Shown here one piece after another: positions 1-64,000 of a stretch of 64,000 nt of DNA. Position numbers and translations under genes: made by a program. The notes under the pieces were generated by a model. It worked only from the letters and a program-made list of their open reading frames with translations, was not told the DNA's origin and made no database searches. Origin of the DNA: a virus. Its lineage: Duplodnaviria; Caudoviricetes. The first letter of the stretch is position 1. Each line of letters begins with the position of its first letter. Location of the stretch: the IMG/VR virus record IMGVR_UViG_3300044961_000667; one strand, 5' to 3'.

Positions 1-272
1 CAGTGGTGCGTCGGGGGCTTCGCGTCGGGGTCCTTCTTCTCGCCGTACACCCAGCCCGTCGCCACCTTCTCCTTCATCCACTCGGCGTGCGAGTCGGAGG
101 GCTTCGAGTCCGGATTGGCGAGGTGGTAGTTGACGCCCTTCATCACGGACACCTTCTGCCACTCAGGCGCCTCGCTCCACGGCACCTGGCTCGTGTCGCC
201 GATGGCCTGGCAGTAGGCCCGATTCACCTCGTGGCACACGGACGCGATGACCTCAACTTTCGACTTCGCCAT
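1..272 (-). CDS. RyR (ryanodine receptor repeat) domain phage protein, truncated by window edge
   Basis: Manual translation MAKSKVEVIASVCHEVNRAYCQAIGDTSQVPWSEAPEWQK...HAEWMKEKVATGWVYGEKKDPDAKPPTHH; H..W...K...GW.YG..KD is the RyR signature; AGGAG-like RBS upstream. Confidence 0.8.
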   Translation of the reverse strand, partial: MAKSKVEVIASVCHEVNRAYCQAIGDTSQVPWSEAPEWQKVSVMKGVNYHLANPDSKPSDSHAEWMKEKVATGWVYGEKKDPDAKPPTHH

Positions 273-936
273 GACCAGCCCTCCTTCGTTCCCACATGGC
301 CAAAGCGGCCAGTCGGTTCTTTTCGCGTGCCTCCGGCGAGTGTTTCTTGCCGGAAAAGTTCTTGTTGCCCATCAGACCAAGGCTGATGTTCAGGCTCCGC
401 TCGGCGCTGTGTTTCTTGCCAGTCCGCTGCGTGACCAACAACTGGATCGTCTCCGGCGAATGCTTCTTTCCGATCTGGGCCGACCGAAGCATCTCCTGAA
501 TGTGCTCTGGCCGAGACTTGCCACGATGGAGAGCGGCCAGCTTTCTCCTGGTCTCTGAAGAAAGCGTCCGCCCCTTCTGCGCCGCAGACATCTTCGCCTT
601 AGCTTCCGGCGTGTGCCTGTACCCAAGAAGCGAACCGGCCTTGGGCGCCAGATTGTACGGCGGACTCAGCACGTCGATGTGGTGCTGCTCTCGCTCAACG
701 AGCATGGCTGGATCTTCGACCCGCTCCACCACGGAGAAACGGAACGACGCCTCGCCGTACTTGTTCCAGGCCATCTGCAGTTTCTGATTGGGGTGCGTTC
801 CGCAACGGAGATGATGTCGATGACCGTACCAACGCTTGGCACCGTGGACTGCGCTCCCAACGTAGAACTTGCCGTTGACGACGTTGGAGATCCTGTACAC
901 GCAGGAAAAGCTGGCGATCTTCTCGACCTTCGACAT
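253..936 (-). CDS. GIY-YIG homing endonuclease with NUMOD3 repeats
   Basis: VYRISNVVNGKFYVGSA...RW..H motif, conserved E/N, C-terminal repeats (HTPEAKAKMSAAQKG, HSPET, HSPEAREK); start chosen at MSKVEK after AAGGAG. Confidence 0.88.
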   Translation of the reverse strand: MSKVEKIASFSCVYRISNVVNGKFYVGSAVHGAKRWYGHRHHLRCGTHPNQKLQMAWNKYGEASFRFSVVERVEDPAMLVEREQHHIDVLSPPYNLAPKAGSLLGYRHTPEAKAKMSAAQKGRTLSSETRRKLAALHRGKSRPEHIQEMLRSAQIGKKHSPETIQLLVTQRTGKKHSAERSLNISLGLMGNKNFSGKKHSPEAREKNRLAALAMWERRRAGHGEVES

Positions 937-990
937 GGGCTTCTCCTTTTCGTCCCATAGAGCCCGCATGGTCGCCGGCGTCAAGCGCTC

Positions 991-1285
991 CTATTTCTGG
1001 CCAGCCAACACCATGCGCAGCTTTCGCATAGCCTTGTCGGCGTCGTACAGCGCGGCCTCAAGCCTCTTGGCGGCCGGGTGCGGACCGAGCGCATCGATGA
1101 AGTGCTGGATGTCGATGAGAATCTCATCGAAGTGGGTCTTGTGGCTCCGCAGCTTCGCGAGGATGTCGCTGGCGGCCCCGCCGAGGGGCTCTTCGGCTTC
1201 CCCCCAGCGCCAGCTTCACGGACTCCAGGAGGGCGTTGGTGCGATCGAACGGACTACGACGAGACTCCACGCGCATCTGATTCAT
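991..1285 (-). pseudogene. Frameshifted member of the LLESVK-leader family
   Basis: MNQMRVESRRSPFDRTNALLESVKLALG then a G6 run (1200-1205); removing one G gives a 97-aa helical ORF (…LGEAEEPLGGAASDILAKL…LAGQK*). Confidence 0.55.
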
Positions 1286-1445
1286 GGCCAGCCCTCCCTC
1301 GTTTTCTCCACCGTCTTTTGAACTGCACGATGATGTAGCCGCGCTGCCTCGCCGGCAACACCGCTTTCACCTCGCGGCGCCTGCCATCGGTGTACACCAC
1401 GACGTCCCCCGGCTTCAGCTGCTTCAGCGTCTTGAGCGTGCTCAT
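1254..1445 (-). CDS. Small hypothetical protein (SH3-like beta pattern)
   Basis: LKPGDVVVYTDGRRREVKAV; start overlaps upstream stop. Confidence 0.5.
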   Translation of the reverse strand: MSTLKTLKQLKPGDVVVYTDGRRREVKAVLPARQRGYIIVQFKRRWRKRGRAGHESDARGVSS

Positions 1446-1789
1446 CGTTTTCCCCCGTCGTAGGCGACGGCGTGCCCGGCGCGGATCATCTCTTCGTTCA
1501 CCACCACGCCCGCCCCGTTGACGATGGTGGCCAACATCCGTCCGTACTTGTCGGACTCGTCCTTCTTCGTGCGGATCGTGACCGGCCCCTTCGACATCAG
1601 GTCCGCCATGTACTTGGTCGCCGCCTGCGCCCTCGCCCTTTCGGTGGCGTCCTTCGACGACATCTCCGGCGTGTTGATGCCGAGTAGTCGGAAGCGCTCC
1701 TCGACGTGGACGCTGAAGCCCAGGTCGACGCGAAGGTCGACGGTGTCCCCGTCGACGACCTTCAACAACGTCGCCCTGTACTCGTACAT
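1442..1789 (-). CDS. Thermonuclease (SNase-like) family protein
   Basis: KVVDGDTV, RLLGINTPE, DKYGRMLA, VNEEMIRAGHAVAY motifs. Confidence 0.9.
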   Translation of the reverse strand: MYEYRATLLKVVDGDTVDLRVDLGFSVHVEERFRLLGINTPEMSSKDATERARAQAATKYMADLMSKGPVTIRTKKDESDKYGRMLATIVNGAGVVVNEEMIRAGHAVAYDGGKR

Positions 1790-1802
1790 ATCGACCCCTG
1801 GT

Positions 1803-1814
1803 GCAATCGATTGC
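1803..1814. promoter_or_regulatory. GCAATCGATTGC palindrome copy 1
   Basis: Exact intergenic 12-mer, 13 nt upstream of thermonuclease start. Confidence 0.7.
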
Positions 1815-1819
1815 GCGAC

Positions 1820-2137
1820 TCAGTCCTCTTCGGACTCGTCGTCGTCAGCCTCGTCCGCCATGGATTCGATCCGCTGGCGAAGATCGTCGATGTTCCCAGT
1901 CTGGTGGCGGCCGGCAATCCACCCCTTCAGGTGCGGAATGATGTAGGCCGCCATCACGGGCTTCAATCCCGGAACGGAGCGGTACACCTCCTTGAGGGAC
2001 TCCAAAACATCCCTGATGCCCTCTTCGGCGTCATCGAGAGCGCTCAGCGCGGCATCGAAGTCAGAGCCAGGTCGAATCCCTTCGTGAAGCTCGCGCTTCA
2101 CGGACTCCAACAGCGTGTTGGTCTTCTTCAGGTTCAT
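1820..2137 (-). CDS. Hypothetical protein, LLESVK-leader family
   Basis: MNLKKTNTLLESVKRELHEG; GAGGAGG RBS. Confidence 0.75.
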   Translation of the reverse strand: MNLKKTNTLLESVKRELHEGIRPGSDFDAALSALDDAEEGIRDVLESLKEVYRSVPGLKPVMAAYIIPHLKGWIAGRHQTGNIDDLRQRIESMADEADDDESEED

Positions 2138-2152
2138 GGTTCCTCCTCTTGT

Positions 2153-2164
2153 GCAATCGATTGC
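2153..2164. promoter_or_regulatory. GCAATCGATTGC palindrome copy 2
   Basis: Exact 12-mer, 15 nt upstream of ATG 2137. Confidence 0.7.
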
Positions 2165-2171
2165 GCGTGCT

Positions 2172-2576
2172 TCAGCCGGCCTTGACAATGGCCCAGACGG
2201 CCCTGGCAACCTGGAGGCAGTCCGCCATCTCCTTCATCGCCATCTCGATGTCGCCCGCAGTCATGTTCTTCGGGTTGAATCCGTACCCGCCGATCTTCCC
2301 CGGCTCCAGGCCAACGCCAAGCTGCGCCATGCCGTGCGTGCCATGGATGTCGAACGTCTGGTCCATGCCCCATTGCTCGATGTTCTTCAGCACGCGATCG
2401 GCGCCGCCGTAACGATACTTTGCCCGCCCCGACGTCAGCGCGCGAGCGATCTTCTGGGCGAGAACGGGGTCGACCGAATCCGTAGCCTCCCCGATGTATC
2501 GCGAGGAGCGCCTGGCCGGATTCGCCAACTCCTTCTTCACCGACTCCAACAGGACATTCGTTCTCTTCAGATCCAT
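2172..2576 (-). CDS. Hypothetical protein, LLESVK-leader family
   Basis: MDLKRTNVLLESVKKELAN…IGEA. Confidence 0.75.
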   Translation of the reverse strand: MDLKRTNVLLESVKKELANPARRSSRYIGEATDSVDPVLAQKIARALTSGRAKYRYGGADRVLKNIEQWGMDQTFDIHGTHGMAQLGVGLEPGKIGGYGFNPKNMTAGDIEMAMKEMADCLQVARAVWAIVKAG

Positions 2577-2593
2577 GATTGAGTTCTCTTTCT

Positions 2594-3103
2594 TTACTTC
2601 GGGGCGGGCTTCGTCAGATCGCGATTGTTGTGCAGGTACGACGCGATTTGCTGGCTCATCGCGTACAACTGATTCGACAACCGCTTTGCGAACGCCTTGG
2701 CTTCGGGCACATCGCTGAACCGAGCCACCTGCGTGAGAGAGTGGGCCGCCTTGCCGTCGAACATCTCCACGCGGGCACGATCGAGAAAGTCATAGGTGTC
2801 CTTCGCGTCGTGGCCTGTCGCCTCGCCGAGGCTCTTGGACTTGCGCGGCCGGTTGCCGGGCGTGCTGGTCAGCTCGTCGTGAAGCTCTTCGAGCGCGCGA
2901 ATCGCGGCGTCGACCGGCGTCACGGAGATCATCGAGCCGAGCTTGCCCTTGTTGGCCCTCAGCTCCTTCACCATCTTCGCGACACGCCCCTCCCAGTTCG
3001 TGAGATCGGCGTCCAGGTCCTCCTTCACCGGGCGGCTACGCCCCGAGAGGCGGCTCTTCACGGACTCCAGGAGGGCGTTGGTCTTCTTCGGGTCCACGGG
3101 CAT
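2594..3103 (-). CDS. Hypothetical protein, LLESVK-leader family
   Basis: MPVDPKKTNALLESVKSRLSG…VKED…LGEA; GAGGAG RBS. Confidence 0.75.
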   Translation of the reverse strand: MPVDPKKTNALLESVKSRLSGRSRPVKEDLDADLTNWEGRVAKMVKELRANKGKLGSMISVTPVDAAIRALEELHDELTSTPGNRPRKSKSLGEATGHDAKDTYDFLDRARVEMFDGKAAHSLTQVARFSDVPEAKAFAKRLSNQLYAMSQQIASYLHNNRDLTKPAPK

Positions 3104-3109
3104 GTCTCC

Positions 3110-3169
3110 TCAGAAGCAGCAGCTATCACGATAGCCGCACTTGGGGCACTTGTCGTCTGTCGGCTTCAT
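3110..3169 (-). CDS. 19-aa mini-ORF duplicating the C-terminus of 3556-3753
   Basis: MKPTDDKCPKCGYRDSCCF*; ATG overlaps the endonuclease stop (ATGA). Confidence 0.5.
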   Translation of the reverse strand: MKPTDDKCPKCGYRDSCCF

Positions 3170-3552
3170 GCGACCCTCAATGCGTTGACGTTTGGACGAG
3201 GACGCTTGAGGTACGCCTCAGCCAATGGTTGGAGCCCTCGCTCCACGCCCCCAATGAACCAGTTGCAGAACGCACACAGCAGCCCTCTGACGTCACCGGT
3301 CTGATGATCGTGGTCGACATGCAGCAGCGCCCTGAAATTGCCAGGCAGTTTCTCTGGCGCCTTGCCGCAACAAGCACAGACTCCGCCCTGCTTTTCAAGC
3401 AGCGAGTCGTACACCTCGGCGGTGATGCCGTACCGCTTCTTCAGGGTGTGGGTCCGCTTGCGATCGTACGACGCCGCCATCCATCGCTCGTGACCGACTG
3501 GGTCACGAGCGATCCTGGCCTTGGTCCATCTGGCGTTCGTCGACTTAGTCAT
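3166..3552 (-). CDS. Endonuclease VII-family (His-Me) homing endonuclease
   Basis: RYGIT…QGGVCACCG…VDHDHQTGDVRGLLCAFCN. Confidence 0.9.
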   Translation of the reverse strand: MTKSTNARWTKARIARDPVGHERWMAASYDRKRTHTLKKRYGITAEVYDSLLEKQGGVCACCGKAPEKLPGNFRALLHVDHDHQTGDVRGLLCAFCNWFIGGVERGLQPLAEAYLKRPRPNVNALRVA

Positions 3553-3555
3553 GAC

Positions 3556-3753
3556 TCAGAAGCAACACGAGTCCCGATAGTGACACTTCGGGCAAATGTA
3601 GTGCGCGTGTTCGGGCTTCATCGTCGTCGAGCACTGGGGGCACGACGTCGACAAGTCGCAGCTCGCCGGCTTTTCTTCCGTCAGCACTCGCGCGTTCGAC
3701 GGCTGGCGCGAGCGCTGCGGAAGCTCCTCTGTGATCAGTCCCGGCTTTTGCAC
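3556..3753 (-). CDS. Small CPxC zinc-ribbon protein
   Basis: CPQCSTTMKPEHAHYICPKCHYRDSCCF; start uncertain. Confidence 0.6.
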   Translation of the reverse strand: MQKPGLITEELPQRSRQPSNARVLTEEKPASCDLSTSCPQCSTTMKPEHAHYICPKCHYRDSCCF

Positions 3754-3762
3754 CGGGCCAAT

Positions 3763-4080
3763 CTACGCGGCCTGGTTTTCAGATTCAAGAGCGTACTCCT
3801 TCAGAGCCAGCTCGACGGCCTCAGCCTGCTGCTCCGAGGTGTGCTGCTTGAAGTGCACCTTTCGCCGGCTGTGGGCGATGAGCTGGTACAGCCGACTGGC
3901 GTGCTGCTTCTCGGCTTTCAGCCGGGCGATCGTGCCAGGCGTGAACTTCTTGAACGTCGGGTCCCAGCTGCCGCTCTCCAGTCGCGGCTGATGCGACTCG
4001 CGGAGAATGCCCTTCAGCATCTTGATCTCCGCCTCGATGTCCTTCCGGTCCTGGTGCAGCTTCTTCAGGTTCAGCTTCAT
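3763..4080 (-). CDS. Hypothetical protein
   Basis: 105-aa ORF with AAGGAG RBS, tightly packed. Confidence 0.65.
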   Translation of the reverse strand: MKLNLKKLHQDRKDIEAEIKMLKGILRESHQPRLESGSWDPTFKKFTPGTIARLKAEKQHASRLYQLIAHSRRKVHFKQHTSEQQAEAVELALKEYALESENQAA

Positions 4081-4093
4081 GGCCTTCTCTCCT

Positions 4094-4420
4094 TCAACGA
4101 AGCAAGGAGAGCCGCCCGAGCGCCCTCCTCACGGTGGGGGTTCGGACGGTGGGCACGATGCCCAACGCCATGAGCGCGCCGTTGAAGGGCGCGTCGGGCT
4201 CTCTGATGGCTGTGTGCGGGATGCCGAGACGCTGAAGCTCGGCTTCGAGCCGAAGCAGCTCCTCCTCGTCGGAGACGGCAAGAGCAACAGCTCTGGTACT
4301 CGGGGGGACTTGCTCGCGGACGGACTCGCCGGCCGCGTGAATCGTCTGGGCAACCTGCACCCCTGGGGGCAGGTCTCGCCTCAAGACGACGTAGTGGTAC
4401 AGCGGCTCTTCGTTACAGCA
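4094..4420 (-). CDS. Peptidyl-tRNA hydrolase PTH2-like protein (no canonical start before the conserved N-terminal motif)
   Basis: PLYHYVVLRRDLPPGVQVAQTIHAAGE…ALAVSDEEEL…IREPD…LMALGIVP…LGRLSLLR. Confidence 0.75.
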   Translation of the reverse strand, partial: CCNEEPLYHYVVLRRDLPPGVQVAQTIHAAGESVREQVPPSTRAVALAVSDEEELLRLEAELQRLGIPHTAIREPDAPFNGALMALGIVPTVRTPTVRRALGRLSLLR

Positions 4421-4451
4421 CTACCTGGCTCAGCGACATGTGCTTCTCCTT

Positions 4452-4979
4452 TCAGCGCCCACGACGGGACTCGAACCCGCTTCGACGACGATGGGTTCTT
4501 TCAGCATGGCAGTTGGCACAAACAACCTCGCACTTCGCCAACTCCATTCTCACATCTTCCTCTGAACGGGCGTGGTTGACCATCCTCGACACGTCGTCTT
4601 GCTTCGTTCCCCTGACGTGATCAAACTGCATCACCCACGGCCCATACTGATGGCCACAGTCCGTACACGGCGTCGTGCTCTTGATCTCGTTGGCGATCTT
4701 GCGAAGCGTTTCACGCTTGATCGACTTGTACGCCCTGTTCTTGTCGACGTACTTCTGGTGATTGGAGCGGTAGTGCTTTCGCGAACCCTTCTGCATGCAC
4801 ACCCGACATCGCGAATGCCGCAGCGTCGGCTTCCTCTTCCAGTTGAAGTCGTCCTCTGACTTGAACCGTTCGCATCCGGAGCACCACTTCTGAACGCCCC
4901 CGGCGGGAATCGAACCCGCAACCCGTTCGCCTGTAGTCGGCGACAGCTCTGCCAGTTGAGCTACGGAAGCATCTTCCAC
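4452..4979 (-). CDS. HNH endonuclease whose reading frame runs through a tRNA-like sequence
   Basis: CSGC/CRVC, PCTDCG…FDHVRG…KCEVVCANCHAERT; the only plausible start (GTG 4979 after GGAG) precedes the tRNA at 4895-4970. Confidence 0.8.
   Translation of the reverse strand: MEDASVAQLAELSPTTGERVAGSIPAGGVQKWCSGCERFKSEDDFNWKRKPTLRHSRCRVCMQKGSRKHYRSNHQKYVDKNRAYKSIKRETLRKIANEIKSTTPCTDCGHQYGPWVMQFDHVRGTKQDDVSRMVNHARSEEDVRMELAKCEVVCANCHAERTHRRRSGFESRRGR
4456..4480 (-). pseudogene. 3' half (T arm + acceptor strand) of a split tRNA
   Basis: GCGGG TTCGAGT CCCGT CGTGGGC G; pairs 6/7 with acceptor strand at 5026-5032. Confidence 0.65.
4895..4970 (-). tRNA. tRNA-like gene with central CTA in a non-canonical anticodon loop
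   Basis: GCTTCCG/CGGGGGC acceptor, GCTC/GAGC D stem, TCGCC-GACTACA-GGCGA, GCGGG-TTCGATT-CCCGC; lacks U33 and purine 37. Confidence 0.6.
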
Positions 4980-4986
4980 ATCATCT

Positions 4987-5032
4987 CCGTCCACCTGTAG
5001 TCGGCGGTTGCTCGCCTATGAGCTACGAGGGC
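4987..5032 (-). pseudogene. 5' half of the split tRNA (same GACTACA loop)
   Basis: GCCCTCG TA GCTC ATAGGC GAGC AA CCGCC GACTACA GGTGG, no T arm follows. Confidence 0.65.
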
Positions 5033-5074
5033 CTGTTCCAACCTGAGGAGATCGTAACTCCTGCAGGAGTTTCG

Positions 5075-5305
5075 TCAAGTGACTGACTGCGCCGGCTCCT
5101 TGCAGTCGATGCAGTAGCCGCACGAGCCGCACCGGTACTTCACCCAAACGCCCTGCACCTTCGACACCCCCGCCGAGCGTCCGTCCTCCTGGCGCGTGAT
5201 GCCAGGCTTCTTGCACTGCGGGCAGATGCCTTGCTTCAGCTTCTCGTCGATCTGCTGACTCCATTCCTGGATGGCAGCGACAACGTCCTGAGGCGGCTCT
5301 TTCAC
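5075..5305 (-). CDS. Small zinc-finger protein
   Basis: CPQC…CGSCGYCIDC; AGGAG RBS. Confidence 0.6.
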   Translation of the reverse strand: MKEPPQDVVAAIQEWSQQIDEKLKQGICPQCKKPGITRQEDGRSAGVSKVQGVWVKYRCGSCGYCIDCKEPAQSVT

Positions 5306-5320
5306 TTCTCCTCCGTACCA

Positions 5321-5700
5321 TGGAGCTGCGGGGAATCGAACCCCGGTCCGAAAGCCTTCAGTCCTTCGACTCTACGTGCGTAGCCGCTGTCACCGCGGCC
5401 GAGTCCTGCTGCCCGCTGGTCTTTCCCCGCATTCGCCGAGCGGACTGGGCGGGGGCAACTCCTGGGTGGGTTTCGCCTCGCCAGCTACGCAGGAGCGCCT
5501 CGCTGGTTCGACGGAGAGCTAAGACTTTCGGTCCGCTCTCAAGCCCTGATCAGGGCAACCGCTCACGCGGCTGCGAGCATCGGGGCCGCCTCGACGTTGT
5601 CGTTGGCGGTTGTGGTTTCTCACTGGGATTTACGAGCACAGCGAGCTGCTCGGCACGCATCTCAGGTCGTCTTTGCCCCCGTCGAATCCAGTTCAGCCCC
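5321..5700 (-). ncRNA. ssrA: tmRNA, tag peptide ANDNVEAAPMLAAA
   Basis: 5' GGGGCTGAACTGGATTCGAC, 3' GGACCGGGGTTCGATTCCCCGCAGCTCCA; tag frame 5563-5607. Confidence 0.93.
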
Positions 5701-6080
5701 GTTCACTGCTTCCTTCAAGCAACGGCGATAGGCGCCCGTGCCGAACATCCGGTCGGTGCGCCCAACGCAGGGAGTTGTGGTCCCCCGCATCGCCGTCCTC
5801 ATCATCTCGCGCGTCGGTGTCGCCTGCACTTTTCGCACTGGCCCGTGCTGTCGAACACGCACAGCTCCTGATTCACACCGCATCCCACGTACTGCGCGAC
5901 CGAGTCGACGCGGAGCTGGGCTTCGTGGCCGCTCTCACGCGAGTCCGCTGCTCTCTGCGACTGCTCGTTCTGCGTCATGGGGGTGCGCCTTCTGTTCTTG
6001 GTCGAACTGACTGTCAAGATCATCAATGACACCAGTGGACAGTGTTCGTCAAGGGGAACCGGACAGCAGCGACAGTTTCT

Positions 6081-6146
6081 CGACCCGTCCAGGAGTCGAA
6101 CCCAGCACCACGCCCTTAGAAGGGGCCGGCGGATCCATCACGGGCC
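6081..6146 (-). tRNA. tRNA-Arg(TCT), truncated D arm
   Basis: GGCCCGT/ACGGGTC acceptor, CTTCTAA loop, T arm; only 66 nt. Confidence 0.55.
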
Positions 6147-6159
6147 TCAACAACAACAG

Positions 6160-6244
6160 CGGAGCGCCCGAGAGTCGAACTCGGCTGACCCGTGAAGGTC
6201 GTCGCGTTAGCAGTGCGATGCCGTCCCACGCTGGCTCACGCTCC
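6160..6244 (-). tRNA. tRNA-Ser(GCT)
   Basis: Cloverleaf, CTGCTAA loop, long variable arm. Confidence 0.85.
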
Positions 6245-6247
6245 ATG

Positions 6248-6335
6248 CGGAAAAGGCGAGAGTCGAACTCGCAGACCGCCCGAAGACGATCGTCCGCTTT
6301 CCAAGCGGGTGGGCTCACCAGTGCCCAGCTTCTCC
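6248..6335 (-). tRNA. tRNA-Ser(GGA)
   Basis: TTGGAAA loop, long variable arm. Confidence 0.85.
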
Positions 6336-6338
6336 ATG

Positions 6339-6427
6339 CGGAGCGGGTCCGAGTCGAACGGACAGCCCGCCTTTCGACGAGCAAGCGCTTTCGAGACGCT
6401 CTGACTTGCCTGTGTGCAAACCGCTCC
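6339..6427 (-). tRNA. tRNA-Ser(CGA)
   Basis: CTCGAAA loop, long variable arm. Confidence 0.85.
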
Positions 6428-6523
6428 AGAAACACCCTCAGATGACCGCCTGAGGGGCGCGGGGGCCTGTTGGCCGAGATGCCCCTAGCTGTCGCCAGTT
6501 CGTGAGCGTCTCGGGACGGCTTG

Positions 6524-6610
6524 CGGAAGACGGAGGACTCGAACCCCACACCCACTCGGGGTGCCGACCGCTTTCAAGGCGGGCCAGCGTCCATCACTGG
6601 TTCATCTTCC
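6524..6610 (-). tRNA. tRNA-Ser(TGA)
   Basis: CTTGAAA loop, long variable arm. Confidence 0.85.
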
Positions 6611-6611
6611 A

Positions 6612-6941
6612 TCACTGCGATCGCGGCTGATCGGCGTTCCAGACGGAGCGGCCCATCGCTCCCTCATCGGCCTCAGCGTTCTTCAACATCGAGTAGTAGT
6701 CCGGTCGCTCCTTCAGGTGCGCCCAGGCGATCTTCCCGATGTCGAGCAGGTCGTCAACCACGTCGGTCTCCGGGTCGACGTCATGCTCCGACTCAACCCC
6801 GAGACCGGCCGCGAACTCTCCGAGGTCGACCTGGCTCCAGTCGATCCCCAGCTGGTCGCCAACCCACTTCGCCAGCTCAGGGCTCCATGCCGGCGCCTCG
6901 CCGACCTCTTCCTTCAGCTGCCTGACGAGCTTCCTGAGCAT
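6612..6941 (-). CDS. DUF5661-like protein
   Basis: GLGVESEH…DD…KIAWAHLKERPDYYSML motif. Confidence 0.7.
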   Translation of the reverse strand: MLRKLVRQLKEEVGEAPAWSPELAKWVGDQLGIDWSQVDLGEFAAGLGVESEHDVDPETDVVDDLLDIGKIAWAHLKERPDYYSMLKNAEADEGAMGRSVWNADQPRSQ

Positions 6942-6981
6942 GCGGTGGCCTCCGGGCGCACAGTACACCCAGAGGCCACCC

Positions 6982-7524
6982 TCAGTCTTCCAGCTCGGTG
7001 TTCCAGTACGCCACCGAGGCGAGCCACTGCTTCCACGGCTCGGGCATGCCCTTCTTCCAGGTGAAGGTGAGCCGCACCGACTCGGGCAACGACTTCGGCT
7101 TCACCGGCACCTGCAGGAGCTTCATGCCTGCCTGCGCTGGCGTCCGACCGCCCTTCTTCTGGTTGCAGGGCGTGCACGACACCACGATGTTCTCCCACGT
7201 CGTGTGGCCGCCCTGCGTGCGCGGGACGACGTGGTCGTACGTGAAGTCGTGCCTGGGCACCTTCGCCGAGCAGTACTGGCACTTGCCCTTGTCTCGCGTG
7301 AAGACGTTCTCGCGACTGAACTTGATCGCCTTCTTCTTGCCGCGGATCGCCCGGAGGAACCGGATCACCGACGGCACCTTGAACTCCAACGTCATCGAGC
7401 GGACGGTCTTGTCCTCGTACTCCTCGACGACTTCCACCTTCTCCTCCCAGAGGAGGGTGATCGCCCGTTGCCAGCTCACGCGGGCAACCGGGGTGTAGCC
7501 AACATCGAGCACCAGCGTTTCCAC
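6982..7524 (-). CDS. HNH endonuclease (McrA-like bacterial family)
   Basis: LVLDVGYTP…SWQRAITLL…PSVIR…FSRENVFTRDKGKCQYC…TYDHVVPRTQGG…WENIVVSCTPCNQKKG. Confidence 0.9.
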   Translation of the reverse strand: METLVLDVGYTPVARVSWQRAITLLWEEKVEVVEEYEDKTVRSMTLEFKVPSVIRFLRAIRGKKKAIKFSRENVFTRDKGKCQYCSAKVPRHDFTYDHVVPRTQGGHTTWENIVVSCTPCNQKKGGRTPAQAGMKLLQVPVKPKSLPESVRLTFTWKKGMPEPWKQWLASVAYWNTELED

Positions 7525-7562
7525 GTTGCCCGTCCTTTCTGCGGCCTTCGCCGCGGTGAGTG

Positions 7563-7647
7563 TAGTCCCGGCCGGACTCGAACCGGCACGGCCTTTGTGG
7601 CCACTGGGGTTTGAGCCCAGCGCGTCTACCGACTCCGCCACGGGACC
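7563..7647 (-). tRNA. tRNA-Leu(CAA)
   Basis: CTGGG-CTCAAAC-CCCAG, long variable arm. Confidence 0.88.
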
Positions 7648-7652
7648 ATCTG

Positions 7653-7741
7653 TGCTCGGGGCGAGACTCGAACTCGCATGAGGCTTTCGCCCCACCGGCT
7701 TCTGAGGCCGGCGTGTCTACCGAAGGTTCCACCACCCGAGC
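7653..7741 (-). tRNA. tRNA-Leu(CAG)
   Basis: CCGGC-CTCAGAA-GCCGG. Confidence 0.88.
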
Positions 7742-7752
7742 ATGCACTTCAG

Positions 7753-7839
7753 TGGTCCGGGCGAGAGTCGAACTCGCATGATCTTTCGATCGGCAGGCTC
7801 TCAACCTGCTGTGTCTACCGGAGGTTCCACCACCGGACC
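7753..7839 (-). tRNA. tRNA-Leu(GAG)
   Basis: GCAGG-TTGAGAG-CCTGC. Confidence 0.88.
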
Positions 7840-7843
7840 AAAG

Positions 7844-7916
7844 TACCCGCTCTCGGAATCGAACCGAGCCCTCCGCCTTGTGAAAACGGCGCTCTCACCA
7901 GTTGAGCTACGCGGGC
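7844..7916 (-). tRNA. tRNA-Val(CAC)
   Basis: CCGTT-TTCACAA-GGCGG. Confidence 0.82.
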
Positions 7917-7920
7917 ATGT

Positions 7921-7990
7921 CGTGAGCCTGGGAGTCGAACCCAGCTGGGCGGATTATGAGACCGCTGCCTTCCCTCGATGGCTTGCTCAC
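7921..7990 (-). tRNA. tRNA(CAT), Met or Ile2
   Basis: GCGGT-CTCATAA-TCCGC. Confidence 0.75.
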
Positions 7991-7994
7991 GGAG

Positions 7995-8067
7995 TAGCAG
8001 GGGCTGGGATCGAACCAGCGTTCTCCAGGTTATGAGCCTGGCGAGATGACCTCTTCTCCACCCTGCA
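7995..8067 (-). tRNA. tRNA-Met(CAT), initiator-like (1:72 mismatch)
   Basis: TGCAGGG/CCCTGCT, CCAGG-CTCATAA-CCTGG. Confidence 0.8.
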
Positions 8068-8068
8068 G

Positions 8069-8142
8069 TACTCCCGGAGGGACTCGAACCCCCAGCCTCT
8101 TCGTTCGTAGCGAAGCGATCTGATCCGTTGATCTACGGGAGC
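8069..8142 (-). tRNA. tRNA-Arg(ACG)
   Basis: CTTCG-CTACGAA-CGAAG. Confidence 0.88.
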
Positions 8143-8154
8143 ATCAAACAACAG

Positions 8155-8228
8155 CGGTCTCGGCGGGACTCGAACCCGCGGCCTTTCGCTTCGGAGGCGA
8201 ACGCTCTCATCCACTGAGCTACGAGACC
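8155..8228 (-). tRNA. tRNA-Arg(CCG)
   Basis: TTCGC-CTCCGAA-GCGAA. Confidence 0.9.
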
Positions 8229-8230
8229 AG

Positions 8231-8303
8231 CGTTCCCGGAGGGACTCGAACCCCCGACTTCTCCGTTAGGACCGGAGCACTCTTCCAACTGAGCTACGGG
8301 AAC
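8231..8303 (-). tRNA. tRNA-Arg(CCT)
   Basis: CTCCG-GTCCTAA-CGGAG. Confidence 0.85.
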
Positions 8304-8309
8304 ATCCTG

Positions 8310-8380
<71 letters not shown>

Positions 8381-8779
8381 TCAACCAACCACGTACTTCT
8401 CAGCCAACTTCACACCGGACTTCTGACCGTTCTTGGCAGGCTCGACCCGAAGCTGCCCGCCAACGGCCCCAACCTCCTCGACCGGGACCAGATACACCGC
8501 ATCCAACTCTGGGCAGTGGACGCCGAAGAACTCGACCTCACCGCGGTACGACTTTCTCCCAGTCCCTCGGTGAGCCGAGTTGCTGCTGGTGTCGAAGACA
8601 ACCGCTCCATTCTTGAGCCGCCCAGTCTTGCACTGCACTCGCTGGAACCCGGCATCAGTGTCGATCACCAGGTCGTAGCGCTGGTTCTCTCCAATCGGGA
8701 GCAGCACCGTCCTCCCGGTCTTGAGCAACGCCGCCATCACCGCACCCTCTGTTCTCGTCCCCTGCGCCTTGGTGTTCAT
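8381..8779 (-). CDS. PD-(D/E)XK endonuclease (I-Ssp6803I / PDDEXK_5-like)
   Basis: G..TE…PIGENQRYDLVID…FQRVQCKTGR…YRGEVEFFGVHCPELDAVYLVP. Confidence 0.85.
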   Translation of the reverse strand: MNTKAQGTRTEGAVMAALLKTGRTVLLPIGENQRYDLVIDTDAGFQRVQCKTGRLKNGAVVFDTSSNSAHRGTGRKSYRGEVEFFGVHCPELDAVYLVPVEEVGAVGGQLRVEPAKNGQKSGVKLAEKYVVG

Positions 8780-8799
8780 GCTCCACATCTACCACACCG

Positions 8800-8841
8800 C
8801 TCGGACACCAGCCGAGTGCTCTGCCTTCGAGCTGCGGGGGC
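8800..8841 (-). pseudogene. 5' remnant of tRNA-Thr(GGT)
   Basis: GCCCCCG CA GCTC GAAGGCA GAGC A CTCGG CTGGTGT CCGAG, no T arm. Confidence 0.7.
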
Positions 8842-8845
8842 GCTG

Positions 8846-8918
8846 TGGATCTGGCCGGACTCGAACCGGCAACCTTCTGCGTGCAAAGCAGCCGCTCTCC
8901 CATTGGAGCTACAGACCC
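8846..8918 (-). tRNA. tRNA-Ala(TGC)
   Basis: TTTGCAC loop, G3-U70. Confidence 0.88.
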
Positions 8919-8923
8919 TTCAG

Positions 8924-8996
8924 TGGAACCGGCGGGACTTGAACCCGCCACCTCTCGCATGCGAAGCGAGCGCTCTCCCAGATGAGCTACGGCCCC
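8924..8996 (-). tRNA. tRNA-Ala(CGC)
   Basis: CTCGC-TTCGCAT-GCGAG. Confidence 0.88.
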
Positions 8997-9001
8997 AGGT
9001 G

Positions 9002-9072
9002 TGCGCGAGCAGGGAGTCGAACCCTGTCGTCTCCCGCGTCGGGGGAGTGCTCTACCGGTGAGCTACACGCGC
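9002..9072 (-). tRNA. tRNA-Val(GAC) with C33
   Basis: CTCCC-CCGACGC-GGGAG. Confidence 0.75.
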
Positions 9073-9161
9073 ATGGGCAGGCGGTGCTTTCGCCGAGCTG
9101 CCAGCAGTCACCACGTTCGTGACCCCGGCCCTGCTCGGTAGACTGCCACCTCTCCTGCTTG

Positions 9162-9234
9162 TGGACCCGGCGGGGATCGAACCCGCTACCTCTCGCATGC
9201 CATGCGAGCGCTCTCCCAAGTGAGCTACAGGCCC
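9162..9234 (-). tRNA. tRNA-Ala(GGC)
   Basis: CTCGC-ATGGCAT-GCGAG. Confidence 0.88.
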
Positions 9235-9326
9235 TAAGCGAGGCAGTTCGTAACGCTGCCTGCCCGGCTTTCCACCGGCGCGGGTTGATCAGACCCACGA
9301 GACTTGCCCGGAGCGACCGGGCCATG

Positions 9327-9399
9327 TGCCGTCCCTCGGAATCGAACCGAGATCCTCCGCTCTTCAGGCGGGTGCATGGACCACCACTGCCAAGACGGC
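9327..9399 (-). tRNA. tRNA-Phe(GAA)
   Basis: CCCGC-CTGAAGA-GCGGA. Confidence 0.82.
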
Positions 9400-9408
9400 G
9401 TACTTCAG

Positions 9409-9480
9409 CGGACCCGAACGGAATCGAACCGTCCTCGCCGGCGTGACAGGCCGGTCGCCTCACCAGATGCGTACGGATCC
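9409..9480 (-). tRNA. tRNA-Asp(GTC)
   Basis: CCGGC-CTGTCAC-GCCGG. Confidence 0.85.
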
Positions 9481-9485
9481 AACAG

Positions 9486-9568
9486 GGCGACTGGAGAGAA
9501 TCGAACTCTCACTGAGCTTTCGCTCGCGGGGTCACAACCCGCTGGGAACCCATTTCCCATCAGCCGCC
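9486..9568 (-). tRNA. tRNA-His(GTG) with long variable arm
   Basis: G-1:C73, GCGGG-TTGTGAC-CCCGC, GAGC-GAAA-GCTC variable hairpin. Confidence 0.8.
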
Positions 9569-9576
9569 AGAAGAAA

Positions 9577-9696
9577 TCTGCTCCACCCGAGTGAGGAAGG
9601 CATGAAACGGGTTTGAACCGTCTGGTCGATTTAGCAGATCGACTGATCACCAAGATCAGTAGTGCGTGTGAGCCATCCTCGGCCGGGTGGTGCAGA
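9577..9696 (-). ncRNA. tRNA-mimic-like structured RNA with extended closing stem
   Basis: D-like, anticodon-like and T-like hairpins closed by about 21 bp of interrupted terminal helix. Confidence 0.5.
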
Positions 9697-9697
9697 G

Positions 9698-9769
9698 TCC
9701 GCCGCAGTGGAATCGAACCACTTGCCTCTCGCTTATCAGGCGAGTGCTCTTCCAGTGAGCTACCGGCGG
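9698..9769 (-). tRNA. tRNA-Ile(GAT)
   Basis: CTCGC-CTGATAA-GCGAG. Confidence 0.82.
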
Positions 9770-9778
9770 GCACGTCAG

Positions 9779-9852
9779 TCAGGGTGGCTGGGATCGAACC
9801 AGCGACCTCCTGCATCCGAAGCAGGCGCGCTACCAGGCTGCGCTACACCCTG
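9779..9852 (-). tRNA. tRNA-Pro(CGG)
   Basis: CCTGC-TTCGGAT-GCAGG. Confidence 0.9.
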
Positions 9853-9862
9853 TTGAGTCAAG

Positions 9863-9899
9863 TCAGGTCGGCTGGGATCGAACCAGCGATCTCCTGCAT
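9863..9899 (-). pseudogene. 3' half of split tRNA-Pro
   Basis: AT GCAGG AGATC GCTGG TTCGATC CCAGC CGACCTG A. Confidence 0.8.
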
Positions 9900-10327
9900 C
9901 ACCAGACGTGGTCACTGGCCAGCAGGATGTTCTTCTTGGCCCCATTCGCGGGGGCCTCCAATCTCACATGCAGGATCGACTTCCCCTGGAACTCCTCAGG
10001 CAGGAAGGCCGTCACCACGTCCATCTCAGGCAGATACACCAGAAGCAGGTCAACCTCCCCGACCTCATACTTCTTGAACGACTTGTTGCTCGGTCCCACC
10101 CACGTCCTCAGAGCCACAGTCGCCACGCCGGACGAATGAGACGACTTGCCGCCTCCATACTTCGCTTGGGCCCGGATCAACCTAACACCATCATCCAGAA
10201 CCAGATCGTACCTGGCATCGGTTGTGGGCCGACTGACGACAAACCCCTTCTCAATCGCCCTCTGCTGCGCCTTCAGCGATGCCACTTCACCCTTCTGCCT
10301 GGTGTCCACTTCTCTTGCGTACCACAC
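9899..10327 (-). CDS. PD-(D/E)XK endonuclease (PDDEXK_5-like)
   Basis: KGEVA…VSRPTTDARYDLVLDDG…RAQAK…YEVGEVDLLLVY; paralogous to 8381-8779. Confidence 0.82.
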   Translation of the reverse strand: MWYAREVDTRQKGEVASLKAQQRAIEKGFVVSRPTTDARYDLVLDDGVRLIRAQAKYGGGKSSHSSGVATVALRTWVGPSNKSFKKYEVGEVDLLLVYLPEMDVVTAFLPEEFQGKSILHVRLEAPANGAKKNILLASDHVW

Positions 10328-10340
10328 AGGAGAACATCTG

Positions 10341-10412
10341 TCGAAGAGACTGGACTCGAACCAGCATCCTCACGGCCCCCAGCCGTGCGCTCCACCATTG
10401 AGCTACTCCTCG
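10341..10412 (-). tRNA. tRNA-Pro(GGG)
   Basis: CGAGGAG/CTCTTCG, CACGG-CTGGGGG-CCGTG. Confidence 0.82.
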
Positions 10413-10417
10413 TCACG

Positions 10418-10452
10418 CCCGAGCAGGCGCGGTACCACTCCGCTACGACCTG
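10418..10452 (-). pseudogene. 5' half of split tRNA-Pro
   Basis: CAGGTCG TA GCGG AGTGGTA CCGC G CCTGC TCGGG; pairs perfectly with 9863-9899. Confidence 0.8.
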
Positions 10453-10456
10453 AAAG

Positions 10457-10528
10457 TCTGGAAGGCGGGGATCGAACCCGCGACCTCTCGCGTCCAAGGC
10501 GAGCGCCCTACCGCTGGACTACTTCCAG
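10457..10528 (-). tRNA. tRNA-Pro(TGG)
   Basis: CTCGC-CTTGGAC-GCGAG. Confidence 0.85.
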
Positions 10529-10532
10529 TTGT

Positions 10533-10544
10533 GCAATCGATTGC
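10533..10544. promoter_or_regulatory. GCAATCGATTGC palindrome copy 3
   Basis: Exact 12-mer, 4 nt upstream of tRNA-Pro(TGG). Confidence 0.7.
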
Positions 10545-10552
10545 GTTCAAAA

Positions 10553-10712
10553 CTGTGCAGTGCGGACTGGCGGTTTGCACCCGCTGCACCGCATTGTCGG
10601 CCTGGCCTCAATAGGCCGCACGGTCCCACGCCGTCGAACGCCAGGACCTGCACCAACCACCGCCATGTTCGACCTGCCAAGCGGTGCCCGTTCATGCCGG
10701 GATGCTGCACAG
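10553..10712 (-). ncRNA. Candidate 160-nt structured RNA
   Basis: CTGTGCAG…CTGCACAG terminal helix followed by TTTT; several internal hairpins. Confidence 0.45.
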
Positions 10713-10784
10713 TACCCCGTACGAGAATCGAACTCGTTTCGCTCGCTTGAAGGGCGAGGGGCCTAACCAATGGCCGAACGGGGC
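10713..10784 (-). tRNA. tRNA-Glu(TTC) with C33
   Basis: CTCGC-CCTTCAA-GCGAG. Confidence 0.8.
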
Positions 10785-11119
10785 TTCTCTGCTCGATCAT
10801 GCGTCCTCTGCCGATGACAGTTGGCGCAGACCACTTCACATTTCTCGATCTCGGCTACGACCTTCTCAGGTCCGACACCGTGCCTCTTGAACTGCCCCAG
10901 GCTGAACTCCTTCCGACCCCTGACGTGATCAAAGTCCATCACCCATGGCGGATAGGCGACACCGCAGTCCGCGCACGGCCTGGACTTGGCTTTGTCGATG
11001 ATCGCCTTGATCGTCTCTTTGTAGGCCGCTGCCGCTCTGATGTACGAGATCTTGTTCTTCTCGTAGTGCCTGCGGCTGTACTCGGCCTGCTTCGACTTCG
11101 ACGGCTCTCTGAGCGGCAT
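10763..11119 (-). CDS. HNH endonuclease (paralog of 4452-4979)
   Basis: PCADCG…WVMDFDHVRG…KCEVVCANCHRQRT; stop lies inside tRNA-Glu. Confidence 0.85.
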   Translation of the reverse strand: MPLREPSKSKQAEYSRRHYEKNKISYIRAAAAYKETIKAIIDKAKSRPCADCGVAYPPWVMDFDHVRGRKEFSLGQFKRHGVGPEKVVAEIEKCEVVCANCHRQRTHDRAEKPRSAIG

Positions 11120-11129
11120 TCTTCGTCAT

Positions 11130-11198
11130 ACCACTTGACGAACCTTTCGTCACTCCACCTTGAAAGGGTGTCGGCCTCACCTGAAGCACCAACGGGGC
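11130..11198 (-). pseudogene. 5' remnant of tRNA-Glu(TTC)
   Basis: GCCCCGT…ACACC CTTTCAA GGTGG then a decayed T arm and no 3' acceptor strand. Confidence 0.7.
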
Positions 11199-11203
11199 TG
11201 AAG

Positions 11204-11274
11204 TACCGCGTACGGGTGTCGAACCCGTCTCACTGGGCTGAGAACCCAGGGACCTCCCGGAAGTCGAACGCGGC
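11204..11274 (-). tRNA. tRNA-Glu(CTC)
   Basis: CTGGG-TTCTCAG-CCCAG. Confidence 0.82.
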
Positions 11275-11280
11275 TTGAAG

Positions 11281-11353
11281 AGGCGGAGGCGGGAGTCGAA
11301 CCCGCTCGATGTCGGTTTTGCAGACCGATGCCTTCCCAGTTGGCTACTCCGCC
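11281..11353 (-). tRNA. tRNA-Cys(GCA)
   Basis: TCGGT-CTGCAAA-ACCGA, U73. Confidence 0.88.
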
Positions 11354-11375
11354 AGGGAAAGACGAGACTGTGCAC

Positions 11376-11732
11376 ATGAAGCGCGTGCTGTGCCTTGATG
11401 ACGACGACATGGTGGCCCGGCTCATCGCCGAGGTGGTCGAGTTCTGCGGACACGAGCCCGTTCGAGAGAGCGACCCGCTGAAGGCTTCCTCGGACCACCT
11501 CCACGACCGGAAGATCGCTGCGGTGCTCACCGACTACATGATGCCTCGCCTCGATGGCGTCGACGTTCTGGTGGTCTGGCAGGAGTCTCGACCCGAGGTG
11601 CGCCGAGTGCTGATCACCGCGGCCCCGAACGAGCCGGCGGTGAAAGAGGCCCTCCGCACCGGCGTCGCTCAGATGGTGATCGCTAAGCCTCCGACGATCG
11701 CCGACATCAAGATGGCCCTGGCCTGGCTCTGA
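11376..11732 (+). CDS. Single-domain response regulator (CheY-like receiver)
   Basis: RVLCLDDD…VLTDYMMPRLDG…VLITAA…IAKP: acidic pair, phospho-Asp, Thr, Lys all present. Confidence 0.9.
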   Translation: MKRVLCLDDDDMVARLIAEVVEFCGHEPVRESDPLKASSDHLHDRKIAAVLTDYMMPRLDGVDVLVVWQESRPEVRRVLITAAPNEPAVKEALRTGVAQMVIAKPPTIADIKMALAWL

Positions 11733-11733
11733 G

Positions 11734-12297
11734 CTACCGCTTCTTCCTCGCCAGTCGCTCCTCCAGCTGCTGAACCGACATCTGGATGGAGTCGTTGATC
11801 GACCGCATCATGTCCTGCCGGAGCTTGTACTCCAGCTCCTGCAGCTTCTTGTCGGAGGCGTCCTTCGACTCCTTCTCGCGCTGGCGGTAGTACTCACCCT
11901 GTTTCTCGATGCGCTGGTCCACCGCCTGCCGGATCTCCGAGACCGTTCCCTTCATGGCCTCGATGGCCGACAGCACCTGCTTCATCTCGGTCTGAACGTT
12001 GCCGACCGACTTGTCGATACCGGCCAGGGCGTCGCTCTGCTCGTCGAACTTGTCGTCGTGCTCGTCGAGCCGCTCTTCGGTCTTCTGCTTGTCCTTGTCC
12101 TCGCGGTCGACCGTCCGCGAGCCCAGCCACTTGACGAAGCCAACGACGGCTCCGATCAACTGGGTGACGACTGCTGCTCCGACCAGCAAGTACAGCCCGG
12201 TCAGCCCGTCACCTGCTGGCGCTGGCGGTGGGGTTGCTGCTGCGGCTCCTGCCGCCGCCGCCGCCGCCGGGCCCGCCGCCAAGATCAACAGGTTCAA
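11734..12297 (-). CDS. Membrane protein with coiled-coil tail (holin-like?)
   Basis: One hydrophobic helix LYLLVGAAVVTQLIGAVVGFVKWL followed by a long charged coiled coil. Confidence 0.6.
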   Translation of the reverse strand: MNLLILAAGPAAAAAAGAAAATPPPAPAGDGLTGLYLLVGAAVVTQLIGAVVGFVKWLGSRTVDREDKDKQKTEERLDEHDDKFDEQSDALAGIDKSVGNVQTEMKQVLSAIEAMKGTVSEIRQAVDQRIEKQGEYYRQREKESKDASDKKLQELEYKLRQDMMRSINDSIQMSVQQLEERLARKKR

Positions 12298-12300
12298 GAA

Positions 12301-12657
12301 CTACTCCTTGCTCGACAGATCGTCGTCGTCGTCGGGCTCTTCAGAGGGCACCGCCGACACCGGAGTCGCTGGCGGGAGGTTCACCTGCAGCTTGGCCGCA
12401 ATGGCGTCCACCACCTTCGACGTGTGCCGGCTTTCCATCTGCATCGACATCATCAGCTTCTCGCCTCGGAGCGTGCGCTCGTCGACATGCTTCACGGCGG
12501 TCTTCAGTGCCGCCAGGTCCTCGCCGAAGCCGGCCATTTTGGACCTCATCTCGTGCATGTCCTCTTCGAGCTTTGCCACTCGCGAGGCCAGGCTGATGGC
12601 CGTCGGCTTCCGCTTTCTTGGGGCCGTACGGAGGCCCCTCCCTCTGGTGTCACGCAA
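12301..12657 (-). CDS. Coiled-coil hypothetical protein
   Basis: Heptad pattern, basic N-terminus, acidic C-terminus. Confidence 0.6.
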   Translation of the reverse strand: MRDTRGRGLRTAPRKRKPTAISLASRVAKLEEDMHEMRSKMAGFGEDLAALKTAVKHVDERTLRGEKLMMSMQMESRHTSKVVDAIAAKLQVNLPPATPVSAVPSEEPDDDDDLSSKE

Positions 12658-12766
12658 AGTCGCTCTCCGAAGAAGCGGTCCACGGTCGTGGTTCTCTCAC
12701 GGCCTGCTGTTGGTTGACTGCTCCATCTTTCGCCCTCTTCTGGGCATCCGTCAACTGTCACTGATG

Positions 12767-12841
12767 CGTACCCTCTCGGAATCGAACCGAGCACCGTCGG
12801 CTTAACAGGCCGCTGCTATCAACCAGACCAGCTCAGGGCAC
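12767..12841 (-). tRNA. tRNA-Asn(GTT)
   Basis: CTGTTAA loop. Confidence 0.75.
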
Positions 12842-12847
12842 ATCGTA

Positions 12848-12918
12848 CTGGGGAGGAAGGGATCGAACCTTCTCCGTCGGCTTCAGAGACCGCTGCGCTA
12901 CCCTTGCGCCACTCCCCA
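12848..12918 (-). tRNA. tRNA-Gln(CTG)
   Basis: CTCTGAA loop, TGGGGAG acceptor. Confidence 0.85.
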
Positions 12919-12930
12919 ATGTCTTTCGCT

Positions 12931-12997
12931 CAGGGGCCCTGGGAATCGAACCCAGCTCGTCGGCTTCAAAGGCCGACTCACTCCCTGAGTACCCCTC
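12931..12997 (-). tRNA. tRNA-Gln(TTG), irregular
   Basis: TCGGC-CTTTGAA-GCCGA; short D region. Confidence 0.6.
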
Positions 12998-13001
12998 CAT
13001 G

Positions 13002-13073
13002 AGCGGGTGGCGAGGATCGAACTCGCGCATCCTGGGTTGGAAGCCCAGAGCCTTTCCGCTTGGCTACACCCGC
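13002..13073 (-). tRNA. tRNA-Gly(TCC)
   Basis: CTGGG-CTTCCAA-CCCAG. Confidence 0.88.
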
Positions 13074-13076
13074 ATG

Positions 13077-13147
13077 TACCGCCGCTGGGGATCGAACCCA
13101 GTCCCTCCGCTTAAAAGGCGGTTGCTCTACCCTTGAGCTACGACGGC
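13077..13147 (-). tRNA. tRNA-Lys(TTT)
   Basis: CTTTTAA loop. Confidence 0.85.
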
Positions 13148-13204
13148 GCGTGGACCTGCGCCGTCGCGTTTCATCTTCGTCTTCATCGTCGTCTCCTTGT
13201 CGAG

Positions 13205-13292
13205 TGGTGGGAAGGCTCGGAGTCGAGCCGAGCTGGGACGCAATGCCACCCGCTTTACAGGCGGGCCACGAGCCCTACGTGTCTACCTTCCC
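13205..13292 (-). tRNA. tRNA-Tyr(GTA), encoded CCA
   Basis: CCCGC-CTGTAAA-GCGGG, long variable arm. Confidence 0.82.
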
Positions 13293-13295
13293 ATG

Positions 13296-13366
13296 AGCGG
13301 CATCCGGGAATCGAACCCGGTTCAGTGGCCTGGCAGACCACGGCCCAACCAATAGACCAATGCCGC
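13296..13366 (-). tRNA. tRNA-Gly(GCC)
   Basis: GTGGT-CTGCCAG-GCCAC. Confidence 0.85.
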
Positions 13367-13448
13367 ATACGGCTTTGTCGCTGACGGCCGCGCAGATCCT
13401 CGTGCGGAATGCACGAAGGACTGAACGTCTGCCGGCGACAGAAGCCAG

Positions 13449-13519
13449 TGGGCCCTGAGGGGATCGAACCCTCTCCTGACGCTTAAGAGGCGCCTGCTCT
13501 ACCCTTGAGCTAAGGACCC
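13449..13519 (-). tRNA. tRNA-Lys(CTT)
   Basis: GGCGC-CTCTTAA-GCGTC. Confidence 0.87.
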
Positions 13520-13569
13520 AGATTCGGCCAGCCCGACTAGACGTCAGACAGGTGGCCGAACTGTCGCTG

Positions 13570-13590
13570 CTATCCAGTTTTCAGAGAACA
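13570..13590 (-). promoter_or_regulatory. boxA-like antitermination site
   Basis: TGTTCTCTGAAAACTGGATAG resembles the rRNA-operon boxA TGTTCTTTGAAAACT. Confidence 0.55.
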
Positions 13591-13599
13591 GAACTGCGA

Positions 13600-13673
13600 A
13601 GCACCAGGTCGGGCTCGAACCGACGACCTGCGGTTTACGAAACCGCTGCTGCTACCTGCTGAGCTACTGGTGC
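13600..13673 (-). tRNA. tRNA-Thr(CGT)
   Basis: GCGGT-TTCGTAA-ACCGC. Confidence 0.87.
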
Positions 13674-13677
13674 ACTG

Positions 13678-13751
13678 CACGGCGAGCAGGAGTCGAACCT
13701 GCAGCGTCGGGTTTTGGAGGCCCGTTCCCTTCCCGTTGGGGACTTCGCCGT
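13678..13751 (-). tRNA. tRNA-Trp(CCA)
   Basis: CTCCAAA loop, G73. Confidence 0.8.
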
Positions 13752-13811
13752 ATACCGTTGTTCCTTTCCTTTTGACGAAACATCCTCTCGAAGACTGACC
13801 TGCGGTGGTGC

Positions 13812-13853
13812 AGAAAAGCGAAAGGCCGGGACCCTTTTGGGGTGCCCGGCCTC
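13812..13853 (-). terminator. Intrinsic terminator-like hairpin ahead of the tRNA array
   Basis: AGGCCGGG…CCCGGCCT followed by TTCGCTTTT. Confidence 0.6.
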
Positions 13854-13879
13854 CGTGAGCGATCCAATGTGCTACTGGA

Positions 13880-14059
13880 TCAGGTTCTCATGGAGCCGGG
13901 CCGTCGGTGGTCGCTGGTACCCAGATTCTGCTCGGGCTGATAGGCGACCACGCTTTCGACGGACCAAAGGCACGAACGCAAAAACGCCGGTCGAGCGGCC
14001 ATGGCCGCCCCGGCGATTCGCTTCGTCAGCGCTTTGGTTGAGGTCGACATCGAAAGCAC
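13880..14059 (-). CDS. Small leader ORF (59 aa)
   Basis: AAGGAG RBS then GTG; lies between a promoter and a terminator. Confidence 0.45.
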   Translation of the reverse strand: MLSMSTSTKALTKRIAGAAMAARPAFLRSCLWSVESVVAYQPEQNLGTSDHRRPGSMRT

Positions 14060-14078
14060 GTGCTCCTTGATGTCCAGC

Positions 14079-14108
14079 AGAGTACCCACCTGACGAATTC
14101 GCCGTCAA
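14079..14108 (-). promoter_or_regulatory. Sigma70-like promoter
   Basis: TTGACG-N18-TACTCT. Confidence 0.55.
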
Positions 14109-14130
14109 GCACCTGACGACGATTCTTCGA

Positions 14131-15066
14131 TCAGTACCAGCCCGCGGGGTTCAACGTCGGGTTGTTCTCGAACGGGTACTGCTCACCGCCACCCTCGTCG
14201 TCATCCTGCCAACCAGGAGCGCCCTGTTCCATCTCCGGGTCGGACTCGATGCTTCGACGAACTTCCTTCTCCATGAAGTCGGCGATCACCGCCATCATCG
14301 CCTCGTCGTCTTCAGCTCCCTGCATCGCGCTCACGAGCGAGCCCTCGTCCGAGTCGGCCTCGACCAGCATCTGGCCGTGGAGCTGGAACGCCTCGACGAA
14401 GTCGATCTTCTTCAGGAAGCTCTGCCACGCATCCCTCGCGTAGTCGGCGACCTTCTCCTTGAACTTGCCGGTGCCGATGTCTCGACCGCGGTAGAAACCC
14501 TTGAGAAAGGTCCTCGCGATCGACTTCGCGATTCCTCCGGCCACGTCGGAGACCTTCTTCTTCTCCTCGGGAGACGGCTTCTTCCCGGCCGCCGCCCCCT
14601 TGAGCGCCTTGGTCGCTTCCTTGGCTGCTTCGGGATTCTTGGCGACAGCCTTGGCAGCGGCCTTCTTCGCGCGGCCCTTGCCCTTCGCGACCTTCGCCTG
14701 ACCAGGGGCTTTCTTCGGGGCCGGCGCCTCGGCATCACCCTTCGGCTTGTCGACCTTGGTGGCCGGCTGCCCCTTCGGCTTCTTCGCGGAACCACCCTTC
14801 TCGGGCACCTTCTCCCAGTCGCCCTCCTTCGTCTTGACGAAGGTGCCCGCCTTGCGCTTCCGCTTCTCACCCGGCTTGGCGACGTTGGTGCCCTGGCCCT
14901 TGCCGGCGGCAGTCTTCGCCACCGACGGCTTGCCCACCGCGGTTCCACCCTTCTTCTGCAGCTGCGAGATCGGGATGAGCACCGGAGACGTCTTCACGTC
15001 GCGCGGGTACGGGCCCTTCTCAACGAGGGAACGCATCTGCTCCACGAGTGAAGAGAGGCTGCTCAC
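14131..15066 (-). CDS. Lys/Ala/Gly-rich histone-H1-like protein with acidic tail
   Basis: AGGAG + GTG; PAKK/AAK repeats; acidic C-terminus after LVE-A. Confidence 0.7.
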   Translation of the reverse strand: MSSLSSLVEQMRSLVEKGPYPRDVKTSPVLIPISQLQKKGGTAVGKPSVAKTAAGKGQGTNVAKPGEKRKRKAGTFVKTKEGDWEKVPEKGGSAKKPKGQPATKVDKPKGDAEAPAPKKAPGQAKVAKGKGRAKKAAAKAVAKNPEAAKEATKALKGAAAGKKPSPEEKKKVSDVAGGIAKSIARTFLKGFYRGRDIGTGKFKEKVADYARDAWQSFLKKIDFVEAFQLHGQMLVEADSDEGSLVSAMQGAEDDEAMMAVIADFMEKEVRRSIESDPEMEQGAPGWQDDDEGGGEQYPFENNPTLNPAGWY

Positions 15067-15074
15067 GTCGACTC

Positions 15075-15428
15075 CTACGCGCTCTTGCGGGCGCGGAAGA
15101 TCGCGGTGCGCGCCAGCTCGTCCATCCACGATGCGTCCGCGAGCACCGACTGGATCGAATCAGTCAACTGACCCATGTACTCGTTCACGCGAGGCACGGT
15201 GATCTCCTCGGGCCGCCCCTGGTACTCGCGAGCAAGGTGCGCGGCCAGGTGATCGGCGAGCAGCTCTCGCAACATCACGCGGGCGTCTGCCTTCAGCGCC
15301 TCGTTCTCATCGTCGTGGAACGGGTCCTCGTCAGTCTCCCCGGCGTCTTCCACCCCCGCCGACAGGTGATCGAGCGTGGCCTGCATCTCGTCGAGGTCTT
15401 CGAGGATCTTCTCGGCACTGACTCCCAT
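15075..15428 (-). CDS. Acidic hypothetical protein
   Basis: 117 aa, GAGG RBS. Confidence 0.7.
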   Translation of the reverse strand: MGVSAEKILEDLDEMQATLDHLSAGVEDAGETDEDPFHDDENEALKADARVMLRELLADHLAAHLAREYQGRPEEITVPRVNEYMGQLTDSIQSVLADASWMDELARTAIFRARKSA

Positions 15429-15440
15429 CGTCCACCTCGT

Positions 15441-15452
15441 GCAATCGATTGC
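15441..15452. promoter_or_regulatory. GCAATCGATTGC palindrome copy 4
   Basis: 12 nt upstream of ATG 15428. Confidence 0.7.
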
Positions 15453-15459
15453 GTGAGCG

Positions 15460-15846
15460 CTACGGCTGCTGCGCCTTGTTCACCGCGAACACGACTACCA
15501 CGACTGTGGCCGCGCCGAGAACGAAGCCCGACACGAGGCCGATCTGCCCTTTATACTCGCTCCAGAAGGTCGGCTTCAGCACCTCGACCTGCTTCTTGTA
15601 GGCGTCCTCCTTCTTGGCCCACGCCTCCTTGTCGGCTTCGTACTCGCGCCGCAGCTTCTTCAGGTCCACCTTGTCGGCGAACGTCTGCTCGGCCAGCTGC
15701 TCCGGGAACAACAGGCCAGGGAACGGCGCCTTTTCTCCGGTCTCCAGCGGAACGATGACTCCTGCGTCGGCCAGGGGGACATCGACCGGCGGATCGGCAA
15801 AGGCCGGCAGGCAGACCAACAACGTCAGCAGGGCGATCAGTCTCAC
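15460..15846 (-). CDS. Exported protein with C-terminal membrane anchor (spanin-like?)
   Basis: Signal peptide (LIALLTLLVCLPAFA), coiled coil, C-terminal TM helix. Confidence 0.6.
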   Translation of the reverse strand: MRLIALLTLLVCLPAFADPPVDVPLADAGVIVPLETGEKAPFPGLLFPEQLAEQTFADKVDLKKLRREYEADKEAWAKKEDAYKKQVEVLKPTFWSEYKGQIGLVSGFVLGAATVVVVVFAVNKAQQP

Positions 15847-16820
15847 GGGGGCACCACGGGGAGCGTCGGGTTGCGACGGTACACTTTCGTGTTCGTCGGG
15901 TTGTCGTTGTCGTCTCGCAGATCGAACACCTGGATCGGCGTGAGTCCATCGACGTCGTACAGCGTGAGCTGGAACGACTCGATCTTCCACTTCCCGAAGG
16001 CCACCTTGCGGGCGGCGAGCGCGTGAGCCAGCGAGTCGGAGAACATCTTGCCGAACGTCCCGGCGGACGCGTGGCCAGCCGTGGGCTCGTCGTAGATCAG
16101 GTCGACGAGAGCCGGGTGGTTGGCGGCCACGTTCAACTGCGTGCCGGCCTGGCCGGCGGTGTTGTACCCGCTGATGCTCTTGTCCCAGACCGCCGTCGCG
16201 ATGGCAGCGTTGTCGATCGTGAGGTTCGACGCGTCGAACAGCGCCTGCCCTGCCTTGCCCGCGCCCAGGTGGCCGGCCAACAGCTCCTCCCAGACGTCGC
16301 CAGCGACCGTCAGAACCTCGTTGAAGACCGCCTGGCCGCTCTTGCCGTCGTTGTTGCCGGCGGTGTCGCCTCGGATGGACTCCTTGTAGAGCAACGCCTT
16401 GCCGAACACCGTCGCGGCTGCCGAGTTGTCGGTCGGGTCGCCGAGCTGATCGACGCGAAGGCCCTTCTGCCCGGCCGCGTACGCCGTGCTGTCGGACCAG
16501 ACGTCGGTCACGATCTGCGAGATCGGCTCATCGAGGAAGGCATCGCGCGGGCTAATCGCCCCCTTGATGTACCGCACCTCCTCGGTGGGGATGCTGGCTC
16601 CGCCGTCGACCATGAAGACGATGTCGGGATCGTTCTTCGTCGTCCACGTCCAGTCGAAGTAGTACTCGCCGTTGCTCTTCTCGACGATCCCACCGACCGG
16701 CGAAGCAGGCGACGTCGCACCGAAGGTGTCGGCGCGCTGGAAGAACGTGAAGATCGGCGCGAGCCCCGTGTCGGAGTTGCGGAAGTTCAGGAAGTAGCGC
16801 TTGACGACTGGGAATGGCAT
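15843..16820 (-). CDS. Virion structural/fibre-associated protein
   Basis: Four VW(D/E)…GH…G…G repeats; C-terminal domain shared with 28387-28878. Confidence 0.65.
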   Translation of the reverse strand: MPFPVVKRYFLNFRNSDTGLAPIFTFFQRADTFGATSPASPVGGIVEKSNGEYYFDWTWTTKNDPDIVFMVDGGASIPTEEVRYIKGAISPRDAFLDEPISQIVTDVWSDSTAYAAGQKGLRVDQLGDPTDNSAAATVFGKALLYKESIRGDTAGNNDGKSGQAVFNEVLTVAGDVWEELLAGHLGAGKAGQALFDASNLTIDNAAIATAVWDKSISGYNTAGQAGTQLNVAANHPALVDLIYDEPTAGHASAGTFGKMFSDSLAHALAARKVAFGKWKIESFQLTLYDVDGLTPIQVFDLRDDNDNPTNTKVYRRNPTLPVVPP

Positions 16821-16990
16821 CGGCTCCTCACTTTCCTGGCGGCGTTCCCGGCGTCATCACCTGCTGACCCTGGATGCTGGTGAACGTGCCGTTGTTCAGC
16901 GACGCACCGCCGTCTGCCTTCGGCCCTCCGACGGTTGCCGTCGAGGGCTTGGGCACGATGCTCACGATGGTGACGAAGAGGTCGGCCATG

Positions 16991-18802
16991 TCAGAACAGT
17001 CCGTTCGCGGTTACGAGCCAGATTCTCCCATCGGTCCCAAGAACACCACCAGCCACGCCCACAGCGTAGATGCGCTTGGCCGGCTCGTCGAGAACGACTC
17101 CAACCGCAACGCCATCGGTGAGCCCGACGGCAGTCCAGGTCGCGGTGTTGTCGGAGACCGAACCAGTCGACGCCCACGCCGGCTCTGCGCTTCCTGACGT
17201 ACCTCCAGCCGCGGTACGGAAGTAGTACTTCGACTTCGCGAACTGATGCGTCTCGCGAGGGCGCACCAACGCGCCCGCCGAATACACGGTGTTCCGCACC
17301 CACTCCTGGATCACCTGTCCCGAGAGCGTCCGCTGCGCAGCGATTCGCCCTTCACTGTCCAGCACGACCACGCCGGCGGTTCCAGCTGCAACCACCACGC
17401 TGCCGTTCGAGGCCACCTTCGACTGGAAGAAGCTGCCACCACCGGGCAACGTCAGCGAGTCGAACAACTGCACAGGCGCCGAGGAGCTGACGTACTTGTA
17501 GACGTTCAGTCGGTCGACCAGCGACGCATAGACGAGCGCGCCAGTCGGGTTCCCGGAGTCCACGCCCACGCTGAGCGCGTTCGCCCTGCTGGTCAACTTG
17601 GTGTTCACCAGCAGCGTCGGCGTCACGCCGTTCTCCTGGTACACCCGAAGCCTCTCGACGCCAGCCTCGGTGGACGCCACGAAGATCAGAGCCGGCGAGA
17701 GGAAGTTCGCCACTGCCACGGCCCTGACTCCAGTCACGCCCGAGAAAACGGTGCCCGTCGCTCCCGACGAGAGGTTGACGACAACGAGCTGCCCGCCCGT
17801 GCCGGAGTTGTCGGCGTACTGCGCGACGTAGCCATGCGTGCTGGAGACATCCATGGCCACCGCGTAGGACGTGCCAGGGAGATCGACGTTCAGCGAGCCG
17901 GCTGCAGGCACGAGCGAGTACTCGTTCACGTCGTCGCCGTTACCGGTCGGCCCTGCCGACGCCCCCACCGTCATCACCGTCCCAGCGACATCCACCCTCG
18001 CCACGGCGCCAACACCATCTGACGTGCCCTGCTGAACACCGTCGAGGTGGTACAGCTTCGTGTTGTCGGTCGACAGCACCAAGGCCCCGCGCAGGTTGTC
18101 GATCAACGTCGTGTTGTCGAACTTCGACGGCTCCCCCACGAAGAACGTGTTCGCCACCGACGGGTGCTTCACGATGCACTGCAACGGACGCGTTCTGCCA
18201 AGCGTCGCCGCCTCGACCAACTGCCTCGACTCTCTGCCCAGCTGAGCCACGGACGCGTGACTCTGCGTGTACGACGCGACGTCCACGAAGGTCGTCTCGT
18301 TCACCTGCCCCGTCAGCAACGGGTACCCCGACTGCCAGGTGAGGCCGCCGTCATCGCTGATGCGGCCGTACACGCCCAGGTTCTTTGCCGTGCGGTAGTA
18401 CAACATCCACTCCGGCCCCTGAGTCGTCCGGTACGACATCTTGGGCTGCGAGCCCTGGCAGAGCACCGTCGGCCCCGAGATGAGCACGCCCGTGGTCGGG
18501 TGAAACCGCGCGATGAGCAAGTTGCCGTTGGCGGAGCCGTTCACGGCAACGCCGTCGTCCCAGACCACCACGACATGGTCCGTCACCGGATCGTACAGCG
18601 CGCTCACGCCTCGGAACGGCTGCCCCAACTGCGGCGTGACCTCGGTGAAGTCGAGCCCGTTGTGCGGCTTCCAGCTCAGGCGCTTGGTCGCAAACGCGAC
18701 CGGCGTGTACCAGACGACGTACGTCACCCCCGAGCGCAGGAAGCTCGAAAGCTCCTGCGGCTGCCCCTCGATGGTGATCCCTGAGATGGCCGAGACGGTC
18801 AT
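16991..18802 (-). CDS. Tail fibre/receptor-binding protein (beta-propeller-like)
   Basis: 603 aa, beta-rich G/S/T/V composition, in fibre cluster. Confidence 0.65.
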   Translation of the reverse strand: MTVSAISGITIEGQPQELSSFLRSGVTYVVWYTPVAFATKRLSWKPHNGLDFTEVTPQLGQPFRGVSALYDPVTDHVVVVWDDGVAVNGSANGNLLIARFHPTTGVLISGPTVLCQGSQPKMSYRTTQGPEWMLYYRTAKNLGVYGRISDDGGLTWQSGYPLLTGQVNETTFVDVASYTQSHASVAQLGRESRQLVEAATLGRTRPLQCIVKHPSVANTFFVGEPSKFDNTTLIDNLRGALVLSTDNTKLYHLDGVQQGTSDGVGAVARVDVAGTVMTVGASAGPTGNGDDVNEYSLVPAAGSLNVDLPGTSYAVAMDVSSTHGYVAQYADNSGTGGQLVVVNLSSGATGTVFSGVTGVRAVAVANFLSPALIFVASTEAGVERLRVYQENGVTPTLLVNTKLTSRANALSVGVDSGNPTGALVYASLVDRLNVYKYVSSSAPVQLFDSLTLPGGGSFFQSKVASNGSVVVAAGTAGVVVLDSEGRIAAQRTLSGQVIQEWVRNTVYSAGALVRPRETHQFAKSKYYFRTAAGGTSGSAEPAWASTGSVSDNTATWTAVGLTDGVAVGVVLDEPAKRIYAVGVAGGVLGTDGRIWLVTANGLF

Positions 18803-21800
18803 CAGGCCCTCAAGCCAGTGCAGTACTTGGCCAGGCGGAAGCGTCGATCGCCGAACACGCGGTACGACACGGGGCCAGCATCCGCGGTGAACGACACCGC
18901 GGCCCCCGTGTAGTGGTTCTTCACGGTGATCGCCGTCGCGCTCGTGAAGACGCTGATCTCGTAGATCCCCTTGTTCACGCCGCTGTCGACGTAGAGCAGG
19001 CGCCCCACGTCATCAGAGCAGAACCCGGAGCCCACGAAGTTGCCGTTGCTGCCCGCCATGGACCCGTCGGCTCGGGCGTACCCGCTGCCGATGTCTTCAG
19101 GGAAGAACCGGTAGTGACCACGGCTGTCCTGGCAGATGTCGCCGCTCTGCAGCGGGTACGTGCTCATCGGTCGCGTGATGCGAGCGCTCTTCGAGCCCTC
19201 GGTCGTCGTCGACGTCGTGTCGTAGCCGGGGCGACGAATCTCCCAGGGGCGGTTGGTCACGGCCGGCTGCAGGTTCTCGCTGATCGTGATGGTCGTCAGC
19301 GCATCGTTGATCGTCGCGATCGTGTACTCGCGCAGATCGCTGTCGAACTCCAGCGTGCCACCAGTGCCGCCAGCGAACGAAACAGCGGCCCCCAACTGCG
19401 ACGAAACTGTCACCTGGGTCGAGCTGTTCACCGTCTTGATGATGTAGCCGCCGTTGTCCGCGGTGGCGCCAGTCACCTTGACCACCTTGCCGAGATCGGC
19501 GTCGGTGAAGGCGGCGGAGGCCGAGTTGAGCTGATTCGTCCCCACCGTCGTGACAGCATCACCGGCCGCACCGAGCCGACGAATCGCGAACCGATCGGGA
19601 GCCGTACCTCCGGCGTTGATGCCCTCGTGCACGGTGAAGTTCATCGGGCCAGCGTCGGTCGCCAGCGCAGGAGCACCACCCGACGGCGTCACCAACGTCA
19701 CCTGCGTCGCCGAAACACGGCTGGCGATGCGGTAGAAGTTGCCCGAGTACGTCCCCGAGGTGAACCTGACGAAGCGCCCCACGTCGGCCGTCACCCACGC
19801 CGCGCTCGCCGAGTTCAGCGCGTTCGGCGACGTCGTCGTGCCGTCGGTGTACGGCACCCGCACCTGGTGGCCGAGGAACTTGTTGCCCCCGGTGGTCAAC
19901 GTCAGCGTGTCGCCGCTGGCGCCACCGAGATCGACGTTCCCGTTGAAGCCCGCCACGCCAGACATGGCGTTGTTCGCCGCCTGCAGGAAGTCGACCCTGT
20001 TCAGCCAGCTGAAGTAGAAGTCGGCGTTCGTCTGCGCCTGATCGGTCGACGTGTAGCGGCTGCTCGCCAGCTTCGCTCCGGACGGCGAGTAGAACTCGAA
20101 GCTGCTCCACCAGAAGGCGGCGTCCTGGCCAGTGTCGCCGTTGAACCTCGGAATGCCAGTCCACTTCCACCACCTGCCCGTGCGCTGCGCGACGGACAAG
20201 TCGGTGAGGTCGAAGTACATCAACGCGTCGTTGTTGTCGTACTGGTTGCGACCGTTCAGCGTGAAGAACGTGCCGTTGTTCTTCACGTCGGGAGGCAACG
20301 CCTCGGTCGAGAACGACAGACGCTTGACCAGGCTCCAGGTCGGAACGACAGCCTGGTAGTTCTGGTTCGTGACGGTCGCGTTCGGACCCGTCCGCACCTG
20401 CGCCGACGTCGCCGACAGGAGCCGGTCCACGCAGAGACGGTGCGTCGGGGCTCCCAGGCTGGGAATGGCGATCATGTCTTCGTCCTGCACGCCATCGCGG
20501 ACTTCGTACGTGATGCCCGACGCAGAGCCGCCCCACGCCTTGGCCGTCTGATCGAGGTTGCGCACCGTGACCGTCGAGCCATCGAGCGACACCGCGATGA
20601 TGCGGTAGCTGCCGTTGTCGGCACCCGCACCAGCAGTCAGCTTCAACACCTTGCCGCGGTCGCCAGTGACGAAGGTCGACGCCGCCGCCACCAACGTGTT
20701 GCCGCCAGCCGTGATGGCACCGTCGGTGTTCGGGCCCGTCGTCACCGCGCCCAGGAAATCTCCGGACGACAGAGTCAGCGTGGTGACGTTCGCTCCCGAC
20801 GCGTTGATGTTCGCCGTTCCGCTGGTGCGAACAACGGACGAGGCGACCGGAGTGCCGCCAGAGTTCGGTGCCGAGTACAGGTTCGCCACCAGTCCGTGGA
20901 ACGTGGCCGTGAGTCCCTGGAAGCTGTACCCGCTGCCGGTGTTGCTCTTGAAGCGGATCTGAACGAACCCAACCTCGGTGTCCTTGCCGAGGTCGACCAT
21001 CACCGAGGCCCCCATCACAGAGCTGTTGGCGTCACGCCCATGCCAGTCAGTGTCGGCGCTGGGGGACGAGTACATGTCGGCTCGCCCACCGGCGTTGTTC
21101 AGGTATTTGTCCTGAATCCAGTCGCAGAGCTGGCGGCCGTTGGTCGTCTCCGCACCAGGCAGCGCCCGGTGGTGACTGAGTGCCGCATCGTACTGCGGCG
21201 AAGCCCTCGCGTACGTCTCGTAGTACACCTTGGTCTCGGTCGAGCCAGGCACGGCCAGCGGGTTCTCGACGACGAACTTCTTGTCCTCGAAGTTCTCCGA
21301 GAAGCGCGTCTTGAAGCCGAACATCTCGTAGGTGGCGCCCGACAGATCCTGCGTGTTGTCCTTCCCGAGACCGTCGGCCAACATCACGGTGATGTTCTCC
21401 GGGCCGGCGTTCGAGCCAGGGGTGCCCAGGTCCCAGACGGAGTACGTCAGGGTTCCCGCCGTCGCGCTGGCCGAGAAGGGCCTGCCGTTCATCCTGGTAA
21501 GCGTGACGCTCGCCGCGCTGATGAACGCGGTGATCTTGTAGACATCAGCGTCCGCTCCCGACTCGATGCGGAGGAGCTTGCCCACGTCACCAGACACGAA
21601 GCTGGAGCCGCCGAACGTCGACGACGCCGACGTCGTCGAGCCATCGGTAGCAGTCACCCTGCTCTGCCCACCGCGACCCAGGAACTCGTTGTTGGGCGGC
21701 GTCGCGCCACCCTGACGGTTCCAGCGCACCTTCACACCGAACATCGTGTCCTGATGCGTCGAGTGAATCGGCCGCGTGAAGAGCCCGCCGCCCTTCGTGT

Positions 21801-24800
21801 ACGAGAGCGTCCCCGCCGTCGCGCTGGCCGAGAACGGCTTGCCGTTGAGCAGCCTCAGGTCGACCGACGTCGAGCTGTTGAAGACGCCGATGCGGTAGAT
21901 GCCGATGGAAGCGCCCGACTCGATCCGCAGCAGCTTGCCCACGTCAGCAGCGGCGAAGCCCGAGCCCGTGAAGGTCGCAGACCCAGACGTCGTCGCTCCA
22001 TCCGTCGGAACGTTGTTGCCCTTGAGGGGCATGGACTCCCGCGAGTGCTCCAAGGGCACCCACTTCGCACCATCCCACTGGTAGTGCACTTCGATGGGGG
22101 CAATCAGGTACCGCGCGCCACTGCCCACCGCCGACGGATGGACGTAGAAGTACCGACCCCAGGGGTCGAAGTGGAACGCGACCGCCTCGTTGCTGTTGTT
22201 GGGGTTGATCTCTCCCTTGTACGCCCAGGACTGCGTCGCCTGAGAGAAGTACCCGACGTTGCCCACCGAGTTCGTGTTGGGCCTGAGGTACACCATCATC
22301 TTCCCGTCCGGGTGCTCGTAGAACGCTCGAACGTACCGCGTGTTGCCCGAGCTGCCGGCGTACGCGCCATCTGGCCGCGGGGCGACCTTGTCGGACACGT
22401 AGAACGTGCCCGCGTAGTTCGACTGCGCTGAACCGGAAGCGTTGGTGAAGGTCACCGACGACGAACTATTGAAAGCCGTGATCGGGAATGCCCCGTTGTT
22501 CGCCGCCGTCGACGCGCCGGTGATGACGATCCACCGCCCCACGTCGGCAGCCGTGAAAGGCGTACCCGTGGCGTTGATCGTCATGTTCGGCGTCGAGAAC
22601 GACAGACCCGTCGTGCCGTTGCCGGTGCCCGTCGTCAACGGCACTCCAGCGAAGTACGTCGTGTTGTCAGGGCCGAAGTGACGCTTGACGGCCGCCGCGG
22701 CGAAGTTGCTCCTCGGGATCTGGAAGATGCCGTTGTCGGAGCCGACCCAGACGTCATCGAACTTGCTGTTGACGTGGATCGCAGAGAACACGCCCGGCGT
22801 GCCAGGGTTGGTCGCCGGATTCGCACCGCCCTGCACAACACCGCCAGCCGGCGACAGCAGCGACGTGTTCGAGATCGAGATGAACGCGTGCGTATTGGCC
22901 ACGACGTCGTACTTGTTGATCTGCTGCTGCGTGTCGTTCGACAGCCAGTAGACGTCTCCCGTGCCCTGATCGACGCTGCACATCTGCGGCTGCCCGTACA
23001 GCAGCCCCGTGCCACCAGGAACTCGCGTGTTGATGTTCGCGCCATTCGTCATCGTCACGGTGCGCGTCAAGAACGTCCCCGGAGCGAGGGACTCCATGTA
23101 GTTGATCTTCCCGGCACCCGTCGTGTTGTTGTTGAAGAACAGGTACAGGCGATCACCGATCTCGAATGTGCCGCCACTCTGGGTGGTGAACGTCACCGCC
23201 CCACCAACGAGCGTCTGGACCTCGACCGAGGTCGCGCTATTGATCGCGCTGATCTTGTACGTGCCCGAATCCGCGCCAAGCCCCGTGAGCTTGATGACGC
23301 GCCCGATGTCGGCGGCCGTGAAGCCTCCCGACGCCGACGTCACATTGTCGGCACCATCGGTCGAAGCGTCGGCAGCAGTCCCGAGCCGAGTCCTCGTCTT
23401 GTCGATGACGCAACCCGCGAGCACCGAGGAAGGAACGCCGTCGCCGAGGCCATACTGCAACGTCGTCAAGTCCGGCTTGATGACGATGATGCCGGCGTTG
23501 CCTCCGCTCGCGTGGAACATCGCGACGTAGACCCAGTTCTTCCCAGAGCCGAAGTTACTGCCGATCTGCATCGACGTGACGACGTCGCCAGCACCCATCA
23601 CTGGGGTGGGCGTCAGCATCTGCTGAGGGGCATTGCCGAGGTAGTTCGCCACCTCGCGAATGCCCTCGCTCGTCTTGTACCGCCAGTGGAACAGCGCCGA
23701 CGTGTTCGAGATGGTGGTGCCGCTGAACCACATCCGCTGGTTGTCCCAGTCCAGAACGAGTCCGTTGCAACCGCCAGAGAAGTTCGACAACCACGGGATG
23801 GTTTCGCTCCCGTTCGCCCCGAACAAGCAGTCGGAGAGAATGAACCCGTCGTCCTGGATGGCCGAACCGAGAGCGCCATACCCGTGCGTGAACGGACGCA
23901 GCGTCATCGAGTAACTGCCCTGCTGCTCGGTCCCCACAGCAGCTTCAGTGGAGCCAGTCTTCTCCACGACGAAGCGCATGATGAAGGACTCCCGCAACGC
24001 CTTGTCACCGTAGTACGGCGCGGCCGGGTTCCGCGGATTGTACCGGCCGGCGGTGTCAACAGTACCGACACTGAGCGGGATGATGCCGACCTCGTTGAAC
24101 CAGGCTCGACGACCAGGAGCCGCAGTCATCAGCAGGCCACTCGCCGTGTCCTGTGCGTAGAATGGAGTGCCGTCCAGGTTTCGCAGCCACAGCCTGTTGG
24201 TCTGCAAGTCGTTGTTCTGAACGAAATAGTACCCGGCGTCAGCACCCGTTTCGATGCGGACAATCGAGAAGACATGCTGCGACGTCGACCCAAAATCCCA
24301 GAACTGACCATTCGTGTACGTGACGTAGCTCAACCCAGCAGTCGTGGCGACCGTGTTCCCCTGTTGATGCGCAGGGTGAAAATACACAATACCGATCTGC
24401 GTATAGTCGAGCGGCACGTCCACCTGCGAAACGAGCTGATCTCCACCACCAAATCTCGACGCGATAACTCCCGGATAGGCGCTCCCGGCACCAAGCCCAC
24501 CAACGACTCGCGGGATGTTGGCTGCAGGCACGTTCCCGACCGTCCCGGTAACCCTGAACTGCGCGTACTGCACCGTCGACATGGTCGTCGTGCTTCCGGT
24601 CGGAGAGTCAGGGTAGTTCGTCACACCTCGAACGAACGTGTCGTGACCGATGCTCTGATCATCGTCCGCCAACAGGTAGACCATCTTGAAGGGCAGAGCC
24701 AACACATGCGGGGCGGTGCCCGCGTAGTTGTTGTTCCACTGATAGATGGTGCGGTACCTCGACGCGTACAGGTACGACAAGTTCGAGCCCTGGTGCTCGA

Positions 24801-24855
24801 CGCGACCCTCATTGTCGTGGAGGGTCAGCAGACCGACGATGTCCTTGAGTCCCAT
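18802..24855 (-). CDS. Giant 2017-aa tail fibre/adhesin with eight internal repeats
   Basis: Recurrent F/W-x-x-x-D-(V/I/L/R)-G-(R/K)-x-(I/L/V)…G…G-Y-(R/K)-I motif. Confidence 0.7.
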   Translation of the reverse strand: MGLKDIVGLLTLHDNEGRVEHQGSNLSYLYASRYRTIYQWNNNYAGTAPHVLALPFKMVYLLADDDQSIGHDTFVRGVTNYPDSPTGSTTTMSTVQYAQFRVTGTVGNVPAANIPRVVGGLGAGSAYPGVIASRFGGGDQLVSQVDVPLDYTQIGIVYFHPAHQQGNTVATTAGLSYVTYTNGQFWDFGSTSQHVFSIVRIETGADAGYYFVQNNDLQTNRLWLRNLDGTPFYAQDTASGLLMTAAPGRRAWFNEVGIIPLSVGTVDTAGRYNPRNPAAPYYGDKALRESFIMRFVVEKTGSTEAAVGTEQQGSYSMTLRPFTHGYGALGSAIQDDGFILSDCLFGANGSETIPWLSNFSGGCNGLVLDWDNQRMWFSGTTISNTSALFHWRYKTSEGIREVANYLGNAPQQMLTPTPVMGAGDVVTSMQIGSNFGSGKNWVYVAMFHASGGNAGIIVIKPDLTTLQYGLGDGVPSSVLAGCVIDKTRTRLGTAADASTDGADNVTSASGGFTAADIGRVIKLTGLGADSGTYKISAINSATSVEVQTLVGGAVTFTTQSGGTFEIGDRLYLFFNNNTTGAGKINYMESLAPGTFLTRTVTMTNGANINTRVPGGTGLLYGQPQMCSVDQGTGDVYWLSNDTQQQINKYDVVANTHAFISISNTSLLSPAGGVVQGGANPATNPGTPGVFSAIHVNSKFDDVWVGSDNGIFQIPRSNFAAAAVKRHFGPDNTTYFAGVPLTTGTGNGTTGLSFSTPNMTINATGTPFTAADVGRWIVITGASTAANNGAFPITAFNSSSSVTFTNASGSAQSNYAGTFYVSDKVAPRPDGAYAGSSGNTRYVRAFYEHPDGKMMVYLRPNTNSVGNVGYFSQATQSWAYKGEINPNNSNEAVAFHFDPWGRYFYVHPSAVGSGARYLIAPIEVHYQWDGAKWVPLEHSRESMPLKGNNVPTDGATTSGSATFTGSGFAAADVGKLLRIESGASIGIYRIGVFNSSTSVDLRLLNGKPFSASATAGTLSYTKGGGLFTRPIHSTHQDTMFGVKVRWNRQGGATPPNNEFLGRGGQSRVTATDGSTTSASSTFGGSSFVSGDVGKLLRIESGADADVYKITAFISAASVTLTRMNGRPFSASATAGTLTYSVWDLGTPGSNAGPENITVMLADGLGKDNTQDLSGATYEMFGFKTRFSENFEDKKFVVENPLAVPGSTETKVYYETYARASPQYDAALSHHRALPGAETTNGRQLCDWIQDKYLNNAGGRADMYSSPSADTDWHGRDANSSVMGASVMVDLGKDTEVGFVQIRFKSNTGSGYSFQGLTATFHGLVANLYSAPNSGGTPVASSVVRTSGTANINASGANVTTLTLSSGDFLGAVTTGPNTDGAITAGGNTLVAAASTFVTGDRGKVLKLTAGAGADNGSYRIIAVSLDGSTVTVRNLDQTAKAWGGSASGITYEVRDGVQDEDMIAIPSLGAPTHRLCVDRLLSATSAQVRTGPNATVTNQNYQAVVPTWSLVKRLSFSTEALPPDVKNNGTFFTLNGRNQYDNNDALMYFDLTDLSVAQRTGRWWKWTGIPRFNGDTGQDAAFWWSSFEFYSPSGAKLASSRYTSTDQAQTNADFYFSWLNRVDFLQAANNAMSGVAGFNGNVDLGGASGDTLTLTTGGNKFLGHQVRVPYTDGTTTSPNALNSASAAWVTADVGRFVRFTSGTYSGNFYRIASRVSATQVTLVTPSGGAPALATDAGPMNFTVHEGINAGGTAPDRFAIRRLGAAGDAVTTVGTNQLNSASAAFTDADLGKVVKVTGATADNGGYIIKTVNSSTQVTVSSQLGAAVSFAGGTGGTLEFDSDLREYTIATINDALTTITISENLQPAVTNRPWEIRRPGYDTTSTTTEGSKSARITRPMSTYPLQSGDICQDSRGHYRFFPEDIGSGYARADGSMAGSNGNFVGSGFCSDDVGRLLYVDSGVNKGIYEISVFTSATAITVKNHYTGAAVSFTADAGPVSYRVFGDRRFRLAKYCTGLRA

Positions 24856-24870
24856 TTGAATTCTCGCCCT

Positions 24871-25479
24871 TCAGTAGACCGGGTTCATGCTGAGCTTGTA
24901 CACGACCTCCAACGTCTGAGTCGTGGTCTGCGTCTTGGGCGGCGTCAGGAGCGAGTACGACCAAATGTAAACTGGCCCGAAGTTCACGTCCGTCGACGTG
25001 CCAGTGAAGTAGCTCGTCCAGATGATGCCCAACGTGCGGTTGGATGCTGGCGCCCCGAACGTCGTCGAATACTGCTTGGTGTATGTACTCGGCGTGATGA
25101 CGGGCGTCAGGAGGGACGACAGGAAGGACTGGTTTCCATTCGTCGGGATTGCAGACCTGAAAATGCTCGGAGTCTCCTGGCTCGGAGCAAAGCCAAGCCT
25201 CAGGTTCTGAAGTCCGTTGTCGAACCACGCGCTTCGAGCGATGTCGGTCAGCAGGTTCTCCTGCTTCGTCTGCCACTCCACTTCGCCTGATCGAACGTCT
25301 CGGGCCGTCAGCTCGAACTCGCCCTTCACCTCGAACCCACTGGCCAACACCATCTTGCGATGGGCACTGGGGATCGGACTCCCGAGGTGACTCGGCATTC
25401 GCCCCTGCGCACGCGCCCGGAGGAACGCGTCGACTTCGGCGGGGCCCATCTCCTGCGCGATGTAGGACTTGTTGCTCAT
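24871..25479 (-). CDS. Fibre-anchor/structural protein
   Basis: ENLLTD…LGFAP…YSTTFGAP…KTQTTTQTLEVVYKL resembles fibre N-terminal modules. Confidence 0.6.
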   Translation of the reverse strand: MSNKSYIAQEMGPAEVDAFLRARAQGRMPSHLGSPIPSAHRKMVLASGFEVKGEFELTARDVRSGEVEWQTKQENLLTDIARSAWFDNGLQNLRLGFAPSQETPSIFRSAIPTNGNQSFLSSLLTPVITPSTYTKQYSTTFGAPASNRTLGIIWTSYFTGTSTDVNFGPVYIWSYSLLTPPKTQTTTQTLEVVYKLSMNPVY

Positions 25480-27260
25480 TCCGTCTGAACCACCTTTCCA
25501 GAGTCGACTGGACGATTCGTCGTTCCGTTGGTCACCGACCCGGATTGAGCGCCGCCCGAACCCAGGTTGTTCATATCCGGGTCCTGGGTCGACATCTTCA
25601 CGGGTGCTCGGTTCACGTACGAGAAGTCCTCCAACAACACCTCTCGCATGCCTCCGCCCCAACCCAGGCTGGCGCCTTCCCGGTCGAATCCATCACCATC
25701 GTTACCGAACTGCAAAATCGTCCCGCCGGGCGTGTCTCTGACGAGACCAAACCTGTCGTACAGCACCTCCGACAAGACTCCCGTCCTCATCCCGGTTCGA
25801 CTCAGCGCTTCGGCAAAGTACCCTCGCCCCGAGACCCTGGTGGCGATGGGCACGAAGAATCGGCTGTCGGAGATGGGCGTGGGCGCCGCCATCGCGACGA
25901 CGGCTCCGCCATCGTTGTAGTACGCCAGGTACCCGCCCTCCTCGGAGTCGACAGGTCCGATGACGAAACCGAAGCCGAGCGTCGGATGCTTCAGAAAGGC
26001 CAGCTGCGGGGTGTTCGGCGTCCCCTGGACCACCACCGGCTCCATCCCGCTTCCACCCCACCCAAGGTTGACGATCGTCGGCTCGGTGAGGTTCAGCTTC
26101 ACGGTGCCGAACGTCGTCTGAGTGAAGTCGCTGATCAGCGGCTCGCGCTGTCCACCACCCGACCCAAGCCTCGCTCCGTCGACGTTGTCGACAGACTTGA
26201 TGATGGTGCCCGTGTCCGCGGTGTACGGCATGTTGATCGTCGCCGGGTCGTCGGTCGAGTTCGCCGTCAGCTTGTAGATGCGGTTGCCGGAAACGAAGAA
26301 CACGTAGAGCGTGTCGGTGGCAGCGTCGTAGAGCAGCTCCGGCTGGCCCGTGAGAGACGAGTTGCCGCCACCGACCGTCGTGAGTCGCGTCTCGGAGCCA
26401 AACTGCCCAAATGGCGACTCCTTCACCGCGTACAAGTCCTTGTCGCGCTCGAACACCCACCACCGCACGCCGGCACCCATCTCGGACGTCGAGACCGCCA
26501 AGACGGTGTTCGACGCACTGAGCTTCGTCGTCGTGCTTCGGAGCGCAGCGCGGAAGTACGCGTCGATGAGGTACGCGTGGTAGGGCCTCGCCACGTCGTG
26601 GACCGAGATCTCGTCCAGGAGGCCATCCCAGAACGCCGAGTTCGCTTCCTTCTGGGACCGCCCCACAGAGAACACGGCCGATGCGTTGGCCGCCGGCCCC
26701 GGAACAGGGAATGCCGTCGGGCTGCCATTCAACGTGATGACAGCAGGCGCCTTCTGCACGTTGTCGACGAAGATCTCGACATCGAAGCCTCCGCCATTCA
26801 CCACCCGCCGAACCTGTACGAAGTACGTCTGCCCGGTTCGGATGGTGCCGGCGGCAGTCTGAACGACAACCTCTCCTCCGGCCGCCGTGTGGCGGTACTG
26901 CAGCGCACCGCTCAGCGTCACGTTCAGCGCGTAGAGCGAGTTGTCGCCCGTCGTCGGACCACCACACGAGACGATGCACCTCAGCTGCGAGCCGGCGCCG
27001 TTGTACGTGTTCAACCGCACCCAGCCCATGAGCGTCAGCGAGCCCGTCAACCGCAGAAGCGCTGACGTCACGCTGGCAAACGACGTCGACCCATCGAAAC
27101 GCCTGGCATTGCCGACTCGCCCCGGCAGCGCCCCGTTCGAGTTGGTGACAGCCAGGTTGAGACCGTTGGCGGTCGAGTCGACAGCGGGATCGGTCTCCAG
27201 AGCTTCATCGAAGCCCCAGTACCCAACGACATTCGAGTCGAGCGTGAGCCTCTGGCCCAT
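25476..27260 (-). CDS. LamG/concanavalin-A-like domain virion protein
   Basis: VVGYWGFDE…ARRFDGS…LTLMGWVR…FWDGLLDEISV. Confidence 0.8.
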   Translation of the reverse strand: MGQRLTLDSNVVGYWGFDEALETDPAVDSTANGLNLAVTNSNGALPGRVGNARRFDGSTSFASVTSALLRLTGSLTLMGWVRLNTYNGAGSQLRCIVSCGGPTTGDNSLYALNVTLSGALQYRHTAAGGEVVVQTAAGTIRTGQTYFVQVRRVVNGGGFDVEIFVDNVQKAPAVITLNGSPTAFPVPGPAANASAVFSVGRSQKEANSAFWDGLLDEISVHDVARPYHAYLIDAYFRAALRSTTTKLSASNTVLAVSTSEMGAGVRWWVFERDKDLYAVKESPFGQFGSETRLTTVGGGNSSLTGQPELLYDAATDTLYVFFVSGNRIYKLTANSTDDPATINMPYTADTGTIIKSVDNVDGARLGSGGGQREPLISDFTQTTFGTVKLNLTEPTIVNLGWGGSGMEPVVVQGTPNTPQLAFLKHPTLGFGFVIGPVDSEEGGYLAYYNDGGAVVAMAAPTPISDSRFFVPIATRVSGRGYFAEALSRTGMRTGVLSEVLYDRFGLVRDTPGGTILQFGNDGDGFDREGASLGWGGGMREVLLEDFSYVNRAPVKMSTQDPDMNNLGSGGAQSGSVTNGTTNRPVDSGKVVQTE

Positions 27261-27740
27261 TTACGCCCCCGCGAGGAGGTACGGACCATTCGTGTCGAGG
27301 AAGTTCGGCTCGAACTGGGGGTTCAGGTGGTCCTGGTGGAACACCGTCTTCTCGCGCTTCTGAATGCGCAGCTCGACCCGGTACTTCTTCTGCCACCCCG
27401 CCGCTCCAGCGCCACCCACCACGCAGAAGGACAGATGCTGCTCAGCTGGAACCCAGAAGCAGTTCGGGACGAACTCTTTGCCAGGAGAGAGCTGGAACGG
27501 CATGCAGGCTTCAGGGTTGGCCGGCGCGACCGCCATGGCGTTCGGGTCGGTGCCAATCTCCAGTCCCACCGAGGCAACCTCAGCATCGGCCTCCTTCGTC
27601 AGCCGCAGGAAGGTGCCTCCACCGCAGTTCAGAATCAGGTCGTCAGCCGAGATGGTGCGTTCGACGGACATCCCCGACGCGATGAGCATGCTCCGCAGAT
27701 CGGAGAAGAACAGGGCGACGCTCTGGTAGCTCGACTGCAT
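27261..27740 (-). CDS. Hypothetical protein
   Basis: 159 aa, GGAGG RBS, abuts next gene. Confidence 0.65.
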   Translation of the reverse strand: MQSSYQSVALFFSDLRSMLIASGMSVERTISADDLILNCGGGTFLRLTKEADAEVASVGLEIGTDPNAMAVAPANPEACMPFQLSPGKEFVPNCFWVPAEQHLSFCVVGGAGAAGWQKKYRVELRIQKREKTVFHQDHLNPQFEPNFLDTNGPYLLAGA

Positions 27741-27787
27741 CGGGTTCCTCCGCCAAGGGCTGTTTACCCCAGGAGTCTCAGGCCAAC

Positions 27788-27814
27788 AAGAAAAGCCCCA
27801 GAGGCTCCGGGGCT
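27788..27814 (-). terminator. Intrinsic terminator
   Basis: AGCCCC-GGAGCCTCT-GGGGCT TTTCTT. Confidence 0.65.
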
Positions 27815-27837
27815 GTCGACCAGTCTACACCAGAAGC

Positions 27838-28224
27838 TCAGACAGAGATGGTGACAGTCGGCTCGACGGAGAAGTGACTGCGCTCGACGATGACGTGCAC
27901 GTCGGCCCCCATCATCATCTTGATGTCGTAGACGTAGTCCTGCGGGAAGAGGTTCTGGGTGTCTCCGGGGTCGATCCTCACCTCGAACTTGCCGGGAGTC
28001 GTCGCGTCGCCGTTCTGGGTGATCACGATGCCGAGACCGCCCGTCTTCTTGAAGAAGACCTGATCGACATCCGCATCCGCCTCGACACGCTTCACCCGCA
28101 TCGTGATGGTCGCGTTCTGAATGCTGATGCCGATGTCGACCTCGATCTCCACGACCAGGCTCGTGCCCTGGTACACGGACAGGTCGAACGTCTGAGGCAT
28201 GGCTGGCGGTCTTTTGGTCGGCAT
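27838..28224 (-). CDS. BppU-N-like Ig-fold structural protein
   Basis: FDLSVYQG…G.F.V.I.P.DT..L…YVYDIKM. Confidence 0.65.
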   Translation of the reverse strand: MPTKRPPAMPQTFDLSVYQGTSLVVEIEVDIGISIQNATITMRVKRVEADADVDQVFFKKTGGLGIVITQNGDATTPGKFEVRIDPGDTQNLFPQDYVYDIKMMMGADVHVIVERSHFSVEPTVTISV

Positions 28225-28237
28225 CTCAGCCCTCTCC

Positions 28238-28390
28238 TCAGCGCTTCAGCTTCACCTTCAACTGCACCTTCATCGTCACCTTCACCCGCTTCGGTCCGCG
28301 CTTGATGCGAACCTTCACCTTCTGCGGCTCGAAACGCACAACCCTGGTCCCACCAGATGCACCCAAGCCCTTGGTGATCAGCAGACTCAC
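28238..28390 (-). CDS. 50-aa cationic alternating K/V peptide (not in ORF track)
   Basis: VSLLITKGLGASGGTRVVRFEPQKVKVRIKRGPKRVKVTMKVQLKVKLKR*; GTG overlaps upstream TGA. Confidence 0.6.
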   Translation of the reverse strand: MSLLITKGLGASGGTRVVRFEPQKVKVRIKRGPKRVKVTMKVQLKVKLKR

Positions 28391-28878
28391 GGCGCCTGCG
28401 TCCTCTCGAACACCTCTTCGACGTTCGGAGCCCCGTTACGGTCGAACAGGTTGAACTTCAACAGCGGAGTCACCTGATCGTCGTCGTACATGATCATCTG
28501 CAGCGTGTTCTTGTCGAGCTTCCAGCGGTTCGTCTCGATCTTCCGAAGCAGCGACACGTCGGACACGAGCGAGTTCAAGGTCGGCTGGACGACAAGATCT
28601 TCGCCCATCATCCCAACAACCCCGTTGCCGTCGGTGAGCTTGTACTCGACGACGTACGCACCCGCGGGAAGCGTCGGCCCCGACCACACGTAACGCCAGA
28701 CGTTGGTCACCCCCACCTGGACCAACGACGTGCTCGGCAAGTCCACCGTCTCGGTCACGCCCGCAAGGTGGTAGACGCGGACCAGTCCGCTCACCACGTC
28801 GAGCTTGGCGGCACCACCAAGGCCGAGCGCCACCGCTTCGAGCACCACTTGAGCTGGGTTCGTCGAGACGATGAGCAC
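28387..28878 (-). CDS. Virion structural protein
   Basis: Ig-like N-terminus; C-terminal RWKL…MYDDD..TPL..FNL.D domain shared with 15843-16820. Confidence 0.65.
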   Translation of the reverse strand: MLIVSTNPAQVVLEAVALGLGGAAKLDVVSGLVRVYHLAGVTETVDLPSTSLVQVGVTNVWRYVWSGPTLPAGAYVVEYKLTDGNGVVGMMGEDLVVQPTLNSLVSDVSLLRKIETNRWKLDKNTLQMIMYDDDQVTPLLKFNLFDRNGAPNVEEVFERTQAP

Positions 28879-28960
28879 GCGAGGCAGCCCTCCGTCCCCA
28901 CTCTACGCCCATCAGGCCGAACGCCCAAGCGACTCGGACCCAATGGGCGCAGCTGGTCGC

Positions 28961-29332
28961 TTAGCCGGCGACGCCGATCTCGCCTTCGCCCTGGATCGAC
29001 AGCGACGTGGCCGCGGACGCGCCACCGACCAGGAACTGCGTCGAGTCGATGCGCATCATGCCGTACCAGTCGTACGCGCTGTTGGCGGCAACCGAGAGCG
29101 CCTGACCAACGACTTCGGTGCCAGCGGCGTTCGCGCCGCTCGCACCGAGCCACAACGAGAACGTCACGGCGCCCGCCGTCTTGTTCACGATGCGGATGTG
29201 CCGGAGGATGATGTACATCGGCGACGATCCACCGTTCACGCCGCCAGTGGCCGTCGGCGGGTTGAGGATGTTGGTCGTCAGCGTGTTGCTCATCGCGACC
29301 GGGCCGAAGTTGAAGATCTTGTTGGCTGCCAT
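28961..29332 (-). CDS. Small beta-sandwich structural protein
   Basis: IILRHIRIVNKTAGAVTFSLWL…SVAANS. Confidence 0.65.
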   Translation of the reverse strand: MAANKIFNFGPVAMSNTLTTNILNPPTATGGVNGGSSPMYIILRHIRIVNKTAGAVTFSLWLGASGANAAGTEVVGQALSVAANSAYDWYGMMRIDSTQFLVGGASAATSLSIQGEGEIGVAG

Positions 29333-29370
29333 GGTTCAAAGCTCCTGCGTGTTCGAGATGGACTTGGAAC

Positions 29371-29643
29371 TTACCCTGCGATGTCGCTCAGGGTGAGAAT
29401 GTCTCGCGCGTTGTGCACCGCGGGAGCGCCCAACGAGTCGAGCCGCGCCAGGATGGCCGCGTTGATCTTCGCCTTCTGCTGCGTCTCGGAGTCGGTGTTC
29501 GCCACCACCACTTCGATCGACTCCTGGGCCGTTCCTTGCGCCAGCCCCCAGTAGTCGACCAGCAGCACGATCACGCTCTGGTTCGTCGGGTCAGCCGGGT
29601 TGGGGAAACGGTCGGTGATCTCGTTCACGTACGCAGTCGCCAT
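29371..29643 (-). CDS. Hypothetical protein
   Basis: GAGG RBS before MATAYV. Confidence 0.6.
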   Translation of the reverse strand: MATAYVNEITDRFPNPADPTNQSVIVLLVDYWGLAQGTAQESIEVVVANTDSETQQKAKINAAILARLDSLGAPAVHNARDILTLSDIAG

Positions 29644-29650
29644 GGCTTCC

Positions 29651-29881
29651 TCAGTCAAACAGATCGGACGGTACAACTCCATCGACAGGACGCTCGATCC
29701 ACCCCGTCATCGAGCCGTCGTCAAGCAGCCAATGCGTCGCCGACAGCTGTTGCACACCCTCGGCGAAGAACACCGACATGAGCGGCTCTGGCCCGCCACG
29801 AATCACGACCGCAGGGAACGGGCCCTGCTTGTCATCCCACATCATGAACCACACCATCTGTCCAACCGTCGTCGTCGGCAT
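29651..29881 (-). CDS. Hypothetical protein
   Basis: 76 aa, coupled to upstream gene. Confidence 0.55.
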   Translation of the reverse strand: MPTTTVGQMVWFMMWDDKQGPFPAVVIRGGPEPLMSVFFAEGVQQLSATHWLLDDGSMTGWIERPVDGVVPSDLFD

Positions 29882-32337
29882 CAGTAGTCCGTCTCAATAT
29901 AGAGCCCGAAGAGCGTGTACCCCACAACCGACGACGTACCACCAACCGAGGTGTACCCGTAGAAGTTGAGCGCCGTGGTGTTGCTCGGAATGTCCGTGTT
30001 GACCGAACCCGTAGCCACGGCCCCCGACGTGAGGTTCGTCACCTCGTAGTTGATGGTCGTCGTGTTGGGCGAGCAGAACATCGCCAGCTCGTACACCGCG
30101 GCGCGGTCCGTAGTGGGCACCGCGAACGAATCACCCAGGTCAACCTTGGACGCCGTGCCGGTGCCGTCGTTGTACATAAACTGGATGTTCGTATCGGCCG
30201 CATCCCACCCCATGCCCAGAATGTTCGTCAACGACGACGGCTGCACATCCGTAGGCGCCGCCGTGGAAGCACGGAATCCAGTGAATGCACGATGCGTCGC
30301 AGTCGCCACTCCCGTCGCAGCGCCCCACCGACACACATAATGGAAGCCACCAAGGCCCGCCGCGTTACCCGTCCACCACTGCTGTGCAGCGCCTCGAAAG
30401 CCAGCGACAGCAGTCGTTGCCGCAGTCGTGACGAGGTAGTCGATTCGGCGCATCGACTGATACAGATCGGTCGACGCCCAGTTGGCAGCCGTAGCCGTGC
30501 CGGTGGCCGTCACCGCAGCACCAAAGGCCGAAACCGTCGTGCTATTGCCATTCGGCCGCACGATGGCGATCGCGTTCCGTCCGAAGTGCGGCTGAAGGGA
30601 CGTGCCAAGTCCCGACGGACCCAACTGCGCCGTCATCATCCGGCCGCCGAACTTCCTCGCGAAGACGGTCAGCTTGTCAGTGGCCGGCGTAGTCGGAGAG
30701 GCATCAAGCGACAGCACAGGCGAGCCGCTGGCGGCCACTTCCATCTTCGATGCGCCAGCGAGTGCGCCAGCGTTGTTGTACTGCACCTGGCCCGTCGAGC
30801 CACCAGCGCTTGCCGTGCCGGCTGCTCCAGCAGGACCAGGCGGGCCCATCTCGCCGTCCAACCCGTCCTCGGCGACGAGGAAAATGGCCGGACCAACCGG
30901 ACCAGTCGCTCCCGTCGGACCAGTAGCTCCAGGCGCCCCCGGAGGGCCAGGCTCACCGTCGATGCCGTCTTCGGCAGTCAGGTAGACGGCGGGCCCGACT
31001 GGACCCTGGGCGCCCGTTCCTGCTGGCCCCGTCGGCCCCTGTGGCCCTTGCGGCCCCTGCGGCAACACCCCGAGGTCGATGTACGACGCCGGGTCGTCGA
31101 ACAGCATGTGTGAGCCGGCCGGCGGTCCAGAGCCGATCGCAACATCGGCCACAAAAGCCAACGACGTCACCCCCACCACGATGGTGCCCTGCGTGTTGAG
31201 CCGCCACCGCGTGTGCGCGTTCGATGTGCCTGCGCTCACCGCAACCAGAATCTCCGGAACCACCGACTCCGAAGTCCAGTCGGCCGCGTAGCTCCAAGCC
31301 CCACTGGCGACTACGTAGATGCCGTTGGCAGAGCCCGTCGTCTGATTCTTCAACAACACTCGGTCGCCGGCCGCCAGCGCCACACCATCGATGGTGAGCA
31401 ATCCCGACAACGTACCAACGTTGACGGTCGACGCGGCACGCACGGGGCGAACCATGCCAGTCTGCGCCGACGCAGAACCAGGCAGCGAGTTGAACGCCTG
31501 GGCCGCGGTGGTGAACGGGTTCGTCGCAACGTACGAATACCCCTTCGTCGCCATGACATCGTCGAGGTCGCCCTTCGACGTCACTGGGGCCGTGATGTCG
31601 ACGTACGGCCCCTGGGCAAACGAATCGAGCACCAACGAGCCAGGGACCAGCAACGACAACGCCCCCAGCGACGGGTCCGCCTGCCTGTAGCGGAAAGTCG
31701 GAGTCGCCCCGTTGACAGGCACACTGGGGCCAGCCTCCACTGTCCACGTTCCAGCACCACCAGGATTTGTGAGGTTTCGCCCGTTGCCAGAGCCGTCACT
31801 CAGCATCGAGCCCAGCGACTGCAACGAATAGTACGACCAGAGATTCGTCGTACTAACCGGATCGAGCTGCGTACGCTCCACATCCAGTTCTTCGAGCGTC
31901 AGAGCCCGAGACCACGTCTTGATGCCGGCGGCGTGTCCATCGTTGCCGATGTAGCCGATGCCGAAGAGCGTGCTCGTGAAGTTGGCAACGTTGGTGCCGG
32001 CATTCACCTGCGTAAGGCCAGCCGTCCCATCCTGCATCCAGGCAACAAAGTCCGACGTCCCGTTTCTCACGTACGCAACGAACCACCACGAAGCCGTGGA
32101 GAACGTCGGCGTACTCAGATCGACGATGGCAGCACCACCACTGAAGATGACGGGGTTCAACACCTCCAACCCGAGAGACACCGCCGTCCCGGGGCTGTCC
32201 AGCAACCAGAACTGCGAGTAGTTGTTGTACGTCACCCAGTAGTACCAGCCAGCAATCGTGTAGCTCGCGTTGGCCGGCACAGGCGAGGCGCTCGTGATGC
32301 CATCCGCATTGCTGTTGAAGCGAATCGAGTTGGTCAC
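29881..32337 (-). CDS. Mosaic tail fibre: LamG domain, fibre module, collagen repeats, C-terminal beta domain
   Basis: YTIAGWYY…IKTWSRALT; GDRVLLKNQT…NGIYV; GPQGPQGPTGPAG, GEPGPPGAPG. Confidence 0.75.
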   Translation of the reverse strand: MTNSIRFNSNADGITSASPVPANASYTIAGWYYWVTYNNYSQFWLLDSPGTAVSLGLEVLNPVIFSGGAAIVDLSTPTFSTASWWFVAYVRNGTSDFVAWMQDGTAGLTQVNAGTNVANFTSTLFGIGYIGNDGHAAGIKTWSRALTLEELDVERTQLDPVSTTNLWSYYSLQSLGSMLSDGSGNGRNLTNPGGAGTWTVEAGPSVPVNGATPTFRYRQADPSLGALSLLVPGSLVLDSFAQGPYVDITAPVTSKGDLDDVMATKGYSYVATNPFTTAAQAFNSLPGSASAQTGMVRPVRAASTVNVGTLSGLLTIDGVALAAGDRVLLKNQTTGSANGIYVVASGAWSYAADWTSESVVPEILVAVSAGTSNAHTRWRLNTQGTIVVGVTSLAFVADVAIGSGPPAGSHMLFDDPASYIDLGVLPQGPQGPQGPTGPAGTGAQGPVGPAVYLTAEDGIDGEPGPPGAPGATGPTGATGPVGPAIFLVAEDGLDGEMGPPGPAGAAGTASAGGSTGQVQYNNAGALAGASKMEVAASGSPVLSLDASPTTPATDKLTVFARKFGGRMMTAQLGPSGLGTSLQPHFGRNAIAIVRPNGNSTTVSAFGAAVTATGTATAANWASTDLYQSMRRIDYLVTTAATTAVAGFRGAAQQWWTGNAAGLGGFHYVCRWGAATGVATATHRAFTGFRASTAAPTDVQPSSLTNILGMGWDAADTNIQFMYNDGTGTASKVDLGDSFAVPTTDRAAVYELAMFCSPNTTTINYEVTNLTSGAVATGSVNTDIPSNTTALNFYGYTSVGGTSSVVGYTLFGLYIETDY

Positions 32338-32819
32338 GCCACTGCCTCCAACGTCGCCACGATGTTGGACGGCGACGTGTCAATCGCCGCCGCCTTGGTG
32401 ATCTGAATGTCCAGCAGATCACCAGCCGCGAACGCAACCGTATTGCTCAAGTCGCTTCCGTCGTTCGCCGTCGAAGCCATCGTCACCACCAGCGCCGTCG
32501 CGACACTGTTCTTACGCACGGTGTAGACGACGTTGTTGCCATTCCCAGCGCCAGTATTCTGCCTCACCCGAAGACTACGCAACGTGCAGGCACTCGGAAC
32601 GCGAAACTGGATGGCCGTGGTCGGCGCAGTCTCGTTCTCGAACGATGGCCACAGGAAGCGAGTCGTCGTCGTCGTTGCGATGCTCGCAGCTCCGAACAAA
32701 AAGAGTGCGATGGGGTTAAGCTGGGGCTCCCACCTGGCCGTGGAGGCGTTCCAGGTGAGAACCTGCTTGTCGCTCGCGCTGTCCTGCGCGATCTGCTTCG
32801 GAGCGAGCTTCCCAGCCAT
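32334..32819 (-). CDS. Fibre-associated protein
   Basis: QVLTWNASTARWEP linker plus beta-sandwich. Confidence 0.65.
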   Translation of the reverse strand: MAGKLAPKQIAQDSASDKQVLTWNASTARWEPQLNPIALFLFGAASIATTTTTRFLWPSFENETAPTTAIQFRVPSACTLRSLRVRQNTGAGNGNNVVYTVRKNSVATALVVTMASTANDGSDLSNTVAFAAGDLLDIQITKAAAIDTSPSNIVATLEAVA

Positions 32820-32828
32820 CGCCCCTCC

Positions 32829-34340
32829 TTAGAAGGACTCGTACAGGAAGTCGATCCGATCGGTCGCCGCCAACTGGAAGCCAGCGACGGAACCATTCCA
32901 GCGCAACGTGTCTCCGGCGACGATGGCCGACATCGCACGCGCCGTCGTTCCTCCATCTCCAGAAAAATAGCAGTCCACCGACACCTTCGTGCCGTCGCCG
33001 ACGAGGTAGTGAACACCGTTCACGCGCACTCCAACGTACCCGCCGAGGGCGTTCGCGCTGGCCACGGTGGTGGCGGTCGCCTGATCGCCATCCGACGTCG
33101 TGACGCTCGCGGTGAGGGACTTGTTCGCCGTCACCTGCCGCGGAACGCGGTGGACGTGGTCCGACCGAACGAACGTCGTCGCAGCGCCAGCAGCGTTCGC
33201 ACTGCCGACATCAACGGGCGCCGCCACTGACACCGCGTGCTGATGATCGGACCGAGCGAGCGAAGTGGCCGTCCCTTCGGCAGCCGTATTCCCAGCGGCC
33301 ACCGCACCAGCCGCCGGAGCCGCCGTCGAAACGTCGTGCTTGTGGTCCGCTCGGGCCACAGTGGTAGCAGCACCCGCCGAGGCCGCTGACTTGGTGACAT
33401 CCGCCGGAGCCGCGGGCGCAGGAAGCGCATGCGTGTGATCCGAACGAGCGAGCGACGTCGCAGAGCCAGCAGCCGACGCATCGCCGACTGCGATCGTACC
33501 AGCAGCAGCCGTCGTGACTGAGTGCTTGTGATCGCCGCGAGGAATCGTCTCCGCGGTGCCCGCCGAAGCTGCAGCCGCGTCGATGGCAGTGAGGCCGCCT
33601 GCCAGCGTGTAGTTGATGCTGATGTCGTTCGGGTTCGCCGACAGACCGGCGGAGCCCGCTGCGATCACCACGTCGATGGTGCTGCCAGTCTTCGTCAGAC
33701 CGTTGCCAGCAGTGACCGTACCGCCGCCGGAGAACTGCGCAAACGTCAACGCCGTCGTGTTGAGAGTGATCGGATTGTCGGTCGACAACACCCATCCCGA
33801 ATCACCGTTGGTCGCGCCCTCCTCAATGAACACAAAGAGACCTGCCGTCACCTTCGCCGAAGTGTCAGCGTCAGTGGTGCGCGTCAGCGTGAAGGGAGCG
33901 CCAGCGTTACCAACCTGCGAGACGAAGTAGAGGCCGTTGTTGGCACCAGTCGCCTCGTCCTTGACCAGGATGCGGTCGTTCAGCGCGAGCGTGATGCCGT
34001 CCTGGGCCGCCAGCGCACCGTTCGCCGTGGCCGTGAGAACGTTGCCAGAACGAGTATTCGAGGGCAGCGGCCCAGTGGTGGCAACACGCATCGACTGCTT
34101 GACGTCGAGCCCCTGCGCAATCGCATCGACGTAGTTCTTCGTCGCCGCATCGGACGGGTTCGACGGGTCGACGAGGCCGGTGATCTTGAAGTTGTTGACG
34201 TTCCAATCCGCGGTGAGCGGGTTGGTGCCAGCCGCCACGAGAACGCTGGAGTCGACCTTGGCCGACGTGACCGCGTTGGGAGCGATCTTCGCCGTCGAGA
34301 TGGTGTTGTCGGCAAGCTGCTTACCCTGAATCTGCGCCAT
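32829..34340 (-). CDS. Tail fibre protein with (L/A)ARSDHxH repeats
   Basis: DAATKNYVD, DVKQSMRVAT, five R.DH.H metal-binding fibre repeats. Confidence 0.75.
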   Translation of the reverse strand: MAQIQGKQLADNTISTAKIAPNAVTSAKVDSSVLVAAGTNPLTADWNVNNFKITGLVDPSNPSDAATKNYVDAIAQGLDVKQSMRVATTGPLPSNTRSGNVLTATANGALAAQDGITLALNDRILVKDEATGANNGLYFVSQVGNAGAPFTLTRTTDADTSAKVTAGLFVFIEEGATNGDSGWVLSTDNPITLNTTALTFAQFSGGGTVTAGNGLTKTGSTIDVVIAAGSAGLSANPNDISINYTLAGGLTAIDAAAASAGTAETIPRGDHKHSVTTAAAGTIAVGDASAAGSATSLARSDHTHALPAPAAPADVTKSAASAGAATTVARADHKHDVSTAAPAAGAVAAGNTAAEGTATSLARSDHQHAVSVAAPVDVGSANAAGAATTFVRSDHVHRVPRQVTANKSLTASVTTSDGDQATATTVASANALGGYVGVRVNGVHYLVGDGTKVSVDCYFSGDGGTTARAMSAIVAGDTLRWNGSVAGFQLAATDRIDFLYESF

Positions 34341-34352
34341 TGCTGCAACCTC

Positions 34353-34880
34353 CTAGAGAGCTTCGTACTCGAAGTCGATTCTGTCGCTGCCATCCAACTG
34401 GAAGCCAGCCACCGAGCCGTTCCAGTACAGGAAGTCACCGGCAACAATCGTCCCGGTGGCTCTCGCGGTCACACCGCCGTCACCACTGAAATAGCACGGA
34501 ACCCCAGACTTGGTCCCATTCCCGACTTGGTACTCGACGCCATTCACTGAAACCGAAACCCACGACTTCAGAGGCGGAGTGCCAAGCATCGCAGTGACGC
34601 ACGCCAAGCTGTTGTCTGCACCGGTCGCCAACGCCGGCATCCACTTGTTCAACGGCGTCGGCCCAGAGGCGATCAGCGCCGGAACCTTTCCCGCCGCGAA
34701 GTCTTGGTTCCACGAGCCAGGGTTCGAGCCGAAGATGACCTGCTTGAGCTGACTCAGCACGCCGTCCTGCATCTGGTCCTGATCGGCAGCCGTCGTCTCG
34801 ACCACAGCAATGGCGCCGGGGCTCAGCTGATCATTCAGCGAGTCTCCCTTCCGCACCTGGCTGAGTCGGACCTTCGTCAT
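34353..34880 (-). CDS. Fibre-associated protein sharing its C-terminal domain with 32829-34340
   Basis: VNGV.Y.VG.GTK…CYFSGDGG.TAR…WNGSVAGFQL…DRIDF.YE. Confidence 0.7.
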   Translation of the reverse strand: MTKVRLSQVRKGDSLNDQLSPGAIAVVETTAADQDQMQDGVLSQLKQVIFGSNPGSWNQDFAAGKVPALIASGPTPLNKWMPALATGADNSLACVTAMLGTPPLKSWVSVSVNGVEYQVGNGTKSGVPCYFSGDGGVTARATGTIVAGDFLYWNGSVAGFQLDGSDRIDFEYEAL

Positions 34881-35143
34881 CAGCTCACCCTCACGTAGTC
34901 GATGAGCAGGACATCTCCCGAGAGCGGCGGCACGAGGAGGGTGATCGACTGAAGTCCGACGTTCTCAATGTAGTCGGCGCTCGGTCCCTCTTCCTGGCGA
35001 ACGCCGTTCCGAAAGAGCTTCGTTGAGCCCGTCTTGAACTGGAAGAACGTCGTGAACGTCACGTTCACACCGTTGACGAGGCCGCCGGGGACCTCGTTGT
35101 GCACCGGCTCCTGAAGGAGACCAAAGCGAACCTCTACAGCCAT
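34880..35143 (-). CDS. Small structural protein
   Basis: NEVPGGLVNGVNVTFT…LFRNGVRQ…GDVLLIDY. Confidence 0.65.
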   Translation of the reverse strand: MAVEVRFGLLQEPVHNEVPGGLVNGVNVTFTTFFQFKTGSTKLFRNGVRQEEGPSADYIENVGLQSITLLVPPLSGDVLLIDYVRVS

Positions 35144-35149
35144 GGCGGC

Positions 35150-35452
35150 TCACCCCTTCAGTTCACGGTTGAGCAGCTCGGCGAGTCGCTTCCGGCGCTC
35201 GGCACCGTTCTCGATCTTCTTCACCTCTTCGAGTTGAGCCTTCTTCTCGACGGACTCCGTCTGCGCCTTCGCCTTCTCCAACATGGCCTGCGTGTCCGCG
35301 TCTCGGATGGCGTCCTTCGCCTTCTCGATCGCGAGATCGACACCGCGTCCACGCGGCCCGAGCACCAGCTTCAGGATGAAGCCGAGCAGGACGATGGCAA
35401 TCAAAGCCACCATCCACCACCACTTCTTCAGCGTGGCGAGCCAGGCTTCCAT
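35150..35452 (-). CDS. N-terminal TM + coiled-coil protein (i-spanin-like?)
   Basis: WWWMVALIAIVLLGFILKLVL then charged helix. Confidence 0.6.
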   Translation of the reverse strand: MEAWLATLKKWWWMVALIAIVLLGFILKLVLGPRGRGVDLAIEKAKDAIRDADTQAMLEKAKAQTESVEKKAQLEEVKKIENGAERRKRLAELLNRELKG

Positions 35453-35456
35453 CGGA

Positions 35457-35819
35457 TCACCAGGCCCAGACCCTGACGGTGGCCGCGCCACCGTTCTGCT
35501 TGAAGTAGATCTCCTTCTCGCGCATGCCCACGAAGGAGAGCAGCCCGTCGGTCGACTTGATCGTGCCGTGCACCGTCGTCCCGTCGAAGCTGTAGTCGGC
35601 GTTGCCCGAGTCAGCGCGCATCATCACGCCCTGGCTCTTCGTCAGCTTCGTCCCCTGGACCGTCCCGTCGAACGGATCCGTCTCGGCAGGGTTGATCGTC
35701 GGGTCGACGAACGGAACGTACGAGTTCGCGTCGGTCTTGCTGAAGGCCACGGGCGTCGTCAAGGTCTTGAAGACCCGGAGCGACTTGTGGCCCTGGCTCT
35801 GCGGGGTGGCAACGGTCAT
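35457..35819 (-). CDS. Hypothetical structural protein
   Basis: 120 aa, GGAG RBS. Confidence 0.65.
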   Translation of the reverse strand: MTVATPQSQGHKSLRVFKTLTTPVAFSKTDANSYVPFVDPTINPAETDPFDGTVQGTKLTKSQGVMMRADSGNADYSFDGTTVHGTIKSTDGLLSFVGMREKEIYFKQNGGAATVRVWAW

Positions 35820-35836
35820 TCTCTATCTCCGGCTCA

Positions 35837-36025
35837 TCAGCTGTTTCGCTGAACGTACTCTCCAAACGCCTTCGCGACGACCTCAGAGACCGAAATCTTC
35901 TTCGACTGAGCGTGCTTTTCCAACACCTCGAACGCCTTCTGGGGCACCAGAACTACCACGAAGCCGTCCTGCCGAGCCAGACTGTCGAGGGACACCGGAG
36001 CTGGCACTTCAGTCGCCTTGGCCAT
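35837..36025 (-). CDS. Ribbon-helix-helix (CopG/Arc-like) DNA-binding protein
   Basis: FVVVLVPQKAFEVLEKHAQSKKISVSEVVAKAFGEYV. Confidence 0.6.
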   Translation of the reverse strand: MAKATEVPAPVSLDSLARQDGFVVVLVPQKAFEVLEKHAQSKKISVSEVVAKAFGEYVQRNS

Positions 36026-36028
36026 CGA

Positions 36029-36706
36029 TCACCTGCTCAGTTTCTTGGCTCCATAGGTGCTGGCAGTGGTCGCCAGCCCAGCCCGACCCACGAACTTGAC
36101 GCGACCGCCGACCTGCACGGTCTCCATGAACGAAAGCCCCAGCTCGACCAGCCGAGGCGTCCCGTCAGGGAACCACATGCGGTAACCCACGTCGCACTTC
36201 GTCATCACGCACTCCATCGACGGCAGCTTTCCTGGACCCAGGATCGTGTTCGGCAAGTAGAGCAACAGCTTGCTGGGCGGATTCACCCGAATCTCGTTGT
36301 CCGAGTAGCCGGGGTACAGGTGCTGCCGGAACCACGCCACGGCCGCGTTGAGATCGACGTTCCGCGTCAGGTGGTCCTCGCGGTACTGCACGTCCGACGG
36401 AGCAGCATTCACTCCGCCCTGCGACGGATCTGCCTGGTGGTCTCGACTGAAGACCGCGGTGAAGCTCAGCTCGCGAGCACCACCAGCAATCCACTGCAGC
36501 AGCGGATGCGAGCCGCCAGGGATCTGCTTCTGGTTGTACTCAACGCCCTTCGTGTCATCGATCGTCTCAGGCCAGTACTGGAACTCGCGCCCATCCCCGG
36601 CCACGACGTTGTCGGTGAGGTCCATCGGGTACAAGACAGCCTTGGCGGTCTTCCCCGTGAAGAACGATCCGGGAGTGATGCCTGCCAGGCTGCCGAGTCC
36701 CGCCAC
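36029..36706 (-). CDS. CIS tube-initiator-like baseplate protein
   Basis: FQYWPETI…IPGGSHPLLQWIAGGARELSFTAVF…PP…C.MTKCDV.Y..W..DG.PR. Confidence 0.75.
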   Translation of the reverse strand: MAGLGSLAGITPGSFFTGKTAKAVLYPMDLTDNVVAGDGREFQYWPETIDDTKGVEYNQKQIPGGSHPLLQWIAGGARELSFTAVFSRDHQADPSQGGVNAAPSDVQYREDHLTRNVDLNAAVAWFRQHLYPGYSDNEIRVNPPSKLLLYLPNTILGPGKLPSMECVMTKCDVGYRMWFPDGTPRLVELGLSFMETVQVGGRVKFVGRAGLATTASTYGAKKLSR

Positions 36707-36720
36707 TGCTCACCTCTCGT

Positions 36721-36732
36721 GCAATCGATTGC
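36721..36732. promoter_or_regulatory. GCAATCGATTGC palindrome copy 5
   Basis: 14 nt upstream of start 36706. Confidence 0.7.
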
Positions 36733-36919
36733 GCCCTACCGCCAGCCCTGAAGCAACTCGTCGAGATCGACCCATTCGCTGGACTGCTCGGGTCGCCTCT
36801 CAGAGCCTACCTCTTGCCAGAAGGACTTGGTGAGGCGCTCGCGACGAGAGTCGCCCTTCTGAGTGTCTCCGCGAGGGGCCGCCCAGCCTCCCCAGGGGAT
36901 GCTGGAGCCTTCCGCCTGC

Positions 36920-37159
36920 TCAGTTGGGGTGCGAGGCCGCCCAGGCATCGAGAACCTCCTGCGTCCACACGACGCCGGCCACGGCGATGACACGAGCCGC
37001 CTGTCCGTCCAGCGACGAGCCAGGAATCAGCGTATCGACCGCGGTGGATCGAGCGACCTCGTTGCCGTCCTTCATCACCGCCGTGACGGTGAAGACCCGG
37101 ATCACGCCTTCGATCATGACTTCGATCTTCTCGACAAAAACCTGCTCGGTGAGCGCCAT
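36920..37159 (-). CDS. Small fibre-associated protein
   Basis: MALTEQVFVEKIEV…EVARS…RVIAVAGVVWTQEV, typical of ORFs following fibre genes. Confidence 0.7.
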   Translation of the reverse strand: MALTEQVFVEKIEVMIEGVIRVFTVTAVMKDGNEVARSTAVDTLIPGSSLDGQAARVIAVAGVVWTQEVLDAWAASHPN

Positions 37160-37174
37160 TCTTCCTCCAGAAAA

Positions 37175-39088
37175 TCAGAAACTGCCGAGCGCGATCCGCT
37201 CGACGATGTAGTGCCACCGCACCGCGATCATGTCCATCGTGCCCGTGTTCACACGGACATCGAAGTAGAACTGAGGGCTGCCTCCGGTGCGGTAGTAGAA
37301 CACGTCCTCGAAGGAGATCCGGTAGTTCTCGCCCACCACGAAGGACGAGCCGTACGGGTCCAGGTTGTGCGTCTGCAGCGTGTGGTACGACACGGTGCCG
37401 CCCTGCAACGTGATGGTCAGGAACTGCGGAGTCCCCGTGATCGCGTTCACCTGGAAGTTGAGGAACCCGCGAGCACGGTACAGCCCGTAGTTCGTGGCCG
37501 GCGTGACGGACAGGTACCACGTGTTCGTGGCCATCCCGACCCGGAAGATCGTGCCGAACGCTGGAGCGTAGGTCGCGATGGTGTTCGTCGTGAAGCGAAC
37601 ACCAGAAGTGCCGATGCCGGAAAGCGACGAGGTTCCCTCGAACGCCGCCGAGTGGATGCCGACCTGGCCCAGCGCAGTGCCGAGATCGTTCAGCGCCCCC
37701 TGCACGTTGGTCGAAACGATCGGCGCGGTGGCAACGTTCGAGATGGCCGATGCGGCATGCGCGCCGGACCCGTTGTTCAGGTGGTTGTTGTGGTGCGTCA
37801 GCAGCTGACCAATTTGGTCCCTCACTGAAGATGCCGTCAACGCATCAGGAGCGCCCGCGGCTGCCTGGGCTCCGATCTTGCCAGCTCCGTCGCCAGTCGC
37901 CCCCGCTGCGTTCGCCGCAAGTTGCGAGACGATCGTGTCGAGACCCGATTCGATCGTCCCAGCAGGGACAACCGCAGTGTCGAACCACGCGCCCGAGCCG
38001 CCGTACGAGGCCCCGGTCGCGCTGTGGGTGTGCATGTTGTCGGCGTTCGCCGATGGCCCACCGAACACCACCGACTGCGCCAGGGCATCCTGGGCACGAG
38101 TCGAGAACTCGACGTCATCGACGTACAGCACGCCGGCGCAGTTGCCGAACGAGACGTCGAGCCTGGCGTGAGCACACCCGACGGGCGCGGTGACATGGGC
38201 CTTCCGCTCGACGTACGTCGTGCCACCACCGGTGAACGCGACATCGATGTCGATGGTCGACCCGACGATCACGAAGCTCTTGTCGAAGAACGTGACTCGC
38301 AGCTGAGCACCAGTGCCGCCAGAGATCGGACTCGCACCCGTGCTGCGCATCCACGCACCGACGCGGTACTCCTGGCCAGGCACCGCGGGCATGACCGTGC
38401 TGTTGGCCTGCAGCGTCACCGCGCCGGCAGCCGACAGCTTCATCGACTTCGTGCCAGTTCTCGCGTTGTCCGTCGACGCCGTCAGAACGAGCCCGCCGCC
38501 CGTGCTGACCCACCCGGCCACGGCACCGGCGTTGTCGTCCGACTCGAAACCCGAGTTGAACACCAGGTTGTTCCGCGGCTTCGCCAACGTCTGAATCGCA
38601 TCGCCTGCCGCGTTTCGATGCGCGGAGCTGATGTTGATCGCCGGGATTGGCCCGGCAGCCGGGACCAGAACCCTGGCCAGCACGATCAAGTCCGGGTTCG
38701 ACACCAGCTCGGCGTCATCGACGACTCGGAACTGCGCCGCAGTAGCCGCGCCGATCGTGTACTGCGCGTCGAGGCACACGTTCACGTAGGCCGGCAGGCC
38801 AGGCACCGTGGCGAGATTGATCGAGAAGTCGTTCTCCGTGACGAACGTGAGCGCGTACTTCCCGCCGGTGTTCTCGTTCACCACCGCCACGCTGGCGCTG
38901 AGCGTCGGGTCCCGAACGATGTCGATCCACAGCCCCAGCGCCGCGCCAGGGACCACGGTGAACCCCGCGTACACGCCCTTGGGGTTCGTGACGTACGCCT
39001 TCTTGTTGAGCGCACCCGAGGTGTAGGGCTCCTGCCAGCGCACCTTCACCTGGTCGTTGCTGATCGTCTGGCTGATGTGAACCGTCAT
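37175..39088 (-). CDS. Baseplate-attached tail fibre with CBM4/9-like domain
   Basis: NLVFNSGFE…GW…ARTG.KSM…PGQEYRVGAWMR…LYVDDVEF. Confidence 0.75.
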   Translation of the reverse strand: MTVHISQTISNDQVKVRWQEPYTSGALNKKAYVTNPKGVYAGFTVVPGAALGLWIDIVRDPTLSASVAVVNENTGGKYALTFVTENDFSINLATVPGLPAYVNVCLDAQYTIGAATAAQFRVVDDAELVSNPDLIVLARVLVPAAGPIPAINISSAHRNAAGDAIQTLAKPRNNLVFNSGFESDDNAGAVAGWVSTGGGLVLTASTDNARTGTKSMKLSAAGAVTLQANSTVMPAVPGQEYRVGAWMRSTGASPISGGTGAQLRVTFFDKSFVIVGSTIDIDVAFTGGGTTYVERKAHVTAPVGCAHARLDVSFGNCAGVLYVDDVEFSTRAQDALAQSVVFGGPSANADNMHTHSATGASYGGSGAWFDTAVVPAGTIESGLDTIVSQLAANAAGATGDGAGKIGAQAAAGAPDALTASSVRDQIGQLLTHHNNHLNNGSGAHAASAISNVATAPIVSTNVQGALNDLGTALGQVGIHSAAFEGTSSLSGIGTSGVRFTTNTIATYAPAFGTIFRVGMATNTWYLSVTPATNYGLYRARGFLNFQVNAITGTPQFLTITLQGGTVSYHTLQTHNLDPYGSSFVVGENYRISFEDVFYYRTGGSPQFYFDVRVNTGTMDMIAVRWHYIVERIALGSF

Positions 39089-39110
39089 CGAACCCTCCGC
39101 CGGCGGCGGC

Positions 39111-39779
39111 TTAGAACTGGTACTTCAGAACGTTGCTCAGCGTCTTGGCTGGCGTCTTGATCTCTTCCGGGAACGTCCCGTAGCACAGCATGACGTTGTT
39201 GTTGTCGAACACGGCGATCTCGAAGAACTCGGGCGGGTTCGCCAACTGATCAGCGTTCGCCTCGGTGAAGTCGACCAGGGTGTTGATGATCGTTCTCGCA
39301 GTCCCCACGCCCTCGAACAGAACGTCGGCGCCCGTGAAGGTCTTCTTGAAGACCAGGAACGGCTCGTCGGCCTTCGACGCTGCCTCAGGACCAGGACTCG
39401 TGACGCCGGCGAACGGCGCCGACAGCGTCAGCGTCAGGTTGTCGGTGACTCCCAGCACTTGGTACCACAGGCCATCGACCGGGCCGTCTGGGCGAATCCA
39501 CTTGCCCGTGGCCAACTCCGACGTGAACAGCGTTCCGCTGCCAGTCACCGTCGCGCTGCCGTTGGTGAACGTCAGAGTTCCCGTCAGCGACACGCCCTGC
39601 GCTTCCAGTCGCGTGCGGGACGGGAGCGGCGTCTTCGGCGTCTTCACCCCGCCAGAGACGATGTACCCGCCCTCGCCGATCAGGAAGTAGCTCGCCACCG
39701 AGGTGATCAGTCCCGCGGTCGCCTTGGCGAACTGATCGCGCCCCACGTTGGTCGGCACAGCGGAAATGACGTTGGCCAT
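39111..39779 (-). CDS. Tail-collar/fibre anchor protein
   Basis: TNVGR…F.IGEGG…EIAVFD…MLCYGTFP…KT. Confidence 0.7.
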   Translation of the reverse strand: MANVISAVPTNVGRDQFAKATAGLITSVASYFLIGEGGYIVSGGVKTPKTPLPSRTRLEAQGVSLTGTLTFTNGSATVTGSGTLFTSELATGKWIRPDGPVDGLWYQVLGVTDNLTLTLSAPFAGVTSPGPEAASKADEPFLVFKKTFTGADVLFEGVGTARTIINTLVDFTEANADQLANPPEFFEIAVFDNNNVMLCYGTFPEEIKTPAKTLSNVLKYQF

Positions 39780-39833
39780 CTAAGTCTCCGTGGATGCGTG
39801 CGTGAGAGTACCACTCACAACCAGCAGCTACCA

Positions 39834-41456
39834 CTAAGGAAGCTCGGTCGCCTCTCCCGTGACTGCGAGCGGCCCATCCGTCGGCAGATCGTCAGCGGCC
39901 TCAAAGTCGAAGTAGTGGCCGCCGTTGATGAACGACGCGAGGGTGGCGGTGTTCTCGATGGTGACCGACAGGTTCAACGTCACCAACAGGTTGACGCGGA
40001 AGGCCAGACGCACCAGTTCGACGTGAATCGGCTTCACCTCGCCGTACCGCTCGATGATGCGATCGACGGTGGTGCTCGTTTCCTGCGTGATCGTCCGCGG
40101 GGTGATCGCCACGAAGAGCTTCGACGTCTTGCAGAAGTCGCAGTTCTCGACCAGGTGGCACGGAGGCTCAAGAACTGCCGCTCCCGCGACTGGCGACGTT
40201 CCGTTCACGAACGGATTCCACCCGAACACACCGGGGGTCACCGTCGTTTCGAGCTGGAACCTGTCTTCACCGCACACGAGGATCCACCCCGTGAGGATGA
40301 TGTCGGTGTTGCCAGTCAGCGTCACCGTGGACGACGTGAAGCCCGAAACAGTCGTCGGGTACGTCACCAGCAACAGCTCGTCGCCACAGTAGATGTCCGT
40401 CGGTTCGACGTCTGAAGGCACTTCGTCGTAGCTCAGAAAGCGCGGGGCCACCGAAGTCAGCCACACACCAGAGCCAACGCTCGGGTACTCGAACAGCTCC
40501 CCGTGAGTCGCGAGGTACGACGGGTCGTACTTGGTCACGTCGACATGCCACAACGGCAGCACCGTCGTGTCGTACCCGTAGATCTTGCCGATGACGTCGT
40601 AGCCCTTGATCGTCCCCTTCAACGGGATGAACTGGGTCACATTGGCGATGGCTGACCGCGAGACCGCCTCATCGTCTCGATCGTCGATGCTGATGCCGAA
40701 GTCCGAGCCAAGCCCGACCGCCATGGTCGTGTCTCGAATCTGGATCCAGCTCAGCTGCTCGATCTGGGTCGAGTCGAGGATGATGTAGTCGGCTCGGACC
40801 GGCGTTTGGCCCTCGATGACTCGCAGGGAAACAACGATCCGGGTGTCGAGGGTGGTGAAGGATGCCGGCTCAGGCAGTTCGCTCGCGAGCGGGGCGGTGA
40901 AGCGGCTGACGTAGGTGACGACACCTCGATCGACAACAACCAGCCCAGCACCATCGTCGGTCGTCACCGTTGGACCAATCCACGCATCGGCCATCGTCAA
41001 AGACGTGTCCGACACGATGGTCGCCACTCGACTCCGCGGGCTGGCAACATCGGGGGAAATCGCCAGTCCTTGAATCAGCTCCTGGGTGAAGGCCGTCCCG
41101 ACCCCCGTGACGACGTTCGAGCCGTTCGTGAACGTCATCTGCCCGCTCAACTTCCGACTCACCGTCAGGATCTGGTCGTCGACCTTGGCCTGCCCGAAGG
41201 TCGACGGGATGAACCCGAACGGGACAACCAGCGGATCGCGCAGGTCAAGGAAGTCGTCGTTCTTGGTGCGAACGCCCTCGACCACCTCGCGACACACCTC
41301 CAGGAACGTCTGCAGCGGCCTGGCCGCCTGCTCGTTGTCTCTGGAGATGTGCACCTCGGGCACGACATCGGTGAGCACCCTCTTCGCCCACTCGACGTGG
41401 CCAAAGGGGAAGTGTCCGAAGAAGCCGTGGCCGAAGCCGGTGTTGTTCCCAGGCAC
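39834..41456 (-). CDS. Baseplate wedge protein (P2 gpI-like)
   Basis: PLQTFL…IPLKGTIKGY…VKPIHV; follows gpJ-like gene. Confidence 0.7.
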   Translation of the reverse strand: MPGNNTGFGHGFFGHFPFGHVEWAKRVLTDVVPEVHISRDNEQAARPLQTFLEVCREVVEGVRTKNDDFLDLRDPLVVPFGFIPSTFGQAKVDDQILTVSRKLSGQMTFTNGSNVVTGVGTAFTQELIQGLAISPDVASPRSRVATIVSDTSLTMADAWIGPTVTTDDGAGLVVVDRGVVTYVSRFTAPLASELPEPASFTTLDTRIVVSLRVIEGQTPVRADYIILDSTQIEQLSWIQIRDTTMAVGLGSDFGISIDDRDDEAVSRSAIANVTQFIPLKGTIKGYDVIGKIYGYDTTVLPLWHVDVTKYDPSYLATHGELFEYPSVGSGVWLTSVAPRFLSYDEVPSDVEPTDIYCGDELLLVTYPTTVSGFTSSTVTLTGNTDIILTGWILVCGEDRFQLETTVTPGVFGWNPFVNGTSPVAGAAVLEPPCHLVENCDFCKTSKLFVAITPRTITQETSTTVDRIIERYGEVKPIHVELVRLAFRVNLLVTLNLSVTIENTATLASFINGGHYFDFEAADDLPTDGPLAVTGEATELP

Positions 41457-41464
41457 TGCTCACC

Positions 41465-42004
41465 TCACACGATGATGGTGCTGTGTCCGAGACCCATGGT
41501 GGGCAAGAGCGAGCCGCCGCCGGTGACTGCCACGCGACCACCAGACTCGATCAACGTGAAACTGTCGCCATCGAAGAGCACCATGCCGTTGCGGAAGTAC
41601 AGCCGGTCATCCACGCGCTGACAGATCACCAACGCCGTGTCCTTCACGGACAACGGGAGCGGAGGAGTCACCGCGGTCGCCGGAACGGTCGTGTTCACCT
41701 CGATGCCTCGCGGCAGAACCACCGTCATCGCCTGCCCATCGAGCAGAGTGAGCGTTCCCGGCGAGACGAACCACGCAAAGGCGTTCTGCAGCGAGAACAA
41801 GCGGATCGCGTTGCTCCACGACATGATGCCCGACGCCTTGTTGAAGGTCATCGTGCCGCCGCCCTGCAGAAGCAGGTTGCGGTCCTCTCGCGCCGCGTAG
41901 TGCTTCGCGTCGATGTCGGCCATCAACGTCTTCCACTGATCCCACCAGTCGGTGTCGTTCTCCGACGGGTACGGGATCTTGGTGCGGTCAGTCTCAAGAG
42001 GCAT
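41465..42004 (-). CDS. Baseplate-associated hypothetical protein
   Basis: 179 aa, RBS, between wedge genes. Confidence 0.65.
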   Translation of the reverse strand: MPLETDRTKIPYPSENDTDWWDQWKTLMADIDAKHYAAREDRNLLLQGGGTMTFNKASGIMSWSNAIRLFSLQNAFAWFVSPGTLTLLDGQAMTVVLPRGIEVNTTVPATAVTPPLPLSVKDTALVICQRVDDRLYFRNGMVLFDGDSFTLIESGGRVAVTGGGSLLPTMGLGHSTIIV

Positions 42005-42013
42005 CGTTCACTC

Positions 42014-44254
42014 CTACAGCGCGCTCACCGCGAGCACGCCCTTCGTGATGATCTGTTCCGGCGCGATCACCACGTCGCCATCCGACGTGATGAGCCCTGG
42101 CAAGACGACGCCCAGGTAGTTGCGAGTCAGGTCGAACTTGATGTTCAAGTACCTCAACCCAGGAATCCCACCAAGCGCATCACCGATCGTCGCGTCGTAC
42201 ATCTCCGCGATGCGCAGCGCCTGGCCGAACTCCTTGTCCTTCAAGACGGTCTCCAACGCAGCCGTCACGTTGGAAACAACCTCCTGTTTCACGAAGCCGT
42301 CGAGCACGGACACCTTCACGGTGGTGTCGACCAGCACCAGCGTCGGGCTGCCGTCCAGCACCTCGACGGTGACGGTCGCCTCCTTGCGCTCGTCCAGGAA
42401 GGTCTGCAGCGACGTGATGAGCGCCAGACTCGGACCCTGCAGGAATCCGTTGACGTCTCTCGTCAGGATCGGAACCTGAATCAGGTTCACCTTGCACATC
42501 TCCGACAACATCCCGTCGACGTGGGCGTACAGGGCGTCGGAAATGGCAGTCAACGACGTGGTCGGGTCGACCACGGCCGCCAGCGCAGCATCGGCCGCCG
42601 TCTTCTGCGCATTCGCGTCCGCGGTCACCACGGCAGCATCAGCGACGACGACTGCGTTCACCGGAGAAATCGCCGCTGCCGACACGATGATGCTGTCGTT
42701 GGCCGTGTCGATGTCGTTGGCGAGACTGTTGATGCCGCTCGCATCGGTGCCGTTGAGCGCGTTCGCCTCTGAAGCGATGACGCTCTGCGCGGTCGCGATC
42801 AGCGCGTTGCTGTTGTTGATGACGAGCTTCTGCGCCGAGATGATCGCGAGCTGCGCCTGGATGGTCGCGTTGTTCACCTGGAGCGTCGGGTTCGCCTGGA
42901 TGGTCGTAACCGCAGTCGCGATCGCAGCCGCCGCCGCGTCACTGAGTCCCGACTCCGTCGTGGTGGTGAACGTCTTCGAGACGATGACGTCGCGGTGGTT
43001 GCTGATCGACGTGACGAACGCCTTGATGGCCGCGACGTCGGTCGCGATGTCACCAGTCTGCGCAGTGACAGCCGCAGCGTGGCCGTTGACGATGCCGGCG
43101 TTGGCAGTGATCGCCGTCGCCTTCGCAATTTCCTCGTCGGCCTTCGTCTTGATGATCCCGGTCTGCGTGGTGACCGCAGGAACCGAACCGACCGCCACGG
43201 TCGCAGCCTGAGCCAGGAGCACATTCAGCAGCGTGTCCTGCTGGGCAGAACGCACCACAACCGCCTTCGCCTTCGCCACCTTGCCAGCGAGCGGATCCGC
43301 GAACGTGTTGGGCAGCGCGTAGTAGTCGCTCTCCACCACCGCGACGTCACGCGCCTTGAACGTGATGGGCGCGAAGATGCGAGCGTGATCGAGCGTCTCC
43401 GGATCATCTCCGCCAGAGGCGTTCTTCGCGTTGGTCACACCCAACGCGATGCGCTGGAAACTGACGACCAGCGGCGCGACGACGTCGTTGATCGACCCGC
43501 TGGTCGCCTGCCCAGCCTTGCCCGAGGTGATGACGTACACCACGCGGACTTCGGCGCCCCGGGCCGGGATGTTGCCGGCGACACCGTCACCGAAGCGAAC
43601 CGACGGGGGCTCGTCGCTGTAGCCGATCTCGTACTGGTTCGTCTGATCGAACGTGATGAAGTCGCTCTCGGTCCACTCCACGCCAGCGACGTAGGTCGTC
43701 ACCGCCGCCGAAGCGACGTACTTCCCGCTCGGAACCTGCGCCAACCCGAACACCTGGTTGGGCGTGCCGTTCGAGGTGAAGATCTCGACCTTCGTCTGCC
43801 CTTCACGGACCGACACGGTCTTCACCGTCTGCCCAGCGGAATACGTCACCGCCTGCGTGCTCTCGAAGATCAGTCCGTTCGGACCCTTGAACTGGAAGCC
43901 CTTGGGGATCACCACGTCGAACAGGTACGGACCAGAGGTCAACGTCACCGTGAGGTCGACCGACGAGGCAATCGCCCCGTCCATCTTGTACCCCAGCTGC
44001 CTCGTCAGCTTGGAGACTGCCTTCCGAAGGATCGAGGTCGCGAGGTACGTGTCGGTGGCCTGGCGGTCCGTGTAGAAGCTGAGCCCGTCCACCACGTAGG
44101 CGAACAAGTCGATCAGCATCCCTCCGACGCCCGACGTGTAGAAGTCGTTGAAGTCGGCGGCGAACTTCTCCTTCGCTCGCTGAACAAGCTCGTCGTACGC
44201 GGACGGGAAGTCCTTGCCGGCGTACCGCACTCTGACGATGTCCCCGGTGGCCAT
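42014..44254 (-). CDS. Baseplate wedge subunit (gpJ/T4 gp6-like) with long helical insertion
   Basis: Y.GKDF…GMLIDLFAY…FGDG..G.IP…Y..TSG..G…GGDDPET…RDVAV…DY. Confidence 0.85.
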   Translation of the reverse strand: MATGDIVRVRYAGKDFPSAYDELVQRAKEKFAADFNDFYTSGVGGMLIDLFAYVVDGLSFYTDRQATDTYLATSILRKAVSKLTRQLGYKMDGAIASSVDLTVTLTSGPYLFDVVIPKGFQFKGPNGLIFESTQAVTYSAGQTVKTVSVREGQTKVEIFTSNGTPNQVFGLAQVPSGKYVASAAVTTYVAGVEWTESDFITFDQTNQYEIGYSDEPPSVRFGDGVAGNIPARGAEVRVVYVITSGKAGQATSGSINDVVAPLVVSFQRIALGVTNAKNASGGDDPETLDHARIFAPITFKARDVAVVESDYYALPNTFADPLAGKVAKAKAVVVRSAQQDTLLNVLLAQAATVAVGSVPAVTTQTGIIKTKADEEIAKATAITANAGIVNGHAAAVTAQTGDIATDVAAIKAFVTSISNHRDVIVSKTFTTTTESGLSDAAAAAIATAVTTIQANPTLQVNNATIQAQLAIISAQKLVINNSNALIATAQSVIASEANALNGTDASGINSLANDIDTANDSIIVSAAAISPVNAVVVADAAVVTADANAQKTAADAALAAVVDPTTSLTAISDALYAHVDGMLSEMCKVNLIQVPILTRDVNGFLQGPSLALITSLQTFLDERKEATVTVEVLDGSPTLVLVDTTVKVSVLDGFVKQEVVSNVTAALETVLKDKEFGQALRIAEMYDATIGDALGGIPGLRYLNIKFDLTRNYLGVVLPGLITSDGDVVIAPEQIITKGVLAVSAL

Positions 44255-44258
44255 TTCT

Positions 44259-44627
44259 CTACCTCGGGATCAGCACTTCCAGCGGATCCCGCTGAAGTCC
44301 GTTGATGGCGTAGACGATGGTGGTCAACACCCCCTCGTCTTCCTTGTCTTCTACGACCAGGTCAAGAAGCGTCACCCTCGGCTCGTTCTCCGAGATCGCC
44401 TTCAGCACGGTCCGGGCGATGAGCGCGTTGAGGGCCGGCCCCTTGTTCTCGAACACGAGCGTCTGCGCATCGCATCCGGCCGACGGGCGCATCACTCGCT
44501 CGAAGCGCCCGGTCAGAACGATCTGTTCGAGCGACTCGCGGACGAGCTGCTCGTCGACGGCGGTCTCTGGATAGCCACCGCCCCCCTTCCTGAACGGGAA
44601 CGAGATGCCGACGAATCGAGCCGGCAT
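44259..44627 (-). CDS. Baseplate gp25/GPW-like protein
   Basis: GISFPF…VRESLEQIVLT…ERVMRP..GC…ENEPRV. Confidence 0.88.
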   Translation of the reverse strand: MPARFVGISFPFRKGGGGYPETAVDEQLVRESLEQIVLTGRFERVMRPSAGCDAQTLVFENKGPALNALIARTVLKAISENEPRVTLLDLVVEDKEDEGVLTTIVYAINGLQRDPLEVLIPR

Positions 44628-45005
44628 TTAGCCTCCAGCCAACACGCGAATGGGCACCGCAGCCGTGCCAGGGTTGGACACGTACAACTGATTGACCTGC
44701 CCCCCGATGATCGACACGCCGGAGAGCACCATCTGTGGCGCGGTCGGGCTGTTGATCCGAACGACCAGCGACGGGGCGCCGCACTTGATGAGCGCCTTCT
44801 TCACCGTCACGTTCGAGGCTGCGAGGTCGATCAGGTAGTCGACTGCTGCCGCCGAGATGTCGACCGTGATGTCGAACTTCTCGGTGATCGTGGTGCTCTC
44901 GTCGAACACCTCCTTGGCCTCGTCGACCTCCCCCACCGATTCGTAGATGGCGAACTTCCCGAGGCCGCTGTTCTTGTCCCCGGTGAACTTGATCGACTTG
45001 GCCAT
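44628..45005 (-). CDS. Hypothetical protein
   Basis: 125 aa in baseplate cluster. Confidence 0.65.
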   Translation of the reverse strand: MAKSIKFTGDKNSGLGKFAIYESVGEVDEAKEVFDESTTITEKFDITVDISAAAVDYLIDLAASNVTVKKALIKCGAPSLVVRINSPTAPQMVLSGVSIIGGQVNQLYVSNPGTAAVPIRVLAGG

Positions 45006-45020
45006 CGCACCCGTCCTTGC

Positions 45021-45032
45021 GCAATCGATTGC
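45021..45032. promoter_or_regulatory. GCAATCGATTGC palindrome copy 6
   Basis: 15 nt upstream of ATG 45005; extended GCGCAATCGATTGCGC. Confidence 0.7.
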
Positions 45033-45092
45033 GCTGCCCCGGAATCAGGGCTGCGACGGCAAGCTACCACGGCAACCTCAGCTCTTCATCCG

Positions 45093-45581
45093 TCACTGCA
45101 CTGGCTGCGGCAGCGGCCCGAACTGAACGAGGACTGTGCGGGTGCAGGCGTCGAGCGCAGTGGCCTGTGAATCGGCAAACCCGTCGTCGGAGTCGGTCTT
45201 CAAGTAGATCGCCGTGAGTGCCGCGATCAACGCCGCCACCCCCACCGGAGGAGTCGCCACTCCCGGCAACACGAATGGTGGGTTCGGAACAGCTCCAGGC
45301 GTGAATGGCGTGCCTCCCCAATAGGCCAGCAGCCCACTCCCCCACGCTGCGGCCACCACGGCCGGCACGCCAATCGGAATGCTGAGTACGCCCTGGAGCA
45401 CACCCTGGAGTGCCTGCTTGCGGCCAGCGGCGATAATGACGCCTCCGTTCGGCGTGATCGCTTGCGAAGCATACGCGTCGTAGATCGACGCCCACTTGCT
45501 CGCCAGCTCCGCCCTGTCCTTCGGCTTGTTCCGGCCGAGCTGGGCGAACTGGAGCTGCATCGCTGCCTTGATCAGCGGCAC
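45093..45581 (-). CDS. Hypothetical protein following spike gene
   Basis: 162 aa, GAGGAGG RBS. Confidence 0.65.
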   Translation of the reverse strand: MPLIKAAMQLQFAQLGRNKPKDRAELASKWASIYDAYASQAITPNGGVIIAAGRKQALQGVLQGVLSIPIGVPAVVAAAWGSGLLAYWGGTPFTPGAVPNPPFVLPGVATPPVGVAALIAALTAIYLKTDSDDGFADSQATALDACTRTVLVQFGPLPQPVQ

Positions 45582-45591
45582 GGACTCCTCC

Positions 45592-46422
45592 TCACTTCAA
45601 CTTCACCTTCTGAGAGAGCGTGGTGGCGAGTGTGGCCGCCTGGGTCGGTGGGCCGGTGGGGCCCACTGCCGACGGGTGCGTGTGCTGCTCCAGCCACGAC
45701 TTGAGATCGTCTCCGCGTACCGCAGCGTTATCCGCGCCGTCCGCGATCGTGACGTTCCCCGCCTTGATGTTGCAGTTGGCTGCCTTGTCGATCACCACGT
45801 CCTTGCTGGTGCTGATCTTCACGCCGTTCGAGTCCATCACGACGATGTTGTCGTTGGCGTCCTTGACCTCGATCTTCTTGTTCTCGTCGTCGAACGCGAG
45901 CTTGTTCCCAGCCGGCGTCTCAACCTCGACGCTCTTGTTCTTGAGGAACGTGAGCTTCGCTCCATCCTTGTGCTTGAGCAGGATCTCCAGCTTGTCCTCG
46001 GTGTCAGTGAACAGCAGCTGGTGGCCGCCAGGAGTCACGATGCCCCGAACCGTGGGCGGCTTCTTGTCTTCGTGCTTCATCTCCTCCGGAAGGTCGTCCT
46101 TCTTCCACCATCCGCCGAGGTAGAACGGATGCTTCGTGTTCCCCTCCTCGAAGCCGACGATGACGTAGTCGTCCTTGTCGGGCGGGAAGAACAGCCCTCT
46201 GTTGGTCCCGCCCATCAACGAAACCGGATACGCCCAGTCGAGCACACCAGTCTTGCTCACCGCGGGACAGATCACTCGAACGCGCCCTTGGTTCTCCGGG
46301 TCGATCGAAGTGACAACCTGCGCTCGGTACAGGCTGTAGTAACGATTGAACACGAACACCAAGCCGAACCTGGAGACCAGGTCGCGCAGCCTCGTGATCG
46401 GGTCCTCAAGGAAGGCCATCAC
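45592..46422 (-). CDS. Baseplate spike (gpV/gp5 OB-fold)
   Basis: YRAQV…DPENQGRVRV…WA.P…FFPP…V.VGFEEG…YLGG; C-terminal HTH metal site. Confidence 0.88.
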   Translation of the reverse strand: MMAFLEDPITRLRDLVSRFGLVFVFNRYYSLYRAQVVTSIDPENQGRVRVICPAVSKTGVLDWAYPVSLMGGTNRGLFFPPDKDDYVIVGFEEGNTKHPFYLGGWWKKDDLPEEMKHEDKKPPTVRGIVTPGGHQLLFTDTEDKLEILLKHKDGAKLTFLKNKSVEVETPAGNKLAFDDENKKIEVKDANDNIVVMDSNGVKISTSKDVVIDKAANCNIKAGNVTIADGADNAAVRGDDLKSWLEQHTHPSAVGPTGPPTQAATLATTLSQKVKLK

Positions 46423-47792
46423 GCGCCTCCTGGCGTCACGTCGACGGTCTTCGAGTCACCCGACAGATTCGATGCCTCAGCGTTCACCGAAGGCCCGCTC
46501 GTCTCGGGGATGTCAGCAACGCTTGGCGTGCCAGAACGCTGCAGCTCGAAGCTCGACTCGTACCCACCTCGCCCGAGGACGTGCGTCACCTTCATCACCT
46601 GGTACTGGCCGTCGAACCGAGTCACGCCGGTCTTCACCTGCACCTGCTCCCCCGGCAGCACGAAGGGAATGCCAGGGGTCGAACACTCGGCCTTGATGTT
46701 CATCAGCCCCGCATCGGTGACTTCCTTCTGCAGCGAACTGGAAGCACTGACTTCTCTCGCGCTGACGAAGGTCTTCTTCCCGTCCTCGGTATCGGGGTTG
46801 AACGTCCGATCGGCAGGAGCCGTAGGCCCCTGTGCACCAGCGTCCACCGGAATCGACGGGTTCTGCTTGCTGCCGATCGTCGTCGACCCTTCCACGGTTC
46901 CCGCAAAGTCAGTCGCCTCGCCGGAGTTCGGATCGATGTCCGTCGCACTCACTCCACGGCCGACGCCAGGCAACCACAGCGAGGTAGTCTGCACGTTGAA
47001 CGTGTACATCGGGTACACGCCATCGCCGAGCTGTCCCTTTACGTCGCTGAACGAAGTCTTCTGCGAGCCCGGCAGGTACACGAAAGTCCGCGACGGCTTT
47101 TGCTTCGCGAGCACATCCGCCGGCACCACACGCAGCACATCGCCCTCAGTCCACATATAGCAGCCGGCGTTCTGTGCCAGACTCATAATAAACTGCCAGT
47201 CATTGAAACCCGACTGCACAATCGTCGGGTGCTTCTCATTCAGCGCATCGTTCGCGACGATCGTGCTCGCACCGTCGACGATCGTCTTCAGCGAGTGCTT
47301 CTGAGCGATCTCCTCGATGACCTCTTTCGGCGACACAGACGCTGGACCGTCTTCCGCGTTCTCGCGCTTCTCATCGGGGTACACCTTGTCAGCCGAGGTT
47401 CGCCCCATCACGAACCCGAAGCCGTTGCCATTCAACGTGACGGTGACGTCGTCGCCAAACTGCACCGAAGGCTGCATCATCGTCACGTACGTCCAAGGGA
47501 CGAGAGGCGTCCCGACGTAGCCGAACCTCACGGCCAGCGTGGCGCCCTTGTCGACCAGATCCGACTCCAGTAGCTCGACCGCTTCCCTGAAGGGCGGGTT
47601 CAGGGTCATCGTGACGATGGTGTTCATGCCCAGCCCCACCTCGATCGTCACCTCAACCAAGTACGGCAGGTACCCACCTCCAGAGTCGGTCGTGTACGTC
47701 TGCCCGGTCCCGTTCTTCGGGAACAGCTCGACGATGCGTCCGCCGGCGTGGATCTGAGCAAGGATGACGAAGCCACTGAAGTCGATCGCCAT
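46419..47792 (-). CDS. Baseplate hub protein (gpD/gp27-like)
   Basis: VRFGY…Q….DWQFI..LA…G.P.V.PG…RFDGQY.V.KV.H…GY.S.F. Confidence 0.82.
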   Translation of the reverse strand: MAIDFSGFVILAQIHAGGRIVELFPKNGTGQTYTTDSGGGYLPYLVEVTIEVGLGMNTIVTMTLNPPFREAVELLESDLVDKGATLAVRFGYVGTPLVPWTYVTMMQPSVQFGDDVTVTLNGNGFGFVMGRTSADKVYPDEKRENAEDGPASVSPKEVIEEIAQKHSLKTIVDGASTIVANDALNEKHPTIVQSGFNDWQFIMSLAQNAGCYMWTEGDVLRVVPADVLAKQKPSRTFVYLPGSQKTSFSDVKGQLGDGVYPMYTFNVQTTSLWLPGVGRGVSATDIDPNSGEATDFAGTVEGSTTIGSKQNPSIPVDAGAQGPTAPADRTFNPDTEDGKKTFVSAREVSASSSLQKEVTDAGLMNIKAECSTPGIPFVLPGEQVQVKTGVTRFDGQYQVMKVTHVLGRGGYESSFELQRSGTPSVADIPETSGPSVNAEASNLSGDSKTVDVTPGGA

Positions 47793-47798
47793 GCGCCC

Positions 47799-48104
47799 TT
47801 ACCTCTGGAAGAGGACGCCGAACACGAAGCGACCAGACGGAATCCGAATCTCCATGCCTCGCTGAAGCTCGACGTCGGGCAGTCGAATCTCGTTCGCGAC
47901 CGCGATGATCCACCCCAAGTACGGGGTCGCGTAGAATCGCTGTGAGATCGTGTCGAGGCGATCCCGCTCCTGCACGATGTACATCAAGTCGTCTTCCTGG
48001 ACCGGAATGCTCACCGGCTCCTGTAGCTCCCAGAACTCGACGTTGCTCACGTTGCGGAGCGTCGCGAAGCCCATTCTCGACGTCTTCAGGATGTTGACGG
48101 CCAT
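47799..48104 (-). CDS. LysM-domain baseplate protein (gpX/gp53-like)
   Basis: YIVQERDRLDTISQRFY…WIIAVANEI…GMEIRIP. Confidence 0.85.
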   Translation of the reverse strand: MAVNILKTSRMGFATLRNVSNVEFWELQEPVSIPVQEDDLMYIVQERDRLDTISQRFYATPYLGWIIAVANEIRLPDVELQRGMEIRIPSGRFVFGVLFQR

Positions 48105-48107
48105 GGC

Positions 48108-50225
48108 TTACGTCCCCAGTGCCGAAGCAGCTTTCGCCTGCTTCGCCTTGAAGGCCCGATCGAACTCCTTCATGTCGACCTGGATCACCACGGGCCGGTC
48201 GGCCAACTTCGAGATGGTGCTCACCGCCGCCGAGTCCAGCGTCGTGCTGGTCGGCTGGACCGACATCTGCGGCTTGGGCTGAGGAGGCAACAGGCCGGGC
48301 GTCGAATTCTGCTGCGAGAACGACTGCGTCGGCGCCTGCTGAGGAGGAAGCGGCTTCACGACGCCCGGCGCACCACCCTGAGGCACCCCCTGAGGCTTCG
48401 TCAGCGGGTTGTGCGTCATGTCGTAGTACCAGTCCGACATCTTCCCGCCGATGTCGACCGCCTGCTTGGCGCCCTTCTGCATCGCGCCGATCATCCCGCC
48501 GCTGGCCACGTTGACGATCTTGCCGAGAATCGTGTCCTGATCGACGAGCGCCTTCAGCGCCGCCCAGATCAGCCCTCCGATGCCCTTCGCGAGCCCAACG
48601 AAGAGCGGCGTCCAGTCCACCTTCCCCAGGAGGTCTCCAACCTTCTCCACGCCAGCGGCGAGGACGGCATCGAACTTCTGCCCGTTCTCCTTGCTCGTGA
48701 GGAACTTCCAGAAGTCCTGCGCCAACCCCACCAGTCCGTCCCACAGGTACTGCCAGGGGAACGACTCCTTGATGATGCCCCAGATCTCCTTGAACGCCGC
48801 GCCCACCGAGTCGACCAGGTTCCCGAACGCGGCCTTCACTGCCTCCGCCTTGGGCTTCATGTCCCCAGGGAAGACGACGTTGATCAGCTCGGCAAGGCGC
48901 TCAACCGGCCCGCCCTTCTTCGCCAACGGCGTGATGACGTTGTTCAGGAACTTCATGCCGACGTTCACCAGCGGCCGGAACGCGACCTCCAGCTTCAGCA
49001 GCATCGCTCCCAGGCGCATCTTCATCGCCTGCATCCCGCGCTCGATGCGCTCCGCGTACGCGGCTTTCTTCGCCTCGGCCTCCTGCTGCTTCATCAGGCC
49101 AGCGGACTTCGCGAGCGCCTTCGGGAGATCCTTCCCGAAGACACCCTGCACCTTGCCCCAGCCCTTGTAGATGAGCTGGGTCGTCTTCGGCCCGAACGAC
49201 TTCTCGATGAAGGTGCGCAGTCGCGCCTGTTCACCCTGCGAGAGCTTCGACGCTTTCCCGACGACGTTGGACATCTGGGAGATGAACTGCACCGGGTCCT
49301 GGGCACCCTCCTTGACCGACTTCATGCCCTTGCCGACGTCGCGGAAGAGAACCGACAGATCTTCCGTGAGCCCGCCCAGGCCATCGCCAAGCCCTGCGAA
49401 CGCCTGCGACATCTCCTTCGAGTTGGAGGCCATCAGCTCGAAGAACTCCGTCGCCTGCCCAGCAGCTTCCTCCGCCGGCAGCCCGAGCCCCTTCGTGAAG
49501 GCCGCGCCCAGCTGCAGCACCGACAGCGAGGTCTTCTTCATCTGGTCGGGGGTCAGCTTCAGGAACGACAACTTGTCCTGCACGTTCAGCATGATCTTCG
49601 GCAGGTTCTCGATGCCGATGGGGATGTTGCCGAACGCCTTCTGCGTGGCCAGGGCCTGATCCATCAGCCCCTCCATCGCCTTGTCAGTGAGCCCGATGCT
49701 CGTCTTCGCCGTCTCGAAACTGCCGACCTGCTGAGGCGACATGCCGAACGTCTTCATCACGGAGACGGTCTTGCCGAGCTTCTTCATCGCCTCGTCGAAG
49801 CCGATGCCGGTGGACAGCAGCTCCTTCAGAACCTCGCGCGACTCGTCGAACTCCGCACCGGTGCCAGTGCTGGCCTTGATGATCTCCGAGTTGGCACGCC
49901 TCATCTGGTCGGCAGTCAGCCCAGCCTGGGCGCCCAGGAGGGCGCTCTTCTTGTTGAAGTCGAGCAGCAACCCTCGACCTTCGCGAGCCATGTCGACCAA
50001 CCCGCTGACGATGCTGGCGATGCCGCCGGCGATCATGGTGAGCCCGCCCGTGGTGAGGCCGGCAACCATTCCTCCCAGCGCCAGGCCCGCCGATGCGGCT
50101 CCCTTGGCCAGCCCACCGACCTGAGTCGTGACGGCGCCGACGGCCTTGCCCAGCTTCTTCACGACGGCGGTCATGGAGTCTTTGGCGGTGTAGACAACGC
50201 CAAAGCCGACGTCTTTCTGGCTCAT
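48108..50225 (-). CDS. Tape measure protein (705 aa)
   Basis: Helical A/G/K-rich protein directly after the chaperone genes. Confidence 0.85.
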   Translation of the reverse strand: MSQKDVGFGVVYTAKDSMTAVVKKLGKAVGAVTTQVGGLAKGAASAGLALGGMVAGLTTGGLTMIAGGIASIVSGLVDMAREGRGLLLDFNKKSALLGAQAGLTADQMRRANSEIIKASTGTGAEFDESREVLKELLSTGIGFDEAMKKLGKTVSVMKTFGMSPQQVGSFETAKTSIGLTDKAMEGLMDQALATQKAFGNIPIGIENLPKIMLNVQDKLSFLKLTPDQMKKTSLSVLQLGAAFTKGLGLPAEEAAGQATEFFELMASNSKEMSQAFAGLGDGLGGLTEDLSVLFRDVGKGMKSVKEGAQDPVQFISQMSNVVGKASKLSQGEQARLRTFIEKSFGPKTTQLIYKGWGKVQGVFGKDLPKALAKSAGLMKQQEAEAKKAAYAERIERGMQAMKMRLGAMLLKLEVAFRPLVNVGMKFLNNVITPLAKKGGPVERLAELINVVFPGDMKPKAEAVKAAFGNLVDSVGAAFKEIWGIIKESFPWQYLWDGLVGLAQDFWKFLTSKENGQKFDAVLAAGVEKVGDLLGKVDWTPLFVGLAKGIGGLIWAALKALVDQDTILGKIVNVASGGMIGAMQKGAKQAVDIGGKMSDWYYDMTHNPLTKPQGVPQGGAPGVVKPLPPQQAPTQSFSQQNSTPGLLPPQPKPQMSVQPTSTTLDSAAVSTISKLADRPVVIQVDMKEFDRAFKAKQAKAASALGT

Positions 50226-50245
50226 CAGCTCACCTCGTCAGCGTT

Positions 50246-50410
50246 CTATCGCCTCGACCGCTCTTCTTCGAGGTCCATCTTACGCTGCAAGAGGCGCTTC
50301 CGTCGCATGACGGGGATGGCCATGGTCTCCGCCGGCGTCCATCCCCACATTTCGGCGAAGTAGAAGACCTCTGCTTCTAGGGCTTCGACGTCGCCGACGG
50401 GAAGAAAAAA
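50246..50410 (-). CDS. -1 frame extension of tail assembly chaperone (GT product)
   Basis: T TTT TTC slippery heptamer at 50404-50410; -1 frame continues FLPVGDVEALEAEVFYFAEMWGWTPAETMAIPVMRRKRLL. Confidence 0.7.
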   Translation of the reverse strand, partial: FFLPVGDVEALEAEVFYFAEMWGWTPAETMAIPVMRRKRLLQRKMDLEEERSRR

Positions 50411-51129
50411 CTCGGCTCCGACGGGCTCACCTCGATCTCGAACTCGTGCTGGCACGAGACGCACGTCGCCTCGACATCGGTCTCGAACTCCGCCTCAGTC
50501 CCACGCCACTGATCGCGGATGAAGTTGCGCTCCGAGGACGGCAGCGCACGCAGCTCGTCGTGGCCCGGCTTCTTGCCGTCGATCTTGGACACCCGCAGCT
50601 CCATCGCGAGCGTGGCGACCTCGGTCTTCATCTTGGCCGACTTCTCGGCGGCCTCCTTCTGCTCGACGCCCGTCATCACCTTCATCTCGACGAGGCGGCC
50701 ACGAGGAGTCTTCACCTCGTACACCCGACGTCCAGGATCCTTGGCCGGGTGACGCTCCAAGGTGTCGAGGTCGATCTGCTTCCACTGCTTCTGCTTGCAG
50801 TTCGGGCACTCCACCTGGAACCGGTAGAGCGAGCCACACGACACCTTGCGAATCTCCACGAGCAGCTGCGAACGATCGGCGACCGGCAGAGACAGCACCA
50901 TCGTCGAGATGACGCCCTTGTCCTTCACGCCGTCGAAGTCGATCACGCAGTTGCTCATGATCTCCTGCAACTTGTCGAACAGCGTCTTTCCCGACGAGGT
51001 GATGATGTCCTCCTCGACGCCGGTCATCTCAGAAATGGTCACCTTCCTCAGGAGCGTGCCGTCGTCCTTCCGGTAGCCCGACAGCAGCTCGAAAGAGGCG
51101 ACGCTCGACTTGGCTTCTTCGGAGATCAT
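50377..51129 (-). CDS. Tail assembly chaperone with CxxC motifs
   Basis: EMTGVEED…DR..LLVEIR…CPNC…CVSC; position between tube and TMP. Confidence 0.75.
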   Translation of the reverse strand: MISEEAKSSVASFELLSGYRKDDGTLLRKVTISEMTGVEEDIITSSGKTLFDKLQEIMSNCVIDFDGVKDKGVISTMVLSLPVADRSQLLVEIRKVSCGSLYRFQVECPNCKQKQWKQIDLDTLERHPAKDPGRRVYEVKTPRGRLVEMKVMTGVEQKEAAEKSAKMKTEVATLAMELRVSKIDGKKPGHDELRALPSSERNFIRDQWRGTEAEFETDVEATCVSCQHEFEIEVSPSEPSFFFPSATSKP

Positions 51130-51151
51130 TCGCTGGTCCTCGCTTGCGTGC

Positions 51152-51163
51152 GCAATCGATTGC
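51152..51163. promoter_or_regulatory. GCAATCGATTGC palindrome copy 7
   Basis: 22 nt upstream of ATG 51129. Confidence 0.7.
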
Positions 51164-51209
51164 GCTCACACCCGAAGCCCTAGCTTCCTTGACCGTCTGT
51201 GTCCAGACG

Positions 51210-53000
51210 CTACTTGGAGGCGTCGAGAACGCTCTTGACGAAGTGAGTCGCCTCCGCGGTCTCCTGCCGGCGCTTCTTCATCCAGTCGTCGAACGACATC
51301 TCGGGGCCAAGCTGGTCGTCCTTCCCGGCCCACTTGGTCCACAGGTAGTCGAAGTCGGGATCGACGTCTTCCTTGAACGCGTACGGCGAAGGACCGCCCA
51401 GCTCGAACTCCGCCTTCTCGGGGTTCGACATCACCGTGACGAAGTCGGTCACCCAGGAGAGTCCTGGCTCGATGGTGGGCGGCTGCACCTCAGCCTCGTT
51501 GACGTACCCCACACAGATGTGCGGCACGAAGTCGAACGGGCTGCTGTACTCGATTCCCGCCGCAGCGATCGCCCGAACGATGTCGGTACGAAGGGCCGAC
51601 AGGCCCACCGCCGACGGAACCACGTACACCGGCACGCGACCATCGCTGTTCTTGGTGGCGGCGAACTTCCCAGAGCCCGTCAGCGTGAACTCCAACGGGG
51701 GATGCGTGGCCACCACCTCGGCCACCGCCTTCTTGATGCGCTCGAACGCGTCAGGCGGGTGCTTCGACTTGTTGCCGTAGTACGCCAACGTGATGTGTGG
51801 GCCAACACCGTTGTCTCGCGGTTCCCCACGCGCGTACTGCGACATGATCTTCGCGCCCGTCTCAGGCGGAAGCATGATCGCCACCCACAGGCTGCCCTCG
51901 TGGTCCTCCGTCGTGAACCTGGCGTACGGCTGAAGCGGGTGATCCTTCACCGGCTTCACGTCGGGCATCGGTCGACGCAGCATCGGCGGATACTGCTCTT
52001 CATCGCCACCACGCGGACTCCGAGCGTCACCCGGAAGCGTCGTGATGAGCGTCGAGTCGGGCATCGGGTCTTCGACCTTCACTCCGCCCATCGCCTGCTC
52101 GAACTTCCGCGCGAAGAACTTCTCGGCGTCATCGGCCGACACGAGGAACGACGGCAAGCCCACCGCCTCGGTCACGTCCGCTGGGTGCACCGGCACCGGC
52201 GCCGCAGGCGCATTCGGGCCAACCCATCCACAGTCAGGGCACGTCCAGGCATCTCTCCCGTCGTCGTACTCGATCTGAGACTCGCAGGCCGCGCTCTCCT
52301 GATGCCTGCGCATCGCAGCCGACTCCGCATCGACGCTCTCAGCCATCGGCTTCGGGTACAGGCGAAGGCGCTGGAGTGAGTGCGGACCGTCGTCGCCCAT
52401 GTCGACGTCAACCAGCTTCGACCCAGAGCTGGCGGCCAACTCGGCGTGCATTCGATCGGCGGGCGGCGTGCGACTGTGCTTGCTGACGATCTTCCCCGTC
52501 TTGCGGTCTACGGACCCCTCTCCCGACGCCAGGATCATCCCGTGCTTCAACAGCCAGTTCACGGTCTTCGCCACCAGCTTGCGGCCCATCCCCTTCTCAC
52601 CAGAAACGTTGGCGAGGTCGCTGATGAAGGCCAAACGCTTGCCTTCGACTTCGATGTCTCCGGTCGACAACCCCATCTCGGCCATCACCTGGCCGTCGGG
52701 GCTGATCAGCATGGCGAACAGATCGTAGCTGCTGTGGTTCTTGTCGACATCCAACTCCCAGCCATCACCAACCGACTCGCGCTGAGGCAGCTTCCCTTTG
52801 GCCAGCTGGCGGTTGAACTTCTTGAACTGCTTCTCCTTGGACTTCTTGTCGTCCCAGTTGCCCCACGGCTTGATGCTTCCGCCGCCAGCACCAGGGGCAA
52901 CGCCACCAAGCGGAACGGCGACGGTACCGACGTTCGCGGCAGTGGTCTGCTCGTTGCGAACGACCGCCTCCAGCTCTCGAATCAGTTCGTCGATCTTCAT
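51210..53000 (-). CDS. Multidomain protein with 2H phosphoesterase, GNAT-like and Zn-ribbon segments
   Basis: PHITLAY…FVPHICVGY (two H-x-T/C motifs); GEKGMGRKLV; CPDC. Confidence 0.75.
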   Translation of the reverse strand: MKIDELIRELEAVVRNEQTTAANVGTVAVPLGGVAPGAGGGSIKPWGNWDDKKSKEKQFKKFNRQLAKGKLPQRESVGDGWELDVDKNHSSYDLFAMLISPDGQVMAEMGLSTGDIEVEGKRLAFISDLANVSGEKGMGRKLVAKTVNWLLKHGMILASGEGSVDRKTGKIVSKHSRTPPADRMHAELAASSGSKLVDVDMGDDGPHSLQRLRLYPKPMAESVDAESAAMRRHQESAACESQIEYDDGRDAWTCPDCGWVGPNAPAAPVPVHPADVTEAVGLPSFLVSADDAEKFFARKFEQAMGGVKVEDPMPDSTLITTLPGDARSPRGGDEEQYPPMLRRPMPDVKPVKDHPLQPYARFTTEDHEGSLWVAIMLPPETGAKIMSQYARGEPRDNGVGPHITLAYYGNKSKHPPDAFERIKKAVAEVVATHPPLEFTLTGSGKFAATKNSDGRVPVYVVPSAVGLSALRTDIVRAIAAAGIEYSSPFDFVPHICVGYVNEAEVQPPTIEPGLSWVTDFVTVMSNPEKAEFELGGPSPYAFKEDVDPDFDYLWTKWAGKDDQLGPEMSFDDWMKKRRQETAEATHFVKSVLDASK

Positions 53001-53001
53001 C

Positions 53002-53574
53002 TCACGCTCCGATGGCGTACTCTTCCCAGTACTCGGGCTTGATCTCCAGCTCCTGCAACGAAATCGCGCTGGACGACGCATCGAAGTCGCTTCCCACCTT
53101 GTACCTCGTCGGCACGCACCCGTGGAGCACCCAGGCTTTCCCTGGGATCCGAGTGTACTGCGTCCCGAGGGCCACGCTGCCCACCGGGTTCATCGACGTG
53201 AAGTGCACCAGCAGCAAGTTCTTCCGAACTGAGCTGCCGGCGCCGGCGGCCAACAGAGCCGGCAACGCCCCGGAGTTCTGCTTGGTGAGCGCCGCCTTGT
53301 CTCCGCTCAGCGCAGCGACGATCCATCGCCAGAAGTCGCTGTCGAAGAACTGAACGCCGCGGGTCAGCGTGATCGAGTTCACTGCCGCCCTGGTGACGAC
53401 AGTCCTCGGGAAGTGCCACGTCCCCTCTCGGATGTCGTGGGTCTCGACGGTGATCTCAGGCGCAGTGATGGCGCTGAACCCGAACACGGGCAGCAGCACT
53501 GGCGTCGGGAACGAGATGTCCGTGAGCCAGAACTGGTACGCCTGCATGTAGTCCAGCACCCGCGAGTTCGCCAT
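53002..53574 (-). CDS. Tail tube protein (gp19 family), second copy
   Basis: GFSAITAPEITVE…REG…ITLTRGV…FWRW…P..YK..DFDA.SS…E..I. Confidence 0.85.
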   Translation of the reverse strand: MANSRVLDYMQAYQFWLTDISFPTPVLLPVFGFSAITAPEITVETHDIREGTWHFPRTVVTRAAVNSITLTRGVQFFDSDFWRWIVAALSGDKAALTKQNSGALPALLAAGAGSSVRKNLLLVHFTSMNPVGSVALGTQYTRIPGKAWVLHGCVPTRYKVGSDFDASSSAISLQELEIKPEYWEEYAIGA

Positions 53575-53585
53575 TCTCTGACCTC

Positions 53586-53620
53586 AAAACGAAGGGCCGG
53601 CCGATTGCTCGACCGGCCCC
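53586..53620 (-). terminator. Intrinsic terminator-like hairpin
   Basis: GGCCGGTCG-AGCAA-TCGGCCGGCC CTTCGTTTT. Confidence 0.55.
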
Positions 53621-53660
53621 CGGCTCCCGCGTACGGGTTGGCCGTCTTGGAGTAGACCTA

Positions 53661-54185
53661 CTAGGCGTTCGCTTCGACCTTCTCGCCACCCACGACCTCG
53701 ATGTCGAAGGACTCGTAGTCGAGGGTCATCTCGGTGATGGAGATGTCCGACGACGTCGCGTCGAGGTCGCTGCTCACCTTGTTCGACGTGGGGAACGCGT
53801 TCCACAGCGTGATCTTGCGAGCCGGCTGCTGCGCGTTGTCGCGGTGGAAGTGGTTGATCGTCACGTCGGCCCGGTACTCGCCGCCCTTGATGACCAGGTA
53901 GATCCACTTCGCCAGCGCCGTCTCAGCGCGGGCCACGCCACGCGACAGGGTGATCGGCTCGAACGTCGGCACGCCCGGCTGCTTCTTCGTGTACGTCCAG
54001 ATGCCCTCGCGGTACGTCGCCGACTCGACGGTGACGTTGGGCATGCCGCACGCGTTGAAGCCGCCCTGCGGGAAGCGATCGCCTCGGGGGGCCGAAGTGC
54101 CCAGGAAGGTCCCGCCGCCGGCCTTCACGTCGGTCACCTGGAAGCGGAAGTTGTGGAGGAAGTCGCTGTTCTCTGCGCGTGCCAT
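53661..54185 (-). CDS. Tail tube protein (gp19 family)
   Basis: NFRFQV…GF..C…YREG…KQPG..TF..ITLSRGV…LWNAFP…DLDATSSD…TL.YE. Confidence 0.9.
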   Translation of the reverse strand: MARAENSDFLHNFRFQVTDVKAGGGTFLGTSAPRGDRFPQGGFNACGMPNVTVESATYREGIWTYTKKQPGVPTFEPITLSRGVARAETALAKWIYLVIKGGEYRADVTINHFHRDNAQQPARKITLWNAFPTSNKVSSDLDATSSDISITEMTLDYESFDIEVVGGEKVEANA

Positions 54186-54200
54186 CGTGTTCTCCCGTAC

Positions 54201-54764
54201 TCAGAACGAGCCGTAGCCCGTGACCGTGTCCTTCTTGTAGAGGGAATCGCCCGCCGTCTGAGCGATCCCCTTCCCGGCGATCGGATTCGCATCGCGCAGC
54301 TGGTGCATCAGGTCGATCGCCATCATCTTCTTGTCGGCGATCGACTTCTGGAAGTCGGCCGCCACCGCCGGATGCAGCCCGAGGTTCTCGGCGTGCAACA
54401 GCACGTCGTCGAGGAACATCACCATCCCTGCGGAGTACGGCTTGTTCGCGCGCCCCACCGAGCCGAACGACGTCAGGTCCTGCAGGAAGACGCCGGCGTC
54501 CCAGATCTTCTGGGCGACATCGGCGAGCGCCCCGGCACGCATCAGCGAGCCCAGCACCCAGCGCTGCCACTGCGAATCGGTCAGCGACGCGTGGCCGACG
54601 GCTCGAAGGCAGATCTTCCCGTCCTTCATGTCCCGCTCGCCCTTGAACATGAAGCCGGCAGGGTCGAGCGAGCCGACCCACCCGCCCTGAACGACCCCGA
54701 CCAGCTCCTCGAAGAGGTCGCTGGCTCTGGCCATCACATCTCGGCTTTCGTTCTTCGTGCTCAT
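54201..54764 (-). CDS. Hypothetical protein between sheath and tube
   Basis: 187 aa, GAGG RBS. Confidence 0.7.
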   Translation of the reverse strand: MSTKNESRDVMARASDLFEELVGVVQGGWVGSLDPAGFMFKGERDMKDGKICLRAVGHASLTDSQWQRWVLGSLMRAGALADVAQKIWDAGVFLQDLTSFGSVGRANKPYSAGMVMFLDDVLLHAENLGLHPAVAADFQKSIADKKMMAIDLMHQLRDANPIAGKGIAQTAGDSLYKKDTVTGYGSF

Positions 54765-54793
54765 CGTTGCCTCAGGGCCTCACCGAGCCAGGC

Positions 54794-56854
54794 TTACCCG
54801 CCGGTGTTGGTCTTCTGCTGGAACCTGAACCGGACGAACTCGGCCGGCTTGTTGGGCGCGACGCCGACGTCGACCACCACCTGGCCAGCGTCGATGACTT
54901 CCTGCGGGTTGTTCTTCTCGTCGACCTGCACGAAGAAGGCGTCCGCGGGCTTCGTGCCGGCGAAGTACCCGTTGCCGAAGAGCACCAGCAGGAACGACGT
55001 CATCTGCAGGTTGATCTTGGTCCAGAGGTCCGGGCCGTTGTTCTCGAACACGATCCAGTGCGTCGAGTTGAACGTGCTCTTCTCCAGGAACATCAACAGC
55101 CGGCGGGCGTTGATGTAGCGGTACAGCGGGTCGAGCGCGAGCGTGCGCACGCCCCAGACCGCGACGCCCGTCTGCGCCGAGCTGATCAGCGGGTTGATGC
55201 GGTTCGGGTACACCGTGTCCCGCTCGCCCTTGTCGAGCACCCGCTCCAGGCCCACCTGGAAGTTCAGCTTGCCGTCGTCGATGCCGCCAGGCGACTTGCC
55301 GACGTTCTTGTTCGTGTCGGTGCGCGCGTAGACGCCAGCGACGTGGCCCAGCGGCGGGATGTTCAGCGGCCGGTTGGTGAGCGGGTCGGTGACCGTGATC
55401 CACGGGTAGTACAGCGCCGCGTAGCTCGTGTTCGGCACGAACTGGAACCGGATGTAGTCGACGGCCTCCTGCGGCTTCAGGCCGGAGGGCGTCGTCAGGA
55501 TGACGAACTTGTCCTTCCGCGACTCGGCGTAGCTGATCTGGTCGCCCGCCACCGTGACGTTGCCAGCGAAGTCGGGGATGCACAGCTGCATGATCTCATC
55601 GGGCCGGTCGAACGCGTAGATGCCGCGACGATCAGCCTCCAGACTGGGCGACGAGACCTCGTTGCGAGTCACGCCGGCGACGCCATCAGAGCCCGCGGAG
55701 AAGGTGAACGTCACCGACGCCGACGGAGCCTTGAAGTAGTTCGCCGTGACGGCGGCGGCGGCAGGCGTGGCCGCACCGAGCAGCTTCACGTTGTACGCGC
55801 CGGTCGTGTAGTCGATCGTGTTGACGCCGGTCGGATCCACGCCCGAGCCGGTGAACTTGCCCTGGCCGTTGTCGGTCGCGATCACCACCGACTGGCAGAG
55901 GATGTTCACCGTCTTCTTGAAGACGGGGACGTTGGCCAGGGTTCCGGTGAACGTCTGCGCCAGGCCCGTACCCGTGCCCACTGCGACGCCAGTGAACGGC
56001 GTCCCGTTCAGCACCGTCGGCACCGCGTTCTGGCCAGGCGTCTTCACGACGATCAGGTCGGAGCCCGAGTTCACGACGGACGGCATGTACTCGGTGTCGT
56101 TCGCGTCGGTGAACGACATGCCGGTGAAGGTCTCGACGAGCTGGTACACCGCGTCGGCGTCCTTCTTGAACACCAGCAGGTCGTGCTTGGTGTACTTGCC
56201 CAGCGCGTAGTCGACGTAGTCCTCGTTGTTGCGGACCATCACCTGCAGATCGTTGCCCCACACGCCCTTCGAGCTGGCGTCGAGGTCCCAGATCTGCTGC
56301 TGGTACGAGATGCGCACCGGAGTCGCGATCGCCGGGGCAACAGAGAAGGTCACCGACACCGCGCCCGTCGCGTAGTTGATCGTGCCGGCGGAGATGCCAG
56401 CGCCCGTGATGAGCCCGGCGCCGTCGTCCGTCCCAGTCACACTGCCCGCGGTGACGGTCACACTGCTGGTGCGCACCGGCAACCCCGTAGCAGTGTGAGT
56501 GAATACGGTCGCCACGCCATCGCCAACAGAGGGCGTCATCGAGACGTTGGTGAACGGGTTGACGATGAACCCGTGGGCCAGCGCCGCATCAGACGCCACG
56601 ACTCGCGTCATGAAGCCACGCGAGCCGCCGTTGGCGAAGAAGGCCGCCACGTTCAACGGAACGAAACTGTCCGGCGTGAAGTCGCCGAAGATGGCCTTGA
56701 AACCACCGAACGAGGTGATCAGCGTGGCGAGGTCCGTCGGACCTTCCTTGCTGTAGCCGATGATGCCGATCGACGAGGTCGACACGCCCTGGATGACGCG
56801 TGGGCCAGCCGCAACCTCTTCGATGAAAATGCCTGGGCTCAGAAATTCGGGCAT
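54794..56854 (-). CDS. Tail sheath protein
   Basis: FLSPGIFIEE…AFFANGG…YAALYYPW…PPLGHVAG.YARTD…GVAVWGVRTL…YINARRL…KPAEFV. Confidence 0.95.
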   Translation of the reverse strand: MPEFLSPGIFIEEVAAGPRVIQGVSTSSIGIIGYSKEGPTDLATLITSFGGFKAIFGDFTPDSFVPLNVAAFFANGGSRGFMTRVVASDAALAHGFIVNPFTNVSMTPSVGDGVATVFTHTATGLPVRTSSVTVTAGSVTGTDDGAGLITGAGISAGTINYATGAVSVTFSVAPAIATPVRISYQQQIWDLDASSKGVWGNDLQVMVRNNEDYVDYALGKYTKHDLLVFKKDADAVYQLVETFTGMSFTDANDTEYMPSVVNSGSDLIVVKTPGQNAVPTVLNGTPFTGVAVGTGTGLAQTFTGTLANVPVFKKTVNILCQSVVIATDNGQGKFTGSGVDPTGVNTIDYTTGAYNVKLLGAATPAAAAVTANYFKAPSASVTFTFSAGSDGVAGVTRNEVSSPSLEADRRGIYAFDRPDEIMQLCIPDFAGNVTVAGDQISYAESRKDKFVILTTPSGLKPQEAVDYIRFQFVPNTSYAALYYPWITVTDPLTNRPLNIPPLGHVAGVYARTDTNKNVGKSPGGIDDGKLNFQVGLERVLDKGERDTVYPNRINPLISSAQTGVAVWGVRTLALDPLYRYINARRLLMFLEKSTFNSTHWIVFENNGPDLWTKINLQMTSFLLVLFGNGYFAGTKPADAFFVQVDEKNNPQEVIDAGQVVVDVGVAPNKPAEFVRFRFQQKTNTGG

Positions 56855-56879
56855 GACGTTGCGTCTCCTCGGTTCCGTC

Positions 56880-57194
56880 TCAGCGGCGCTTTCTCACGTG
56901 CCGCGCCCCCACAGGGGCCTCATCAGAAGTCTTCTTTTCGTCGGTCAGTGGCTCTGGCGAGCCACTCTCTACCACCTTCGCCGGGACTTGGGCCACAACC
57001 TGCCCCAGGGGGACTTCCGGAGCAACCTCGTCGAGGCGCTTCACCTTCCCGATGGAGATCATCCTCTGTAGCTCGGGCGACCCGTCGAGGTCGTCGCCGA
57101 CGACGAACGCCGAGAAGCCTCGCGGACAGCAGCTCTTCTGGTTGTCCAGTTCGATGGGCAGCGGACCAGGAGTGCAGTTGTAGTAGCGACCCAT
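56880..57194 (-). CDS. Hypothetical protein preceding sheath
   Basis: 104 aa, GGAG RBS. Confidence 0.6.
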   Translation of the reverse strand: MGRYYNCTPGPLPIELDNQKSCCPRGFSAFVVGDDLDGSPELQRMISIGKVKRLDEVAPEVPLGQVVAQVPAKVVESGSPEPLTDEKKTSDEAPVGARHVRKRR

Positions 57195-57205
57195 TCTTCA
57201 CTCCG

Positions 57206-57922
57206 TCAGTTGGTTTTCAAGCCAACGTGCACAATCACTTCCGTAGCCGCAGTATCGGTGCGCGGGTCCGACAAATCCAGCTCTCCTTCGACTCTGATGG
57301 AGACGGTGAAGCCTACCACTCGCTCCCCGACCCTCGCCAGTTCGTCGATGACGGTGAAGCCCTCCTGGAAGGCTTCGTAGGTCCGCTTCTCTTTCAGAGA
57401 GTCGACGACGTACACGCTCGACGCTGGGTGCTGGTACACGCGCATCACGTGCTCCAGCAGCAGCAGCGCGTCGCCACGCGTCTTCGCGAGCACGTGCAGA
57501 TCGTACGGGATGTCGTACGGGTACGCCCAGTCCTTCGACTCGTACTTCGTGAAGCCCTGGACCCCCGTCTTCGTGTCCGTCACCGGCTGAGCGCTCGCCG
57601 ACGGCAACCGGTACTCCTTCGTCTTGGGGTGGTAGCGCAGCGGCGCTGGAACATGGTCTCCGCGGCGCACCACGATCTGCGGCACCTCGGGCGTCTCGTA
57701 GACATCCTCGGGAGCACTGAAGGTGATCAGAACGGCGTTGCCAGGACCCGTTCCCGGAAAGTTCATCGACTTCGTGAAGCGCGACAGCGGCAGAAAGTAG
57801 TTCGGCTGTTGCTTCACGCCATCGCGCAACGTTCTCGACAACTGAACTCCACCGAGCGTCTCAATGACGCCCTGGTCGAAGTTCCTCATGAAGACCGAGC
57901 CGGTCCTGAAGGAATCGCTCAT
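57206..57922 (-). CDS. Tail terminator/sheath stabiliser (gp15-like)
   Basis: P.PYDIPY.L…; position before sheath. Confidence 0.65.
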   Translation of the reverse strand: MSDSFRTGSVFMRNFDQGVIETLGGVQLSRTLRDGVKQQPNYFLPLSRFTKSMNFPGTGPGNAVLITFSAPEDVYETPEVPQIVVRRGDHVPAPLRYHPKTKEYRLPSASAQPVTDTKTGVQGFTKYESKDWAYPYDIPYDLHVLAKTRGDALLLLEHVMRVYQHPASSVYVVDSLKEKRTYEAFQEGFTVIDELARVGERVVGFTVSIRVEGELDLSDPRTDTAATEVIVHVGLKTN

Positions 57923-58344
57923 CGCCCATGGGACCTGGCAGCAGCCTCTCGGTCGGCCAGCTCCTGCGCCGCCCTGAGCACGGCCGGCTTGAAGTCCGTC
58001 GTCTTGGCCGCCGCGGTCCACGCGCCAAGATCTTCGTCGCTGGCCCTCGCGCTCGGGAACGGAGGCATGCGCCCTTCTGCGGCGTACCGCTTGGCCATCG
58101 AGACGATCAGCCCGACAGCGAGGTCGGGCTTGAACGCGTAGCGGACTGCCAGGCTGTTCACGCAGTCGCCGAGGAAGTCGTCGAAGCCTCGCTCCGACTC
58201 CGACGGGTTGAACGCAGTCATGGGCGCCGACGCCGTCCGCTCACCAGCGCCGCCAAATGGCGTCCCAGTGGTCACGACCGCACCGCCCTCACCGAGCACC
58301 TTCTTCATCGACTCAACGAGTGGCCTGAGCCTCGACAGCGACAT
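57919..58344 (-). CDS. Hypothetical protein with LVESMK leader
   Basis: MSLSRLRPLVESMKKVLGEG; GGAGG RBS. Confidence 0.7.
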   Translation of the reverse strand: MSLSRLRPLVESMKKVLGEGGAVVTTGTPFGGAGERTASAPMTAFNPSESERGFDDFLGDCVNSLAVRYAFKPDLAVGLIVSMAKRYAAEGRMPPFPSARASDEDLGAWTAAAKTTDFKPAVLRAAQELADREAAARSHGR

Positions 58345-58377
58345 CGTGTCCTCCGTTCAGTCGACTATACCCGGAAC

Positions 58378-59235
58378 TCAGATCCGGATCTTCTTCACGA
58401 AGGGCACGAACGCCAGCGTGTTCGTGAAGCTCACCTGCGGCAGCTTCTTTTTCCGGCCCGCGGACTTCCACCCGAAGTTCGGGTCCCACAGCCACTTCCC
58501 CCAGTACCCCTTCGTCCACTCCCTTTCAACTTGCTGCCGCATCGCTCGATGCGACGGCCGCCAATGCGGGATCGAACGCTGCCCTCCAACACCGAACTCC
58601 ACTCGCAGAGCAAACGTCGACAGGTCGGTGAGTCCCTTGACTGGCTTCCGAAGCTCGCTGGGCATCCGAACGCCGGCGGCCAACAACGCCTTCGCGATGT
58701 CGGGCCTCTGGTCCTGTCGCTGTGAGCGAACTCGCGAGACCTCGGCAACCGTCGACGGCATGAAGACGACGTTCGCCTCCTTCGGCCCTGGCGACAGCGG
58801 CAACGTGTCGACCGTCCACGGGTTGTACTGCATCAGCACATCAAGCCAGGCGGGCCTCTGGTCTGGGCTCTGCCTGGGCTTCGAGTAGATCATCACCAGC
58901 GAACGATCGTTGTCGCGACGAGTTGCACGCCGACGGCGACCCAGCGACTGCACCGCGAAGACGTTCCGAGGGCTGCCAGGCGGGGTGCTCGTCACCTGCA
59001 CCACTCGCAGCGACCGCTTGTACTCCGCGAAGAACGCCGACGTCGGGAGCCGTCGCTTCATCAGCGAGAGGTGCATCTCGGCCATCCGGCGGGACACATC
59101 CTCCATCACCGCCTGCTGCCGCTTGACGACTTCCTTCGCCGACGGCCCGATGGGGAGCACCTTCTCCAGGTCGCTTGCGGCCCTGGGGATCGGTCTGTTC
59201 CCCGTCGCACGGACGCTGAAGGGCGACTCCGCCAC
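58378..59235 (-). CDS. Basic virion morphogenesis protein (neck/tail completion?)
   Basis: …EFGVGG…PHWRP…; in head-tail joining region. Confidence 0.6.
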   Translation of the reverse strand: MAESPFSVRATGNRPIPRAASDLEKVLPIGPSAKEVVKRQQAVMEDVSRRMAEMHLSLMKRRLPTSAFFAEYKRSLRVVQVTSTPPGSPRNVFAVQSLGRRRRATRRDNDRSLVMIYSKPRQSPDQRPAWLDVLMQYNPWTVDTLPLSPGPKEANVVFMPSTVAEVSRVRSQRQDQRPDIAKALLAAGVRMPSELRKPVKGLTDLSTFALRVEFGVGGQRSIPHWRPSHRAMRQQVEREWTKGYWGKWLWDPNFGWKSAGRKKKLPQVSFTNTLAFVPFVKKIRI

Positions 59236-59239
59236 CGGA

Positions 59240-59836
59240 TTACGAGATCCGGCTCACGAGGGTCGCGGGCCACTCCATCACGCGACCCTTGAGCTTGTGC
59301 CCTTCGCTCTCGATGCGAACCTTCAGCTTGCCGTCGACCGCCGACTCCGCCTGCACGCTCGCGCGGAGCATGGACTCCGACGTCGTCTGCGTGGCCGGCA
59401 CCGTCACCGCGACCGCCTCGCCCACCTTCCAGGGGATGTACCCCATGGTCGCGCCGGTCATCTTGGCCGCGCCGGGGACGTTGCCGACCGGCTCGTCCTC
59501 AGCAGCCCGAACGTCCGCGGAGCGACGCTCGCCGATGATCGAGCTGATCTCGCGCATCGACGACTCGAAGGCGTTCTCCTCATTCTTGTCGTCATCCTTC
59601 TTGTCGTCCTCGACGTCCTCGGCCTTCATCGCCTGGACGGCGGGCGGGTTGATGGTGCCCTGCTGCTCATCGCCAGCTGCGGTCCCAACGAGCGCGACGT
59701 CACCCGTCTTCAGCGGAATCTCGCCGATGCCGGCGTCCTCGCTGTAGCGATCGTCCTCGCTGCGGCGCTCGCTGAGAATGGAGGTCACCTCCTCCATCGT
59801 CGCCTTCGCTCGATCTTCGATCTTGGTCTGGTTCAT
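59240..59836 (-). CDS. Acidic protein with duplicated leader-like segment
   Basis: TMEEVTSILSERR and SMREISSIIGERR repeat. Confidence 0.65.
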   Translation of the reverse strand: MNQTKIEDRAKATMEEVTSILSERRSEDDRYSEDAGIGEIPLKTGDVALVGTAAGDEQQGTINPPAVQAMKAEDVEDDKKDDDKNEENAFESSMREISSIIGERRSADVRAAEDEPVGNVPGAAKMTGATMGYIPWKVGEAVAVTVPATQTTSESMLRASVQAESAVDGKLKVRIESEGHKLKGRVMEWPATLVSRIS

Positions 59837-60195
59837 GTCGTCCTCGTCTGGAACCCGGCCTCGACCGGGGGTGCTTCTTTGCCCTTCGGAGCCATTTCCA
59901 ACAGCGGCCTGCAGCCCTTGCACAACCCCAACACCCGCCCTCCGAACGACTTCGGCTTCAGCTTGTACATCGCTTCGCTGCCACATGCGAAGCAGCTGAC
60001 CTCGAACATCGCCTCCGTCAGCGGTCCCTTGTACTCCTTGAAGGTGCTGCCACCCATCGGCCCCCTGCACGCCTCGGTGCCGGTGCACCGCTGGAGCCCT
60101 TGATCCCGCCCCTCGTGCATTCGCACGCACATCGAGCAAACGAATCCTACCCCATCGGCACGAAGCAGCCCAATCGAGAACTCATTCAAGGGCAT
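59833..60195 (-). CDS. Cys-rich zinc-binding protein
   Basis: CSMC, C..…C, CFAC, CKGC. Confidence 0.65.
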   Translation of the reverse strand: MPLNEFSIGLLRADGVGFVCSMCVRMHEGRDQGLQRCTGTEACRGPMGGSTFKEYKGPLTEAMFEVSCFACGSEAMYKLKPKSFGGRVLGLCKGCRPLLEMAPKGKEAPPVEAGFQTRTT

Positions 60196-60878
60196 CAGGA
60201 GGCTTCCATCTGCTGCCAGATCTCTTCGGGAGCCACTTCAGAGTCCTCTCGGTCACCGTGTAGGTCGCCATCCATCTCCCAGGCAACCACGAAGAAGCGC
60301 TCTCCACGCGCCGAAATCGCCTCCCACACCTCCAGCACCTTGGGCTCTCCGACGTCTCGCTGTACACCATGCCGGAACATCAACTGGGCCAGCTGGTCGT
60401 CAGGCTCATCGAGAAGCACCGCAGCCAACTCAGCAACATCTGCTCTCGACAACAGCGACTCCGTGGTGAACGACATGCCCCACGTGCCCTCGAACAGCGA
60501 CGAAAGCGAAACGAGTCCAGCGCTCTCCCGGAAGCTGATCGGAGGTGCCGCGCTGGTGCGCGCGGCGGGCTGCACCTGTCGAATGGATTCAGGCGGGAGT
60601 CCCGAGCCGGAGGCCGCCGTCGGACCATCCAGCGGATTGCCGGAATGATCGTCTGGCTGGGCCTCTCGGCTCGGCTCCTCGGCCGACTCCGCATCACCGG
60701 AGTCGGTGCCCCCTCTCCCCTCTTCTGAACCAGGCTGGCTCTGGCCGTCTTCCTGGCCTGCCTCCCTGGAGAATCTCTGCCACAGGTCGGCCATCGACCA
60801 CGGCTTGGCGTCCATCACGCGGAGCGAGCCGCCCGAGGCGTCGAACTCGTAGAGCTTCTGAAGATCGAGCAGCGTCAC
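60195..60878 (-). CDS. Hypothetical protein
   Basis: 227 aa, both ends overlap neighbours. Confidence 0.6.
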   Translation of the reverse strand: MTLLDLQKLYEFDASGGSLRVMDAKPWSMADLWQRFSREAGQEDGQSQPGSEEGRGGTDSGDAESAEEPSREAQPDDHSGNPLDGPTAASGSGLPPESIRQVQPAARTSAAPPISFRESAGLVSLSSLFEGTWGMSFTTESLLSRADVAELAAVLLDEPDDQLAQLMFRHGVQRDVGEPKVLEVWEAISARGERFFVVAWEMDGDLHGDREDSEVAPEEIWQQMEAS

Positions 60879-61405
60879 AGCGTGTCCTCCGCGACCGGCA
60901 GAACACCAGCAGTCTTGCGCTCAGGCAAGAAGCGCTCGCGACGCTTCGCGTTCATCACGAACTGGATGGGCACAGCCCCATCGGGCTCGTACTGGTGCTC
61001 TCCGCCACCATCTCGCTGAAATGCGCGCGAGACATCGGTGGGTACGTGGGTGTCGTCTTTCACGTCTTCGAGATCGTACTGCCCGCCCCAGAACTGCAGG
61101 ACATCGCCTTCCTTCGGAATCGGCGCTCCGCGGTCTTCGAGATGTGCCCGGCTGAACCACACCTGCGTCGTCTGGATGCGCTCGCTGCCACGCTCCGAGA
61201 CGTCAATCTCTCGGTCCGGCTGCCGCACGTAGAACATGATGTCGAAGCTCTCGTACACGAACGCCTTGGGCTCGTCGTACAGCGCGTCGCTCTGCTGCGA
61301 AACGTCGAGCGAATACAGCACGCCGTCGGTGCCGGACAGCTCGATGAGATCAGCGTTGAAGCTGTCCCAGAGCGCAGTGTCGGAGCTGTCGGTCAGTCGT
61401 CCCAT
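60875..61405 (-). CDS. Head closure/neck protein (gp14-like)
   Basis: D.LYDE…P.EGDVL.FW…Y; follows gp13-like gene. Confidence 0.65.
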   Translation of the reverse strand: MGRLTDSSDTALWDSFNADLIELSGTDGVLYSLDVSQQSDALYDEPKAFVYESFDIMFYVRQPDREIDVSERGSERIQTTQVWFSRAHLEDRGAPIPKEGDVLQFWGGQYDLEDVKDDTHVPTDVSRAFQRDGGGEHQYEPDGAVPIQFVMNAKRRERFLPERKTAGVLPVAEDTL

Positions 61406-61408
61406 GGT

Positions 61409-61420
61409 GCAATCGATTGC
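61409..61420. promoter_or_regulatory. GCAATCGATTGC palindrome copy 8
   Basis: Fills the gap between genes, 3 nt upstream of ATG 61405. Confidence 0.7.
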
Positions 61421-61423
61421 GCC

Positions 61424-61816
61424 TTACTTCGAGAAAGCAGCCAGCTCAGTGGCCGCCTTTGAAACGCCTCCGTGCGTGAGATCCGAGAACTCTCCGTCCG
61501 AGATCCGGTTCGCCAGGTCGGCCACGATCGAGTAGTGCTTCATGCGCTTCAGCATCGCCTGCATCTTGTCGAAGTCGATGCTGCCAACGTACTTGCGCTT
61601 CTGCCAGATCCCGTACTCCAGGTTCGCGACATGGGCGAGAACGTCGACAGCGTGCTGAATGTCCGACGCGTGCTTGCCGTAGATCGACGCCAGCTCACCG
61701 AAGAACTCCAGCGCAACAGGGTCGAGGTCTCCGGCCTCCGAGAGCAGGTCCTCCGACAGCGCCCTGGCCACATCGGCGCCAAGCTCTGCCTTCACCGACT
61801 CGATCAGCGTCTTCAC
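61424..61816 (-). CDS. Hypothetical protein, LIESVK leader
   Basis: VKTLIESVKAELG…LSED LLSEA. Confidence 0.7.
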   Translation of the reverse strand: MKTLIESVKAELGADVARALSEDLLSEAGDLDPVALEFFGELASIYGKHASDIQHAVDVLAHVANLEYGIWQKRKYVGSIDFDKMQAMLKRMKHYSIVADLANRISDGEFSDLTHGGVSKAATELAAFSK

Positions 61817-62148
61817 CTGGCCGCCTTCGCGAGCTTCTCGTACTCGCGCTGCTTCTTCGGGTTGTCCTTCTCCATCGCGTGCTTCATGTTTGCCCGCGAG
61901 CCCTTGCCGGTCGACTTCACGGCCTCTCCTCGCCCGCCGGACTTCAGGTAGCCCGAACGGCGAAGATGCGCATGGCAGATGTTCCGCGAGCCACGCGCCT
62001 TGGCCCGATCGCTTCCCGACAGCTTCTTGGAGACCGCCACCATGCAGTGGCGAACCTGGGCGCCGGTCTTGTCGGGCTTCTCCGCTCCGGAGTCGCCAGT
62101 CGTGTCCTCGAACAGTTGGTCGAGGCTGATGTACGCGCTCTCGCTCAT
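61813..62148 (-). CDS. Basic hypothetical protein
   Basis: 111 aa, coupled on both sides. Confidence 0.65.
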   Translation of the reverse strand: MSESAYISLDQLFEDTTGDSGAEKPDKTGAQVRHCMVAVSKKLSGSDRAKARGSRNICHAHLRRSGYLKSGGRGEAVKSTGKGSRANMKHAMEKDNPKKQREYEKLAKAAR

Positions 62149-62540
62149 CCGGAATGCCTCTCAAGATACTCGGCTGCAAGGCGAAGCACATCAGGTCGCT
62201 CCTTGAACTTCGCCAAGCCGTTGTTGCAGAAGTCGCAGAGCAACGAACGGAGCTTCCCAGTCTTGTGATCGTGGTCTACCGAGAAGAACTTCTTGTTCGC
62301 CCCTGGGTCGCCTGACCCACAAATCGCGCAGACGCCTCCCTGTGCCGCGAGCATCGTCTCGTACTGCTGGTGAGTGATGCCGTACCGACGCCGCAGGTTC
62401 CAGTTGCGGAAGTACATCGGATCTTCAGCCTGCCGCTTGGCAGACTTCGCACGAACCTTGGCAGCGTTTCGCGCGTAGTACGCCCTCTCGGCCACCCTCG
62501 CCCGCTCTCGCTTTTCGCTTTGAAGGATCGCAGTTCGCAT
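62145..62540 (-). CDS. Endonuclease VII-family homing endonuclease
   Basis: RRYGIT…QGGVCAICG…VDHDHKTGKLRSLLCDFCNNGL…AAEYL. Confidence 0.9.
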   Translation of the reverse strand: MRTAILQSEKRERARVAERAYYARNAAKVRAKSAKRQAEDPMYFRNWNLRRRYGITHQQYETMLAAQGGVCAICGSGDPGANKKFFSVDHDHKTGKLRSLLCDFCNNGLAKFKERPDVLRLAAEYLERHSG

Positions 62541-62542
62541 CT

Positions 62543-63265
62543 CTACCCCGTGATGATCCCCATGGGGAAGCCGAGTCCGACGATCTCCTCCTGCAACGCC
62601 TCCAGCTCTTCCTTCGCCTCCTGCTTCAGCGTCTCGCCGTCGAGCTTCTTGTCTCCGCCGGCCAGCGGATAGCTGTCGAACTTCGAGCGCAGGTACCCGA
62701 GCCGCATCTTGGCCCTGGCGAAGGTGTACCTGCGAATCAGCTCCTCGTCCCGCGGGTCCAGGGAGGAGATGTCGACCGTCGCCGACTTGTACGAGATGAG
62801 CGCCGAGTACGAGCCCTTCTGAACCGGGAAGATCCTCAGCTTGTGGCTGTCGCGATCGAACTCGTAGTCGACGTCCGACGACATCACGCGCTTCACCATG
62901 TCGACGTAGCTGATGGTCTGCGCGAACGTCGAGTACACGCCACCTGCCTGCGGAACTCGGAACAGGTCGTAAGGGATCGACTCGTCGAGGAAGTTGAACG
63001 AGGTGAACAGCACTCGCAGGTCGACCGCAGAAACGCCCGGCGCGATGCTCAGGACATCGTTCACATCGTTCGGCAGCGTGTACTCGCTCTGGCCGGCGAT
63101 GACCGCGAGGGTCATCTCCTTGTTGGTGCCCTTCCAGTTCGCGAACCATCGCTTCGCGTCAGCGATCGAATCGTCAAGCTGATCCTCGGTCAGCTCCACG
63201 CGCTGCGTGGGGAAACCGAGCGTCCTCTTGACCCATCCCTTCAGTTCGGTCTCGTTGACGGCCAT
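62543..63265 (-). CDS. Neck protein (T4 gp13-like)
   Basis: KRTLG.P…VELTEDQLDD.I.DA…RRYT.A..K..LG..RSKF…GG…LDG..L..EA..E…L. Confidence 0.85.
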   Translation of the reverse strand: MAVNETELKGWVKRTLGFPTQRVELTEDQLDDSIADAKRWFANWKGTNKEMTLAVIAGQSEYTLPNDVNDVLSIAPGVSAVDLRVLFTSFNFLDESIPYDLFRVPQAGGVYSTFAQTISYVDMVKRVMSSDVDYEFDRDSHKLRIFPVQKGSYSALISYKSATVDISSLDPRDEELIRRYTFARAKMRLGYLRSKFDSYPLAGGDKKLDGETLKQEAKEELEALQEEIVGLGFPMGIITG

Positions 63266-63306
63266 GGTCGTTCAGCTCCCAGACTACGCTTCCTGAAGCT
63301 GAGCGA

Positions 63307-63678
63307 CTACCGCTTGGACTTGCCCTTCGACGCGCCAGCCGACGTGCCGGCGATGCTCTCCGAGGTCGTCCCCTTGCTCACCGGGGGAGCGGGCGGCGCG
63401 GGCGGCGGAGTCGGCGCGGCCGGCTTCGTCTCGACGGGCGGAGCCGCCGACGTGTCGCCCTCGGCGATGATCTTCACGTTCGAGCCGGACTGGGAGTCGG
63501 TCAGCAGCTGCGGGGCTGCCTTCACCGGTTCCTGGACCGTCTTCACTTCGATCAGCCCGAGCAGCGGGGCGTTCTTGGCCCACTGATCGCCTTCGATGAT
63601 CTCGTTGTCCCGGAGCACTCGCCCTGACGGCAGCATCACCGTTCCGAAGCTCGGGTTCTTCATCCACTTGCGCGCCAT
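63307..63678 (-). CDS. Hypothetical protein with Pro/Ala-rich tail
   Basis: 123 aa directly after MCP; AAGGAG RBS. Confidence 0.65.
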   Translation of the reverse strand: MARKWMKNPSFGTVMLPSGRVLRDNEIIEGDQWAKNAPLLGLIEVKTVQEPVKAAPQLLTDSQSGSNVKIIAEGDTSAAPPVETKPAAPTPPPAPPAPPVSKGTTSESIAGTSAGASKGKSKR

Positions 63679-63728
63679 GACTGCTCCTTTGCGGTTACCG
63701 GCCAGACCATCTACTCCAGAAACACAAC

Positions 63729-63764
63729 GGGGAGGAGGAGAGGCGAAAGCCTTCCCTCCTCCCC
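63729..63764 (-). terminator. Hairpin after major capsid gene
   Basis: GGGGAGGAGGGAAGGC-TTTC-GCCTCTCCTCCTCCCC followed by a T-rich run. Confidence 0.6.
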
Positions 63765-63788
63765 GCTCTGAAAGACTTCGGCGATGGC

Positions 63789-64000
63789 TTACAGGTTGAC
63801 GACGTTCACCTGGCCGTAGAACTCGCTGCGCAGCACCTTCTTGGCGTAGCGGGTGCGCATGCCCTTCCGGAACGAGAAGTCGCCCGGATCGAGGAACGTC
63901 GGGGTGACCTGCAGGGGCACGAACGGCGCCCAGGCGTAGCCGGCGTCGAGGAACGACGGCATCTTCAGGCCCACGAGGATCTTGCCCTTGTAGGTCGGGT
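63789..64000 (-). CDS. Major capsid protein (T4 gp23 family), C-terminal fragment
   Basis: DAGYAWAPFVPLQVTPTFLDPGDFSFRKGMRTRYAKKVLRSEFYG. Confidence 0.9.
   Translation of the reverse strand, partial: PTYKGKILVGLKMPSFLDAGYAWAPFVPLQVTPTFLDPGDFSFRKGMRTRYAKKVLRSEFYGQVNVVNL

Follow-up and report, generated by a model that had tools for sequence, protein, structure and literature searches.

What does a multi-domain enzyme gene do inside a phage tail operon, and does its product work in the cell that makes it or travel in the virion to the next one? The question is raised by one gene in the window, by which we mean the whole 64,000-nt stretch of DNA that was analysed (IMG/VR record IMGVR_UViG_3300044961_000667). 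The source is an uncultured phage with a contractile tail. The gene encodes 596 aa plus a stop (51,210–53,000; minus strand, as are all features given below) and is translationally coupled to the gene upstream, i.e., its ATG at 53,000 lies 1 nt past the TGA of the second gp19-like tail tube gene and is preceded by GGAG. A recorded protein, P0002, is identical to the product.

The surrounding genes bear out the placement given by a first-pass annotation, which had put the gene between tube and chaperone genes. Upstream are two tail tube paralogues, the nearer one (paralogue 2, 53,002–53,574) matched by PF06841 at E 1e-14 and the farther one (paralogue 1, 53,661–54,185) at E 1e-19. Downstream come a PF12322 (T4_baseplate) protein that is probably the tape-measure chaperone (50,377–51,129; profile match, syntenic in relatives L001, L003, L011, and L023), a −1-frame extension ORF that overlaps the 3′ end of the chaperone gene and is a candidate for G/GT-type frameshifting (50,246–50,464; conserved in L011 at 13,211–13,435), and the tape measure gene (48,108–50,225; weak TMP_2 and PhageMin_Tail matches, syntenic). 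The gene holds this position in three divergent relatives, and the order tube 2, 2H gene, chaperone, and tape measure is preserved in L001 and L003 at 30–48% identity. The syntenic relatives L012 and L013 encode a Peptidase_S77 fused to a scaffold, and a Gp23 capsid protein is likewise known from relatives; the phage's own prohead protease lies outside the window. Recent horizontal acquisition is not indicated, with GC3 at 0.79–0.89 across all parts of the gene. A reading of the window as an extracellular contractile injection system or as a prophage was set aside, given its EndoVII and many homing-endonuclease-type genes and the gp23-type capsid and S77 protease genes found upstream of this tail module in syntenic relatives. 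Among the window genes scanned there was no RNA ligase.

The 2H phosphoesterase domain (aa 364–535; 51,396–51,911) was matched far beyond chance by PF13563 (score 53 bits, cutoff 27; E 5e-14) and above threshold by PF02834 (25.8 bits, cutoff 23.3). AF2 run on a three-sequence alignment folded this domain only (pLDDT ~80 over aa 370–535), and the best Foldseek matches of the fold were drCPDase, LigT, and TT0787 (E 5e-10 to 1e-7; TM by target 0.64–0.70), with 5h7e at E 5e-10 and with E. coli LigT and 1iuh also among them. Across 151 aligned 2H domains, the first catalytic motif, H402-I-T404 (51,789–51,797), has its His in 150 (one gap) and its Thr in all 151, and the His of the second motif, H494-I-C496 (51,513–51,521), is invariant. 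Cys replaces Thr in this second motif, a substitution found in six of the 151 homologues (the target, P0003, P0005, P0006, P0007, and P0085). Both catalytic His are kept, with the second motif in a rare HxC form. The domain is genuine and LigT-type and, judged from its sequence, looks active; the ThpR/LigT equivalog model TIGR02258 scored 33.7 bits, under its cutoff of 65.7. The first-pass annotation had also linked the domain to T4 Acb1, a link that holds at the level of the 2H superfamily and fails at that of the family: membership in Acb1 (PF23474) was rejected because Pfam gave no match at E ≤ 0.01, no Acb1-titled entry was among the best 50 PDB fold matches of the domain, and the best folds were LigT and 2′,3′-cyclic phosphodiesterases. 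Among the 77 nearest 2H homologues, two touched the Acb1 model, weakly. The domain is LigT-like and lies outside the Acb1 family.

The remaining parts are less sharply defined. A GNAT-like fold is plausible for aa 77–219 (52,344–52,772), an insertion that is missing in two homologues (P0003 and P0004) and contains a motif-A-like loop, GEKGMGRKLV, whose G-E-K-G-M-G is compatible with x-x-x-G-x-G and lacks the R/Q. Its motif A aligns with that of the Pfam-confirmed GNAT of P0025, but the region itself has no Pfam match, even at E 10. Compared segment by segment, the structures placed the 2H domain with LigT and CPDase, and they placed this region with GNAT families in ESM-Atlas only (TM 0.54–0.64), since the AF2 single-sequence model was uninformative (pLDDT 49, no meaningful PDB matches). 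What had been annotated as a CPDC ribbon does carry that motif at 254–257 but is a degenerate zinc ribbon (aa 233–266; 52,203–52,304) with three Cys (C239, C254, and C257) against four or more in homologues; the region weakly resembles the RPA Zn ribbon (E 0.19). A low-complexity, Pro-rich linker, predicted to be disordered (aa 267–363; 51,912–52,202; pLDDT <50), leads to the 2H domain, which is followed by a helical C-terminal tail (aa 536–596; 51,213–51,395; D.LWT.W.GK..Q.GP..DW) that is conserved.

The first-pass annotation had taken the product for a polyprotein delivered in the capsid, with prohead-protease cuts at QRE/S, MAE/S, VTE/A, FKE/D, and TAE/A that yield separate enzymes. Every string it quoted is in the protein (IDELIRELE at 3–11, QRES at 73–76, GEKGMGRKLV at 134–143, MAES at 219–222, CPDC at 254–257, VTEA at 276–279, HIT at 402–404, HIC at 494–496, FKED at 542–545, and TAEA at 581–584), but the five-site cleavage map is not supported: of the sites, only P-x-R-E-S (73–76) is invariant in the three homologues. 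That site recurs as R-H-E-S in the small protein of L011, the MAE site is roughly retained (Glu within one residue, behind a conserved P-x-P), and the proteases of the relatives belong to S77, a family that cleaves after Glu; to this extent the polyprotein has something in its favour. Against it, VTE and TAE fall in non-conserved stretches of the alignment, and cuts at FKE/D and TAE/A would fall inside the conserved C-terminal tail. The P3 residues at the five sites (Q, M, V, F, and T) are inconsistent, matching neither the T4 prohead protease rule (L/I-x-E) nor that of phiKZ (S/A/G-x-E). Furthermore, with 42 Glu in the protein, 12 of which precede S, A, or D, ‘x-x-E’ matches near domain borders come cheaply and are expected by chance. 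Nor is a leader shared among morphogenesis proteins indicated: LxxLxE is not enriched, occurring at 5 of 55 gene N-termini in the window as against 5% of background windows. We consider this polyprotein model as a whole very improbable.

The P-x-R-E-S site closes what proved to be the best-conserved part of the protein, an N-module of 76 aa (aa 1–76; 52,773–53,000) made up of an N-terminal helix (MKIDELIRELE), a Gly/Pro-rich core (TTAANVGTVAVPLGG..GGGSIKPW), a basic helix, and the terminal P-x-R-E-S. Identity to P0003 and P0004 is 57% and 67% over the N-module, and 51% and 33% over the 2H domain. The N-terminal MKIDELIRE (I-R-E at 7–9) is retained in P0004 and internal in P0003, which has 45 additional residues before the ‘leader’. 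In the more distant relatives L011 and L023, the N-module is a separate small gene in the same tail block. A search of IMG/VR and GTDB genomes with the family alignment found no further members, word-index searches using the N-module or the GNAT piece as query gave no matches, and neither did tblastn with the N-module over 50,697 phage genomes; none of these searches found the N-module on other cargo. Because these wider searches found nothing, the 2H-gene family is known from three lineages and two stand-alone N-modules only. A metagenome scan with the gp15-like protein likewise had no matches, and matches were obtained when it was repeated with a sheath alignment.

Among 4,098 six-frame ORFs, the pattern T..[AV]N[VA]G[STA][YFV] was limited to N-modules and gp23-type capsid proteins, the latter carrying it beside L-x-E-[ED]. 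MAFFT aligned the N-module motif to ‘AQAFGSFLTE’ of T4 gp23, just ahead of the site at which gp23 is cleaved (after Glu65). This resemblance covers ~10 residues and was noticed post hoc; BLASTP of the N-module against the capsid protein gave E 0.014 for one pair, and an N-module HMM had no significant match to capsid proteins. One could propose from this that the N-module is an undescribed prohead-targeting device that mimics the gp23 motif (E-x-T-x-x-A-N-V-G-S/T-aromatic), loads cargo, and is trimmed by the S77 protease, an idea that we regard as unlikely. If true, phages with T4-like heads would use the N-module to bring into the capsid a bare small protein (in L011 and L023) or a multi-enzyme cargo (in the 596-aa gene). 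It would then amount to a longer version of the T4 capsid targeting sequence (CTS), one that mimics the capsid protein and is encoded in the tail operon.

A link to the head is also suggested by the relatives of the 2H domain. When the 77 nearest 2H homologues were scanned, families of portal, prohead-protease, or MuF proteins accounted for 29 matches. Listed by model, the census gave Peptidase_S78_2 (XkdF prohead protease) 13, portal families 12, Phage_Mu_F 3, ART-PolyVal 2, and DUF2213 1. In the HxC subclade outside the tail-gene family, two members have an informative architecture: P0085, a portal fusion with an HxC-type 2H domain, and P0007 (from L008), a 2H–DUF2213 fusion whose gene lies immediately upstream of those for the cement and major capsid proteins. 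The combination of GNAT and 2H recurs in P0025, the viral proteins matched by fold are large, come from actinophages, and carry the annotation ‘capsid morphogenesis’ or ‘structural’, and in isolates, 2H homologues are encoded after portal, MuF, or protease genes. Because of the head-family matches in this census, together with the S77 protease and gp23-type capsid protein of the relatives, virion delivery is a reasonable guess, and capsid delivery of the 596-aa protein is plausible. Tentatively, and at a little short of an even chance, we favour a late-expressed, multi-domain ‘polyvalent protein’ effector that would be docked by its N-module and delivered with the DNA. Pfam and PHROGs found no peptidase, MuF, or portal domain in the 596-aa protein, and no report of a phage 2H protein detected in virions (including by mass spectrometry) was found in the literature searched.

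What speaks against delivery is the slot itself. Between tube 2 and the chaperone, L023 and L011 have a class II RNR-like ORF of 870 aa and an HNH-like/RHH ORF, genes that are plainly non-structural, so location within the tail operon says little for a structural role and does not imply a virion protein. The gene could thus encode a cytoplasmic late accessory enzyme (‘moron’) that entered an insertion hot spot in the tail operon and works in the producing cell, outside the virion, degrading cyclic-nucleotide alarms triggered by late structural proteins or healing RNA cut by abortive-infection nucleases, with the N-module in another role, e.g., oligomerisation or partner binding. The abundance of homing-endonuclease-type genes in the window (GIY-YIG, HNH, EndoVII, and PDDEXK_5) fits such a hot spot, the protein is without a head-protein domain, and T4 Acb1 itself is not known to be packaged. 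However, this account does not explain why conservation is highest in a non-enzymatic module of 76 aa, which also persists as a separate gene, or why fusions to portal, protease, or MuF proteins are so frequent among the nearest 2H relatives. We judge it a serious possibility, if less than likely.

The same position invites a different form of delivery, in which the N-module binds tube, tape measure, or chaperone and the enzyme is held in the tail lumen and expelled ahead of the DNA. Extracellular contractile injection systems load cargo by N-terminal leaders, the site between tube 2 and the chaperone and tape measure genes is conserved, the start is coupled to the tube gene, and the stand-alone N-module genes of L011 and L023 lie in the same tail block. 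On the other hand, tape-measure domains apart, no precedent is known for enzyme cargo in a phage tube lumen. The protein, at 66 kDa and with several domains, would have to compete for that space with the tape measure, and its relatives in the 2H clade belong to the head, not to the tail. Carriage in the tail lumen seems improbable to us.

Returning to the polyvalent effector delivered with the DNA, its parts would be a non-enzymatic N-module, a probable GNAT acyltransferase, a degenerate Zn ribbon, and a LigT-type 2H domain with a helical tail. It would be made alongside the tail proteins, and the N-module would dock it into the assembling particle, with a T4-type prohead likelier than the tail lumen, so as to enter the next host together with the DNA. 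There the 2H domain may hydrolyse 2′,3′-cyclic or 2′-5′ phosphodiester substrates, candidates being nucleotides that act as immune signals, or the RNA ends that anticodon or abortive-infection nucleases of the host leave behind, and the GNAT domain may modify a host protein or small molecule. Packaging, any cleavage, and substrates are what we infer.

The family would offer a compact test case for delivery, being a free-standing protein, not a portal or protease fusion, with a separable and conserved N-terminal module. Should the N-module turn out to tag proteins for packaging into T4-type heads, it would help to explain how phages load enzymes and could be used to bring foreign proteins into capsids. 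Without packaging, what remains is an ordinary accessory gene of 2H/GNAT type that occupies a variable slot in a tail operon.

How, then, does the protein compare with known systems? Bacterial LigT/ThpR (PDB 5h7e, 5ldm, and 1iuh) are its best fold matches and share the two-His active site, and it departs from them in the HxC second motif, in the TIGR02258 score below cutoff, and in the embedding of the domain in a 596-aa phage protein. With T4 Acb1 (PF23474) it has in common the 2H superfamily and a phage origin, and degradation of immune signals may be one plausible activity, but it is unlike Acb1 in going unmatched by the Pfam Acb1 model (E ≤ 0.01). In T4, capsid-targeted injected proteins (IPI-III and Alt) bear the CTS MKTYQEFIAE, which is removed by gp21 (PMC8442874, PMC3012670). 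The N-terminus MKIDELIRE resembles it in ending in I-x-E (compare MKTYQEFIAE, PMC8442874), a basic helix follows, T4 internal proteins also being basic, and relatives have a head of T4 type, with S77 protease and gp23 capsid protein. Unlike the T4 CTS, the conserved module has 76 aa, not 10, and P0003 has residues ahead of it; homology to the T4 internal proteins or Alt is not among our results.

The closest comparison is with phage polyvalent proteins, for which injected 2H domains were predicted (Iyer, Burroughs, Anand, de Souza & Aravind 2017, PMC5512222, section 20), their expected role being to forestall immunity based on nucleotides or defences that target RNA. The 596-aa protein looks like a variant of this virion-delivered 2H effector class predicted by Iyer et al. 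2017: it belongs to the same 2H clade by sequence, would unite several effector domains in one polypeptide (2H certain, GNAT putative), and is encoded among late structural genes. Unlike the polyvalent 2H fusions, it has no portal, MuF, protease, or metallopeptidase domain and is encoded in the tail module, between tube and chaperone genes, and unlike the proteins of Iyer et al. 2017, it has a family-specific N-module and C-terminal tail, undescribed there. What is new here is the conserved position of the gene, the conservation of the N-module and its stand-alone copies, the capsid-protein motif, the T4-type (S77) prohead protease of relatives, the non-structural genes in the same slot, and the fusion of the nearest 2H relatives to head proteins.

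Our preferred reading, held tentatively, is that the 596-aa 2H protein is a 2H/GNAT effector of the polyvalent type, probably delivered in the virion and equipped with a new docking module. Its ORF (51210-53000, minus strand) opens with an ATG at 53000, behind GGAG and 1 nt past the TGA of the upstream tube gene, and a longer in-frame reading from 53081 would overlap that gene; the start of the homologue P0004 is equivalent to this ATG position, and a 596-aa database record (P0002) is identical to the product. The first-pass annotation had proposed a capsid-delivered polyprotein with 2H and GNAT-like domains, encoded between tube and chaperone genes and cut by prohead protease. Each motif string that it quoted was found at its given place, confirming the observation, and the gene placement was borne out by the same-strand order (gp15-like protein, sheath, a 187-aa unknown, two gp19-type tube paralogues, the 2H gene, a PF12322 protein with a conserved -1-frame extension ORF, tape measure, LysM-like, and gpD-like, gpV-like, and gp25-like proteins). 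The interpretation was partly supported: the 2H domain held, whereas the many-fragment polyprotein model and Acb1 likeness below superfamily level did not.

The window had no DNA-level match among sequenced phages, its sheath shares ~30% identity with isolate sheaths in the C-terminal part only, and it encodes EndoVII and several homing-endonuclease-type genes; the source is therefore an uncultured large myophage. These homing-endonuclease-type genes are numerous (253-984, 62145-63149, and others in 1-36000), comprising GIY-YIG+NUMOD3, HNH, EndoVII, and two PDDEXK_5, and the same regions additionally hold a response-regulator receiver domain, SNase, and DUF5661. Downstream of the baseplate genes, a 2,017-aa ORF without Pfam hit (18802-24855, minus) presumably encodes a giant fibre or a protein for host recognition. 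Three minus-strand proteins (2172-2576 and 2594-3103, which are adjacent paralogues, and 57919-58344) share an N-terminal helix, L(L/V)ES(V/M)K(K/S), in the versions TNVLLESVKK, TNALLESVKS, and LRPLVESMKK. The -1-frame ORF (50246-50464, minus) overlaps the PF12322 'T4_baseplate' gene (50377-51129, minus) at its 3' end and is conserved in the related locus L011 (13211-13435; motif FY..EMW...RR.R...K); the arrangement resembles programmed frameshifting of the G/GT type in a tape-measure chaperone.

The 2H domain (aa 364-535) is certain: it exceeds the Pfam threshold for PF13563 (E 5e-14), matches PHROG 14859, and is modelled by AF2 at pLDDT ~80. Across an alignment of 151 homologous domains, both catalytic positions are His wherever a sequence is not gapped, and the second motif is HxC, not HxT, in six (the target, P0003, P0005, P0006, P0007, and P0085). 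Among solved structures, it is closest in fold to LigT and bacterial 2',3'-cyclic phosphodiesterases (5h7e, E 5e-10; 5ldm; 1iuh). Because the protein scores below the ThpR equivalog cutoff and the Pfam Acb1 profile does not match it, the proposed kinship with Acb1 survives at superfamily level but not at family level.

The remaining domains fared less evenly. The GNAT-like region (aa 77-219) is an insertion with no equivalent in P0003 or P0004; Pfam gave nothing even at E 10, word-index searches found no relatives, and AF2 models were too poor for use. Nevertheless, the ESM-Atlas model of the target itself aligns with GNAT families over residues 75-225 (TM 0.54-0.64), and BLASTP aligns GEKGMGRKLV...LLKHG with motif A of the GNAT domain that Pfam confirms in P0025, making a GNAT domain plausible. 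The CPDC string of the putative Zn ribbon is present, but the ribbon has three Cys (C239, C254, and C257) versus at least four in P0003 and P0004. A helical, conserved tail (aa 536-596) ends the protein.

Searches of very large protein collections returned no more than two homologues with the full architecture, P0003 (563 aa; 48% identity in the best local alignment, over 41% of the query) and P0004 (377 aa; 30% identity), both in loci ordered as in the window (sheath, 185 aa, tube, tube, homologue, PF12322, tape measure). More distant phages, including L011 and L023, were reached by a sheath-anchored search. Between tube 2 and the chaperone, L011 carries an 85-aa stand-alone N-module and a 218-aa degenerate HNH/RHH-like ORF, and L023 carries an 870-aa ORF, a 68-aa stand-alone N-module, and the same HNH-like gene. 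The 870-aa ORF (14495-17107) looks like a class II (B12-type) ribonucleotide reductase, a candidate judged by eye. The conserved HNH-like/RHH protein (192-218 aa; L011 11769-12425, L023 17380-17958; E 1e-57 between the two) lies directly before the tail chaperone, keeps the Cys scaffold, has lost the His residues, and bears two RHH-like repeats; it may act as a regulator or be a homing endonuclease that was domesticated. Since this slot also takes plainly non-structural genes, position alone is no proof of a virion protein, and the main alternative, an accessory enzyme made late, working in the cytoplasm, and encoded in a variable slot, is somewhat less probable than the preferred reading.

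The N-module (aa 1-76) begins with a short helix, continues with a core rich in Gly and Pro and then a basic helix, includes an invariant P-x-R-E-S, and has no Pfam match. It is the best-conserved part, with 57% and 67% identity to P0003 and P0004, where the 2H domain has 51% and 33%. The stand-alone versions (L011 11355-11612, ...TTSANVGAYPVPLG...RHES...; L023 17131-17337, hmmsearch E 4e-4) show that it is an independent unit, to which the window's lineage has fused enzymes. Both share LDV.ALL.RR...ANVG.Y.VPLG, contain nothing beyond the N-module, and sit just upstream of the HNH-like/RHH gene and tail chaperone. P0003 (L001 372-2063) has an extra N-terminal segment at residues 1-45 (SQSQRGLFYAKAKRGEIP...RWEKETPKGKLP), which we take to resemble DUF3008-type basic peptides found on phage proteins. 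Among 4,098 six-frame ORF segments, drawn from every retrieved locus and the window, the core motif T-x-x-A-N-V-G-S/T/A-Y/V occurs outside N-modules only in gp23-type capsid proteins of three related phages (L012, L013, and L023), directly after L-x-E-[ED]; this short motif was drawn up with both protein groups already in view. MAFFT aligned it with 'AQAFGSFLTE' of T4 gp23, which immediately precedes the known cleavage site of that protein (after Glu65), and because of this alignment the N-module may mimic the capsid maturation junction. One BLASTP pair linked N-module and capsid protein at E 0.014 only, and an N-module HMM search did not retrieve the capsid proteins.

The full polyprotein model is very unlikely. 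Glu occurs 42 times in the protein and in 12 cases precedes S, A, or D, so x-x-E sites are obtainable at any domain border; the P3 residues of the five proposed sites are inconsistent, and N-termini of window genes show no enrichment of the proposed LxxLxE leader class. Individual sites divide: QRE-S is invariant (P72, R74, E75, and S76 in all three homologues; R-H-E-S in L011) and MAE-S is approximately conserved behind a conserved P-x-P, but VTE-A and TAE-A are not conserved in the homologue alignment, and FKE-D falls among acidic residues that align uncertainly. Should any trimming take place, its conserved candidate sites would all fall within the N-module (I-R-E9, N-E17, and R-E75).

Virion delivery remains the favoured reading. 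In a per-family count of matches over the 77 nearest 2H homologues, XkdF-type prohead protease was matched 13 times, portal families 12, MuF 3, ART-PolyVal 2, and DUF2213 once. Outside the tail-gene family, both informative members of the HxC subclade are head-protein fusions: P0085 joins portal to 2H, and P0007 joins 2H to DUF2213 just upstream of cement and major capsid genes. P0025 unites GNAT, 2H, and PcfJ; in isolates, homologous 2H domains follow right after portal, MuF, or protease genes (e.g., Laroye gp18 and ValentiniPuff gp7); and actinophage 'capsid morphogenesis' and 'structural' proteins are among the best viral fold matches. Carriage as cargo of the tail lumen is unlikely. The syntenic L012 and L013 encode a Gp23-type capsid protein and a Peptidase_S77 protease of the T4 gp21 type, the latter in fusion with a coiled-coil scaffold.

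Proteins of this kind are already known by computational prediction; particular to this one are its free-standing architecture, its tail-operon position, and its N-module. Its 2H domain is the same module for which Iyer et al. (PMC5512222, section 20) predicted injection together with DNA; they proposed RNase activity or breakdown of nucleotide signals (2'-5' or cyclic) and observed that RNA ligases never accompany it, and no RNA ligase was seen among the window genes scanned. Its N-terminus, MKIDELIRE, can be set beside the 10-aa N-terminal sequence MKTYQEFIAE, by which the T4 head loads internal proteins and Alt and which gp21 removes (PMC8442874, PMC3012670).
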